Assembly: GCA_964398605.1 (NCBI GenBank)
Contig: CAYNNH010000002.1
Span: forward strand, 1-39,345
Direction: 5' to 3'
DNA: 39,345 bases
From: an uncultured Nitrososphaerota archaeon
Lineage (GTDB): Archaea > Thermoproteota > CAYNNH01
Part shown: piece by piece, positions 1 through 39,345 of the stretch
Layout: the number at the start of each line of letters is the position of its first letter
How positions within the stretch are numbered: the stretch's first letter is position 1
Notes under the pieces: model-generated
The model's database searches: none
What the model saw: the letters and a program-made list of their open reading frames with translations, nothing else
What the model was told of the DNA's origin: nothing
Translations under genes and position numbers: made by a program

Positions 1-261
1 CCGCTGATTTACTGGGAACACCGCCCTCTGCAGAAAGCCATCCTCTCGTTCTTGGCTAGGACCATGGAGCCGTCGAACCCCGAGTTGCTCGGCTACAGCA
101 AGCTCCTCTTCTTGGCGGATAGGGTCATCAAGAAGTGGACGGAAGAAGTGAGGCGAGCTTTGGGCCCCCTCGAAAGGCTCATCCTCATTCAGCCCGATCT
201 ACGAGAGTTTTTGTTGTACGCTCCATCATATAGGAGGAGGCGGAGGAGGTATGGAGGCTGA
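1..261 (+). CDS. C-terminal fragment of an upstream gene, possibly a NurA-like nuclease (5' truncated by the window edge)
   Basis: Frame 1 is open from base 1 (PLIYWEHRPLQKAILSFLARTMEPS...) to the TGA at 259-261. The segment LGYSKLLFLADRVIKKW resembles, from memory, the C-terminal GYP..L..A(H/D) motif of NurA. It overlaps the next gene by 11 nt. Confidence 0.4.
   Translation, partial: PLIYWEHRPLQKAILSFLARTMEPSNPELLGYSKLLFLADRVIKKWTEEVRRALGPLERLILIQPDLREFLLYAPSYRRRRRRYGG
232..249 (+). promoter_or_regulatory. Purine-rich multi-GGAGG tract, a Shine-Dalgarno-like ribosome-binding site for the HerA-like gene
   Basis: The tract aggaggaggcggaggagg ends 1 nt before the ATG at 251. It also encodes the RRRRRR tail of the upstream ORF. 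Confidence 0.45.
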
Positions 262-2095
262 AAAGCGTTATTTAACCGATCTCGATGGCAAGCTCGAGGG
301 CTACTTGGCTTACGTGAGGCAGACGAGGGGGGAGGGCGAGGGTGCCGCTTCCGTCTACCAGTGCGACGTAGAGGCGAGGTACAATCGGGAGCTCATGGCT
401 TTCTTGAGCGAAGGGATGCTCATCGCCGTCCCGAACTACCGGTCGAGGGGCGGGGAGAGGAGGTATACCCTCATGGAGGTCGTGGGCTTCTGGCCCGAGC
501 ACTACGGCCTAAAAACTACGGCGGAGAAAGAATATTATCCGTTTAGGGAGGCGCTTTACAAGGAGGCCGTAAAGGACTGGGAAAGGGAAGGGGCTGACGT
601 GACTAGGTTGAAGATAAGGGCCATCCCCATCAACTACGACCTCGTCTTTGGCGAAGAGGGAGCGAAGTTTGAGCGAGGGTGGTCCCAGCCCATTTTGGGG
701 GCGAAGGTCTTTCTCCTCACGGGAGAGGGGATGAGCTTCCTCTACAACTCCGCCATCTTGAAGAAAATGGGCATGAGGCCCGAGGACGAGAGGCTTTCTG
801 CGAAGGAAGCGAAGAGCAACCCCAGGTTGGGCACTTTGCGTTCCTTTGAGGAAGTCCCATTCCTCGTTTCCTTGGAGAAGCTCATACGCTACCACTGCGG
901 AATATTCGCCTTCACGGGAGGGGGGAAGAGCAACCTCGTCGCGAACATCGTAAGGCGCATCCTGTGGCACGTGGAAGAATCGAAGGTCGTCGTCTTCGAC
1001 ATCCAATCCGAGTACCTCGTCCTCCTGCTCGACCTCCTCTCGAACGAGGAAATACCCTCCCTCTTCGTGACCGATGAAGAAATTCCCGAGGACGAAGAGG
1101 AGGCCGTCGAGCGACTGTATGAGATCTCCGTGAAGCCCGACACGCTTTTGGACAGAGTTGGGGCGGACGCGATAAAGAAGGGTATTTCGAAGGTCATAGA
1201 GCTTGGAAGGGTAAACAAGTTCTTGCCTGGTTTGCGCACCAAGAGGCTTACGTACGGGGAGGTGATAAAGGAGATAGAGTCCTACGCGCTCTACGTGGCT
1301 AGGTGGCAGAAAGGACTGTTGGTCAGGAGGAGGGTCCGGGAATCCCTCGAGGCCTTCATGAGGGAACAGGGGAAGGGGACATCCTCCATCGTGGGGCCCG
1401 AGATAAACGAGTGGATAGCGAGCGTCGAGCGCTCCGTCAAGGAAATCGAGGGCGGTAAGCGCGGGAAGCTGAGCGAGCTCTTGGACATGCTCAGGGAGGT
1501 ATCCCAGAGCGAGAAGATCGTCCTGCCCGAGAAGTGCGTGGATGTCGACGCTTTGGTGGAGGAAATAACTAAGGGGGACAGGAGGCTCTTCATCCTCAAC
1601 ATCACGCGACCCGACATCATGCAGAGCGTCGCCCAGACGCTCTGCGAGGAGTTGCTGATGAGCAGGAAGCGGGAATTCCGCATTAAGCCCTATATCTTCT
1701 GCGTTTTCGACGAGGCTCAGAACTTCATCCCGAAGGTGACGGGGAAGGGGACGGAATCCCTTTGTTCGCTGGCGGTGGAGAACCTCATGAGGCAAGGGAG
1801 GAAGTACGGCCTAGGAGTTTGCATAGCTTCTCAAAGGATAGCTGGCCTCAACACGAGCGCTCTCCAGCAATTGCACACGATATTCCTAGGCATCTTGCCC
1901 AGACCTTATGATCGACTGGAGCTCCAGAGGAGCTTCGATGTCCCCTCCAACGTGGTGGACCTCACTCTCCAGTTGGGGACGGGCGAGTGGGTCGTCTGTA
2001 GCTACAACGCGACGGGCTTGCCGAACGTCCCCATCTTCATGAGGGCCGACAATAGCGAGGATGCCGTGGTCGAGGCCCTAAAGAGCCTAGCGTGA
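251..2095 (+). CDS. HerA/FtsK-superfamily (DUF87-type) ATPase
   Basis: 614-aa ORF. It has a barrel-like N-terminus, Walker A FAFTGGGKSNLV, Walker B FCVFDEAQNFIP, and the RQGRKYGLGVCIASQR block typical of HerA-like hexameric translocases. A strong SD lies upstream. Confidence 0.8.
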   Translation: MEAEKRYLTDLDGKLEGYLAYVRQTRGEGEGAASVYQCDVEARYNRELMAFLSEGMLIAVPNYRSRGGERRYTLMEVVGFWPEHYGLKTTAEKEYYPFREALYKEAVKDWEREGADVTRLKIRAIPINYDLVFGEEGAKFERGWSQPILGAKVFLLTGEGMSFLYNSAILKKMGMRPEDERLSAKEAKSNPRLGTLRSFEEVPFLVSLEKLIRYHCGIFAFTGGGKSNLVANIVRRILWHVEESKVVVFDIQSEYLVLLLDLLSNEEIPSLFVTDEEIPEDEEEAVERLYEISVKPDTLLDRVGADAIKKGISKVIELGRVNKFLPGLRTKRLTYGEVIKEIESYALYVARWQKGLLVRRRVRESLEAFMREQGKGTSSIVGPEINEWIASVERSVKEIEGGKRGKLSELLDMLREVSQSEKIVLPEKCVDVDALVEEITKGDRRLFILNITRPDIMQSVAQTLCEELLMSRKREFRIKPYIFCVFDEAQNFIPKVTGKGTESLCSLAVENLMRQGRKYGLGVCIASQRIAGLNTSALQQLHTIFLGILPRPYDRLELQRSFDVPSNVVDLTLQLGTGEWVVCSYNATGLPNVPIFMRADNSEDAVVEALKSLA

Positions 2096-3198
2096 TTGAT
2101 TTAGAAGGGGAGATCAAGGTAGGCGTTAGCAACTACATAAGCAGCCTTTGCCACTCCGTGCTTCGCTTAGAGCCTTACACCACGTGCTACTTCGATTGCG
2201 CTTATTGCTACGCTAGGTGGTACCGGGAAAAGGAAGCCTTTCGCGCCAAGAAAGGCCTGTTGCCCAAGCTCGAGAAGCTCTGGTCTAAGATGACGCATTT
2301 GGAAAGAGTTCCGCCCTTCAGGCTGTCGACTCTCATCGACCCCTTCCAGCCTGCCGAGAGGAATTGGAAACTTTCGCTCAGGATCTTGAGGTTGGCGAGG
2401 AAGTTTCGCATTCCGATCATCCTGAACACGAAGTCGACGCTTTTCTTGGAAGAGCCGTGGAAAAGTATGCTCGAAGAGCTTGCCTCCGATGGGCTTCTCG
2501 TCTTGCAGGTCTCCGTGCCTTTCTTGAGGGAAGACTTTAGGAGGGTCCTCGAGCCAAGGGCCGTGAGCGGGAAGGAGAGGCTTGAGGCGGTAGCGAAAGT
2601 GAGCGACCACGTTCCCTGCGTCATTAGGATGCAACCCATAATTCCCGGCATATTTGAGGAAAGCCTAGACGAACACGTCGAAGCCGTGAGAGATAGCGGC
2701 TCCAGGCACGTGATCGTCGAGTACTTGCGGGAAACTCCGCACGGCCTAGAGGAAATATACCACAAACTAGGGCGGAAATTGGAAAGGGGGATTTGGGAGG
2801 CGTACAGCATCAAGGGAGAAGGCTTGCTGAGGCCCACTCTATCCTATAGGCGCGGCTTATTGGCGGAGCTGAGGGGTAAGCTAGCCAAGTCGGGCATTTC
2901 GCTGGGGCTCTGCAAAGAAGGCTTATACGAGTTTCAGGACGGCAGGGATTGTTGTGGCTTCCGCTTCTTGGATCAAACGAGAGTAGGCTACAGGCTGACC
3001 CTCTACGAAGTGTGGAGGTGGGGCAACGGAGCTTTTGAGAAAGCGGCATCCGACCCCCTCATCCTTTGCGGGGGAAAGCTGGCGGCTTATCCTAACCCCG
3101 TTAGGAAGATTTTGAGGGCTCACGAGAGGAAGTTGATGAAAGTCCTAAGCGATAAGAACGTTCTTCAGAAAGTCTGCCCTTCTTTGGCGAGCGTTTAG
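2092..3198 (+). CDS. Radical SAM enzyme, SplB/COG1533 (DNA repair photolyase-like) family
   Basis: The GTG start overlaps the HerA-like stop (GTGA). It has a CX3CX2C cluster in LEPYTTCYFDCAYCYARW, plus IDPFQPAE, ILNTKS, VLEPRAVS and QPIIPGI blocks in the order seen in COG1533 proteins. Confidence 0.75.
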   Translation: MIDLEGEIKVGVSNYISSLCHSVLRLEPYTTCYFDCAYCYARWYREKEAFRAKKGLLPKLEKLWSKMTHLERVPPFRLSTLIDPFQPAERNWKLSLRILRLARKFRIPIILNTKSTLFLEEPWKSMLEELASDGLLVLQVSVPFLREDFRRVLEPRAVSGKERLEAVAKVSDHVPCVIRMQPIIPGIFEESLDEHVEAVRDSGSRHVIVEYLRETPHGLEEIYHKLGRKLERGIWEAYSIKGEGLLRPTLSYRRGLLAELRGKLAKSGISLGLCKEGLYEFQDGRDCCGFRFLDQTRVGYRLTLYEVWRWGNGAFEKAASDPLILCGGKLAAYPNPVRKILRAHERKLMKVLSDKNVLQKVCPSLASV

Positions 3199-3225
3199 CT
3201 TAATCTACACTCCGCGAATGTTCCT

Positions 3226-4245
3226 GTGATACCGTCCATTATCATGGAAATATGGAGGATCCTCAAGCGCATCAAAAGGACCTTGTCGGGCGTCGCGTTG
3301 GTTTTGCTCTCGACCTTCGCGATCGGAGTTGTGGGCTTCCACTACATCGAGAAGTTGAGCTGGATGGACTCCGTTTACTTTACTTTCGTGACTTTGTCGA
3401 CCATAGGATTTGGCGACATAACGCCCGCTACGCTCTACGGCAAGATCCTCGTTATATTCGTCGCCACTTTGGGAATAGCTTCCTTCGCCACCGTCATAAC
3501 ATCCATCGTCCAGTCCATGGTGAGCGAGCGGATGAACAGGGTCTTAGGGCTCCTTAACCCCTACGCGAAAGGGCACGTGGTGGTGTGCGGTTGGAACGAG
3601 ACCGTGAAAGCGGCGATCAAGGAGTTGCTGGCCCTCACGGACAAGCAAATAGTCATCGTGGACGACAAGCTCGACCGAGTGCCCATCGATGATCCTCGCG
3701 TCGAGTTCGTGAAGGGCGATTACAAGGACCTGAGCGTCTTGAAGAGGGCGGGAGTCGACAAGGCTTCCGACGTGCTCGTGGCGACGGGCAACGATTCCGA
3801 GACCGTGCTCACCGTTCTGCAGGTGAGGGCGCTGAACAAGAACGTGCACATAGCGGCGGAGGCGAGGGGGAACATCAGCGAAGTTCTGAAGCAAGCGGGG
3901 GCGAACCACGTGATAAACAGTCTCACCTTCGGGGGACGGTTGCTCGCCATATCCGTCGTGGAGCCAGGGACGGCGTTCATATTCGATGATTTGAGCTCTA
4001 CGGGTGCTGGGAACGACGTTTATGAAGTGAAAGTGCCCAAGGAGTTCGTCGGGAGGAAGTTCGAGGATTTGGTGAAGGAATTCAAGGAGAAGACCAACGT
4101 CTTGCCGCTGGCTATTCGCAGGGGCAACGAGGTTCTCATCAACCCTTCCCTCGGGGAGGAAGTGACGGAGAAGGACTACATAGTCGTGGTAGCTACTCCC
4201 GAGGAGTTCAAGAAGTTGAAGGCGACGTGGAAAATCAAGGAATGA
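3226..4245 (+). CDS. Potassium channel with a C-terminal RCK/TrkA-N domain (MthK/Kch-like)
   Basis: It has two TM helices flanking the selectivity filter TLSTIGFGDITP. The Rossmann-like HVVVCGWNETVKAAIKEL begins the RCK domain. The start is either GTG 3226 or ATG 3244. Confidence 0.85.
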   Translation: MIPSIIMEIWRILKRIKRTLSGVALVLLSTFAIGVVGFHYIEKLSWMDSVYFTFVTLSTIGFGDITPATLYGKILVIFVATLGIASFATVITSIVQSMVSERMNRVLGLLNPYAKGHVVVCGWNETVKAAIKELLALTDKQIVIVDDKLDRVPIDDPRVEFVKGDYKDLSVLKRAGVDKASDVLVATGNDSETVLTVLQVRALNKNVHIAAEARGNISEVLKQAGANHVINSLTFGGRLLAISVVEPGTAFIFDDLSSTGAGNDVYEVKVPKEFVGRKFEDLVKEFKEKTNVLPLAIRRGNEVLINPSLGEEVTEKDYIVVVATPEEFKKLKATWKIKE

Positions 4246-5305
4246 GCTCCGTGGTGTTGTTGAAGGGCGGGTAGATCAGATCTTCCTCGCGTATAATCCC
4301 GCGCCTCAAGAGCCTCTTCACTTCGGGGACGACTTCCCTCAAAGCGTCCACGAGGGCCTTCGTCAGCGAGCACACCTTCCTGAAACCCTCCTCCCCCCAG
4401 AGCCTCTCCTTGTACGCGTACAGACACCTGCCCCCGCAGTAAGGGAAATAGGAACAGGAAGTGCATGGCTCGCCTATCTTGACCTTGCCGATCAAATCGT
4501 TAGGCTTGTGGCGGAAGATGTCCCCCAAATAAGCCCAAGGAGCGTCGAAGGCTATGGGGCAAGCGATCACTTTGCCGTTCGTCAAAATGGCTACCGAGTT
4601 GATGCCCGATTCGCAAGGAGGGGAGCTTATGGTTTTAAGCCCCAGCAGAGCGGAAATCACCGCTAGGAACGGGACCACGCCGAGGACTTTTCCTTCGGAC
4701 GCTTTTCTAAGCCACAGGTCTCTCAGCCTTCTCAAGCCCCTCACGTAAGAAGAAGCCCATTCGTCGAAGGAAAGCCAAGGCGGGCTCCAAATCACGTTCA
4801 GTTGCCAGTGCACGTGGTCGAAGAGCCCCAAGAATAGGAGGTGGACAACGTCCTCGTAGACATCGCTCCGCTCTGAAATCGTCATTCTAGCGATCAAATC
4901 TCCTCGAAAGCCCACCTTCCTCAGCCATTTCGCCGCTTCTAAGACTGCCCGGTAAACCCCTCTCCCCCTGTAATAATCGTTCACGTGCTCCCTTCCATCT
5001 ATGGAAAGCAGAACGGCCTCCATTCTGCGCCAGTATTCGTCGCCCAATTCCTTAACGAGCAAGCCATTTGTCTGAATCACGTACCTCGCCTCCATCGAAT
5101 CCATGACGGTTTCGATGAAGGAAGGGTTGAGGAGGGGCTCCCCGCCGTAGAAGGCGATGACCGGGTCGGGGTCGTCGCTTAGGAAGGACTTTAGGGCGTC
5201 GACGGAATAGCGCACTTCCCAAGGAACGAGGCTCGGCGGGATGCTTCCGCCGCAGTAAGTGCAACGGAGATTACACCTGCCCGTTGTGAAGACGAAGTAG
5301 AGCAT
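4235..5305 (-). CDS. Radical SAM / SPASM-domain enzyme (putative peptide- or protein-modifying maturase type)
   Basis: N-terminal TGRCNLRCTYCGG (CX3CX2C), GGEPLL, and a C-terminal Cys-rich CTSCSYFPYCGGRC SPASM-like motif. Its 3' end overlaps the K+ channel 3' end by 11 nt. Confidence 0.75.
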   Translation of the reverse strand: MLYFVFTTGRCNLRCTYCGGSIPPSLVPWEVRYSVDALKSFLSDDPDPVIAFYGGEPLLNPSFIETVMDSMEARYVIQTNGLLVKELGDEYWRRMEAVLLSIDGREHVNDYYRGRGVYRAVLEAAKWLRKVGFRGDLIARMTISERSDVYEDVVHLLFLGLFDHVHWQLNVIWSPPWLSFDEWASSYVRGLRRLRDLWLRKASEGKVLGVVPFLAVISALLGLKTISSPPCESGINSVAILTNGKVIACPIAFDAPWAYLGDIFRHKPNDLIGKVKIGEPCTSCSYFPYCGGRCLYAYKERLWGEEGFRKVCSLTKALVDALREVVPEVKRLLRRGIIREEDLIYPPFNNTTELIP

Positions 5306-5635
5306 TCAAGCCTCTGGCGCTTCGGGCTGGGGAGGAATTATGACTATTGGCCTCCCTTCGATTATCGCACGGACTACTTTCTTCCTCCCGCTCTCCAGAA
5401 GCCTCCAAACGGTCCCCCTAGAAACTCCCATCTGCTTGCCAGCTTCTTCTTGCGTCAGTCCCTCCAGATCGACCAAGCGCAAGGCTTCCAACTCGTCAGC
5501 CCTCAGCTCAATAGGGCGCAACTCGGGTGGGATAGGGGGAGGGATCGAGTGGGGGATCATGGCCCAAATCGGCGGACGGAACCTTATAAACCTAGGCTTG
5601 GGAGGCCTCCCCCGTCGGCGGCGGTGACGGTACAT
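5306..5635 (-). CDS. DUF134/UPF0251 family putative DNA-binding protein
   Basis: It has a basic N-terminus (GRPPKPRF.RF.P) and an HTH-like LTQEEAGKQMGVSRGTVWRLLESGRKKV, as in DUF134 proteins. It abuts the radical SAM start. Confidence 0.75.
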   Translation of the reverse strand: MYRHRRRRGRPPKPRFIRFRPPIWAMIPHSIPPPIPPELRPIELRADELEALRLVDLEGLTQEEAGKQMGVSRGTVWRLLESGRKKVVRAIIEGRPIVIIPPQPEAPEA

Positions 5636-6449
5636 CCTTTCTTTTGACTAATTCCGCGATTTTATCAACGATTTTGAAGAAGAGTTGGGCGACTTCTGAC
5701 TCAGGGCGGCGGTATACGTAGGGGGCTTCCTCGCCTATTTCCGGCACCAAGGGGATTCTCGCGAGTAGTAGAGTCCCCAATTCCCTCGCGATGGCCTCTC
5801 CTCCCCCCTCGCCAAACACTTGAGCCACGTAGCCGCAATTCGGGCACTTGAAGTAGCTCATGTTCTCGATGATCCCGAGCAAGGGAACGCCCAATTTCTG
5901 GACCATTATCGCCGCTTTCCTAGCGACCGACGCGGATACCTCTTGGGGCGTGGTAACTACGATCGCCCCATCGATGTCAGGTATGAGTTGCATCACGCTG
6001 AGGGGCTCGTCTCCCGTGCCAGGCGGACAGTCGACGAGGAAGAAGTCTAGGTCCCCCCACTCGGTCAGCGACAACACTTCCATGAGGAATTTGGCCTTGA
6101 GGGGGCCACGCCACACGAGGGGGGAGGATTCGTCCGGGAGTAGGTAAGCCATGGACATGGTTCTGATGGACAGAACCCCCTCGGGAGGGATTATCGTGTT
6201 GTCGGGGAGAACGGAGGGACGGGACGCGTCGGCTTCGAGCATTTTCGGTATGCAGGGCCCGTGCAGGTCGGCGTCGAACACCCCAACGCGATAACCCCTC
6301 ATGGCGAAGGAGCAAGCCAAATTGGCGACTATCGTGCTCTTCCCAACTCCACCTTTGCAACTTAGGATGATCAGTTTGTGTTTTACGTTTGAGAACCGTT
6401 CCTTTATGGCGTTGGAATAATCCTCATAGGTTTTTCTATTCTTGGGCAT
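5592..6449 (-). CDS. Mrp/NBP35/ApbC-family P-loop ATPase (Fe-S cluster carrier)
   Basis: It has the deviant Walker A ILSCKGGVGKSTIVANLA, DCPPGTGDE, and the CPNCG motif. It overlaps the DUF134 start by 44 nt. Confidence 0.85.
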   Translation of the reverse strand: MPKNRKTYEDYSNAIKERFSNVKHKLIILSCKGGVGKSTIVANLACSFAMRGYRVGVFDADLHGPCIPKMLEADASRPSVLPDNTIIPPEGVLSIRTMSMAYLLPDESSPLVWRGPLKAKFLMEVLSLTEWGDLDFFLVDCPPGTGDEPLSVMQLIPDIDGAIVVTTPQEVSASVARKAAIMVQKLGVPLLGIIENMSYFKCPNCGYVAQVFGEGGGEAIARELGTLLLARIPLVPEIGEEAPYVYRRPESEVAQLFFKIVDKIAELVKRKDVPSPPPTGEASQA

Positions 6450-6473
6450 TCAAGGAGCACTACAACGCTCGAC

Positions 6474-6479
6474 TATATA
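6474..6479 (-). promoter_or_regulatory. Candidate TATA box for the Mrp-DUF134-rSAM operon (leaderless-type spacing)
   Basis: The tatata is centred about 28 nt upstream of the ATG at 6449 on the minus strand. Confidence 0.35.
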
Positions 6480-6562
6480 CGAATTTTTCCCTTTCTCCTA
6501 AGCGAGAAAACCGTTCGTCCTTTGGAGGCGATAAGCCACTCCAGAAAGTTTTGTGCTTTTTC

Positions 6563-6567
6563 AAAAA
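6563..6567 (-). terminator. T5 tract immediately downstream of tRNA-Leu (archaeal oligo-T terminator)
   Basis: The minus strand reads ...GCA c taa TTTTT ga directly after the tRNA 3' end. Confidence 0.5.
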
Positions 6568-6571
6568 TTAG

Positions 6572-6657
6572 TGCGGGGGGAGGGATTCGAACCCCCGATG
6601 GGGCCTAAGCCCACGGGATCTTGAGTCCCGCCCCTTCGACCGCTCGGGCACCCCCGC
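6572..6657 (-). tRNA. tRNA-Leu(CAA): tRNA-Leu, anticodon CAA (type II, long variable arm, no encoded CCA, no intron)
   Basis: Folded by hand. The acceptor GCGGGGG pairs with CCCCCGC and the discriminator is A. The anticodon stem is CGGGA/TCCCG with loop CTCAAGA. The variable arm is GGGC-TTAG-GCCC. The T arm is GGGGG TTCGAAT CCCTC. Length is 86 nt. Confidence 0.9.
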
Positions 6658-6713
6658 ACATATTCTTCGATTACCCCTTAGTAAGGCTTTATTGGGTTTT
6701 CCCAATTTAGAGG

Positions 6714-7379
6714 ATGCCCAAAGAGCTAGAAGAGCTCGCCCGCCGAATAAGGAAGAAGAGCCTCCGCAGGAAGGTTCTGAAGTTCTTAAAGGAGCTCGAC
6801 ACGAGCCCCGGGCTCCCCCTTGAGGAAAGCCCGGGAGGGAAAACGAGGCATCACGCATATCCCGGAGGCTTAGTCCAGCACACGTACGCCATGACGAAGC
6901 TCGCGCTATCCCTCTGCGACATCGCGGAAGAGGTGTACGGCTGGAAAGTAGATAGGGACACGGTCATCGCGGCGTGCATACTCCACGACCTCATGAAGGC
7001 GGCGACGTATTCCGCCCTAGAAGAAGGATATGATTACTCCCCTTTGGGCGAGAGGCTCGACCACGTATCGCTCATCATCGCCGAGTTACGCAAGGAGAAG
7101 TTCCCCATGGACGTGGTGCACGCCGTGGCAGCCCATCACGGCGACAAAGGGCCTGTTACGCCGAAGACATTGGAAGCCCTCATCGTACACTTAGCCGACT
7201 TCATGGACGCGAAGTTGAATGGGATGGTGCTCCAGGCGGCGAAGTTCCTCGCGAGGAAATGCGCGAACGTGGAGTTGAGCCTAGTGGATACGAAACTCGC
7301 GTACGACATCGTGACCGCCAAGAAAAAGAAAGGTTGCGAAGGGGTCAAAAAGGTGCTCGAGAAGGCGGGCAAGTTATGA
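6714..7379 (+). CDS. HD-domain metal-dependent phosphohydrolase (YhaM-like HD core)
   Basis: Motifs HHAYPGGLVQHT, ILHDLMK, AAHHGDKG and HLADFMD. Confidence 0.7.
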   Translation: MPKELEELARRIRKKSLRRKVLKFLKELDTSPGLPLEESPGGKTRHHAYPGGLVQHTYAMTKLALSLCDIAEEVYGWKVDRDTVIAACILHDLMKAATYSALEEGYDYSPLGERLDHVSLIIAELRKEKFPMDVVHAVAAHHGDKGPVTPKTLEALIVHLADFMDAKLNGMVLQAAKFLARKCANVELSLVDTKLAYDIVTAKKKKGCEGVKKVLEKAGKL

Positions 7380-8161
7380 ACGTGGGAGAACTCATCAAGG
7401 GTGCCGCGAAAGCCGCCAAAAAAGCCTTGCTCCAGTGGAGGGGAAAACCTTCTTTTTATAAAGTACTGGGAAGGGGGGCGGGAGGGGACGTAACTAGGGA
7501 AATCGACTTGGTGGGCGAAAGAGCGATCATCGGCTACTTAAAAGAGAGAGGATTTCCCTGCACGGTCATAAGCGAGGAGAGCGGAACCATCCCCTTGGGA
7601 GGGGACACGTTCGTGTTCATCGACCCTCTGGACGGTTCCACCAACTTCGTCAGGGGGATCCCCTTCGCCTCCGTTTCAATAGCCATCGGCAAAAGCGAGC
7701 GGTTCAGCGACGTGACCCACGCGGTCGTCTTAGACGTCTTTAGGGATGAATTGTTCTACGCCGAAAGAGGCAGAGGAGCGTACCTCAACGATAAGAAGAT
7801 AACCCCCTCGGGCGGAATCACCGACCCCGTCCTCTCGGCGGATCCTAGGAAAGAGAGGAATGTCGAGATATTCGACATGGTGGGGGCTGCCCGCCACTTG
7901 GGCTCCGTGTCCTTAGAGCTCTGCTACGTGGCTTGCGGGAGGTTGGACTTGCTCGCGGACACAGCGGGAAAACTGCGGGGCGTCGACATAGTCGCCGGGT
8001 GCTTCATCTTGAAGGAGGCGGGGGGTTGTTTGCTCTCCCTCGATGGCAGACCCCTCGATTTCAGGGCAAGTTACGACGAAAGAGTGAGGTTCGTGGCGGG
8101 CCTTAATAAAGAATTGTGCTTGAAGGTGCTCCGCTCAGCGGGTTTTTATCGACTCGAGTAA
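7376..8161 (+). CDS. suhB: Inositol monophosphatase / FBPase-family phosphatase
   Basis: The ATG at 7376 overlaps the upstream stop (ATGA). Motifs are ISEESG, FIDPLDGSTNF, and a C-terminal DIVAG-type motif. Confidence 0.85.
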   Translation: MNVGELIKGAAKAAKKALLQWRGKPSFYKVLGRGAGGDVTREIDLVGERAIIGYLKERGFPCTVISEESGTIPLGGDTFVFIDPLDGSTNFVRGIPFASVSIAIGKSERFSDVTHAVVLDVFRDELFYAERGRGAYLNDKKITPSGGITDPVLSADPRKERNVEIFDMVGAARHLGSVSLELCYVACGRLDLLADTAGKLRGVDIVAGCFILKEAGGCLLSLDGRPLDFRASYDERVRFVAGLNKELCLKVLRSAGFYRLE

Positions 8162-8452
8162 GCCCATCACGTTCCAGATGTTGACGCGGGTGTGGACCGC
8201 TATGTTGGGATCTTGGGCGGCCTCGTCCAAGAGGGAAACGGCGTTGGCGATCCTCAGACTATAATCCGCTTTCTCGTTCTTGAGGGCGGTTATCGCGTCC
8301 TGAACCATTTGCCTGACATTCTTAGGGGTGGAAGCGTCTTGGGCGATTTGCTGTAAGAAACCTATTGCCTGGTTCAACTTGTTCTCGATTTCTTCAACGG
8401 GAACCTTAAGACGCCTTTTTCTCGCACGTCTAGCACGTTTGCGAGGAGACAT
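8135..8452 (-). CDS. UPF0147-family small helical protein
   Basis: IAQDASTPKNVRQ...LLDEAAQDPNIAVHTRVNIWNVMGLLE matches my recollection of the UPF0147 consensus. Its 3' end overlaps the IMPase 3' end by 27 nt. Confidence 0.6.
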   Translation of the reverse strand: MSPRKRARRARKRRLKVPVEEIENKLNQAIGFLQQIAQDASTPKNVRQMVQDAITALKNEKADYSLRIANAVSLLDEAAQDPNIAVHTRVNIWNVMGLLESIKTR

Positions 8453-8493
8453 AGAATCACCCTAATGAACTTACATGACAAGTATTTAGAACG

Positions 8494-8844
8494 TTGAGCA
8501 CCACCGATCAAGCGAAGATCATAGCGCAGTGGCTGAGAAAAGGAGCCACTTTGCTTTCCAAGCATTGCCCTGCCTGCGACGCCCCCCTCGTTAAGTATAA
8601 GGGAGAAATCTGGTGTCCCATTTGCGAGAAAAGAGTCGTAATCGTGAAGGACGATGCCGAAGCTTACGCCGTTTCCCTCCCGTACAGGCTCCTCGAAGTG
8701 GAGCAAATCATCGTGGATAAGATCGTCGAATTAGCTAGGAAAGCCCAGAGCGAAAGCGATCCGGAAAGCCTCAAGATCATCGGAGAGAACCTCGACGTTT
8801 GGCTTTCCGCCTTCGAGCGAATAAGGAAGGTGAGGGGGAAGTGA
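8494..8844 (+). CDS. UPF0148 / autoantigen p27-like zinc-ribbon protein
   Basis: TTG start. WLRKGATLLSKHCPACDAPLVKYKGEIWCPICE is the characteristic Zn ribbon of this family. Confidence 0.6.
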   Translation: MSTTDQAKIIAQWLRKGATLLSKHCPACDAPLVKYKGEIWCPICEKRVVIVKDDAEAYAVSLPYRLLEVEQIIVDKIVELARKAQSESDPESLKIIGENLDVWLSAFERIRKVRGK

Positions 8845-10106
8845 TCAAGTGGGGGGAAATTAAGGACCCCGTACACGGTTACGTTTCCATAAGCGAGGCG
8901 GAGAAGAACATCATCGACACCACGCCCGTTCAGAGGTTGAGGTATATCAAGCAATTAGCGTGCGCGTACCTCACCTACCCCGGCGCGGACCACAGCAGGT
9001 ACATACACTCCGTGGGGGTCATGCACGTGGCCGGTAGGATGGCCGAACAGCTCGTCAGCGAAGGCTGGTTGGACGAGAGCGAAATTCAAGAGGTAAGGCT
9101 TGCTGCCCTCCTACACGATGTGGGGCATGGGCCTTTTTCCCACGTTTACGAAGAATTGCTCGTCAAAAAGAGGAAGCTAACCCACGAAGACATGAGCCGA
9201 AAAATCGTCGAGGAGAGCGAAGTCGGGGACAAGTTGGAGGAGCTGGGCTACTCGAAAAAGGACGTAGCATTACTCTGCGTGGGCAAACACCCGAAGAAGC
9301 GGGTGCTCAACGCCATAATAGCGGGAGAATTGAGCGCCGACATCATCGATTACTTGTTGAGGGATTCGCACTTCACGGGAGCTGGCTACAGCTTCGATTC
9401 GGGCAGGATCATAGAGTCTATGTGCGTGCTTGAGGACGGGCGGGTTGGGATTAAGAAGGGAGCTCTGTCGGCTGTCGAGGGGTACTTCATCGTCCGGTAC
9501 CTCATGTTCAAGTCCATTTACTTCCACCGCACGGTGCGCGCCGCCGCCGTCATGCTCTTAAGGGCGATGGAGTTGGCGGATGGGGAGCTAGGACTCACGA
9601 GCTTCTCGACGGTGGACGAGTTCCTCGACGTGGACGACGCCTACGTCATAAGGGAGTTGAGCAGGCTGAGGTCGAGCCTCGACCCGAAGTTGAGGGAGGC
9701 TTACGAGCTCATGCGGAAGATAAGGAAGAGGGAGCTCGTGAAAATGGCGTATGAGAGTCCCCCTCAAATCTCGGAATCGCCCATGATCGCGAGTTTATTG
9801 ACTGAGGAAGAAGCGAGGAGGGGAGTTTTGGAGGGGATTGCGAAGAAGGCGGGAGTCAGCGCAAACGACTTATTCCTAGACGTTTCTTCCGCCCCCTCGG
9901 TCCCGGGATACGTGAGGGGAGAGTGGGAGGTTCCCATAGTCAGCGAAAGAGTGGAGAGATTGAGCGAGCTGTCCCCCGTCGTCCGCACGCTGAGGGGCTA
10001 CATGAACGTCGTGCGGGTCTACACGTATCCGCCTTACAGGGAAAGAGTGAGAGAAGCGGCCAGCGAAGTTTTCGGGATCCCGCCTTCCGCCAGAGTCACT
10101 TACTAG
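8841..10106 (+). CDS. HD-superfamily phosphohydrolase, COG1078 / SAMHD1-like (putative dNTP triphosphohydrolase)
   Basis: IKDPVHGYVSIS, TPVQRLRYIKQL, HSRYIHSVGV, LLHDVGHGPFSH and DYLLRDSHFTG. The likely GTG start at 8841 overlaps the upstream stop (GTGA). The alternative is ATG 8799. Confidence 0.8.
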   Translation: MIKWGEIKDPVHGYVSISEAEKNIIDTTPVQRLRYIKQLACAYLTYPGADHSRYIHSVGVMHVAGRMAEQLVSEGWLDESEIQEVRLAALLHDVGHGPFSHVYEELLVKKRKLTHEDMSRKIVEESEVGDKLEELGYSKKDVALLCVGKHPKKRVLNAIIAGELSADIIDYLLRDSHFTGAGYSFDSGRIIESMCVLEDGRVGIKKGALSAVEGYFIVRYLMFKSIYFHRTVRAAAVMLLRAMELADGELGLTSFSTVDEFLDVDDAYVIRELSRLRSSLDPKLREAYELMRKIRKRELVKMAYESPPQISESPMIASLLTEEEARRGVLEGIAKKAGVSANDLFLDVSSAPSVPGYVRGEWEVPIVSERVERLSELSPVVRTLRGYMNVVRVYTYPPYRERVREAASEVFGIPPSARVTY

Positions 10107-10485
10107 GAATCACTTCCCCTCGCTCCAAGTCGATCTTCAGCTTCTCAAACGCGCCGATGTTGTCCCAGAAGGATGGGTCAGGAACGACGACCAGAGATAC
10201 CCTCGCTAGGGAACAGGCAACCACGAGCACGTTTGAGCCCACGGGAAGCTCCTTGACGAGAAAGGCTTTGGGCTTCTTGCCCTTTCTCGATAGGGCGTAA
10301 AGCCGGTAAGCCCCAACGGTGCTACCTTTTTCGCCCAAGCAAACGATGATCTTCCCGCTGACGGGCTTGCCTTTCAGCTCCCCCTCGGGGGATATGTCTT
10401 CGAGGAGGGAGATCTTCCTCGGCAAGTACAACACCTCCCCTTCGACGAAGTCTTCGGCTTTCACCACGACCTTGCACTCAAACAT
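10096..10485 (-). CDS. Aconitase X swivel-domain protein (DUF126), putative phosphomevalonate dehydratase small subunit
   Basis: 129 aa with the GEKGSTVGAYRLY motif typical of DUF126. It lies directly downstream of the DUF521 gene with an 8-nt overlap. Confidence 0.75.
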   Translation of the reverse strand: MFECKVVVKAEDFVEGEVLYLPRKISLLEDISPEGELKGKPVSGKIIVCLGEKGSTVGAYRLYALSRKGKKPKAFLVKELPVGSNVLVVACSLARVSLVVVPDPSFWDNIGAFEKLKIDLERGEVIPSK

Positions 10486-11593
10486 GGCCCTCTACGGCAA
10501 CCCGGACGCAGGTGCGCAAGTCAGCAACTCCCGTCCTAACCCCGTGCAGGCGAAACACGTAATGAGCGGCCTTGCAAGAGTTGGTTAAGACCGCCTCGTA
10601 CTTCTTGGCCCTATTGGAAACGACTAGGCACTTCCCTTCCGCCACTTCCACTCCTTTGGAAACCAGCGACTTCACTAATTCCCCGTGCTTCGCCTCCACG
10701 TCCGGGGGGATCGTGACTAGGATGGGGATTTTGGGCTTGTCCTTGAGGAGGGAGTCCAAGAGGGCAAGTTCCTCCGCCGACGCGTGGGGACAACCCAAGT
10801 ACACCAAGTCGGGAGTTTGGGGAAGCGAGAACTCCTCTCTCAAGCGTATTAGCTCTTCTCTATCGAAAACGGCCTTTTCCGCCCTTCCTTTCGCCCGCTC
10901 TAAGAAGAATATCCCAGCGTCGGAGAATGTCCCCAAAGAAGCTCCCAATTGCTTCAGCCCGAACGGCGGCGGACGAAGGCCTTCAAACGCGGGATCCGAA
11001 AGACCTTGTTCCCCAATCCAGAAGCCGAGCAAGCCGCAATCGGACTCCGACAGCTCGCACGTCACCCGTACCGAGCACTTAGGCTGGCGGTAGCGTTCGA
11101 GATGGTAGCCGTAGGCGGGGGTTACGCCCAACACGGCGCTAGCGAGGGCCGTTTGAGAAGCCTCCCTGTTGGTAAATGCCCCTAAGACCGAATTGGCGTA
11201 TATGGCAGCCGAGGATTCCGCCCAAGCGACATGGGTCCCCCTTTGAGGTTTGTTCCCAGCCTCGTAAGGCGTGCAGGTGAGGGTCAAGCGAATGCCCATT
11301 TTCTTGAGCGCAAAGAGTATTCTGCGTTGTTTGTCCCGCTCCGAGGGAGTTTCCACGAAACCTACGGGGTTGCACGTGGTGGGGACCGACACCTTCAACA
11401 CGGACATGTCTTCCAGAAAAGCCAGCCCCTCATCCCCCACGCTGAAGTAGGATATCCCGGAGAGGTGGGCGCTTTTCACTCCGACGAATCCTTGCGCGCC
11501 GTAAGCCTCCCCAACGTCGACGAGCAAGCGTAATAGTAGGGATCTTTCGTCCCCCTTGCTCAGCATCTCCTCCTGCTCAGGCGTGAGGAACAA
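10478..11593 (-). CDS. Aconitase X catalytic-domain protein (DUF521), putative phosphomevalonate dehydratase large subunit
   Basis: The N-terminus (M)FLTPEQEEMLSKGDE is typical of AcnX and the length is about 370 aa. The probable TTG start at 11593 lies inside the UbiD 3' end. Alternatives are ATG 11566 or the track start 11689. Confidence 0.75.
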   Translation of the reverse strand: MFLTPEQEEMLSKGDERSLLLRLLVDVGEAYGAQGFVGVKSAHLSGISYFSVGDEGLAFLEDMSVLKVSVPTTCNPVGFVETPSERDKQRRILFALKKMGIRLTLTCTPYEAGNKPQRGTHVAWAESSAAIYANSVLGAFTNREASQTALASAVLGVTPAYGYHLERYRQPKCSVRVTCELSESDCGLLGFWIGEQGLSDPAFEGLRPPPFGLKQLGASLGTFSDAGIFFLERAKGRAEKAVFDREELIRLREEFSLPQTPDLVYLGCPHASAEELALLDSLLKDKPKIPILVTIPPDVEAKHGELVKSLVSKGVEVAEGKCLVVSNRAKKYEAVLTNSCKAAHYVFRLHGVRTGVADLRTCVRVAVEGHV

Positions 11594-12887
11594 TTTTCTT
11601 GAGGACCTTTTCCGCCCTCTCCGTCCCCTTCGGCAAGATTCTCTCGAATAATCGAGCTGGCTTCTCGCGGGGTCTGGTGGCGTCCGCAATCCACTTGGAA
11701 GTCACTCCGTCTTCCGAGGAGGGGTCTAAGGAGGAACCGCGCATTCCCTCTAGAACCAAGAAGTCCTTGTCGGGCTGGAAGCGAGTGGCAAGTGCCCATT
11801 CGATGTCGCGCACGTCGTCCACATCGATGTCGGCGTCGACCACGATGATGCCCTTCAGGCTACGGTGAACTTCGAAGGCTCTTTTAGCGAGGGATTCGAG
11901 GTCGGAGGGAGGTTCTTCCACCGAAACGACGGCGTGCAACCAACCGCCACTTCCGGGCGTGAGGCGGACATCTTTTACGGGAATTTCGTCGGAAAGCGCC
12001 CTCTTTAGCGAAGCCTCTACCGGGAGGGATGCAAGCGTCATGTGATCTCCGAACCCCGGCAATAAGCCTTGGTAAATGTATGGATCCTTGCGGTAGACGG
12101 CCATGACTTCGATGACCGGCTGTTTCCTAGTCTTATCGTAAAGCCTGAGGGCGTCCCCGCAAGGTCCTTCCTCCGCCCACTCGTCCGAAAAGCGGCCTTC
12201 GATGACCACCTCAGCGTCGGAAGGCACCCTAAGCTCCGTAATGGGACATCTCGCCAACCGCATTTCTCCGCCCAAAAGGGAATTCGCAACCCCGTATTCG
12301 CTCACCCCGAAAGGAACGGGGCACACGGCAGCGACGAGCACGGCAGGATGGACGGATATGGCTATGGCCACGTCTAGGAGCTTGCCCTCGCGCTTCGCCT
12401 CAGTCCAAAGTTTGTGAAGGTGTCTTTCCGTGAGGCGTATGGCCAAATGCTTCCCATCCAAAACCAACAAGCGGTGTATGGAAACGTTTTCCACCCCGCC
12501 GTAAGAAGCGGTCACGATTCCCGCAGTTATGTAGAGGCCCGCGTCTTTCTCGAAGTGCTTTAGGACGGGGAGGTTGATTTCCTCCTCTTTCACGGGGAAG
12601 TCGAAAGACGCTTCGCTGGGAGGGACGGGGTTTTCCATCGCTCGGGAAATCCGGTCGTGGAGGTCTCGCTCGGGGACCCCCAAGGCCTTCGCCACGAGGG
12701 AACGGCGGGAACACACGTTGCAACAGACGGAAGAATTAGGGAAACCCTCGACTTTCTCGAAAAGAATGGGACGATCGTCCAACTTTGCGGCGACGTAAGG
12801 TATCTCCAGCATCGGAGAGAGCTCATCCTCGATTTTGATGAGAAGGCCTTCGTCCTCGAGCAGGTTAAGGAAACTTCTTAGGCTCAT
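11577..12887 (-). CDS. UbiD-family decarboxylase, putative anhydromevalonate phosphate decarboxylase
   Basis: It has a UbiD-like N-terminus (LRSFLNLLEDEGLLIKIEDELSPMLEIPYVA...PILFEKVEGF). The operon context with AcnX subunits matches the archaeal-type mevalonate pathway. Confidence 0.8.
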   Translation of the reverse strand: MSLRSFLNLLEDEGLLIKIEDELSPMLEIPYVAAKLDDRPILFEKVEGFPNSSVCCNVCSRRSLVAKALGVPERDLHDRISRAMENPVPPSEASFDFPVKEEEINLPVLKHFEKDAGLYITAGIVTASYGGVENVSIHRLLVLDGKHLAIRLTERHLHKLWTEAKREGKLLDVAIAISVHPAVLVAAVCPVPFGVSEYGVANSLLGGEMRLARCPITELRVPSDAEVVIEGRFSDEWAEEGPCGDALRLYDKTRKQPVIEVMAVYRKDPYIYQGLLPGFGDHMTLASLPVEASLKRALSDEIPVKDVRLTPGSGGWLHAVVSVEEPPSDLESLAKRAFEVHRSLKGIIVVDADIDVDDVRDIEWALATRFQPDKDFLVLEGMRGSSLDPSSEDGVTSKWIADATRPREKPARLFERILPKGTERAEKVLKKIVPHA

Positions 12888-13207
12888 TTCTCCGAAAGTA
12901 ATCCCGAAATGAGAGAATCGATTTTCTGGAGCGCGGAACTATCTTCTTTTTTCAGCGCAAAGGACACGAGGCAGATCTTGCCCGTGAGGCGACTCACCTT
13001 CTCCGCGATGAGGCTGGCTGCTGTTGTGTACCTATCTCCTAAGAGGATGGAAGAGGAAGGGGGCATGAAAGCCGAGCGGCTCGGCGCGGCCATGGCAAGA
13101 GTTCCCAAGCGGGGGCTTCCCGAGTACACGAACACGAAGACCGCGTTTTCCATGTCCAATAAGGAGATCGTGATCCCGTTCTCGCTTTTGGAGGATATTT
13201 TCAGCAT
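12884..13207 (-). CDS. Hypothetical 107-aa protein, first gene of the UbiD/AcnX operon
   Basis: The ATG is at 13207, and its stop overlaps the UbiD ATG (ATGA at 12884-12887). I recognise no family. The composition looks like a real alpha/beta protein. Confidence 0.5.
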   Translation of the reverse strand: MLKISSKSENGITISLLDMENAVFVFVYSGSPRLGTLAMAAPSRSAFMPPSSSILLGDRYTTAASLIAEKVSRLTGKICLVSFALKKEDSSALQKIDSLISGLLSEK

Positions 13208-13231
13208 TCTTTTAGCTATTGGCGTAAGTTT

Positions 13232-13891
13232 TTGAGCGTGACAAAAGCTCGGGAAATACTGAAAAGGTTGGAGAAGAACCTCCCCTTGCCCGAATTTGGC
13301 GGGAAGAATTTCTCTCCTTTCGAGAGACTAATAGCGACGATCCTATCCCAGAACACGACCGATAAAAATGCCATTAGGGCTTTCGAAAACCTGAAGCGGA
13401 AAATGGTTATTAAGCCCGAAATTCTGGCGAAGGCAAGCGAGAAAGAAATAGCCAGTTTAATCAGGATAGCGGGTCTCCATAAGCAAAAAGCTAGGACGAT
13501 AAAAAGCGTCTCTAAGAGGATATTAGAAGAATTTGACGGCGATCTTACGCCCATTTTGTCCATGGAGAAAGAAAAAGCACGGGAAGTACTCATCTCTCTG
13601 CCGGGAATTGGAAGGAAGACGGCCGATGTCTTGCTGGCGTTTCACGGGAAGCACCCGACATTCCCCATCGACACCCACGTTAGAAGGGTATCGTTGCGCT
13701 TGGGGCTCGCCAAATCGAGGGACTACGAGAAAATGAGGAAGGAACTCGAATCCCAGTTCGACGAGAAGGATTTCCTGAAGGCGCACATGCTCCTCATAGC
13801 CCTAGGGAGGACGTACTGTAAGGCGAGGAAGCCCCTCTGCGAGGAGTGTTTCCTCAACGACTTATGTCCCTACGGCAGGAAAGCCAAATGA
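13232..13891 (+). CDS. nth: Endonuclease III (HhH-GPD DNA glycosylase/AP lyase with Fe-S cluster)
   Basis: LIATILSQNTTD, HhH LPGIGRKTADVLL, DTHVRRV, and the C-terminal CX6CX2CX5C (CKARKPLCEECFLNDLC). TTG start. Confidence 0.9.
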   Translation: MSVTKAREILKRLEKNLPLPEFGGKNFSPFERLIATILSQNTTDKNAIRAFENLKRKMVIKPEILAKASEKEIASLIRIAGLHKQKARTIKSVSKRILEEFDGDLTPILSMEKEKAREVLISLPGIGRKTADVLLAFHGKHPTFPIDTHVRRVSLRLGLAKSRDYEKMRKELESQFDEKDFLKAHMLLIALGRTYCKARKPLCEECFLNDLCPYGRKAK

Positions 13892-15810
13892 AGCGGTACA
13901 TGGAGTTTTTCCCTTACGAAACTGTCCGCCGCTACCAAGATAGGCTTATGGACCTCGTTTTCGAAGCAGCTTCGAGGGGAGAAACGGCGGTCATCGAGGG
14001 GGCTAACGGGCTTGGGAAAACGGTGGCGGTTCTTTCGGCGCTCCTACCCATCGCGAAGGAGGAAGGGCTCACGATCCTCTACCTAAGCAGGACGCACAAG
14101 CAGATGGACCGAGTGATCGAAGAGCTGAAGGAAATAAGGAAGAGGCATCGGGTGACGGGAGTTTCCATTAGGGGGAGAAGGGAGGTTTGCCTGCACCCCC
14201 TCATCCTCAAGCACGGAGGGGATGCCAAGTCGGTTATGGACGCCTGCAAGAACTTGAGGGCGGAGGGAAAGTGCAAGTACTACGAGAACCTGACGAGGGG
14301 AGGGGAAAGAATCGAAAGCGTGTTGCGGCTAATTGAGGATAGACCTCTTATGGCTTCGGAAATCGTGCAAGTGTGCTCAGACCTCGAAATTTGCCCCTAC
14401 GAGGTGTTGAAGGCGGCTCTGGGGAGCGTTGATGTCGTTTCGATGAGCTACCTCTACATGCTCGACCCCATCATAAGGTCGAGCTTCCTACGGTACTTCG
14501 ACAAGCCGAAGAGCGATTTCATCGTCGTCTTAGACGAAGCGCACAATTTGCCCGATGCCGCCCTCGAAGTAGGGAGCGATTCGTTATCCTTATTAAGCGT
14601 TGAGAAGGCGAGGAAGGAAGCGAAGGACAGGCCCCTATTGAAGCGACTGTGCGACTCCATCGAGGAATTCATGTTGAACGTTGCGAGGCGATTGGAAGGC
14701 GAGGACATCGAAGTGGATCCGTTAGGCTTCGTCGACTACGTCGAAAGGAAGTGCAGGATAGATGCCTATTCGCTCGCGGATGAAGCGCTCTCGGCGGGGA
14801 AGGAGATCAAAAGGGAACTCATTCGAGGGGGGAAGTTTCCGCGATCCTTCCTCTACAAATTGGGGAAGTTCATGTTCCTATGGTTGGAAACGGCGAACAG
14901 CGATGCGTACATTCACCTGCTTTCGGCTTACGAGCGGAGAGATGGTAGCGTATCCTACAAGCTGGAAGTCGTCGCCATGGATCCGCGGGGAATGATCGCG
15001 GACGCTTTCGAGGACGTGAGGAGCCTGATCTGCATTTCGGGGACCCTCCAGCCCATCGATGCTTATTGCGAGATATGCGGCATAAAGAAGAGCAAGTACT
15101 CGGAAGCTTTGCCATCGCCTTTCGCGAGGGATCAGATCGTTTGCTTAGTGTGTAAGGGCGTGTCAACAAGCTTAGAACGGAGGGAACCTGAGATGTACAA
15201 GAAGATGGTGGCGAGGATCGCGGAAGCAGTCGAGTACTCGCCTTGGAACGTCGGGATTTTCACGGCTTCCTACGAAGTGTTGGAGGGATTGCTGGAGGCG
15301 GGAATCGAGGACGTTATCGATGTCCCCCTGCTCGTGGAGCGGAAGCACATGACGTCGAGGGAAAACGACAAGCTCATTCAAGAGTTCAAGAAGCACGCCG
15401 ACGAAGGTAGGAAGGCGGTTTTGTTGGGGGTTCAGGGAGGGAGGAACAGCGAGGGGGAGGATTACCCGGGCAAGTACATGTGCACCAGTATCGTGGTCGG
15501 CGTCCCGTACGCGAAGCCGACGGTACGCGTCAAGGCCCAGATCCGGTACTACGAGAAGCAATTCCCGGGGAGGGGGAAGGAGTACGGGTACATCATGCCA
15601 GCCCTTAGAAAAGCGTCGCAAGCAGCTGGAAGGCCTGTCAGGAAGTTAGACGACCGCGGAGCGGTCATTTTATTGGACTCGAGGTTCGCAACAGCCTATT
15701 GCAGGAGGTACTTGCCGAAGTGGTTGAGGAGGAACTTCCGCGTCTTGCCCGATAGGGAAGGTGAAATAGCGAAGCAACTGGTCTTGTTCTTCGGTTTTAA
15801 AACGGACTGA
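13888..15810 (+). CDS. xpd: XPD/Rad3-family Fe-S DNA helicase
   Basis: The ATG at 13888 overlaps the nth stop (ATGA). It has FPYE..R.YQ, Walker A EGANGLGKT, four Cys of the Fe-S domain (CLHP, ACKNL, GKCKYY, ICPYE), and DEAH as VLDEAHNL. Confidence 0.9.
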   Translation: MKRYMEFFPYETVRRYQDRLMDLVFEAASRGETAVIEGANGLGKTVAVLSALLPIAKEEGLTILYLSRTHKQMDRVIEELKEIRKRHRVTGVSIRGRREVCLHPLILKHGGDAKSVMDACKNLRAEGKCKYYENLTRGGERIESVLRLIEDRPLMASEIVQVCSDLEICPYEVLKAALGSVDVVSMSYLYMLDPIIRSSFLRYFDKPKSDFIVVLDEAHNLPDAALEVGSDSLSLLSVEKARKEAKDRPLLKRLCDSIEEFMLNVARRLEGEDIEVDPLGFVDYVERKCRIDAYSLADEALSAGKEIKRELIRGGKFPRSFLYKLGKFMFLWLETANSDAYIHLLSAYERRDGSVSYKLEVVAMDPRGMIADAFEDVRSLICISGTLQPIDAYCEICGIKKSKYSEALPSPFARDQIVCLVCKGVSTSLERREPEMYKKMVARIAEAVEYSPWNVGIFTASYEVLEGLLEAGIEDVIDVPLLVERKHMTSRENDKLIQEFKKHADEGRKAVLLGVQGGRNSEGEDYPGKYMCTSIVVGVPYAKPTVRVKAQIRYYEKQFPGRGKEYGYIMPALRKASQAAGRPVRKLDDRGAVILLDSRFATAYCRRYLPKWLRRNFRVLPDREGEIAKQLVLFFGFKTD

Positions 15811-17038
15811 GAACCAACTTTTCTTCTTGCGTGAAAGAAGCCGAAAGACGCGTCCTCCCTATCACCACAGCCTTGGGCTTCCTCCTGACGGGCGTCATCA
15901 CTCGGATCTTCCGTTTCTCCGAGTCGATCGCCGATATTATGCCTAACCCCTCCATCCCACCTTTCTTGGTGAACAGGCCCACGAGAACTCTTTCTAGCAC
16001 GTCAATGGAGTGGGCGGCTATCCCCAGCTCCCTCAGCATCTTAAGCAAATCGGGATCGGGCTTCCTGTTGAGGAAGAGGACGGGCCTCCCCCTATCGCGA
16101 TCCGATGCGAGGACTTCGTAGCCGTGTTTCTCGACCAAAGACGATATTTCCCTCGGGACGCGCGTCTCCCTCAGCCCCTTTACCTTCACTTCCTCCATGG
16201 AAACCTCCATTTCCAGCGCTTGCCTGAAGTACCTCAAGTAGAGGTTGCGTCTTATCTCGCGCCGCACCGAAAGGCTCCTCGCCTTCACGTAAGGGGATGG
16301 GGGAAGCTTTTGCACGTAGAACTCCTTGGAAAGGGATTCTTCCATCTCGGGCAAATCGCCTAGGATCACCACCCTATCGGGGGATAGCTTCTCCGCGAGG
16401 GACAGCTTGTACCGCACGGCTTGCTCTTTCTGAACCCAGCCATCCGTGTTGACAATAGTATATTCCTCCTGGGCGAAGGCGAGCAACTGGTCGAGCTTGC
16501 GTAAGATGACGTCCTCCACGCCGGAGGGGCTTATCCAACCCGCCATTTGGAGGATCGAGGGCTTGCTATCCTGCAAGCTGAAGAGGGGAGAATCTATGCG
16601 GCTAACGCCAATGGTCGTGGGGGGACCCAAATCCGATTGTCCGACATCTAAATCCACGAAGGAAACGCTTTCCCCTTCCCTCACGAGGGCGTTCGACAGG
16701 AAGAGGCATAAGCTCGATTTGCCCGAATCCGTAGCTCCAACGACCATCAATCTCTTGGCTTCTCCTTCTAGCAATTCCTTGGAAAGATCCCTCCACTCTT
16801 GCGGGATGGGAGAGCCCACAAATTTCTTGAAGGAAGCCCCTCCTTCGAACTCGAGATCCACTTTACACCTACCAGAAGCTTCGACGGGCACGGATCTGTA
16901 GGAGGGCACGGAAAGGGATTCGCCGGGTCCCAGCGGAGCTCCGAACACGGAAGCCTCTCCGCTCACCACTCGCACTCGGGCGGGACCTTGGACGACGAGG
17001 GATTCTTCTTGTGTAAGTTCCACTATCATCTTGAACAT
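15797..17038 (-). CDS. Clp1/Grc3-like polynucleotide 5'-kinase (COG1341)
   Basis: An N-terminal beta domain, then the P-loop VVGATDSGKSSL and VDLDVGQS. The probable ATG is at 17038 (the track gives TTG 17053). Its 3' end overlaps the XPD 3' end by 14 nt. Confidence 0.75.
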   Translation of the reverse strand: MFKMIVELTQEESLVVQGPARVRVVSGEASVFGAPLGPGESLSVPSYRSVPVEASGRCKVDLEFEGGASFKKFVGSPIPQEWRDLSKELLEGEAKRLMVVGATDSGKSSLCLFLSNALVREGESVSFVDLDVGQSDLGPPTTIGVSRIDSPLFSLQDSKPSILQMAGWISPSGVEDVILRKLDQLLAFAQEEYTIVNTDGWVQKEQAVRYKLSLAEKLSPDRVVILGDLPEMEESLSKEFYVQKLPPSPYVKARSLSVRREIRRNLYLRYFRQALEMEVSMEEVKVKGLRETRVPREISSLVEKHGYEVLASDRDRGRPVLFLNRKPDPDLLKMLRELGIAAHSIDVLERVLVGLFTKKGGMEGLGIISAIDSEKRKIRVMTPVRRKPKAVVIGRTRLSASFTQEEKLVLSPF

Positions 17039-17056
17039 AACGAGTAAAACCAAAGA

Positions 17057-17686
17057 ATGCTAACGACGTCTTGCGGGGGCTTAGATCGGATCCTAGGGGG
17101 AGGACTAGAAGATGGGAAAGTTTACTTGTTGTACGGGAAAGCGGGAACGGGGAAGACGATCCTCTCGTTGAAAATCGCCTGTAATGCGTCTAAGCTCGGA
17201 AACGTCGTTTATCTCGACCCGGGAAGGAACGTGCACCCCGGCGCGTTGTGGGAGGCTTTCGCGTTAGGCGGAGGGAATGCCGAGCACATCCAAATAGTAG
17301 TCCCCGAAACCTTCGAAGATCAAACGAGGTTTCTTGAAAAGACCGTAGGAGCGAGGTTGGCCGCCCTCGTAGTCGACGACATATGCGCTTTGTATTCCCA
17401 GAAGTTGATCGAGAGGGGGCCGTTTGACCTGAGCAAGGAACTCAACAGGCAGATGGCTCTGATCAAGGAAATATCGAAGAAAGCGCCTTGTCCGGCTTTC
17501 GTCACCAGCCACGTACACACGACCCTTCAAGGAGTTGTGGAACCTCCCTCTTACCGCATTTTAAGGCACTGGTCGGATTTCGTCCTCAAAATCGAGAAGT
17601 TACGTAGGGTCATCGAGATAAGCGTCGAGAAGCCGTACAAGACCTTCGTACGGCTGAGTCTGGAAGAACTAACGTGGGAAGCGTGA
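17057..17686 (+). CDS. RecA-superfamily ATPase paralog (RadB/aRadC/KaiC-like)
   Basis: GGLDRILGGGLEDGKVYLLYGKAGTGKT (Walker A) and Walker B LVVDD. It is short (209 aa). Confidence 0.7.
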   Translation: MLTTSCGGLDRILGGGLEDGKVYLLYGKAGTGKTILSLKIACNASKLGNVVYLDPGRNVHPGALWEAFALGGGNAEHIQIVVPETFEDQTRFLEKTVGARLAALVVDDICALYSQKLIERGPFDLSKELNRQMALIKEISKKAPCPAFVTSHVHTTLQGVVEPPSYRILRHWSDFVLKIEKLRRVIEISVEKPYKTFVRLSLEELTWEA

Positions 17687-18186
17687 TTGACTTCCTCATC
17701 GCCCTAGGCTGGGCGATTTGGTACGTCCTTCCCGCCTACATAGCGAACGCCATGCCTACTATCCTCGGAGGTGGCGTTCCTATTGATGGAGGGAAGAAAA
17801 TGGGCGATGGTCGACCAGTTTTCGGTTCCCACAAGACGGTGAGGGGCTTCGGTGTGGGCGTACTCTTCGGGAGCCTTGTCGGTTTCGTTCAAGCCGCGAC
17901 TTTAGGCCCCATTTTGAGAATCTGCTCAGGAATTCTGCAGGGCTTGGGGGCCATGTTAGGGGACCTCGCTGGATCCTTCATCAAAAGGAGGAAGGGTATT
18001 AAGCCGGGAGACCCGCTCCCCCTTTTAGACCAGCTCGATTTCGTCCTCGGAGCCGTCGCTCTTTCCTACTTGGTGGAACCCTTCAGTCTTATCACGTTTC
18101 TCTTGATCCTGTCCATAACACCCCCACTTCACGTGCTAACCAACGTAATCGCCTACTTGCTCAAGATAAAAGAAAAGCCTTGGTAA
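17683..18186 (+). CDS. carS: CDP-archaeol synthase (DUF46 family)
   Basis: LPAYIANAMPTILGGG.PID.G....DGRPVFGSHKTVRGF matches the CarS signature, and the protein is multi-TM. The probable GTG at 17683 overlaps the upstream stop (GTGA). The alternative is GTG 17674. Confidence 0.8.
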   Translation: MIDFLIALGWAIWYVLPAYIANAMPTILGGGVPIDGGKKMGDGRPVFGSHKTVRGFGVGVLFGSLVGFVQAATLGPILRICSGILQGLGAMLGDLAGSFIKRRKGIKPGDPLPLLDQLDFVLGAVALSYLVEPFSLITFLLILSITPPLHVLTNVIAYLLKIKEKPW

Positions 18187-18597
18187 TTAGCCCAAGAGTT
18201 CCTTCAGCAATTCCGCGTACTGCTGGGGAGTTAGAAGCTTGCCCTTTTCCTCCTCCAGATTCGAGGGCCTGATGACGCAGATCCAGCCCTCGCCATAGGG
18301 GTCTTGGTTTACGAGTTCCGGAGCGTCTTCCAGTTTCTTGTTCACCTCCACGACTTCCCCCGAAACTGGGGCGTAAACGTCGCTGGCCACCTTCACGCTC
18401 TCGACTGTCCCGAGGGGCTTCATGTGCTCCGCCTTAGCGCCCACTTCCGGGAGGCTTACGTAGACTATCTCGTGCAACATCTTCTGGGCGTAGTCGGTTA
18501 TGCCGATCCTAACGAGGCCGTTGGGTTCTATTTTCGCCCACTCGTGCTCCCTCGTGTAAAGGAGGTCTTCCCTCACCTCGTAACCATCCACCTTCAT
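18187..18597 (-). CDS. gcvH: Glycine cleavage system H protein
   Basis: HEWAK, and the lipoyl-lysine motif GTVESVKVASDVYAPVSGEVVEVN. Its stop abuts the carS stop (taatta). Confidence 0.9.
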   Translation of the reverse strand: MKVDGYEVREDLLYTREHEWAKIEPNGLVRIGITDYAQKMLHEIVYVSLPEVGAKAEHMKPLGTVESVKVASDVYAPVSGEVVEVNKKLEDAPELVNQDPYGEGWICVIRPSNLEEEKGKLLTPQQYAELLKELLG

Positions 18598-18619
18598 GCT
18601 GAGAATTTACGCTCCGAAT

Positions 18620-19750
18620 TTATTCGGTTGTCCTCTTCCAGCCGTATCTCGACTCGTCGTAGAAGGGCCATCGGACGACTTTGGCTTTCGCCTTCCGGTT
18701 TTTCATCGCAACGTAGACATCCTGCCCTTCCTTTGCGTATTCTATCGAAACGTAGCCCATCCCAATCCCCTTTCGGAGTATGGGGGAATATGTTCCACTC
18801 GTGACGAAGCCGATTTCTTCCCCGTCCGACCATATGGCTTGTCCGTGGCGGGGTATGCCCTTGTCCACCATCTCGATGCCTACTCTCTTCCGCTTGATGC
18901 CCTCCTCGAGAACCTTCAGTATGGCGTCCCTCCCGATGAAGTCGCCCTTCTTCAGCTTCACGACGAACTTCAGGTCGGCCTCGATGGGATTGGTTTCCTC
19001 CGTGATGTCGTTGCCGTAAAGGCACATGCCCGCTTCTAGGCGCAGGGAGTCCCTCGCTCCCAATCCGCAGGGCTTTATCCCAAATTCTTTCCCAGCTTCC
19101 AGCATGGAATTCCACAATTGGAGGACGGGATCGGGCTCCTCGAGCGGAACGTCGAAGAGTATCAACTCGAAGCCGTCCTCCCCCGTGTAGCCAGTCCGCG
19201 TAACGAGAACTTCGCGTCCCTCGTGCTTGAAGAGAAGGCCTCTAAAGCGTCTGACAGTTGCTAGGTCTTTTTTCAGGGCTTTCTCCAAAACCTTGACGGC
19301 GTAGGGCCCTTGAACCGCGATCATGGGGGCCTCGTCGGAAATGTCCCTTAGCTGAACGTCGAACGAGCGCGAGTTCTCCCGCAACCAGTTGAAGTCTTTT
19401 TCGCGGTTGGAAGCGTTGTACACGAGGAGGAACTTCTCCTCTGAAAGGCGACATATGGTCAGGTCGTCCTTGATCCCCCCAGAGGGGTTGCAGAAGAGCG
19501 TATATTGAACTTGGAAGTCCTTGAGGCGACGCACGTTGTTCGTCGTCACGTAGTTGAGGAAAGGTAGGGCGTCCTTACCCTCGACTAGGCACCTCCCCAT
19601 GTGGGTTACGTCGAAAACTCCCACAGCGTTCCGTACGGCTAGGTGCTCGGGGATTATTCCTTCGTACCAAAGGGGCATCGAGAAACCCGCGAACTCCCCC
19701 ATACGGGCTCTTTCCACGTGCCATTCGTAGAGGTGGGTCTTCTTCGCCAC
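18620..19750 (-). CDS. gcvT: Glycine cleavage system T protein (aminomethyltransferase)
   Basis: 376 aa with LYEWH, MPLWY, AVGVFDVTHMG, RTGYTGEDGFEL and RLEAGMCLYGND. GTG start. Confidence 0.9.
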   Translation of the reverse strand: MAKKTHLYEWHVERARMGEFAGFSMPLWYEGIIPEHLAVRNAVGVFDVTHMGRCLVEGKDALPFLNYVTTNNVRRLKDFQVQYTLFCNPSGGIKDDLTICRLSEEKFLLVYNASNREKDFNWLRENSRSFDVQLRDISDEAPMIAVQGPYAVKVLEKALKKDLATVRRFRGLLFKHEGREVLVTRTGYTGEDGFELILFDVPLEEPDPVLQLWNSMLEAGKEFGIKPCGLGARDSLRLEAGMCLYGNDITEETNPIEADLKFVVKLKKGDFIGRDAILKVLEEGIKRKRVGIEMVDKGIPRHGQAIWSDGEEIGFVTSGTYSPILRKGIGMGYVSIEYAKEGQDVYVAMKNRKAKAKVVRWPFYDESRYGWKRTTE

Positions 19751-19753
19751 TCC

Positions 19754-19774
19754 TTAAAAAGAAGGAGCGTTTAT
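19754..19774. promoter_or_regulatory. Two crossed candidate TATA elements in the 34-bp gcvT/cofE divergent spacer
   Basis: ttaaaaa (19754-19760) lies about 28 nt upstream of the cofE ATG at 19785. tttat (19770-19774, ataaa on the minus strand) lies about 22 nt upstream of the gcvT GTG at 19750. Confidence 0.3.
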
Positions 19775-19784
19775 CACATGTCCC

Positions 19785-20558
19785 ATGAAGGAGGTGCGTT
19801 TGTTCCCCATAAAAACGCGGCTTCTCCGCGAGGGAGATGATTTGCTGAGCGTTATTAAGGAAAGCATGGCGAAAATGGGCCTCGAGTTCGAGGACGGGGA
19901 TATCCTCGTCGTATCGAGCAAGGCCGTTTCAACGGTCCAAGGGAGGGTGGTGTCCCTGTCGGACATCAGGCCATCCGATAGGGCCAAGGAAGTCGCGCGC
20001 AGATATTTCCTAGATCCGAGAGTAGCCCAGCTCATCGTCGAGGAGGTCGACGTGGTTCTCGGAGGCGTTCCACGCGTCCTTTTAGCTTGCAAAGAGGGGG
20101 ATTGTCTGCCCAACGGCGGGATAGATCGCTCCAATGTCCCCGAGGGGCACGTCGCCTTGTATCCGAAAGACCCCATGTCGTACGCCGAGTGGTTGAGGAG
20201 GAGGATCCTCTACGAGTGCGGGGCGAAGGTCGGGGTCGTAATCGCCGATAGCCGCGTTCAGCCATCGAGGGTGGGAACCGTGGGCATCGCCATAGGAGTC
20301 GCCGGAATGGAGCCCGTCGAGGATTTAAGGGGGGAGAAGGACCTCTTCGGGAAGGTCCTCTGCGTAACGAGGAGAGCGATAGCGGACCAAATAGCGTCGG
20401 CGGCGGAGCTTCTCATGGGGGAAAGCGATGAGAGGATACCTGCCGTGCTCGTAAGAGGGCTAAGCGTTCAGCTCACGGACAGAAAAATAAGAAAAGAGGA
20501 GTTCGTCATCGAGTTCGACGAGTGCCTCTTCTTGAGGCAGATCTCACCTCTATTTTGA
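19785..20558 (+). CDS. cofE: CofE-like F420-0:gamma-glutamyl ligase family protein
   Basis: GDILVVSSKAVS, NGGIDRSN, VIADSRVQPSRVGTVGIAIGVAG, ADQIASAAELLMGESDERIPAVLVRG. Confidence 0.75.
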   Translation: MKEVRLFPIKTRLLREGDDLLSVIKESMAKMGLEFEDGDILVVSSKAVSTVQGRVVSLSDIRPSDRAKEVARRYFLDPRVAQLIVEEVDVVLGGVPRVLLACKEGDCLPNGGIDRSNVPEGHVALYPKDPMSYAEWLRRRILYECGAKVGVVIADSRVQPSRVGTVGIAIGVAGMEPVEDLRGEKDLFGKVLCVTRRAIADQIASAAELLMGESDERIPAVLVRGLSVQLTDRKIRKEEFVIEFDECLFLRQISPLF

Positions 20559-20697
20559 GGGATTTGAGTTGTATGCTCAATTTGGCCTTGCATTTCGGAC
20601 AACGCCTATCGTACTTCTTCGCAATATCGCGGGGGGACTTTAACTCCGTTCCCTTGTACAGCACGTAGCCGCAGTTCGAGCACTTGATGATGAGCAA
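20506..20697 (-). CDS. Small zinc-ribbon protein (CxxC...CxxC), function unknown
   Basis: The TTG-initiated ORF is MLIIKCSNCGYVLY...RRCPKCKAKL. Two CxxC pairs spaced 22 aa apart argue it is real. Its 3' end overlaps the cofE 3' end by 53 nt. Confidence 0.4.
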   Translation of the reverse strand: MLIIKCSNCGYVLYKGTELKSPRDIAKKYDRRCPKCKAKLSIQLKSLKIEVRSASRRGTRRTR

Positions 20698-20703
20698 GCT
20701 ATA

Positions 20704-21156
20704 ATGGAATACCGGTCAAATAAAAGAATGGCTAGAAGGCTGAGGAGGATTCGATCCCGTTTCAAGAGACTATTTAGGTTGAGGCCTGGGTGGAAGGAGA
20801 GGTTGAGGCCTTACCTCATCATTGCTTTCGTTTGCCTCTTCTTGTTCATAGCGGGAGGGGGACTGTACGATATAACCGAGAGGCCGGGGGCCTTAGTGGG
20901 CTACCGCGGAGGCGGGTTGCCTTCCTTCGTTGCCCTTTATTCGCTGGGCGATCAAACGCTAACGGAAAGCATATTCAGCATGGTCCTCCTCGGCATAGGC
21001 GTTTTAGGTTGTTGGATAGCCTACGAGGGAACTAGGTACGTCTACGACGTGCGGAAGGGGACTATGTACATCATCATAGGCGTAGTTCTCATCGTCGTAG
21101 CAGTCGTTACGCTGATGTACATCCTGCGCATCAAGCTGTACGGTCCTTATGCGTAG
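20704..21156 (+). CDS. 3-TM membrane protein resembling the eukaryotic OSTC/DC2 (Ost3/6 membrane-domain) oligosaccharyltransferase subunit
   Basis: It has a basic N-terminal tail and three hydrophobic helices. The by-eye alignment to human OSTC (from memory) is ITGGIIYDVIVEPPSVG vs [36 protein letters not shown]..GGLGF vs [24 protein letters not shown], and the C-terminal MRMKLPGY vs LRIKLYGPY. The length is the same (149 vs 150 aa). Confidence 0.55.
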   Translation: [150 protein letters not shown]

Positions 21157-21724
21157 TTCTCTCCGCCTAGAAAAAGCTATCAAAAACTGCCGAGCGTGCT
21201 CCTTCGTCGACAAGCCCTTCGTCACGTACGGCGCTTACAGGAAGTGGCTACCAGAAAAGGTCAGGGTGCTCGCAGTAGGCGAATCCCCTCCTCCCGGCAG
21301 GAAGCGCTCCTTCTTCTACAACCTCGCCCAGTTTGATAGACTGAGGCTATCCATGAGGCTCATAACGGGGAAGCGAGAGGAAGAGCTCTTGCGGTGGCTC
21401 AAGAGAAGGGGGATTTTCATAACGGCGGCGGTGAAGTGCAGGCCTCCGAAGCCTTCCGACATAACCTCCATGCGTAAGAAGTGCGAGCGATGGCTCCGCA
21501 TGGAAATCGAGTTGCTGAGGCCGGAGAGGATCGTAGCCATGGGGAGGACGGCTGTTCGCTCTTTGTGCACTGTACTAGGCTTAAGAGAGCCGGATAGCGT
21601 TAGGGATTTGGTGGAAGTCGAAAAAAGAGGTTATAGAATTGCCTTTGGACCTCACCCCAATTACGTCTTCAGGTTCAGACGGGATATCTCGAAGGATTAC
21701 CTTAGGATTCTAATCTTCGAATAG
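21149..21724 (+). CDS. Uracil-DNA glycosylase superfamily protein (divergent family 4/5-like, Fe-S type)
   Basis: CRAC near the N-terminus, VLAVGESPPPG in place of the GEAPG motif, ITAAVKCRPP, KKCERWL, IVAMG and GPHPNY. It overlaps the upstream gene by 8 nt. Confidence 0.65.
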   Translation: MRSSLRLEKAIKNCRACSFVDKPFVTYGAYRKWLPEKVRVLAVGESPPPGRKRSFFYNLAQFDRLRLSMRLITGKREEELLRWLKRRGIFITAAVKCRPPKPSDITSMRKKCERWLRMEIELLRPERIVAMGRTAVRSLCTVLGLREPDSVRDLVEVEKRGYRIAFGPHPNYVFRFRRDISKDYLRILIFE

Positions 21725-22862
21725 GGACGACGATTTCCTCCTTGTAGCCGCTTATCACACGCATATACTTGGGGAATTGGGCGTCCAGATCGGGATCTCC
21801 CGTGTCCACCCTCAAGAAAGGAGTGTTGGCAATTTTGTAGGGGGTAGCCACGACGGTTACGTTCTCGATGCCTACCTGTTTCAGGACTTCGGCGCTTATT
21901 TGCTGATTCCCTCTCCCAAAGATGAAACCTTGTCTTCCTATGGGCGTGACTATGATGCGAGCTTTGGAATGCTTCCTCAGCAAGGAAAGTATTTGCTTCT
22001 CGTTTACGTCCCTCGCGACCAGTTTCCCGTTTAAATATACGTCAACCCCTAGCAAGGTTTTCGGTTGGTTCAGGGCGTCAGCGATGGCCTTCGTCGTCGT
22101 CCCCGGCCCTATGATGTACAGCACATCCTTCTCCATCCTCTCGACGACCTCTTTCGCGATCCCCCTCTTCGCTTCCCTTTCGTCGGGCGTGAAGGGACTC
22201 GCCATCTTCGTGCCTTGGATGAGTTGCGGCTCGTAAGGAGTTTTTACGTAGCCGTAGAGCTTGGCGGAAAGCCTCCCTTCCCTGAAGGCCTCCTCGTCCA
22301 CGTCCATGACTTCCGCGTACTCGACCGAGAGCTCGCCATCGAAGAATCGCCTCACTATGGTAGCGGCCGCTTCGGGACTTTCGGCGAAAACGGAACTATG
22401 CATTTTTACTCCCGTCGGTATGCCCAAGACCGGGACGTCTTCCCCCACGGCGTCCAAAATGTCCCTAGCGGTTCCGTCTCCTCCCGCGAATACGATCAAG
22501 TCCACCTTCTCTTTCATGGCCCGGGCGGCTTCCTTCGTGTCCTCGGCGGTCGTCTTCTCCTTCGGTTCCCCTATGATCTGAGCTTCAATTCCACAAGAGA
22601 AGCACTCTTCCTCCCCCATGGGGCGGGCCGCGGTGGTGACGGAAATGTCGTCCATCCCCAGCTTCTTGAGGGCCTTCAGAAAGCGGATGGTCCTAGCGGG
22701 AGAAACGGGCTTTGCTCCCAGCTCGATGGCTTTTCTGAGGATTTCCTCCCCATCCGTTCCCTTAAGGCCTACCGATCCTCCCATTCCCGCTATGGGGTTT
22801 ACGATGAGGCCTAATCGGCCCAATTCATCCCTATGAGGACTTCCTTTTCGCCTATGCGCCAC
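21702..22862 (-). CDS. ATP-NAD kinase-like protein (COG3199 / AcoX-like)
   Basis: LIVNPIAGMGGSVGLKGTDG, FAGGDGTARD and GIPTGVKMHS. The start is uncertain (ATG 22862 or TTG 22823); both overlap the ileS 3' end. Confidence 0.7.
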   Translation of the reverse strand: MAHRRKGSPHRDELGRLGLIVNPIAGMGGSVGLKGTDGEEILRKAIELGAKPVSPARTIRFLKALKKLGMDDISVTTAARPMGEEECFSCGIEAQIIGEPKEKTTAEDTKEAARAMKEKVDLIVFAGGDGTARDILDAVGEDVPVLGIPTGVKMHSSVFAESPEAAATIVRRFFDGELSVEYAEVMDVDEEAFREGRLSAKLYGYVKTPYEPQLIQGTKMASPFTPDEREAKRGIAKEVVERMEKDVLYIIGPGTTTKAIADALNQPKTLLGVDVYLNGKLVARDVNEKQILSLLRKHSKARIIVTPIGRQGFIFGRGNQQISAEVLKQVGIENVTVVATPYKIANTPFLRVDTGDPDLDAQFPKYMRVISGYKEEIVVPIRRLES

Positions 22863-25774
22863 TTCTTCTCGAAGCGACTCGGCGGGGTTTCCTCGCCCGC
22901 GAGCAATAGGGAAATTTCCTTCGCCCGCGTCTCAGTCTTGACGTACTCCAGATTCGCGCGCAACCAAGAGCGTTCTTTCTCGGAAGGGAGGACGATCCAT
23001 AAGTCTACGTAAGCCTCCACGGGAAGGTCGGCTCTCTTCCTCATTTCTTGAATTCTGCGCACGACATCTTTGACGAAGCCTTCGGCGAGCAAGTCCTCGG
23101 TGAGTTGCACGTCTAAGCAAACGACGCAGAAAGGTAATTCCTTGATGGCGTATCCCTCCCCCGGCAAGGACTTAGCCTCCTCGGGCGGGCAGGTTCGCAC
23201 GTTCTTCACGTTGCAAGCGCTTAAGAGGATGGACGAGAAAAGCTCCACCACGTCTCCGACATCCCCCGCGAGGACTATTTCGCGGAGGGGTTGGCGTGCC
23301 TTAATCCCGTGCTCCTTTCTCAATGAGAGGACGGCGCTCACTACTGCTTTGGTCTTCTCCATGGCGGAGAGGATTTTTTCGTCCACCAAAGATGGGTCTG
23401 CTTCGGGCCAAGAGAGCATCCCCACGGAATCGGGACCTCCTTCAGTAGGCCTCACGAAGCGCTGATAGAGCTCCTCAGCTATGAACGGGACAAAGGGCGA
23501 AAGCATGATCAGCAACTCCTTCAACACCTTGTACAGGACCACGTAGCAGGCGATCTTGTGGGGGACGTGCCGCTCCTCCCAAACCCTGCGTCTTATGAGG
23601 CGGACGTACCACCTGCTCAATTCCTCGACGAAGAACTCGCGCAAAGTCCTCGCCGCATCGTGGATCCTATATGCGTCCAGTGCTTCCGTTACCTCCCGCT
23701 TCAACGATTCGAACCTCGCTAGCAACCAGCGATCCTCGGGAAAGGCGTGCTCGAGGGCGTAATCCATCGAGTAAGAACCGGGATCGAACTTGTCCAGCGA
23801 CATGTAGAGGCTCGCGAAGTAGCAGGTGTTCCATAGGATTTGGAGGTCCCTCCACGCCCTCTCCACCGCCGTCCAGTCGAAGCTCATGTCGTCCCAAGCC
23901 GTGCACTGCAGTTCGTAAAAGCGCAGAGCGTCCCGGCTATACTTCTCGATGACTTCTTCAGGATAGATGACGTTCCCGAGTGATTTGTGCATGGGCATCC
24001 CCTTCGGGTCGAGGGCGAATCCGTGCACGAGAACCTTCTTGTAGGCTGGCCTGTCGAAGCCTATGATCCCCGAGAGGAGGAGGGTGTAGAACCAGCCCCT
24101 CGTTTGGTCGTGGCCCTCTATGATGAGGTCGGGAGGCCACCACCGCTCAAATTCCTCCCTTTCCTGCGGGAACCTCAAGCAAGCCCAAGAAGCTATTCCG
24201 GAATCCATCCAAACGTCCAAGACGTCGGGAACTCTCCTAGCTGTCCCCCCGCACGAGCAAGGGAAAGTTATCTCGTCGACGAAAGGCCTGTGGAGCTCTA
24301 GGTCGGAGAGGTCCCTCCCGCAAAGTTCGGAAAGCTCCTTCTTGGAGCCCACCACGTAGATTTTGCCGCACTTCTCGCAGATCCAGACGGGCATGGGAGC
24401 CCCCCAAAACCTCTGACGGCTTATGACCCAATCCCTAGCGTTCTCCAGCCAATCCTTGAACCGAGCATCTCCCATCCAGGGCGGGATCCACTCAGTTTCG
24501 CGATACTTCTCGAGGAGTTGGCGGGGGTCGACCTTGATGAACCATTGCTGGGTGGCGCGTACGATGAGCCTCGACTTGCACCTCCAGCAGTGGGGATATC
24601 GGTGGTAGAGGGAGCCCTCCGTCAGGAGCAAACCTTTCTTCTTCAGGTCTTCTACGATGACGGGGTTTGCCTCGAAAACGTTCATGCCCGCGTATTTGCC
24701 CGCTTCCTCGGTAAAACGCCCGTCGGGGCCTACCGGGGACAGGACGGGCAAGCCGTACTTTATCCCGACGAGCCAGTCTTCTTCGCCGTGACCGGGGGCC
24801 GTGTGCACGCAGCCCGTCCCTTCCTCCATGGTCACGAACTCCTCGCTGAGCACGACCACGTGGGCGTTCTCGAGTTCTCGATGGACGGGGACTTCTTCCG
24901 AAAGCGGATGGCGGTACTTGAGGCCTTCCAGCTCCCTGCCCGCGAACGTTTCGAGGACTTTCCACGCCTTCCCGAGGGGGGCGAGGGTCTCGTAGCACCT
25001 CGCGCTCGCGAGTATGTAGACTTCGTCCCCCACTTGGATGCGACAGTATTCCGCGTCCGGGTGGACCATCACGGCGACGTTCGCGGGTATGGTCCAAGGA
25101 GTGGTCGTCCAAATGAGGATGTACTCCCGCTCCCTCCCCTCGACGGGGAACTTCACGACGATGGAGGGATCTTCGACTTCGCGGTATTCTTGAGCTACTT
25201 CCGCGTGGGAGAGGACGGTTTCGCACCTAGGGCACCACCAAACCGCCTTTTCCATTCGCCGCAAGAGCCCTTTCTCGTGGGCCTTCTTCACGAGCCACCA
25301 CTCGGACTCGATCCACTCGTCCCTCAGCGTCAAGTAGGGCGAATCCCAGTCCATCCAGACGCCAAGCTCCTTAAACTGATTAGTGAGCAAGGAAAGGTTC
25401 TTCTCGACGAGTTTCTTGCACTCCTCGACGAACTTGGCGATCCCTATGCGCTCAATTTCCTTCTTGCTCTTAATCCCCAACGACGACTCAACGGCGACCT
25501 CGATGGGGAGGCCGTGCGTGTCGAAGCCCGGCTGGCACCTCACCCGATGCCCGCGGAGCCACTTGTAGCGCAAAACGCAGTCCTTGAGGATCTTGTTCCA
25601 AGCGGTTCCCACGTGGATGGGATTCGTCACGTACGGGGGACCGTCGAGGAAGTAGAACTTCTTCCCTTCTCTCTGCATGAGTTTGCGGACAATCTTCTTC
25701 TCTTCCCAATAGCGGAGAATGCGTGGTTCGTATTCCTTGGGGTCATATTTCTTCGGGATTAGCGGAACCACCAT
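22811..25774 (-). CDS. ileS: Isoleucyl-tRNA synthetase (archaeal type)
   Basis: The HIGH region is PPYVTNPIHVGTAWNKILKD. It has the CP1 editing-domain blocks, WCPRCETVLSHAEV and WISRQRFWG-type motifs. The KMSKS region reads PMHKSLGN. Length is 987 aa. Confidence 0.9.
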   Translation of the reverse strand: MVVPLIPKKYDPKEYEPRILRYWEEKKIVRKLMQREGKKFYFLDGPPYVTNPIHVGTAWNKILKDCVLRYKWLRGHRVRCQPGFDTHGLPIEVAVESSLGIKSKKEIERIGIAKFVEECKKLVEKNLSLLTNQFKELGVWMDWDSPYLTLRDEWIESEWWLVKKAHEKGLLRRMEKAVWWCPRCETVLSHAEVAQEYREVEDPSIVVKFPVEGREREYILIWTTTPWTIPANVAVMVHPDAEYCRIQVGDEVYILASARCYETLAPLGKAWKVLETFAGRELEGLKYRHPLSEEVPVHRELENAHVVVLSEEFVTMEEGTGCVHTAPGHGEEDWLVGIKYGLPVLSPVGPDGRFTEEAGKYAGMNVFEANPVIVEDLKKKGLLLTEGSLYHRYPHCWRCKSRLIVRATQQWFIKVDPRQLLEKYRETEWIPPWMGDARFKDWLENARDWVISRQRFWGAPMPVWICEKCGKIYVVGSKKELSELCGRDLSDLELHRPFVDEITFPCSCGGTARRVPDVLDVWMDSGIASWACLRFPQEREEFERWWPPDLIIEGHDQTRGWFYTLLLSGIIGFDRPAYKKVLVHGFALDPKGMPMHKSLGNVIYPEEVIEKYSRDALRFYELQCTAWDDMSFDWTAVERAWRDLQILWNTCYFASLYMSLDKFDPGSYSMDYALEHAFPEDRWLLARFESLKREVTEALDAYRIHDAARTLREFFVEELSRWYVRLIRRRVWEERHVPHKIACYVVLYKVLKELLIMLSPFVPFIAEELYQRFVRPTEGGPDSVGMLSWPEADPSLVDEKILSAMEKTKAVVSAVLSLRKEHGIKARQPLREIVLAGDVGDVVELFSSILLSACNVKNVRTCPPEEAKSLPGEGYAIKELPFCVVCLDVQLTEDLLAEGFVKDVVRRIQEMRKRADLPVEAYVDLWIVLPSEKERSWLRANLEYVKTETRAKEISLLLAGEETPPSRFEKKWRIGEKEVLIGMNWAD

Positions 25775-25800
25775 CGCAAGCTAGAGAGAAGGAAATACCG

Positions 25801-25808
25801 TAAATAAA
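25801..25808. promoter_or_regulatory. AT-rich taaataaa element in the 53-bp ileS/aglB divergent spacer, a candidate shared or bidirectional TATA box
   Basis: It is centred about 24 nt upstream of the aglB GTG at 25828, and about 31 nt upstream of the ileS ATG at 25774 on the other strand (tttattta). Confidence 0.35.
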
Positions 25809-25827
25809 GGTCAAGGCTAGCTTATGG

Positions 25828-27915
25828 GTGAGCGCCCTCAAGAAGGTGTTTAGTAAGAAGAAAATAGCGGCCGCCTTCTCCACCATGCGTAAGAACGTGC
25901 CGAAAATGCGTCTTAGGACAGTTTTGGAGGTTTTCGCCGTGACCCTCGCCGCTTTGGTCGCCCTGTTGGTGAGGTTATTGCCCTTAAGGTGGGGCGCGGA
26001 ACTCTCCGAGTTCGACCCATACTACCACTACTATGTCGCGGAGTTTTTCGCGGAACGTTGGCCGAAGGTGTGGGAGATCACGACGTGGAGGATTTACAAC
26101 ATGTGGTACCCCTACGGGAGGCAGGTGCTTCCCACCACGCCGCCTGGACTTCCTCTCACCGCCGCGGTCATCTACCTGTTCCTGCGATCCCTAGGGGCGA
26201 ACGTAACCCTTTACGATGTGTGCGTATACTTCCCGCCTTTTATGGCCGCTTTGACGTGCGTTGCCGTATATTTCTTCGCGAGGGATCACTACGGGAAGGC
26301 CGTGGGGATATTCTCCTCCCTCTTCCTCGCCGTTAATTCCGGATATATCACGAGGACTTACCTAGGCTTCTTCAAGCACGAGTCGCTGGGCATTCTCCTC
26401 ATTGTGCTCGTGGCTTTCCTTTTCTTGAGGGCGCTCGACGAGCGAAGGAGTTTCAAGCAAACGATCACATACGCCGTTTTGGCGGGCTTGACGCAAGGAT
26501 ATCTGAGCGTTAGCTGGACAGCCTACTTGTATACCCTCGACCTCATAGCCCTCTTCGTCATGGCGCTTTGCTTGATAGGAAGATACGACAGGAGAATTTT
26601 ACTCGCCTACGCCTCCTTCGTAGGCGCCGACTACACCATCATGTTGTTCACACCAAGAACTCTCGGGAGGATGAAGGGAATCGAATCCGTCCTCATCATC
26701 CTCGCTTTCCTCATCGCTTGCGTATGCGAACTAAGTCGAAGGATCGAGGATCGAAGGACGAAAATAAAAGTAATCGGGGGCATTACGGGCACTTTGGTCG
26801 TATTAGTTTTGACTAGCGTGGTGTTTGGGTTCATCTTAATGCCGAAAGGAAAGCTCTTGGGCGCGATAAACCCAGCCATGCGATCCCCCATTGTGAGCTC
26901 GGTAGCGGAACACAGACCCATGACGTGGGCATCCCTCTTCTACGATTACGGAATCCTGCTCATCTTAGCGTGTTTCGGTTGCATAATTTTGCTTAGAAGG
27001 CTGACCAACGTCGACCTGTTCATGACGCTTTACGGGATCACGGCGTTATATTTCGCGAGCTCCATGGCGAGGCTGACTTTGGTGCTGGCCCCAGCGATTT
27101 GCGTGTTGTCTTCGATAGGACTCGTCTACTTGGTGCGCTCTTTCAGGCAAATAGCGAGGAAAGGAAAGCTACCAGCGAGGAAGCTTCTGAAACGGATGCC
27201 TTCTGAGTTAGGGTGGCTAGGCATTGTGGCATTATTCGTCCTCCTCCTTCCCACTCTCTGGAGGGGGATCTTGACCGCATATACCCCGGCGACCATCATA
27301 TGTGCCAGCGTCCCCGTGGGCAGGAATTACCAAGGTGAGTACACCGACTGGCTAGAGGCTGTTGCTTGGATTAGGGAGAACTTGCCCAAGGACGCGGTAG
27401 TGGCGTGCTGGTGGGACTACGGATATTGGGTCTCAATACCGGGCAATAGAACTTCCCTCGCCGACAACGCGACAATAAACACAACGCAGATAGCCAACAT
27501 AGCCCGCATGTTCCTCTCTGAGGAAAGGGTAGCTGTGAAAATACTGCATCGATATGATGCAGACTATGTCCTCGTCTTCACGACATTGGGCAAGAACATG
27601 ATGTATGGGGATGAAGCGAAGTGGCCGTGGATGGCCCAGATATCGGGCATGACGGGCAGGAACACGACGGTTCTCGTCGACCCCGACCTGCGGAAGCAGA
27701 ATCTCTACCTGCCGAGGAAGGAGTTCGTTATCACGAAGCTCATTATCTACACGGCGTACTACGACAAGGCGACGGGGAGGTGCTCTAGGTACAAGGACAT
27801 CTATAAAGAAGATGCCCCCGAGTTCTTCGACCTCGTCTTCGTTTCCTCGAACAACATGGTAGGCATATTCGAGGTGAATTATGAGAAAGCGAGGGCAGAG
27901 GGAATAATTAGCTAA
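25828..27915 (+). CDS. aglB: Oligosaccharyltransferase AglB (STT3 homolog)
   Basis: Multi-TM N-terminal domain with FDPYYHYY and the catalytic WWDYGYW (nt 27409-27429). The following block is strongly eukaryotic-STT3-like. The start is GTG 25828, or ATG 25885/25906. Confidence 0.9.
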   Translation: MSALKKVFSKKKIAAAFSTMRKNVPKMRLRTVLEVFAVTLAALVALLVRLLPLRWGAELSEFDPYYHYYVAEFFAERWPKVWEITTWRIYNMWYPYGRQVLPTTPPGLPLTAAVIYLFLRSLGANVTLYDVCVYFPPFMAALTCVAVYFFARDHYGKAVGIFSSLFLAVNSGYITRTYLGFFKHESLGILLIVLVAFLFLRALDERRSFKQTITYAVLAGLTQGYLSVSWTAYLYTLDLIALFVMALCLIGRYDRRILLAYASFVGADYTIMLFTPRTLGRMKGIESVLIILAFLIACVCELSRRIEDRRTKIKVIGGITGTLVVLVLTSVVFGFILMPKGKLLGAINPAMRSPIVSSVAEHRPMTWASLFYDYGILLILACFGCIILLRRLTNVDLFMTLYGITALYFASSMARLTLVLAPAICVLSSIGLVYLVRSFRQIARKGKLPARKLLKRMPSELGWLGIVALFVLLLPTLWRGILTAYTPATIICASVPVGRNYQGEYTDWLEAVAWIRENLPKDAVVACWWDYGYWVSIPGNRTSLADNATINTTQIANIARMFLSEERVAVKILHRYDADYVLVFTTLGKNMMYGDEAKWPWMAQISGMTGRNTTVLVDPDLRKQNLYLPRKEFVITKLIIYTAYYDKATGRCSRYKDIYKEDAPEFFDLVFVSSNNMVGIFEVNYEKARAEGIIS

Positions 27916-28669
27916 TATAGCTGGGCATCCGCTCTTTAAACTCCTTGATCCTCTCCCTGAAATCTTCGACGAACTTCTTCCTTGCGATTTCTGCTTTCTT
28001 TATGTCATCGTCGAGCTTCGAGTAGTCTATCTTTAGTCCTAAGAGCTTCTCGAGGATTTTGAGAACCGCCTTTGCGGCGCTGAAATCCTCGGCGTATCCC
28101 CTCGTTTCCCCCAAGAGGACGAGCCCGTCTATTCCGTAAAACTGAGCCAGAGCCACCAGAATTCCCGCCATCCCGACTATGGGCGTCGCGGAAGCTGGGG
28201 TAATGCCCAAGGCCTTCACTTTTTCCTCTCCCCGCCGCCCTATGTACGCAGCGAAGACCCTACGCTCCTTCTCCCTGCAAGGAGCTCTGAAGCCCGCCAA
28301 CACGATGAGTTCGGAAACCCCCAACTTCTTCGCGAATTTAATGATCTCCTCCGATATGGAGTAATGTCCCTCCAAGCTCTCCGCTTGGCTATCCCCGGTG
28401 AGCAAAATGAGGTCTCGGCCCCCTCCTTTCGCGTGGTAGAAGTAGCACTTGAGGAGGTGCACCATTCCTTCTTCGTCGACGAGCACGTAATAGGGGAGGT
28501 GATACGAGATGAGCTCGGCGAATTTCTCCGCTTTTAGGGAGCTTATGAGGTATTCGACAGCGAGCTTGCCCACGTACCCCACTCCAGGAAGCCCGCTTAT
28601 CAAAATCGGGTTTTTGAAGGAGACTTTCTTCAGCTCGTTGATCCACGTCTCCATTCTCTTATCTTCCAC
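27908..28669 (-). CDS. PAC2-family protein (proteasome assembly chaperone-like, COG1938)
   Basis: NPILISGLPGVGYVGKLAVEYLI is typical of archaeal PAC2 proteins. The alternative start is ATG 28654. Its 3' end overlaps the aglB 3' end by 8 nt. Confidence 0.7.
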   Translation of the reverse strand: MEDKRMETWINELKKVSFKNPILISGLPGVGYVGKLAVEYLISSLKAEKFAELISYHLPYYVLVDEEGMVHLLKCYFYHAKGGGRDLILLTGDSQAESLEGHYSISEEIIKFAKKLGVSELIVLAGFRAPCREKERRVFAAYIGRRGEEKVKALGITPASATPIVGMAGILVALAQFYGIDGLVLLGETRGYAEDFSAAKAVLKILEKLLGLKIDYSKLDDDIKKAEIARKKFVEDFRERIKEFKERMPSYIS

Positions 28670-28809
28670 ATACGCCGATATTTGCCGTATTTATCGTCCA
28701 TCCTGAACTTCGGGGGATAAGGCGAAATCGTCTTCTCGCCACAGGAAGGGCAGGTATCCTTCAGCGTGTAGCGGCCACACTTGGGACACTTCCTAAGGAG
28801 CTTAGGCAT
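28630..28809 (-). CDS. nop10: H/ACA RNP component Nop10 (59 aa; absent from the supplied ORF track)
   Basis: My hand translation is [53 protein letters not shown]..., the Nop10 Zn-ribbon and PP.F signature. The ATG overlaps the aIF2alpha stop by 8 nt, and the tail overlaps the PAC2 start by 40 nt. Confidence 0.85.
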   Translation of the reverse strand: MPKLLRKCPKCGRYTLKDTCPSCGEKTISPYPPKFRMDDKYGKYRRMWKIREWRRGSTS

Positions 28810-29587
28810 GCTTCAATCTCTGGAAAGAAACAGTTCCCTTCCCCTTCATCGCACGTTCGACGGTAGAAACCACTATTTGGAGGGCTTTTTCCGCCCTCTT
28901 GTAATCGCTCGCGGTGATCTCCAGCGCGTACTTGGGGGCCCCATCCGCGTAGATTTTGAGCGACACTTCCTTCGGCAACTTCGCCTTGAGAGCTTTCTTG
29001 AACGCTTCTTTGATGATATCCACTCCGTTGGGCTCAAAGCTCCTCATGACGAAGTAGCCTTTGATCTTCGCTTCGGGGAGCTTTATGTAGTGGCGGGCGA
29101 TCGCTCTGAGGCCCTCTACCACTTTAGGATCCAACTTCACTTTCCTAGTGAAGCGGGACGGGTTTCTAAGGAGCACCTCTAGGCCTTGGTAAAGGGAGTT
29201 GAAGGCGCTCAATATGGCGTCGGAGAGTTCTTCCTCGTCCACCTTGAGCTTCTCGGCCGCTCTCGCTATGACGGTGATGGCGGTCTTCTCCCTCTTCCAG
29301 CTTTGCAACTTTTCCTGTTGCTCCTTCTTGCTCACCCGCTTGAGGGATAAGTCGATGTGCCCCCTCTTCTTGTTGACCCTCAGGACTTTGAGGACGAGAC
29401 GCTGGCCTTCTTGGACGACATCCTCGACCCTCCTAACCCACGTGGGCGAGAGCTCGGATATGTGCACGAGGCCTTCCTTGTCGTATTCCTCGAGGTACAC
29501 GTAAGCCCCGTAGTCCTCTATGCGGGTGACCCTAGCGACGACGAGCTCGCCCACTTCGGGCCAAGCTTCCTCTTCCTCCGACATCAT
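28802..29587 (-). CDS. eif2a: Translation initiation factor aIF2 alpha subunit
   Basis: N-terminal S1 domain [37 protein letters not shown]. Length is 261 aa. Confidence 0.9.
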
Positions 29588-29784
29588 CCCAACTCCGCTA
29601 TTTTCTTACAACCAACGAGCTCGGCCTTCCCTCCAGTCGGGACGGCAAGCACTTCATTACAGCGTAAGCAACGGACGACGGTGGATGCTCTGTCGAATAT
29701 GATTTGCTCGTTTCCGCACTTGTTGCACTTCACCCGTATGAAGCGCGACCTAGGTTGGGGAATGAGTTTCTCCCACTCGCTCAC
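29584..29784 (-). CDS. rps27e: 30S ribosomal protein S27e
   Basis: [42 protein letters not shown]. The GTG start overlaps the L44e stop (GTGA). Confidence 0.9.
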
Positions 29785-30059
29785 CTAACCACCTCCGCCC
29801 TGCTCAGCCTTATGCCCTTGCGGTGGAGGATATGGCCGCACTCCGAGCACTTAAGCTTCAGCACGACCTTCTTCGTCGTTTTCGCCGTCCTTCTCAGCTT
29901 CGGGAACTTCTGGCCGCCGTATCCCTTCTTTTCCATCGCGTGGTGCCTCGCTCCCTTGGCGAGAGCCCTCTCCTTGCCCCTCTTGTATATGCTGACCTTG
30001 TGGACCGTGTGCTTCCTACACCGGGGGCAGTAAGTCCGGATGGTTTTCGGGAACTTCAA
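29781..30059 (-). CDS. rpl44e: 50S ribosomal protein L44e (eL42)
   Basis: [25 protein letters not shown]...LKCSECGH. The TTG start overlaps the GINS stop (TTGA). Confidence 0.9.
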
Positions 30060-30640
30060 AGCTCAATTATCCTCGCCTTGCCGCTCCTTATAAGCGAATC
30101 GGCATTCCTCACGGGGATCGAAGCTACGTCGCCCTTCTTATAAGGCCCGTAGACCTTCGAGTCGGTCCCCAAGAAGGCGGGGACATCTTCGAGGAAGCGA
30201 ACAGAGACCTTCCCTTTGCGGATCATCTCCCCGATGTCCCCCGAGAAGCCGTGCAGAATCCTGCTAATGATGGACTCGCTTATGGGCCTAGCGGAAACGA
30301 GCAGGTCGTATATGACGAACTCTTCTTCGGTGAGGCAAACCGTGGGTACCGTACCTCCTTCACAAACTTTCTGCAGGATCTTCCTCAGCCTCGTCGATAT
30401 GAGTTCCCTCGCCATGAAGCGGGCTCTTTTCAGCTCCTCCTCGAGCAAGCGGTATTGGATCGAGCTCCTATCGAGGAGTTTCTTCTTTTCCTGAAGCTCC
30501 TTGAAGTACTCCGCTAGCCTCTTGTAAAAATCCCTAGAAAGCGTGATGAGTTCTTTCGAGGCCCTCTCTTGGTCGGTCAGCTTCCTCAGCTCATCGTACA
30601 ACTTCCGCGACCCCCGAGCATATGAGGAAAACCGCGACAT
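30056..30640 (-). CDS. GINS subunit, Gins51/Gins15 type (helical A domain then beta-rich B domain)
   Basis: A helical N-terminal half (LTLSRDFYKRLAEYFKEL...) and a C-terminal B domain (KVSVRFLEDVPAFLGTDSKVYGPYKKGDVASIPVRNADSLIRSGKARIIE). It lies directly downstream of priS, as in Sulfolobus. The start is uncertain (ATG 30640, TTG 30601, or track 30688); all candidates are inside the priS 3' end. Confidence 0.65.
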   Translation of the reverse strand: MSRFSSYARGSRKLYDELRKLTDQERASKELITLSRDFYKRLAEYFKELQEKKKLLDRSSIQYRLLEEELKRARFMARELISTRLRKILQKVCEGGTVPTVCLTEEEFVIYDLLVSARPISESIISRILHGFSGDIGEMIRKGKVSVRFLEDVPAFLGTDSKVYGPYKKGDVASIPVRNADSLIRSGKARIIEL

Positions 30641-31757
30641 CTTCGGGCAGTTCCACCACTTCGTTTTCGAAGGGGCCGAAGCGCTCATCCCTCAACCTCA
30701 CTTCCGGGGAGGACGTTACCGAAACGGTCACGGTTTCGGAGTGGGGCAAGACGGGGGACTCCTTGAGCGGGTCGAACGTATCGATGTTTTCGACGGGGCA
30801 CACCAGCAAACCGGTTCCTCCGTGCAGGGAACCGGGCAACCTTATGAGGCGGGCAGTGTCCGTCGTGACGAGGGTATCTATGTGTATGGATGCCTTCTCT
30901 TTCGCCAATTCGAGCAGGTATTTGACGTCCTTCTTCTTGATGGACCTCTTCACGTACACGGATTGGCCAGCGAGTATCCTCTCTATGAGGTCTTCTTGGC
31001 GTTTCCTAACTTCTTCCGCGAGGGTTGGGTCGGGGATTTGGGAGGGATCCTCCACGATGGAGAGAAGGGCCTCCACCAACCTCCTGTTCCAACCCCCGTC
31101 CTCTAGGCGGGGCCACCTCCGGATTTCGTAGCCAACGCCGGTGAAATAATCGGCGATTTCCGCCCTCGCCCTCCCGTCCAGCTGGAGGACAGCCTTTGAA
31201 TCTACGTGGATGTGATACCCCCTCCTCCCCGAGAAGTAAACCTTTATTTCCTTCGAGGAGAAGCCGAAATCCCACTCCAGAACTTCTAACAGGCGCGTAG
31301 TTTCCTCCTTGGCTGCGGCCAAGCATTCATCGCATATCCACTTCTGCTCCTTCAGCGTCTTAGACCCGCAGGAAGGGCACTCTTTCGGGGCCGCACCCTT
31401 CCCGCTCTTCCCGCACGCCAAGCACGTCCACTTGTCGTGGAGCTCCTTGCAGGATGTGGCGATGTGGTCGGCGTCTATGTCGAAGACGAGCTCAGCTCCC
31501 CGCCAGCCTTTCTCTTCCATGGGGAGGGTAGGGCGCTCGTAGTAGGCGGAGGAGTAGTACACGTGGGCGGGAACTTCCCTCCTTATGTAGGCCATGAGTT
31601 CGTCCAGCGTCGAGAAAGATCGGTGCCGCACCATTCCGCCCGAGAAGGGCATGAAAGCGAACTCTCTGTGGGGGATGTCTTTCGGCGGGATCACGCTGTG
31701 CTCGCGGTAATAGCGGGCGAACCTCGAAAAGACGAAGGAGAGGCTCCTCTCGTTCAT
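30591..31757 (-). CDS. priS: DNA primase small (catalytic) subunit PriS
   Basis: It has the catalytic ELVFDIDADH, the Zn motif CLACG...CPSCG, and SGRRGYHIHV. Confidence 0.9.
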   Translation of the reverse strand: MNERSLSFVFSRFARYYREHSVIPPKDIPHREFAFMPFSGGMVRHRSFSTLDELMAYIRREVPAHVYYSSAYYERPTLPMEEKGWRGAELVFDIDADHIATSCKELHDKWTCLACGKSGKGAAPKECPSCGSKTLKEQKWICDECLAAAKEETTRLLEVLEWDFGFSSKEIKVYFSGRRGYHIHVDSKAVLQLDGRARAEIADYFTGVGYEIRRWPRLEDGGWNRRLVEALLSIVEDPSQIPDPTLAEEVRKRQEDLIERILAGQSVYVKRSIKKKDVKYLLELAKEKASIHIDTLVTTDTARLIRLPGSLHGGTGLLVCPVENIDTFDPLKESPVLPHSETVTVSVTSSPEVRLRDERFGPFENEVVELPEDVAVFLICSGVAEVVR

Positions 31758-32743
31758 TTCAGCATGGATAGCTTCTTACGGTAGTACTGGAGGGGATTCT
31801 TCACGACTCGGCAGAGGTCGTCAGGGTTCACGCACAAACCGTTGGTCCTCATCTTGTCGCAAGAAGGACACATGTACTTCGTCCCGGACCCCCTCATCCC
31901 CGCGATGTGCTCCACCTGATACCTACAGAGCCTTTCGTTGAAATCGGGCAATTTGGAGAAAAACGAAACCACCTCGTCAATGGACGTGCCCACTTTCAAC
32001 AGGAAGGCGGTGAAGGAAAACCTGCCGAAGTGGGGGACGTGCTTGCCGTCCTTCAGCTTCTCCCATATGTCTTTCATGCAGGGAGGGAACGCTTCCTCCC
32101 TGATTTCCCCTATTGGGGAAAATTCGGGCCGCTTCGCTTCCTTCGCGAGGACTTCCTTAATTTCCTCGACGAGTTGGGAGAGCTCCGGGGGAGGGGTTTC
32201 CTTCCCTTTAACTTGGGAGAGGACGATATCGTACGAGGGTTCCTGGAGGAATCTCGCTATCTCCTTGCGGCTCAGGCTTACCTTACCGCGGAACAGTTGC
32301 CTGTTGACGAGCTTCCAACGCCCGCTACCGATTCGGGGAGCGTAGCTGAGGTATTGGTGGAAGGGCACGAAAACCTCCTCTTTTTCTCCCACGGATATGT
32401 CCACCCCAACCGCCTTCGAGAACCAAATGAGGGTGCTCACGTCCTCCCCTTCGAGCAAATTCGAGACTTTCTTCGCTTCCGCTAGGGCAAATCTGCGCCT
32501 AAGGAACTCGTCGTCGACGCACCTCACGAGGAAGACCGATAGCACGTAGGAGAGGAACACTTCCCTAGGATCCTCGAGCTCGTCCCAGCCTACCCTGCCG
32601 TACTTAATGGCGGAGAGAAGTCGTTCCCTCGCTTTCTCGACGACGATGGAGGAGAGTATGTCCGCTTCGCCTATGCCTTCCCGCTTAAGGCGTTCCTTCG
32701 AGAAGAAGAGAAAGGGGTACTTCGACCAACGCAGGTCTATCAT
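31754..32743 (-). CDS. priL: DNA primase large subunit PriL
   Basis: FPPCMKDIWEKLKDGKHVPHFGRFSFTAFLLKVG and the C-terminal Cys ligands of the Fe-S domain (CPSC...C). ATGA junctions on both sides. Confidence 0.85.
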   Translation of the reverse strand: MIDLRWSKYPFLFFSKERLKREGIGEADILSSIVVEKARERLLSAIKYGRVGWDELEDPREVFLSYVLSVFLVRCVDDEFLRRRFALAEAKKVSNLLEGEDVSTLIWFSKAVGVDISVGEKEEVFVPFHQYLSYAPRIGSGRWKLVNRQLFRGKVSLSRKEIARFLQEPSYDIVLSQVKGKETPPPELSQLVEEIKEVLAKEAKRPEFSPIGEIREEAFPPCMKDIWEKLKDGKHVPHFGRFSFTAFLLKVGTSIDEVVSFFSKLPDFNERLCRYQVEHIAGMRGSGTKYMCPSCDKMRTNGLCVNPDDLCRVVKNPLQYYRKKLSMLK

Positions 32744-33504
32744 TCAGTGGCTCTCGGCGCAAGGTAGTACGTGAGGGTGCCCGGCTGGGGGAGGACGAAG
32801 TCGAGCTTGATGGGCATGTTGGTGGAGAAGTGAAGGGTGACTTCGTCGGAAACGGCGGAAGCCGCCTTTACCATGTCGAGGAGGTACTTGACGTTATAGG
32901 AAGCCTTGCACGTTTCTTTCGCTTCTAGGCTCAACAGAGCTTCGTCTCCTGGCTTGAAACTTATCTCCACGTTGGCAAGCTTGCTCTCGGATGATATCTT
33001 GAACTCGTTCGGGGAAGCGTATAAGGTGGCCGCGTCCCCGACAGCGGACACGCTCGCCAGAGCGTCCTTGAGGCTACTTACTTGGAGCGTTGCCTTCGCG
33101 TTGAACTCGACCTTCGGGCGGCGGAGCTCTTCTTCGACGGAGGGCTCTAGCGGGCGCAAGCGGTACGTGACTCGGTACCTCCCCATGAGCTTCAGCGCAA
33201 CGTAATCCTTTTCGAGGGCGAACGAGAGGGAGTCCGACGTTTTTGCCTTCTTCAGGAGGCTGAGCACGTCGTCCAACGAGACGGTGAGCTTCACTTCTTG
33301 GGGGCAGTTCAGCTCGGTGAAGGCCTCCTTCTCGAGCTTGAAGTCGACCATCGCGACCCTCGACTGGTCGAGCATCCTCAATTCGAGGCCATCAGGCGAC
33401 AGCTTGAACGTCGCTTCGTCCGTGATAACCCTAATGGTTTGGAGGAGATTTCTGAAGAACCGAGCGTTCGATATTACGAAGCTAGGGGGGACTTCTTCGG
33501 ACAT
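32740..33504 (-). CDS. pcn: PCNA sliding clamp
   Basis: 254 aa with a two-domain repeat pattern (ARFFRNLLQTIRVITDEATFKLSPDGLELRMLDQSRVAMVDF...). It lies directly upstream of priL. Confidence 0.85.
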   Translation of the reverse strand: MSEEVPPSFVISNARFFRNLLQTIRVITDEATFKLSPDGLELRMLDQSRVAMVDFKLEKEAFTELNCPQEVKLTVSLDDVLSLLKKAKTSDSLSFALEKDYVALKLMGRYRVTYRLRPLEPSVEEELRRPKVEFNAKATLQVSSLKDALASVSAVGDAATLYASPNEFKISSESKLANVEISFKPGDEALLSLEAKETCKASYNVKYLLDMVKAASAVSDEVTLHFSTNMPIKLDFVLPQPGTLTYYLAPRATE

Positions 33505-33535
33505 CTCTCATTTACTTCTCAACTATTTTTCAACC

Positions 33536-33856
33536 TTAGCTGTATTCCCTCCACGTGTACCCGCACTTAGTACACCTGAAGAACTGAGTCGTGGATTCGT
33601 CTATGCTCCTCGTCTGGGCGAACCACCAATAGGCTTCGTCGTTGCCACACCTAGGGCACACGACTTTGATGGTGGGCATGGTCTTGATCTGGCTCTCCTT
33701 CTCGCCCACCACGATGGTCGTTTCCTTGGGGCTGTGGTGCATGGTTATCGAAATCCTCTTCTTCGCTCTCTTCAGCTCGGTTTTGCAGTTGGGACAGTAG
33801 AGTTTTCCTTCTTTGTTGGTGAGGAGGACTGACCCGCACTTCGGGCAGAATTTCAT
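33536..33856 (-). CDS. tfs: Transcription factor S (TFS) / RpoM-like
   Basis: N-terminal Zn ribbon MKFCPKCGS...CPNC, and C-terminal CPRCGNDEAYWWFAQTRSIDESTTQFFRCTKCGYTW. Confidence 0.9.
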   Translation of the reverse strand: MKFCPKCGSVLLTNKEGKLYCPNCKTELKRAKKRISITMHHSPKETTIVVGEKESQIKTMPTIKVVCPRCGNDEAYWWFAQTRSIDESTTQFFRCTKCGYTWREYS

Positions 33857-33879
33857 ACGGTATGAAAAGCAAGGTTTAG

Positions 33880-33887
33880 GTATTTAA
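33880..33887 (-). promoter_or_regulatory. Candidate TATA box for tfs, overlapping the rpoL stop codon
   Basis: The minus strand reads TTAAATAC, centred about 28 nt upstream of the tfs ATG at 33856. Confidence 0.35.
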
Positions 33888-34159
33888 GTCCTCCGCTTCC
33901 TTTTCTTGGCTTTATAAGATTTCACGGCTTCCTCGAAGGCCTTCTTGAACGCCGAAAGATCCGTTTCTATCTGCGATAGGGCCTCCGATAGGGCTTTCTG
34001 CGGATCTTTGGATCTGACGAAAATGGTGGGGACGGGCGTGAGGGGGTGCCGTATGCGGTAGCCAGCGAACTCTACCTCCGGATTCCTCAGCAAATAGTCC
34101 TGTAGGAGTTCGGGGATCGTGTATCCCTGTTCTTCGTCCAAAGGGAGTCGTAAGCGCAT
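33884..34159 (-). CDS. rpoL: RNA polymerase subunit L (Rpo11)
   Basis: From the internal ATG at 34159: MRLRLPLDEEQGYTIPELLQDYLLRNPEVEFAGYRIRHPLTPVPTIFVRS, the Rpo11 signature. The upstream part of the 136-aa track ORF is a basic, low-complexity read-through into csl4. Confidence 0.8.
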   Translation of the reverse strand: MRLRLPLDEEQGYTIPELLQDYLLRNPEVEFAGYRIRHPLTPVPTIFVRSKDPQKALSEALSQIETDLSAFKKAFEEAVKSYKAKKRKRRT

Positions 34160-34184
34160 AATTTTCTCCTTCTTCTTGGACTTC

Positions 34185-34736
34185 TTAGATTTCCCCGACA
34201 GGGATCTCACCGTAGTTGGGTGAGATGGGTTTCTTAAATTCCTTACCACACCTCGGGCACCGAAGCTTCTTCCCCAGCGCTTCCAGTATTTCACCGCACT
34301 CGTTGCAGTAGGAAAGCAGAACCCCGCATTCCGAGCAGTTCTTCCAAGAAAGCTGTACGGGTATTTTGCTCGATTTCACCACCGCCTTGATGATCTCGCC
34401 AGGCTTCAGCACATCGTACATGTTCCTCGTCGGGACTTCCGACGCTCTCAGAAAAGCCGTGAAGGTAGAGCGGGGCACCTGCTCGTTGAGGAAGAGAATT
34501 TTCGTCTCAGCCATGCTCGTGCTCACGGACAGGACGAGGGCTACGGCCCTGTCCCCCTTCCTCGGCAGGACGATGGCCTTGGTGGGCTGGACGATCACCC
34601 TCCTCTGCTCGAGGTCGACGAGGGTCCGCCCCCAGAAGGAGGAGTATATCGATCCCCCATCGACGAAGGCCCCGGGACCTACCTCGTACTCCTCCACAAC
34701 GCCTATCTTCTCGCCCGGAGTCACGCATTTCTTCAC
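34185..34736 (-). CDS. csl4: Exosome RNA-binding subunit Csl4 (S1 + Zn ribbon)
   Basis: VTPGEKIGVVEEYEVGPG, an S1-like core, and the C-terminal CSECG...CNECG...CPRCG. The probable GTG at 34736 overlaps the dph2 stop (GTGA). The track start is 34757. Confidence 0.8.
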   Translation of the reverse strand: MKKCVTPGEKIGVVEEYEVGPGAFVDGGSIYSSFWGRTLVDLEQRRVIVQPTKAIVLPRKGDRAVALVLSVSTSMAETKILFLNEQVPRSTFTAFLRASEVPTRNMYDVLKPGEIIKAVVKSSKIPVQLSWKNCSECGVLLSYCNECGEILEALGKKLRCPRCGKEFKKPISPNYGEIPVGEI

Positions 34737-35713
34737 TGAGGGTAGAGGGACTCCCATTCGAGCTCACCTAGGACAACTAAGAATTCCTCGGGCGTCAATA
34801 TGGGCTTATTGATGGGAAGCCCATCTATCGCGAGGCGCGGGCACGCCACGCTCACGTACGCGTCGCACCCGAAATCGAGGAGGGGTTCGCTGAGGACTAT
34901 GTCGGCCGATAGAAGGATGGAATTCACGCCGGCTTCCTTCGCCTTCGAGTACAAGCTCTCGGCGAGGGGGAGGTTCTTCTGGCCGGGCTTAATGCCCGCT
35001 ATGATGCCCACGCAAGACGCTTCCGATGCCTTCGCGATCTTCGCGTAACGCTCCATGAGCAGGCGCTTCCGAGCGTTGGGCCCGTATTCCTTGAGCCTCC
35101 CCTCGAAAAAGTCCAGCTGGAAGATGGGCTTCGTTACGTGCAATAAGAGGCCCCTCGCATGAAACTCCCCCGATGAGAGGAGGAGGAAGGCCTCCACTCC
35201 ATCCTGCACCGAAAGGGCGGATCCGTAATCGCACCCGAGCACTTGCCCATCCTTCAAGAGCTTGTGGAAAGGTTTCCCCACGAGGGTTTCTTTGCCCAAT
35301 TCCCTCAGGAGTTGGGCGGTTTTGGGCAGTAAGTCGAGGAAGTAGTCGATGGACAAGAGGCCTATCCTTGAGTGGGGCAATTTCGCCAATTCGTCGGCGA
35401 CGGAAAAGTCCGTTTCGATTTTGAGGGGGACGTACACGACGGGCAAGGGACTTTTCTCAACGAGGGGACCGTGCCCCACGTGGACGATGAGGTCGGCGCC
35501 TATCGAGGTCGCTTCCCAGAAGCCCACGTCGCAACCTCCGTAGCAAGGGCTCGCCGAGAAGAACGGGAGGATCCCCAAGGATTCCAGGAATTCCTTAAGT
35601 TGCTTGGCCTTCGGTTTTAGTCCTTCTGGAAGTTGGACGAGGACTTTCTTCGGTTTCCTTCGCTCGATTTCGCGTTTTAGAAATGAGAGATCTATGGAAA
35701 GGTTAGTCCTCAA
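34733..35713 (-). CDS. dph2: Diphthamide biosynthesis enzyme Dph2 (radical SAM-type ACP transferase)
   Basis: KKVLVQLPEGLKPKAKQL, GGCD, and ADLIVHVGH. Length is 326 aa. Confidence 0.8.
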   Translation of the reverse strand: MRTNLSIDLSFLKREIERRKPKKVLVQLPEGLKPKAKQLKEFLESLGILPFFSASPCYGGCDVGFWEATSIGADLIVHVGHGPLVEKSPLPVVYVPLKIETDFSVADELAKLPHSRIGLLSIDYFLDLLPKTAQLLRELGKETLVGKPFHKLLKDGQVLGCDYGSALSVQDGVEAFLLLSSGEFHARGLLLHVTKPIFQLDFFEGRLKEYGPNARKRLLMERYAKIAKASEASCVGIIAGIKPGQKNLPLAESLYSKAKEAGVNSILLSADIVLSEPLLDFGCDAYVSVACPRLAIDGLPINKPILTPEEFLVVLGELEWESLYPQ

Positions 35714-36203
35714 CTATTTTCTTCACTTCGATCCGGCACTTGACGGGGTACTTGTGCTTGGCACGCCTGAGGGCTTCTATGGCGACTTCTAGGCCGCGCT
35801 TGTTGACGTAAACCACCGAAATGGTCTGATCCCTCCTCACCCTAGCGGCTCTCGCGAAGGGCTTCCCGAAGGCGAGCTTCATCCCCTTTTGGAGCCGGTC
35901 AGCTCCGGCCCCGTAGAGCATCCGGTGCTCGCGGAGGAGGTGGTGGGGGTAGACGAGTATCCTGAACAGGTAGTCCTTGCCCAACTTCTTCTCCAGATAG
36001 CGGTTTGCCGCAATTCTGGAGGCCTCGAGGGCGTGGTCGCTTATCTGGCAATCTTCTTGGGCGATGAGGCGGACTTCGTACTCGTACTTCTGGTCGGGGT
36101 TCCCCATGGTGAACTTCGTGATCTTGCTCTGGGGCTTGCTGTGAATATACTCGAGTCTAGTATAGGGGCGATCCTTCAGTAGCGAGTAGTGTCTCGATCG
36201 CAT
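35703..36203 (-). CDS. rpl10e: 50S ribosomal protein L10e (uL16)
   Basis: RSRHYSLLKDRPYTRLEYIHSKPQSKITKFTMGNP... Confidence 0.9.
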   Translation of the reverse strand: MRSRHYSLLKDRPYTRLEYIHSKPQSKITKFTMGNPDQKYEYEVRLIAQEDCQISDHALEASRIAANRYLEKKLGKDYLFRILVYPHHLLREHRMLYGAGADRLQKGMKLAFGKPFARAARVRRDQTISVVYVNKRGLEVAIEALRRAKHKYPVKCRIEVKKIVED

Positions 36204-36212
36204 GGCCCGACA

Positions 36213-37037
36213 CTATACTGAGAGCCTCTCCCAAATAAGGTTAGATGCTTCGATGAGTTCCTCGGGGCTCAGCCTGAAGGGACGTTCTTGGAAGAGGGAA
36301 TTGGAGAGTAGCTTGCTCGCCTCCTCCTTGCTGAGTCCCTTTTCCCTCACGAGGGCTTTGAGGAGGGAGTTCCGCATCTTCTTGTTTCTTTGAGAAAACA
36401 CTTGCCTCAAGAACCACTGGAAGAACTCCTCGTTCAGCGGGGAGGGCTTGTCCTTTAAGGGGGTCATGCGGACGATGACGGAAGTCACCTCGGGCTCGGG
36501 ATAGAAAGCAGAGGGAGGGACTTCGTCAAACAACTCGATGTCGAAGTTCAGGTAGCAGAGGACGGTGAAGCGCCCGTATTCTTTGGTGCCAGGCTCCGCT
36601 ACCATCCTCGAGGCGAGTTCCTTTTGGACCGTCATGACGGAAACCTCGAAGTCGAGCTGGGAGAGTCTCTCGATAATCTTGGAAATTATGCAGTAGGGCG
36701 GGTTGCAAACCACCTTGTCGAAGGGGGGCAGGTCGATCTTGAGGAAATCTCCCCTTATGAAGCGGACGTTCCGCTTCTGTAGCCTCCTAGAGGCTATGTG
36801 GACGAGGAGGGGGTCTATTTCGATCGCGTAAACGAGCTTCGCTCTTTCCGACAATATCTCGGTGAGGTTTCCAATTCCCGACCCTATTTCGAGAACCGTA
36901 TCGGAAGGGCTCAGGCGGGCGAGTTCTGCCATGCGTATGGCAAAACCGTAATCGACCATGAAGTGCTGGCCTATAGCTTTCCTGAGGCGTACGCGATATT
37001 TCTTCAGGAGGTGACGGATTTCTCGACGGGTCAGCAC
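36213..37037 (-). CDS. ksgA: 16S rRNA dimethyladenosine transferase KsgA/Dim1
   Basis: GQHFMVD, the SAM motif VLEIGSGIGNLT, NPPY and FYPEPEV. Confidence 0.9.
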   Translation of the reverse strand: MLTRREIRHLLKKYRVRLRKAIGQHFMVDYGFAIRMAELARLSPSDTVLEIGSGIGNLTEILSERAKLVYAIEIDPLLVHIASRRLQKRNVRFIRGDFLKIDLPPFDKVVCNPPYCIISKIIERLSQLDFEVSVMTVQKELASRMVAEPGTKEYGRFTVLCYLNFDIELFDEVPPSAFYPEPEVTSVIVRMTPLKDKPSPLNEEFFQWFLRQVFSQRNKKMRNSLLKALVREKGLSKEEASKLLSNSLFQERPFRLSPEELIEASNLIWERLSV

Positions 37038-37579
37038 GGCACGAAAAGGCGGTAGTTGTCCGAGGGACCCATGATCTCTTCCAAGATTCGCTTGGCGATT
37101 ATCTTCGCGGGATTCGGCAATCCCGTCCTGTTCTTTATGTCCTCAAAGCTCTCGAAGGGCTTCTTCGAACGCTCGCTCAGTATTTTGCGCACGTATTTCT
37201 TGCCGACTCCCGGAAGAAGCTGCAAAGCGTGAAGTCTCGGCGTGACTGCCGTGGCTCGGTTGAAGAAGTCGACGAACTCCGCCTCCCTCTTCTTCACGAG
37301 CTCCTCCACTATCCGCTCGAGTTCCCTCTTCGCGACGCCGCTGAGGTCCTCGTAGCGTATCTTCCCCACGACGAAGTTCACCTTGTCCCTCCCCGTCTTC
37401 CCCACGTAGAGGCGCTCGCCTATGTTGACGGAAACATCCCTACGCAAGCAGACCTCGAGCAGGACGAAGTACGTTTCCCCGACCACTTGGGCTATGGGGC
37501 CCTTGAAAGGTTTGCCTGGCTTCCCGTAGGGGAACACGTCGAGCACGTAAACGTATTCCTCGAACCGCCTAGGCCTCAT
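37031..37579 (-). CDS. DUF655 / COG1491 protein (OB + HhH, putative RNA-binding)
   Basis: EEYVYVLDVFPYGKP, LPGVGKK, and PFESFEDIKNR. It sits in the conserved archaeal rpoF-DUF655-ksgA arrangement. Confidence 0.7.
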   Translation of the reverse strand: MRPRRFEEYVYVLDVFPYGKPGKPFKGPIAQVVGETYFVLLEVCLRRDVSVNIGERLYVGKTGRDKVNFVVGKIRYEDLSGVAKRELERIVEELVKKREAEFVDFFNRATAVTPRLHALQLLPGVGKKYVRKILSERSKKPFESFEDIKNRTGLPNPAKIIAKRILEEIMGPSDNYRLFVPC

Positions 37580-37928
37580 GTCCTTCCCTCAGGATTTCGA
37601 GTATCTTCTTAATGCGCTCCTCCCTATCCGGAGCGAACAAAAGTTCTTCCCTCGAAAGGAAGGGCTTCAGTTCCTCCTCGTGCTCGGGCAAACAATTGAC
37701 CAATTGAACGGCAACTTCCCTCTTGAGCTTCGCTTCCTTCACCAATCGCTCCACCATCTCTTCCGCTTTTTTCGAATCCTTCACTTTCGCGAATTCCTCC
37801 GCGTATTCGAGCGCTCTCAGCTGATAGGGCTCGAGGGTTTCCCCAACTTCTTCCGCTTCCTTCTTACGCTTCCTGAGGAGATCTCTCACGGTTGAAAGGG
37901 TAACGGGTTTTTCCTCGATAACCCTCAT
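37569..37928 (-). CDS. rpoF: RNA polymerase subunit F (Rpo4/Rpb4-like)
   Basis: 119-aa helical protein; the conserved position between rpl21e and DUF655 also supports the call. LSTVRDLLRKRKKE...YQLRALEYAEEFAK. Confidence 0.7.
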   Translation of the reverse strand: MRVIEEKPVTLSTVRDLLRKRKKEAEEVGETLEPYQLRALEYAEEFAKVKDSKKAEEMVERLVKEAKLKREVAVQLVNCLPEHEEELKPFLSREELLFAPDREERIKKILEILREGHEA

Positions 37929-37932
37929 GCTT

Positions 37933-38235
37933 TCACTTCAAGGGCTTCAGGTGTTCGGGGCGTACGGTGAGGAACTTCTCCTTGCCTCCGTCTCTCACTT
38001 TCACGACGTAAGCCCTCCCTCGCTTTTCCACCACTTCCCCTACTTTTCCGTGGAACCTGCGGTGGGGCATCCCCTTGTGAACCGAAGGATTGATCACTAT
38101 CGCCACTTTCTCACCTACGGCGTATTGCCTTAAAAGGCAACCCAGAGGGGGCATCCCTCTCTCCCTAGGGTGCTTGCGGAGGATGTGCCTCGATTTATAA
38201 CGATAACCGTGAGTGCGCTTCACCATCACGACCAC
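37933..38235 (-). CDS. rpl21e: 50S ribosomal protein L21e
   Basis: KRTHGYRYKSRHILRKHPRERG...GEKVAIVINPSVHKGMPHRRFHGKVGEV. Confidence 0.9.
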   Translation of the reverse strand: MVVMVKRTHGYRYKSRHILRKHPRERGMPPLGCLLRQYAVGEKVAIVINPSVHKGMPHRRFHGKVGEVVEKRGRAYVVKVRDGGKEKFLTVRPEHLKPLK

Positions 38236-39345
38236 CTCATCCCCAACAATCTCAGCTTCCGCTTGGGCAAGCTCTTCATCATTTTCCTCATTAGGTTGTA
38301 CTGCTTAATAAGCTCGCGGACATCCCGTTCGGTTACGCCAGCCCCCCTCGCTATTCGGCGGATCCTCGACGCGTTGAGGATGGAGGGATTCCTCCGCTCC
38401 TCGACGGTCATGGACTGAATGATGCACTTCCACTTCCTCATCTTATCCTCCGCCACTTCGAGTTGCTCCCTTGGGATCTTGTAGCCCAAGCCGGGGAACA
38501 AGCTGAGGACCTTCGCCAGAGAACCCATCTTGCTCACGGCTTCCAGCTGTTCGTAGAAGTCCTCTAGGGTCATCCTCCCCTTCATGATCCTCTGAGCCCT
38601 TTCCTTGGAGATTCTGGCGGCTTCTTCGAACCTCTTGACGAGGGCTTCCACGTCCCCCATCCCGAGGAGTCTCGACACGAATTTGCCCGGGTTGAATTCC
38701 TCGATGTCGCCCAACTTCTCCCCCGTCCCTATGAAGGAAATGGGCGCTCCCGTGGAAGCCACCGCCGATAAGGCTCCGCCTCCCTTCGCCGATCCGTCCA
38801 GCTTGGCGACGAATATGGAGCCTATCCCCGTCGCCTCGTGGAAAGCCTTCGCCTGCGAATAGGCTTGCTGGCCTATGGTCGCGTCTACGACGAGCATCAC
38901 GTGATCGGGCTTTATCTTCGCGTAAAGGGAGCGCATCTCGTCCATGAGGGACTTCTCGTCCTTGTGCCTGCCAGCCGTGTCGATGAGGACAACTTCGTAC
39001 TTCCCCCGTATCTCGTCGAGAATGCGCTTCGTCTCCTTGACGGGATCCTTTTTGCAAGCGAAAACGGGGATTCCAGTTTCCGCGACTAGTTGCTCCAGCT
39101 GCTCCTTAGCGGCGGGGCGGTAGGTATCGGCGCACACGATGGCGGTCTTGAACCCTCTCTTTGAGTAAAAGAGGGCGAGCTTCGCGCAACTCGTCGTCTT
39201 CCCGGATCCTTGAATGCCGACAAGCATGATGACGTTCGTCTTACCCGGCTTTAAGGGAATTCTATAGGGCTTCCTGCCCAAGAGATTGATGAGTTCTTCG
39301 TAGACGACCTTTATGACGTGGTCTTTCTTGGAGAAGCCCGGGGGG
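38226..39345 (-). CDS. srp54: Signal recognition particle protein SRP54 (5' end lies beyond the window edge)
   Basis: G domain with LVGIQGSGKTT, DTAGRH and AKLDGSAKGGGALS. The M domain has Met-rich GMGD...MRKM. The frame stays open upstream of the track start to base 39344 (..PPGFSKKDHVIKVVYEELINLL). Confidence 0.9.
   Translation of the reverse strand, partial: PPGFSKKDHVIKVVYEELINLLGRKPYRIPLKPGKTNVIMLVGIQGSGKTTSCAKLALFYSKRGFKTAIVCADTYRPAAKEQLEQLVAETGIPVFACKKDPVKETKRILDEIRGKYEVVLIDTAGRHKDEKSLMDEMRSLYAKIKPDHVMLVVDATIGQQAYSQAKAFHEATGIGSIFVAKLDGSAKGGGALSAVASTGAPISFIGTGEKLGDIEEFNPGKFVSRLLGMGDVEALVKRFEEAARISKERAQRIMKGRMTLEDFYEQLEAVSKMGSLAKVLSLFPGLGYKIPREQLEVAEDKMRKWKCIIQSMTVEERRNPSILNASRIRRIARGAGVTERDVRELIKQYNLMRKMMKSLPKRKLRLLGMRWS

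Follow-up and report, generated by a model that had tools for sequence, protein, structure and literature searches.

The first three genes of the window (the whole stretch of DNA analysed here, 39,345 nucleotides) lie on the forward strand with overlapping junctions, and raise the question of whether they encode a single DNA-processing system. The preliminary description had proposed exactly this, i.e. a coupled system of a NurA-like protein, a HerA-type ATPase and a SplB-type radical-SAM enzyme. The layout on which the proposal was built is found in the sequence, including the overlapping junctions and all quoted motifs. A frame-1 reading frame (1–261) is open from base 1 up to a TGA stop at 259–261 and is thus 5′-truncated in the window. 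It overlaps by 11 nt with the HerA-like reading frame, which extends from an ATG at 251 to a TGA at 2093–2095 (614 aa). The radical-SAM reading frame starts with GTG at 2092 and ends at 3198 (368 aa), the GTGA creating a 4-nt overlap with herA; this start is supported by 30 homologs that align from within about 10–15 residues of position 1. The combined data are best explained, with good confidence, by a divergent paralogous NurA–HerA pair encoded by bases 1–2095 and a radical-SAM gene that is an independent neighbour.

The middle gene (251–2095, forward strand) encodes a HerA-family P-loop ATPase of the FtsK–HerA superfamily, as judged from Pfam, PADLOC and PDB matches. Its earlier assignment as a HerA/FtsK-type protein holds: DUF87, the HerA central domain (Pfam PF01935), is matched with 60.5 bits at a cut-off of 23.2 (E = 3.3e-16), and many HerA models match as well. 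The best single model match is the PADLOC HerA model PDLC01055, labelled ‘Type III coevolved’ (1.5e-31), and HerA chains in the PDB are matched at 4e-16 to 1e-7. Alignments to the HerA models begin near residues 132–142, so that residues 1–130 carry no assignment. Scores against the NCBIfam HerA equivalogs NF040937 and NF040819 are 55.0 and 54.8 bits, below the respective cut-offs of 800 and 970. In an alignment of 20 HerA-like ATPases, residues T222, G223, G225, K226, S227 and N228 of the Walker A motif FTGGGKSN (911–934, forward strand) are invariant, as are D487, E488, A489, Q490 and F492 of the Walker B motif CVFDEAQNF (1700–1726, forward strand). The former lies exactly where the preliminary description had placed it, the latter one base off the earlier “about 1701–1727”; about 256 aa separate the two. 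A third block, RQGRKYGLGVCIASQR (1790–1837, forward strand), comprises the invariant residues R514, G516, R517, K518, Y519, G520, Q528 and R529, and is a candidate arginine-finger/sensor region by analogy with HerA and FtsK proteins. A role in DNA import of the CedD/Ted type was considered in view of a match to the NCBIfam CedD model (1.4e-7) and rejected, as there are no recurrent membrane partner genes in the neighbourhoods; the match is attributed to general P-loop similarity.

Of the upstream gene, the window holds the 3′ end (86 codons, 1–261, forward strand). The only other record of the contig (L001) begins at the same base, and a JGI contig with an identical radical-SAM gene (L094) includes only 43 bp upstream of it, so that the 5′ part was not recovered. 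The fragment aligns with the C-termini of proteins encoded directly upstream of HerA homologs, in keeping with its assignment as the end of a long-form NurA-family nuclease gene. Twenty positions are invariant in this alignment, including P27, E28, G31, L36, F37, A39, D40 and K44; the conserved C-terminal motif reads PE..G..LF.AD..K.W, and the sequence GYSKLLFLAD is present in the fragment. On its own, the 86-aa fragment has no match to Pfam NurA (PF09376). Full-length relatives, which comprise about 630 aa with an internal winged-helix insert, match this model in 16 of 25 cases (E ≤ 0.01, best 4.7e-7), and for a reference member of the partner family the score is 19.6 bits (cut-off 21). Within this large family, a precomputed PF09376 match or the NCBI name ‘NurA’ is attached to some members.

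Fold comparison points in the same direction. For an AF2 model of one relative, P0122, the top 10 PDB fold matches (Foldseek) are all NurA at a probability of 0.98–1.0, with the model itself being of moderate quality (mean pLDDT 63, pTM 0.69) and the fold-match TM-scores ranging from 0.2 to 0.36. Ranks 1–10 are proteins from T. kodakarensis, P. furiosus and S. solfataricus, among them the T. kodakarensis HerA–NurA complex, and TM1739 follows at rank 13. Further fold matches relate the insert of P0122 to winged helices of the MarR/IclR type. A search of PDB sequences with a profile of the partner family (HMMER) returned no NurA and only weak matches to Lrp/AsnC-type HTH proteins (E about 0.5). 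Five acidic residues are invariant in the family (D75, D194, D388, D424 and D577 in P0122 numbering), the last of which corresponds to D40 of the window fragment. From their conservation, they are candidate catalytic residues of a metal-dependent nuclease. The suggestion that the truncated gene is NurA-like is therefore borne out by the partner alignment, the Pfam NurA matches and the NurA fold matches together.

Besides the identity of the two proteins, the data show that their pairing is conserved. The HerA clade has 413 relatives among species-representative genomes, and the neighbourhoods of 80 of these approximately 413 genome loci were surveyed. Besides the window, 76 of the 80 loci have the NurA-like partner as the immediate upstream gene, in the same orientation; two of the remaining four have no room upstream. 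The surveyed loci belong mostly to Bathyarchaeia, with some Asgard lineages and Aenigmatarchaeota, and three loci inspected individually (L002, L003 and L005) show the same arrangement of partner and HerA. NurA and HerA form a conserved, translationally coupled two-gene module. Clustering of neighbouring reading frames over the 80 loci gave no conserved third gene beside the pair, only synteny at the level of lineages. The recurrent neighbours identified are ferredoxin-oxidoreductase subunits (up to 36 of 80 loci), PadR (17 of 80), GNAT and a radical-SAM protein. In the literature searched, no published description of the winged-helix NurA–HerA clade was found, including in Bathyarchaeota. By analogy with solved HerA–NurA complexes, a NurA dimer would dock on the HerA hexamer, DNA would pass through the nuclease into the channel of the ATPase, and translocation driven by ATP would deliver its strands to the RNase-H-like sites of the nuclease. 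An additional DNA-binding or regulatory function is probable for the winged-helix insert. We infer that the two proteins form such a complex with nuclease and translocase activity.

The pair can be compared with the archaeal HerA–NurA machinery of S. solfataricus, P. furiosus and T. kodakarensis (PDB 4d2i, 3tal and 9x1m). The nurA–herA gene order and the overlapping junctions are the same, the ATPase has the DUF87/HerA domain together with both Walker motifs (A and B) and conserved arginines, and the partner of the window clade has a predicted RNase-H-like NurA fold. In contrast to these systems, the window ATPase scores far below the equivalog cut-offs, the clade partner comprises about 630 aa with a winged helix as compared to 319–433 residues in solved NurA chains, and HMMER detects no similarity of its sequence to solved NurA proteins. 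Moreover, no Mre11/Rad50-type family, expected beside canonical HerA–NurA, is among the identified recurrent neighbours of the 80 loci. These data bear on a simpler reading, namely that the pair is no extra paralog but a highly diverged version of the orthologous HerA–NurA machine for double-strand-break resection. The wide distribution of the 413 relatives, as well as the occurrence of a single conserved pair with housekeeping synteny, would agree with it. The approximately 55 bits reached against equivalog cut-offs of 800–970, the differing NurA architecture and the absence of Mre11/Rad50-type families from the recurrent neighbours identified speak against it, and we consider orthology possible but rather doubtful.

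Extra NurA–HerA pairs have a precedent. Several paralog pairs per genome are on record in Thermoproteales, including NurA–Csm6–HerA clusters linked to CRISPR (PMC3396285). The pair described here would share with these clusters the status of a paralog pair additional to the canonical repair pair, and its ATPase is best matched in PADLOC by the ‘Type III coevolved’ HerA model. Conversely, neither csm6 nor a CARF gene lies between or beside the genes in the window, and no cas genes or CRISPR-like repeat array were found in the window. A module for anti-virus or anti-plasmid defence would be in line with the PADLOC match (PDLC01055, 1.5e-31), with the documented CRISPR-linked paralogs (PMC3396285), and with two of the individually inspected loci: type I-B cas genes adjoin the pair in L003 (the only one of the three beside cas), and a BrxC/BrxD-like ATPase adjoins it in L002. 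A defence function of the pair appears unlikely all the same. The partner family has no consistent model match in a PADLOC scan, and housekeeping synteny with ferredoxin-oxidoreductase genes is seen in 36 of 80 loci. The window represents a core replication and translation region free of cas genes and CRISPR-like arrays. No member of the clade was found in a phage collection, and a plasmid collection gave only distant matches in the Walker B region, both collections being biased toward bacteria. A more novel but modest reading would be that the long winged-helix NurA–HerA clade is a machine of its own for DNA processing in Bathyarchaeia and Asgard archaea, inherited vertically and acting in either repair or defence.

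The third gene (2092–3198, forward strand) encodes a stand-alone archaeal radical-SAM enzyme of 368 aa according to family matches, alignment and AF2 fold. It matches Pfam PF04055 with 37.8 bits at a cut-off of 29.5. The PA0069 model NF033668 is matched at E = 3e-28, with 98.8 bits remaining below the cut-off of 360, and the Rv2578c model at 8e-16. All 30 members of the radical-SAM family match the PA0069 model; judged by sequence, the family is related to, yet distinct from, the PA0069 family. We take the PA0069 and Rv2578c families to represent COG1533. The AF2 model (pLDDT 95) has its best PDB fold match in spore photoproduct lyase (SPL, 4fhf; E = 9e-8, TM-scores 0.54/0.58, 16% identity), the matches to SkfB and the PFL-activating enzyme (PFL-AE) being nearly as good. 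No spore-photoproduct-lyase model is among the NCBIfam matches at E ≤ 1, and neither the single sequence nor a 30-sequence profile gave a match to SPL among PDB sequences. From these comparisons, the enzyme is not a bona fide SplB. The preliminary SplB/COG1533 assignment is thus retained with respect to the radical-SAM domain above cut-off and the distant relationship to PA0069 and Rv2578c, and abandoned with respect to SplB proper; SPL is the best of several similarly good fold matches.

In the alignment of 30 radical-SAM homologs, the cysteines of the CX3CX2C cluster motif CYFDCAYCYARW (C32, C36 and C39; 2185–2208, forward strand) are invariant, and the IDPFQP, ILNTKS, LEPRA and QPIIPGI blocks are present in the protein. 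While the CX3CX2C radical-SAM core is shared with SplB (PDB 4fhc/4fhf), four extra invariant cysteines set the family apart from SPL and suggest an auxiliary cluster. Three of them form the CKEG…DCCG pattern (C274, C287 and C288; 2911–2955, forward strand), and the fourth is C20 (2149–2151). On the basis of this conservation, C20, C274, C287 and C288 are candidate ligands of an auxiliary Fe–S cluster. To our knowledge, no auxiliary cluster is known for SPL. A DNA-related role of the enzyme is possible, given that the protein closest to it in fold acts in DNA repair and that the nearest homologs are sometimes encoded beside XPF or helicase genes.

Whether this enzyme belongs to the NurA–HerA module was addressed from both sides, with relatives that are all distant (HerA ≤47% identity, radical-SAM ≤59%). 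In none of the 80 HerA-clade loci did a tblastn search over about 6 kb detect a homolog of the radical-SAM gene; 67 of these loci extend at least 1.2 kb downstream. No such homolog adjoins the closest HerA relative (47% identity). Reciprocally, 79 non-self metagenomic radical-SAM loci, 45 of them with at least 2 kb upstream, showed no match to HerA or the NurA partner nearby. Contigs from five look-ups of the closest radical-SAM homologs likewise had no HerA or NurA neighbour; found instead were XPF/ERCC4, thioredoxin together with a DEAD helicase, a SPASM radical-SAM gene, Cbf5, and aldehyde ferredoxin oxidoreductase. Neighbour clustering gave no conserved partner of the radical-SAM gene, the neighbours being heterogeneous and no family recurring in over 11 of 83 loci, and nothing relevant on an association of HerA with radical-SAM enzymes was found in the literature searched. 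The HerA–NurA–radical-SAM system had been tied beforehand to conservation of the adjacency outside its own genome; it fails because this adjacency is not kept in other genomes (0 of 80 on the HerA side, 0 of 79 on the radical-SAM side). On these counts, the radical-SAM gene is no component of the module; it encodes an independent archaeal enzyme of wide distribution that is uncharacterised, and follows herA only in its own lineage.

A functional unit confined to this lineage was weighed separately. The 4-nt GTGA overlap makes co-translation of the radical-SAM gene with herA likely in its own organism, so that a lineage-specific functional link may exist. Two readings build on it. In the first, the model of the preliminary description applied to this lineage, the three genes would work as one unit: NurA–HerA would thread DNA and pass it on to the SPL-like radical-SAM protein, which would reverse or install a lesion or modification. 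The same-strand overlap, a 60-nt stretch before 2092 in which no TATA-like box is seen by eye, and a fold nearest to spore photoproduct lyase are consistent with such a unit; still, none of the 80 HerA-clade loci and none of the 79 metagenomic radical-SAM loci shows the adjacency, nor do the closest homologs on either side. In the second, a radical-SAM enzyme resembling SPL and possibly carrying an auxiliary Fe–S cluster would have been captured into the nurA–herA operon in one lineage only, and would act on DNA unwound by the translocase/nuclease, e.g. by reversing a lesion or installing a modification. We regard the three-gene unit as highly improbable and give the capture scenario hardly any weight.

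The organization of the window bears on the junctions as well. Among neighbouring genes on the same strand, about two-thirds of the pairs overlap or are at most 30 nt apart, as counted from reading-frame coordinates with the most upstream start taken for each, which may overestimate some overlaps. Functionally unrelated genes are among the overlapping pairs, e.g. RadB-like/CDP-archaeol synthase and Dph2/L10e/KsgA. Overlaps of unrelated genes are the rule in the window, a compact housekeeping region, and this normality counts against a three-gene unit. So does the fourth gene in the same tight same-strand run (3226–4245, forward strand), which follows 27 nt after the radical-SAM stop and encodes a K+ channel (Ion_trans_2 with TrkA_N/TrkA_C); it is context only and part of no system. 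For the independent radical-SAM gene, co-transcription with herA is probable, since the genome packs unrelated genes end to end.

The three-gene coupling, as an adjacency found in a single genome whose chromosome is tightly packed, matters little. Of modest relevance is a large NurA–HerA clade with a winged-helix NurA that occurs in hundreds of genomes of Bathyarchaeia, Asgard and other archaea and is mostly unnamed in databases. It enlarges the known set of multiple HerA–NurA paralogs, among which the tasks of repair, CRISPR and defence may be divided. The radical-SAM family, in turn, is widespread, archaeal and uncharacterised. Its very confident SPL-like model and the four extra invariant cysteines make it a reasonable target in the search for anaerobic, light-independent radical chemistry on DNA or nucleotides.

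Three open reading frames follow one another on the forward strand at the start of the window. The first is open from base 1 in frame 1 and terminates at a TGA at 259–261; the second (614 aa) runs from an ATG at 251 to a stop at 2093–2095, and the third (368 aa) from a GTG at 2092 to a stop at 3198. The translated second ORF carries the Walker A motif FTGGGKSN (911–934), the Walker B motif CVFDEAQNF (1700–1726) and an arginine block, RQGRKYG...QR (1790–1837), and the third product carries a CX3CX2C motif together with IDPFQP, ILNTKS, LEPRA and QPIIPGI blocks. ORF calls, translations and motif positions agree with the preliminary description, which read the trio as a NurA-like protein, a HerA-like ATPase and a SplB-type radical SAM enzyme forming a candidate DNA-processing system. 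The GTG at 2092 is credible as a start, since the alignment of 30 homologs of the third product begins within about 10–15 residues of position 1.

The HerA-type assignment of the middle protein is well founded. The Pfam DUF87/HerA central domain is matched above its cut-off (3.3e-16), 14 of the 15 matching PADLOC models are HerA (top model “Type III coevolved”, 1.5e-31), and a profile of the clade formed by this ATPase and its relatives finds HerA chains in the PDB (4e-16 to 1e-7). Both Walker motifs and the arginine block are invariant in a 20-sequence alignment of this clade. Several NCBIfam HerA equivalogs are matched at about 1e-15, but with about 55 bits against cut-offs of 800–970. Combined, these sequence comparisons argue for true membership of the HerA superfamily, but against orthology with the characterised repair HerA.

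The upstream fragment (1–261) aligns to the C-terminus of a conserved protein of about 630 aa with 20 invariant positions, including PE..G..LF.AD..K. Pfam NurA is matched by 16 of 25 full-length family members (best 4.7e-7), and the names given by NCBI within the family comprise one NurA and two “winged helix-turn-helix” entries. For an AF2 model of one member (pLDDT 63, pTM 0.69), the ten best PDB matches are NurA structures, including the NurA of the T. kodakarensis HerA–NurA complex, and a central insert matches winged helices of the MarR/IclR type. The originally tentative “NurA-like” label is therefore supported. The NurA–HerA pair belongs to a clade whose NurA is larger than usual and bears a winged helix, and the literature searched gave no description of this clade.

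The third protein (2092–3198) exceeds the Pfam Radical_SAM cut-off, and the PA0069 family (3e-28, 98.8 bits against a cut-off of 360) and likewise the Rv2578c family are significant, sub-threshold relatives; we take both families to belong to COG1533. The very confident AlphaFold (AF2) model (pLDDT 95) has spore photoproduct lyase (SPL; 4fhf) as its top PDB fold match (E 9e-8, TM 0.54/0.58, 16% identity), with SkfB and the PFL-activating enzyme scoring almost equally. No match to SPL was obtained at the sequence level, either with NCBIfam models or against the PDB with the single sequence and a 30-sequence profile. By sequence, the protein is a COG1533-related radical SAM enzyme, distinct from the PA0069 family and from SPL proper, and its predicted fold is closest to that of SPL. 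In the 30-sequence alignment, whose members are 34–57% identical to the window protein, four cysteines are invariant besides the CX3CX2C motif, namely C20 (2149–2151), C274 in CKEG (2911–2913) and C287/C288 in DCCG (2950–2955), all on the forward strand. Because of this invariance, they may serve as ligands of an auxiliary Fe–S cluster.

Besides more than 1,000 protein homologs, 413 HerA relatives were obtained in a scan of species-representative genomes, and the best 80 of the 413 were analysed with 6-kb flanks. In 76 of the 80 loci, the gene immediately preceding herA, in the same orientation, encodes the NurA-like partner, and two of the remaining four have no upstream sequence. Complete genomes with the pair include Freyarchaeota CP147778. 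The overlapping junction between both genes is found in relatives as well (L003 and L005). The nurA-like/herA-like pair is the conserved unit. A tblastn search (1e-5) revealed no homolog of the window's radical-SAM protein anywhere in the 80 loci, 67 of which include at least 1.2 kb of downstream sequence. The pair occurs without the radical-SAM gene in the locus of the nearest HerA relative (L002, 47% identity), and likewise in L003 and L005. Subunits of a 2-oxoacid:ferredoxin oxidoreductase lie downstream on the opposite strand in 36/80 loci (e.g. 7847–10951 in locus L009) and a PadR regulator recurs in 17/80, which indicates stable chromosomal synteny within Bathyarchaeia.

From the radical-SAM side, five look-ups of the closest homologs (49–57% identity) showed other neighbours on the contigs recovered: XPF/ERCC4, thioredoxin with a DEAD/MZB helicase, a SPASM radical-SAM gene, and Cbf5. 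Directly upstream of the closest homolog (57% identity; locus L092) lies a truncated 415-aa ORF (2–1249) that matches nothing in Pfam and resembles neither HerA nor NurA. Neither HerA nor its partner was found in 79 non-self metagenomic loci, 45 of which have at least 2 kb of upstream sequence, and on clustering of neighbouring ORFs even the most frequent family reached only 11 of 83 loci. Thus, the radical-SAM gene is stand-alone and its context variable. Recurrent neighbours are another radical-SAM enzyme, ABC transporter ATPases, aldehyde ferredoxin oxidoreductase, ThiI and FeoB; the commonest (11/83, e.g. 3198–4967 in locus L111) is a second, divergently oriented radical-SAM gene whose product has an HMPTM-type zinc ribbon at its N-terminus.

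Adjacency of the HerA and radical-SAM genes, set beforehand as the test of a three-gene system, is thus not conserved (0/80 and 0/79 loci), and the claim fails for this reason. Literature searches yielded no published HerA–radical-SAM association, in agreement with the absence of a conserved genomic link. That the pair functionally captured the radical-SAM gene in this lineage only is highly improbable.

Gene overlap is no evidence of function here, as unrelated genes overlap commonly in the window, a densely packed piece of archaeal chromosome with housekeeping genes. Its genes specify Mrp/NUBPL, tRNA-Leu, EndoIII, XPD, Clp1, a RadB-like protein, CDP-archaeol synthase, GcvT, CofE, UDG, NAD kinase, IleRS, AglB, eIF2-alpha, GINS, PriS, PriL, PCNA, Csl4, Dph2, L10e, KsgA and SRP54. 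In about two thirds of cases, by ORF coordinates, adjacent genes on the same strand overlap or are separated by no more than 30 nt; the count is based on the most upstream starts, so that some overlaps may be overestimated. Unrelated genes overlap or nearly abut at 17057–18186, 30056–33504 and 34185–37579, for example RadB-like/CDP-archaeol synthase, GINS/PriS/PriL/PCNA (4-nt overlaps) and Csl4/Dph2/L10e/KsgA/DUF655. By the same logic, the K+ channel gene only 27 nt past the radical-SAM gene would also belong to the “system”. Convergent with the K+ channel gene on the reverse strand is a SPASM-type radical-SAM gene (4235–5305), with a small arginine-rich, putative HTH ORF (5306–5635) and the Mrp/NUBPL Fe–S-delivery ATPase (5592–6449) upstream of it on the same strand. 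Weakly similar SPASM genes (29% identity) adjoin the COG1533-like gene in three loci (L091, L097 and L100). Several repair genes are dispersed through the housekeeping region, among them a UDG-superfamily gene (21149–21724) and an endonuclease III gene (HhH-GPD, Fe–S) that extends about 46 nt into the XPD-type helicase gene following it on the same strand (13232–15810).

An anti-virus or anti-plasmid defence role of the pair is unlikely, although the top PADLOC HerA model is linked to type III CRISPR and some loci adjoin cas genes (L003) or a BrxC/D-like gene (L002). The NurA-like partner matches no PADLOC model consistently, housekeeping synteny is common to 36/80 loci, and the window contains neither cas genes nor a CRISPR-like repeat array. 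No member of the HerA clade occurs in the phage collection, and plasmids yield only distant matches, both collections being biased towards bacteria. In Thermoproteales, at least three NurA–HerA paralog pairs occur per genome, one of them CRISPR-associated (PMC3396285). In L003, from a Bathyarchaeia genome, the pair adjoins a type I-B CRISPR adaptation/cas3 block encoding Cas4, Cas2, Cas1, Cas6b and Cas3 (10400–13796). In L002 (4392–8885), the genes after the pair are those for Vut_1, DUF6364 and a BrxC/BrxD-like ATPase, then an unknown gene and one of the TGT family, a set that might represent a 7-deazaguanine-type DNA-modification or defence island.

In summary, the three gene products had been read correctly and the system inferred incorrectly. 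What is really there is a NurA–HerA nuclease/translocase pair of known type and an unrelated neighbour, an uncharacterised, SPL-like radical-SAM gene. By analogy with solved HerA–NurA complexes, a NurA dimer would be mounted on a HerA hexamer, the nuclease passing threaded DNA into the ATPase pore and strand digestion being coupled to ATP-driven translocation. The winged-helix insert of the NurA-like partner may add DNA binding or regulation.

Follow-up and report, generated by a model that had tools for sequence, protein, structure and literature searches.

An archaeal three-TM protein of the OST3/OST6 family, similar to OSTC/DC2 and encoded near a eukaryote-like STT3

Analysis of a 39,345-nucleotide stretch of archaeal DNA, here called the window, revealed a gene whose product is almost certainly a true homologue of the OST3/OST6-OSTC family, sharing common ancestry with the oligosaccharyltransferase (OST) subunit DC2 (OSTC). 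Its architecture is DC2-like and falls outside the definition of Ost3/6, as it has neither a thioredoxin domain nor a fourth helix. The window is archaeal and very compact, has 55% GC and carries genes including GcvT/H, CofE, NAD kinase, IleRS, STT3, PAC2, Nop10, eIF2-alpha, primase, PCNA and SRP54. The features relevant to the present analysis are the following:

20506..20697, minus strand: ZnR, a conserved 63-aa zinc-ribbon mini-protein (CxxC-x22-CPxC) with homologues upstream of STT3
20704..21156, plus strand: OSTC/DC2-like gene, three-TM module of the OST3_OST6 family (Pfam, PDB, family profile, AF2/Foldseek)
20704..20811, plus strand: basic cytoplasmic N-tail, residues 1-36, with 16 K/R and 2 D/E and a predicted AF2 helix at residues 5-23
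20812..20880, plus strand: TM1, then the conserved GGG-L-YD motif (G52, G53, Y55, D56) at the outer helix end (hydropathy, family conservation)
20953..21027, plus strand: Q84-x3-E88 motif and TM2 with its invariant G102 (family conservation, 10-sequence alignment)
21061..21153, plus strand: TM3 (with G126) and short external C-tail K144-L-Y-G147, aligning with the KLPG tail of DC2
21149..21724, plus strand: UDG-superfamily glycosylase (Pfam UDG, E=5.6e-14)
21702..22862, minus strand: NAD kinase (Pfam), part of the synteny spacer from the OSTC-like gene to STT3
22811..25774, minus strand: IleRS (Pfam), part of the same spacer
25828..27915, plus strand: eukaryote-like STT3/AglB catalytic subunit of 695 aa, candidate partner (Pfam STT3, 1e-46)

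The ORF at 20704..21156 opens with an ATG and encodes a product of 150 aa with three hydrophobic segments (residues ~37-55, 85-107 and 120-142 by hydropathy), exactly as originally predicted; the helices of the AlphaFold2 model cover residues 30-50, 86-110 and 116-146. A second ATG is present at 20728 (M9), 23-30 nt 3' of the TATA-like GCTATAAT at 20698-20705, and a start there gives an N-tail of 28 residues, the family mean being 29. Because this is the usual length in the family, the true protein may have 142 aa and start at 20728 rather than 20704, so that eight codons are uncertain. The N-tail of the window protein carries a net charge of +14, compared with a family mean of +6.1. The charge pattern obeys the positive-inside rule, placing the N-tail (+6.1, family mean) and loop 2 (+2.0) inside and loop 1 (-1.0) outside. 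The three-TM, N-in/C-out topology without a soluble domain that is predicted from charges and model is the same as that of DC2, for which three TM segments with the N-terminus in the cytosol and the C-terminus in the lumen were experimentally shown (PMC5674889). Regarding the features that set Ost3/6 apart, no Cys pair was detected in the N-terminal 36 residues and no thioredoxin-type Pfam match was obtained, which leaves no sign of the N-terminal CxxC thioredoxin domain, and no fourth TM helix was found beside the three hydrophobic segments. Within the family, G52 after TM1 is invariant and at least 90% of members conserve G53 and Y55; the GGG-L-YD motif of the window protein aligns with GGIIYD in human OSTC.

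Regarding homology, a single-sequence phmmer search of the PDB ranked human OSTC first (6s7o_H, 149 aa, E=0.0018), with an HMMER alignment spanning residues 27-147 of the query and 21-145 of the chain and an identity to OSTC of about 21-25%. The original prediction had rested on three alignment blocks with human OSTC; all three were reproduced by HMMER against 6s7o_H, so the human sequence used for them was correct. In the 10-sequence alignment, the BLAST-score clustering and the shuffles described below, human OSTC is represented by a sequence that equals 6s7o_H over residues 21-145. The best Pfam match of the window protein is OST3_OST6 (PF04756; E=1.5e-4, profile positions 185-288 of 294), which spans the three C-terminal helices of the profile and, for the window protein alone, falls under the gathering score (21.7 vs 27 bits). 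A family profile built from the window protein and 65 relatives (66 members) matched human OSTC over its full length in the PDB at E=1.3e-17 and residues 215-326 of MagT1 at E=8.5e-8, with no further PDB match at E<=1. Searched individually, 53/66 relatives match PF04756 at E<=0.01, with 9.5e-12 as the lowest E-value. Thus, judged from sequence, membership of the PF04756 superfamily holds at the profile level, and the significant match to OSTC/Ost3/6 profiles that had been anticipated is present. No NCBIfam model matches the window protein, consistent with the annotation of its relatives as 'hypothetical'. Exact look-up of the window sequence returned no record, and a word-indexed search with the single protein returned a 99%-identical 86-aa fragment as its sole match; the family emerged with exhaustive HMMER searching, which gave, after clustering at 50%, 124 representatives, almost all of them of 120-190 aa and matching over their full length.

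The AlphaFold2 model computed on the family alignment has a pLDDT of 93.6 and a pTM of 0.76. Foldseek comparison of this model with the PDB returned at ranks 1-9 DC2, MagT1, Ost3 or Ost6 chains throughout, namely the DC2 chains 9n9j_J, 8b6l_J, 8pn9_H, 6s7o_H and 6ftg_3, MagT1 (6s7t_H), yeast Ost3 (8agc_H, 8age_H) and Ost6 (7oci_C). The best match was 9n9j_J (E=3.5e-5), and ranks from 10 onwards have E>2. For the best six matches the TM-score on the target was 0.63-0.81 with an rmsd of 2.4-3.3 A, including 0.80 for 6s7o_H (rmsd 2.4 A), 0.81 for 8pn9_H and 0.80 for 8b6l_J. The predicted fold is thus the one shared by DC2 and the last three helices of Ost3/6/MagT1, and, together with the N-in/C-out charges, it agrees with the DC2-compatible fold and topology first proposed.

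The explanation that two small hydrophobic three-TM proteins without common ancestry look alike by chance or composition draws on the modest single-sequence statistics given above (E=0.0018 in the PDB, 21.7 bits in Pfam and about 21-25% identity). Against it, the family profile reaches OSTC at full length with far stronger significance, and five polar or glycine positions (G52, Q84, G102, G126 and K144) are invariant across TACK, Asgard and human sequences in the 10-sequence alignment, which includes OSTC and MagT1 as its human members. Smith-Waterman alignment of the window protein with human OSTC scores 83, while shuffled sequences averaged 30-34 and peaked at 66, none of 2000 reaching the observed score (z=8.7-10.6), including when shuffling was confined within each TM or loop segment. 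Furthermore, the significant Foldseek matches are OST subunits only, and phmmer with the window protein directly finds Lokiarchaeota entries named 'OST3 / OST6 family protein'. Chance similarity is therefore extremely improbable and can be regarded as effectively refuted.

Regarding distribution, the survey was based on metagenomic proteins, most of them unnamed, and on 10-kb flanks. The family had been expected to be sparse in archaea and found mainly in Asgard genomes, which proved wrong: a profile search of a collection clustered at 90% identity yielded at least 404 proteins, mostly from Bathyarchaeia, the named ones among them all being 'hypothetical protein' entries of Bathyarchaeia MAGs, many with a precomputed PF04756 match. 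The presence of OST1 and OST3/6 in both TACK and Asgard archaea was stated in 2024 (PMC11417166). The family was also detected in one Nezhaarchaeota MAG and in Lokiarchaeota, where it is named 'OST3 / OST6 family protein' at NCBI. Longer relatives of ~160-190 aa, which include the Lokiarchaeota proteins, have an N-terminal PW-x-FG...LRKPK motif. The archaeal versions examined have about 135-190 aa, match the three-TM module only, as does DC2, and are too short to contain a thioredoxin domain. In clustering by BLAST scores human OSTC fell with the Asgard-type set and the window protein with the TACK set. The IleRS of the window has at most 54% identity to any other, its named matches being from Methanomethylicota, Nezhaarchaeota and Bathyarchaeia, and the STT3 has at most 41% identity to those of Bathyarchaeia and Hecatellales; these low values point to a deep, poorly sampled lineage of Thermoproteota, not Asgard, as the source genome.

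The catalytic subunit encoded in the window, which the original prediction had described as a strongly eukaryote-like STT3 about 4.7 kb away, lies 4.67 kb downstream of the OSTC-like gene and has human STT3A as its best PDB match (264 bits, E=3.4e-77), followed by STT3B (218 bits) and yeast Stt3 (216 bits), an order of scores and not a phylogeny; against the C-terminal domains of euryarchaeal AglB it scores ~35 bits. It carries WWDYGY and NRTSLADNATINTT, the human counterpart of the latter being NRTILVDNNTWNNT. Pfam scans of the sizeable window ORFs, of at least ~50 aa and thus above the size of Ost4, detected none of Ost1, Ost2, Ost4, Ost5, Wbp1, Swp1 and KCP2.

Investigation of 64 STT3-anchored loci with the family HMM revealed an OSTC-like ORF in the flanks of seven (L002, L004, L006, L009, L016, L031 and L041), and loci anchored on other proteins added three from Bathyarchaeia with STT3 3.9 kb away and one from the Nezhaarchaeota MAG (L069) in which the OSTC-like gene is 7.9 kb from STT3. 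The two genes lie 0.2-8 kb apart in the window, in the seven STT3-anchored loci, in L065-L067 and in L069, and this proximity occurs in at least five arrangements. Around STT3 there is a block of unrelated genes (UbiD, HhH-GPD, XPD, Clp1, RadA-like, CarS, GcvT/H, NADK, IleRS, STT3, Nop10 and eIF2-alpha) that is common to the window, Bathyarchaeia, Nezhaarchaeota and Methanomethylicia, and the order NADK-IleRS-STT3 is kept in Methanomethylicia loci. Since much of the proximity sits in this conserved housekeeping block, the linkage of OSTC-like gene and STT3 could be inherited and not functional; the proximity is, in part, inherited housekeeping synteny. In a Lokiarchaeota contig (L070) the OST3_OST6 gene is followed by convergent NADK and GcvH genes; such synteny speaks for old vertical inheritance and weakens a functional reading of the linkage. 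No STT3 was found within 10 kb of the homologue in L070 or in L072.

The most tightly linked recurrent neighbour of the OSTC-like gene is ZnR, which in the window is divergently oriented and 6 bp away. Profile searches of Pfam, NCBIfam and the PDB with ZnR gave no family, only generic zinc-ribbon noise. Homologues of ZnR (54-68 aa) are located upstream of STT3 in 27 Thermoproteota loci, in several of them directly upstream and on the same strand, and the divergent pairing of OSTC-like gene and ZnR was also detected in L016, L041 and L069. In L016 and L041 the three genes are directly adjacent, with the OSTC-like gene on the minus strand followed by ZnR and STT3 on the plus strand. This pattern of an OSTC-like gene divergent from ZnR and STT3, recurring across rearrangements, offers the strongest hint from the genomes that the genes are functionally linked. 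In Methanomethylicaceae loci with the ZnR-STT3 block no OSTC-like gene was detected near STT3, and a search of Methanomethylicia loci for a hidden divergent OSTC-like gene beside ZnR found none, although filters were switched off and matches up to E<50 admitted. What sits beside ZnR in Methanomethylicia loci is a membrane ORF of ~200 aa that is unrelated.

On the other side of the OSTC-like gene, the original prediction had drawn attention to an 8-nt overlap with a UDG-like ORF and called it odd. The overlap is real, the ATG of the UDG-like gene being at 21149 and the stop codon of the OSTC-like gene at 21154-21156 on the same strand, and it could be taken to mean that the two products are functionally coupled, the OSTC-like protein for example tethering a repair enzyme to the membrane. 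It is not unusual, however, as 24/40 junctions in the window overlap, many of them between unrelated genes (8 nt for Nop10/eIF2-alpha, 11 nt for Dph2/uL16), and none of the related loci has a UDG homologue in the vicinity of its OSTC-like gene, the neighbour on the corresponding side being CarS in Bathyarchaeia and Nezhaarchaeota and NAD kinase in Lokiarchaeota. A functional reading of the overlap was therefore rejected; such coupling has a very slight chance of being true, and the UDG-like gene is probably functionally unrelated. The NCBIfam type-4 UDG model scores the UDG-like protein at 49 bits, against a cut-off of 250.

Regarding function, the reading that we consider the most likely, with moderate confidence and by analogy, is that the OSTC-like protein would be a non-catalytic membrane partner of the nearby STT3A-like AglB. 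It follows from the behaviour of characterised relatives, as in solved cases the module is always bound to STT3 in OST subcomplex II (PMC5674889, PMC7226087, PMC10859629), DC2 is a specific binder of STT3A, which it connects with Sec61 (PMC5674889, PMC10859629), and the accessory subunits DC2, MagT1 and TUSC3 lose stability when their cognate STT3 is missing (PMC5674889). Also counted in its favour were the greatest likeness of the nearby STT3 to human STT3A, the specific partner of DC2 (PMC10859629), and the recurrence of the OSTC-like gene near STT3 in different arrangements. The description of archaeal AglB in reviews as a single-subunit enzyme (PMC7226087, PMC8993221) counts against it, as do the housekeeping block around STT3, the homologues of L070 and L072 and the Methanomethylicaceae loci with ZnR-STT3 and no OSTC-like gene detected nearby. 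A true OST3/OST6-family member acting independently of AglB, either as a small transporter or cation handler or as a partner of the Sec translocon alone or of ZnR, is the main alternative, though an unlikely one, suggested by the homologues in L070 and L072 with no STT3 within 10 kb, by most of the STT3 proximity falling in an unrelated housekeeping block and by the tightest recurrent neighbour being the ZnR gene and not STT3. MagT1 and TUSC3 were once proposed as transporter or cation-handling proteins, and the Pfam label of PF04756 reads 'OST3 / OST6 family, transporter family'. ZnR itself, however, is mostly upstream of STT3, directly so in several loci; three helices that lack any conserved charge deep in the membrane make an unpromising transporter; and the structurally characterised DC2, MagT1, Ost3 and Ost6 are all STT3-bound OST subunits, to which the above-mentioned instability of DC2, MagT1 and TUSC3 may be added. 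No archaeal OST3/6-OSTC member is, to our knowledge, known to bind AglB.

As a partner of AglB, the OSTC-like protein would bind the TM domain of the enzyme at the position of DC2/Ost3 in eukaryotic OST subcomplex II, where it would stabilise or tune AglB, and it may bridge AglB to the SecYE-beta channel, by which glycosylation would be coupled to translocation. Assembly would be mediated by the external C-tail; deletion of the C-tail of DC2 blocks assembly into the STT3A complex (PMC5674889). More speculatively, the unusually basic N-helix on the cytoplasmic side could touch lipid head groups, the ribosome or the translocon.

Where accessory OST subunits are discussed, it is mostly among the eukaryotic signature proteins that Asgard archaea encode, and the Asgard OST3/OST6 family is already listed as such (PMC10307638, PMC11284389). 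The present gain is limited, since the family is already known in archaea, OST3/6 homologues in Asgard having been reported since 2017, as cited in PMC10307638 and PMC8993221, and TACK presence having been stated in 2024 (PMC11417166). The open-access literature yielded no description of archaeal proteins as DC2-like or as scoring best against OSTC, nor of the recurrent arrangement of OSTC-like gene, ZnR and STT3, nor of the synteny shared from Thermoproteota to Lokiarchaeota. The locus and its family show a DC2-like subunit to be widespread in Thermoproteota, alongside a eukaryote-like STT3 and in an old, partly conserved neighbourhood, which dates at least one of the accessory subunits to before the split of TACK and Asgard. 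A more far-reaching scenario, which is possible and put forward as a tentative suggestion, is that the TACK/Asgard ancestor already had a multi-component OST with a eukaryote-like STT3, a DC2-like subunit and possibly ZnR, that the DC2 form is ancestral, with Ost3/6 having gained a helix and the thioredoxin domain, and that the original job of the subunit was docking AglB on SecYE-beta so that glycosylation could proceed co-translocationally. If true, OST-A-type coupling predates eukaryotes and is not Asgard-specific. Small thermostable gene pairs consisting of STT3 and a three-TM partner, with or without ZnR, make the question of an archaeal OST complex testable.

Comparison with known systems shows that the window protein aligns with the last three TM helices of yeast Ost3/Ost6 and human MagT1/TUSC3 and, unlike these proteins, has no signal peptide, lumenal CxxC thioredoxin domain or four-TM arrangement. 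The family profile matches MagT1 more weakly than OSTC (35 vs 67 bits), and yeast Ost3/6 were not detected by sequence with this profile at E<=1. The 'OST3 / OST6 family' proteins of Asgard archaea (Lokiarchaeota TXT65921.1, 183 aa, and P. syntrophicum DSAG12_01196), which phmmer finds with the window protein (P0076, E=3.4e-6), likewise consist of the three-TM module without a thioredoxin domain, and NADK and GcvH are neighbours common to the Lokiarchaeota contig and the window. They differ from the window protein, which is encoded in a Thermoproteota genome, in their length of about 160-190 aa, their N-terminal PW-x-FG...LRKPK and their grouping with human OSTC in a similarity cluster of their own.

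The Bathyarchaeia 'hypothetical proteins' of ~139 aa with PF04756 are of the same family and length as the window protein, with 30-42% identity, and have in common with it the synteny block of CarS, Clp1, XPD, GcvT, ZnR and STT3. Their gene, however, comes after topoisomerase I and is oriented divergently to a ZnR gene ~2.4 kb away, whereas the window gene is 6 bp from ZnR, on the strand of STT3, and is followed by the UDG-like gene. Compared with human OSTC/DC2 of OST-A (6S7O chain H), the window protein has an N-tail that is far more basic (16 K/R among 36 residues), belongs to the TACK group and not to the Asgard-type cluster of OSTC, and would be located in the plasma membrane instead of the ER; the window ORFs of at least ~50 aa gave no match to KCP2 or to any further OST subunit of eukaryotes. 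The two proteins are alike in length (150 and 149 aa), in their three TM segments, predicted N-in/C-out orientation and lack of a soluble domain, and in the elements GG-x-x-YD, Q-x3-E, a Gly in each of TM2 and TM3 and a C-terminal K-L-x-G, and human OSTC is both the best sequence match and the best structure match of the window protein.

Between the gene for the three-TM OST3_OST6-family protein (OSTC-like, positions 20704-21156, + strand) and that for the catalytic oligosaccharyltransferase subunit STT3/AglB, proposed as its partner, on one side, and a conserved zinc-ribbon mini-protein (ZnR) on the other, comparison across archaeal genomes revealed recurrent associations. ZnR homologues are conserved at 54-68 aa with the consensus MPxxVxCxxC..LYxGxELxxPxEI...GxCPxCxxxL, and no family match to ZnR was detected in Pfam, NCBIfam or PDB.

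ZnR and examples of its homologues
Window 20506-20697, - strand: conserved zinc-ribbon mini-protein
L041, 9752-9952: homologue
L016, 9667-9897: homologue
L069 (Nezhaarchaeota), 18249-18443: homologue
L033 (Methanomethylicia), 4673-4879: homologue

The gene encoding ZnR precedes STT3 upstream in 27 Thermoproteota loci, in several of which the two are immediate neighbors on the same strand, and ZnR and the OSTC-like gene are divergent neighbors in four lineages. ZnR could be an unrecognized factor tied to AglB. Regarding the wider neighborhood, the synteny block at 11577-29587 of the window (UbiD, HhH-GPD, XPD, Clp1, RadA-like, CarS, GcvH/T, ZnR, NADK, IleRS, STT3, PAC2, Nop10 and eIF2-alpha) is common to the window and to Bathyarchaeia, Nezhaarchaeota and Methanomethylicia, with part of it, OST3/6-NADK-GcvH, kept in a Lokiarchaeota contig (loci L014, L020, L033 and L065-L070 in all); the conservation of this gene order is unusually deep, and the functions encoded are mostly unrelated.

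In three of the Methanomethylicia loci, the position directly upstream of ZnR is taken by an unrelated ORF of approximately 200 aa, which contains two or three hydrophobic segments. The OSTC-like gene was not detected in these loci, and the ORF might be an analogous membrane partner.

Membrane ORFs beside ZnR in Methanomethylicia, all on the same strand as ZnR
L014, 4194-4799: membrane ORF
L020, 3747-4376: membrane ORF
L033, 4081-4704: membrane ORF

The second ATG of the OSTC-like gene (20728; region 20698-20730) is preceded, at a distance of 23-30 nt, by a TATA-like GCTATAAT, a placement which suggests a leaderless transcript and a product of 142 aa rather than 150 aa; the promoter for this start would overlap the beginning of the divergent ZnR gene. 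In the Hecatellales MAG ex4484_218 the OSTC-like gene appears truncated or frameshifted, with HMM matches on two short ORF pieces, the main one stopping after TM2. In Bathyarchaeia, an ORF of 75-77 aa overlapping the OSTC-like gene start corresponds to the last C-terminal stretch of topoisomerase I (605-674 of the 677 positions in NF004438). It therefore appears that the upstream topoisomerase gene either is split or has had its zinc-finger end annotated separately.

OSTC-like gene and overlapping ORFs in relatives
L002 (ex4484_218), 853-1319: OSTC-like gene, from HMM matches
L065, 9784-10017: ORF overlapping the OSTC-like gene start
L067, 9784-10011: ORF overlapping the OSTC-like gene start

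Three further features were identified in the window.

Other features of the window
21149-21724, + strand: UDG-superfamily protein
8494-8844, + strand: 116-aa ORF with an Auto_anti-p27 zinc-finger domain (E=6.9e-14)
6572-6657, - strand: 86-nt tRNA (Rfam)

The UDG-superfamily protein is divergent (49 bits to the NCBIfam type-4 UDG, cut-off 250), and its N-terminal CxxC (NCRACSF) points to a UDG of the Fe-S type, from a subgroup that is unclassified. The Auto_anti-p27 domain belongs to the Sjogren's syndrome/scleroderma autoantigen 1 family, named from the human autoantigen. The tRNA, the single Rfam match in the window, is either class II or intron-containing, because 86 nt is long for a tRNA.

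No close relative of the source organism was found in the collections searched, where best identities were at most 54% for IleRS and 41% for STT3; the OSTC-like protein shares at most 42% identity with all matches except a 99%-identical 86-aa fragment from a 618-bp contig. Its lineage seems to branch deeply within Thermoproteota, near Methanomethylicia, Nezhaarchaeales and Bathyarchaeia.

The STT3/AglB (25828-27915, + strand) contains the eukaryote-type segment WWDYGY...NRTxLxDNxTxNxT and, by bit score, is far nearer to human STT3A (264 bits, with an alignment spanning residues 30-631) than to the structurally characterized euryarchaeal AglBs (approximately 35 bits, C-terminal domain only).
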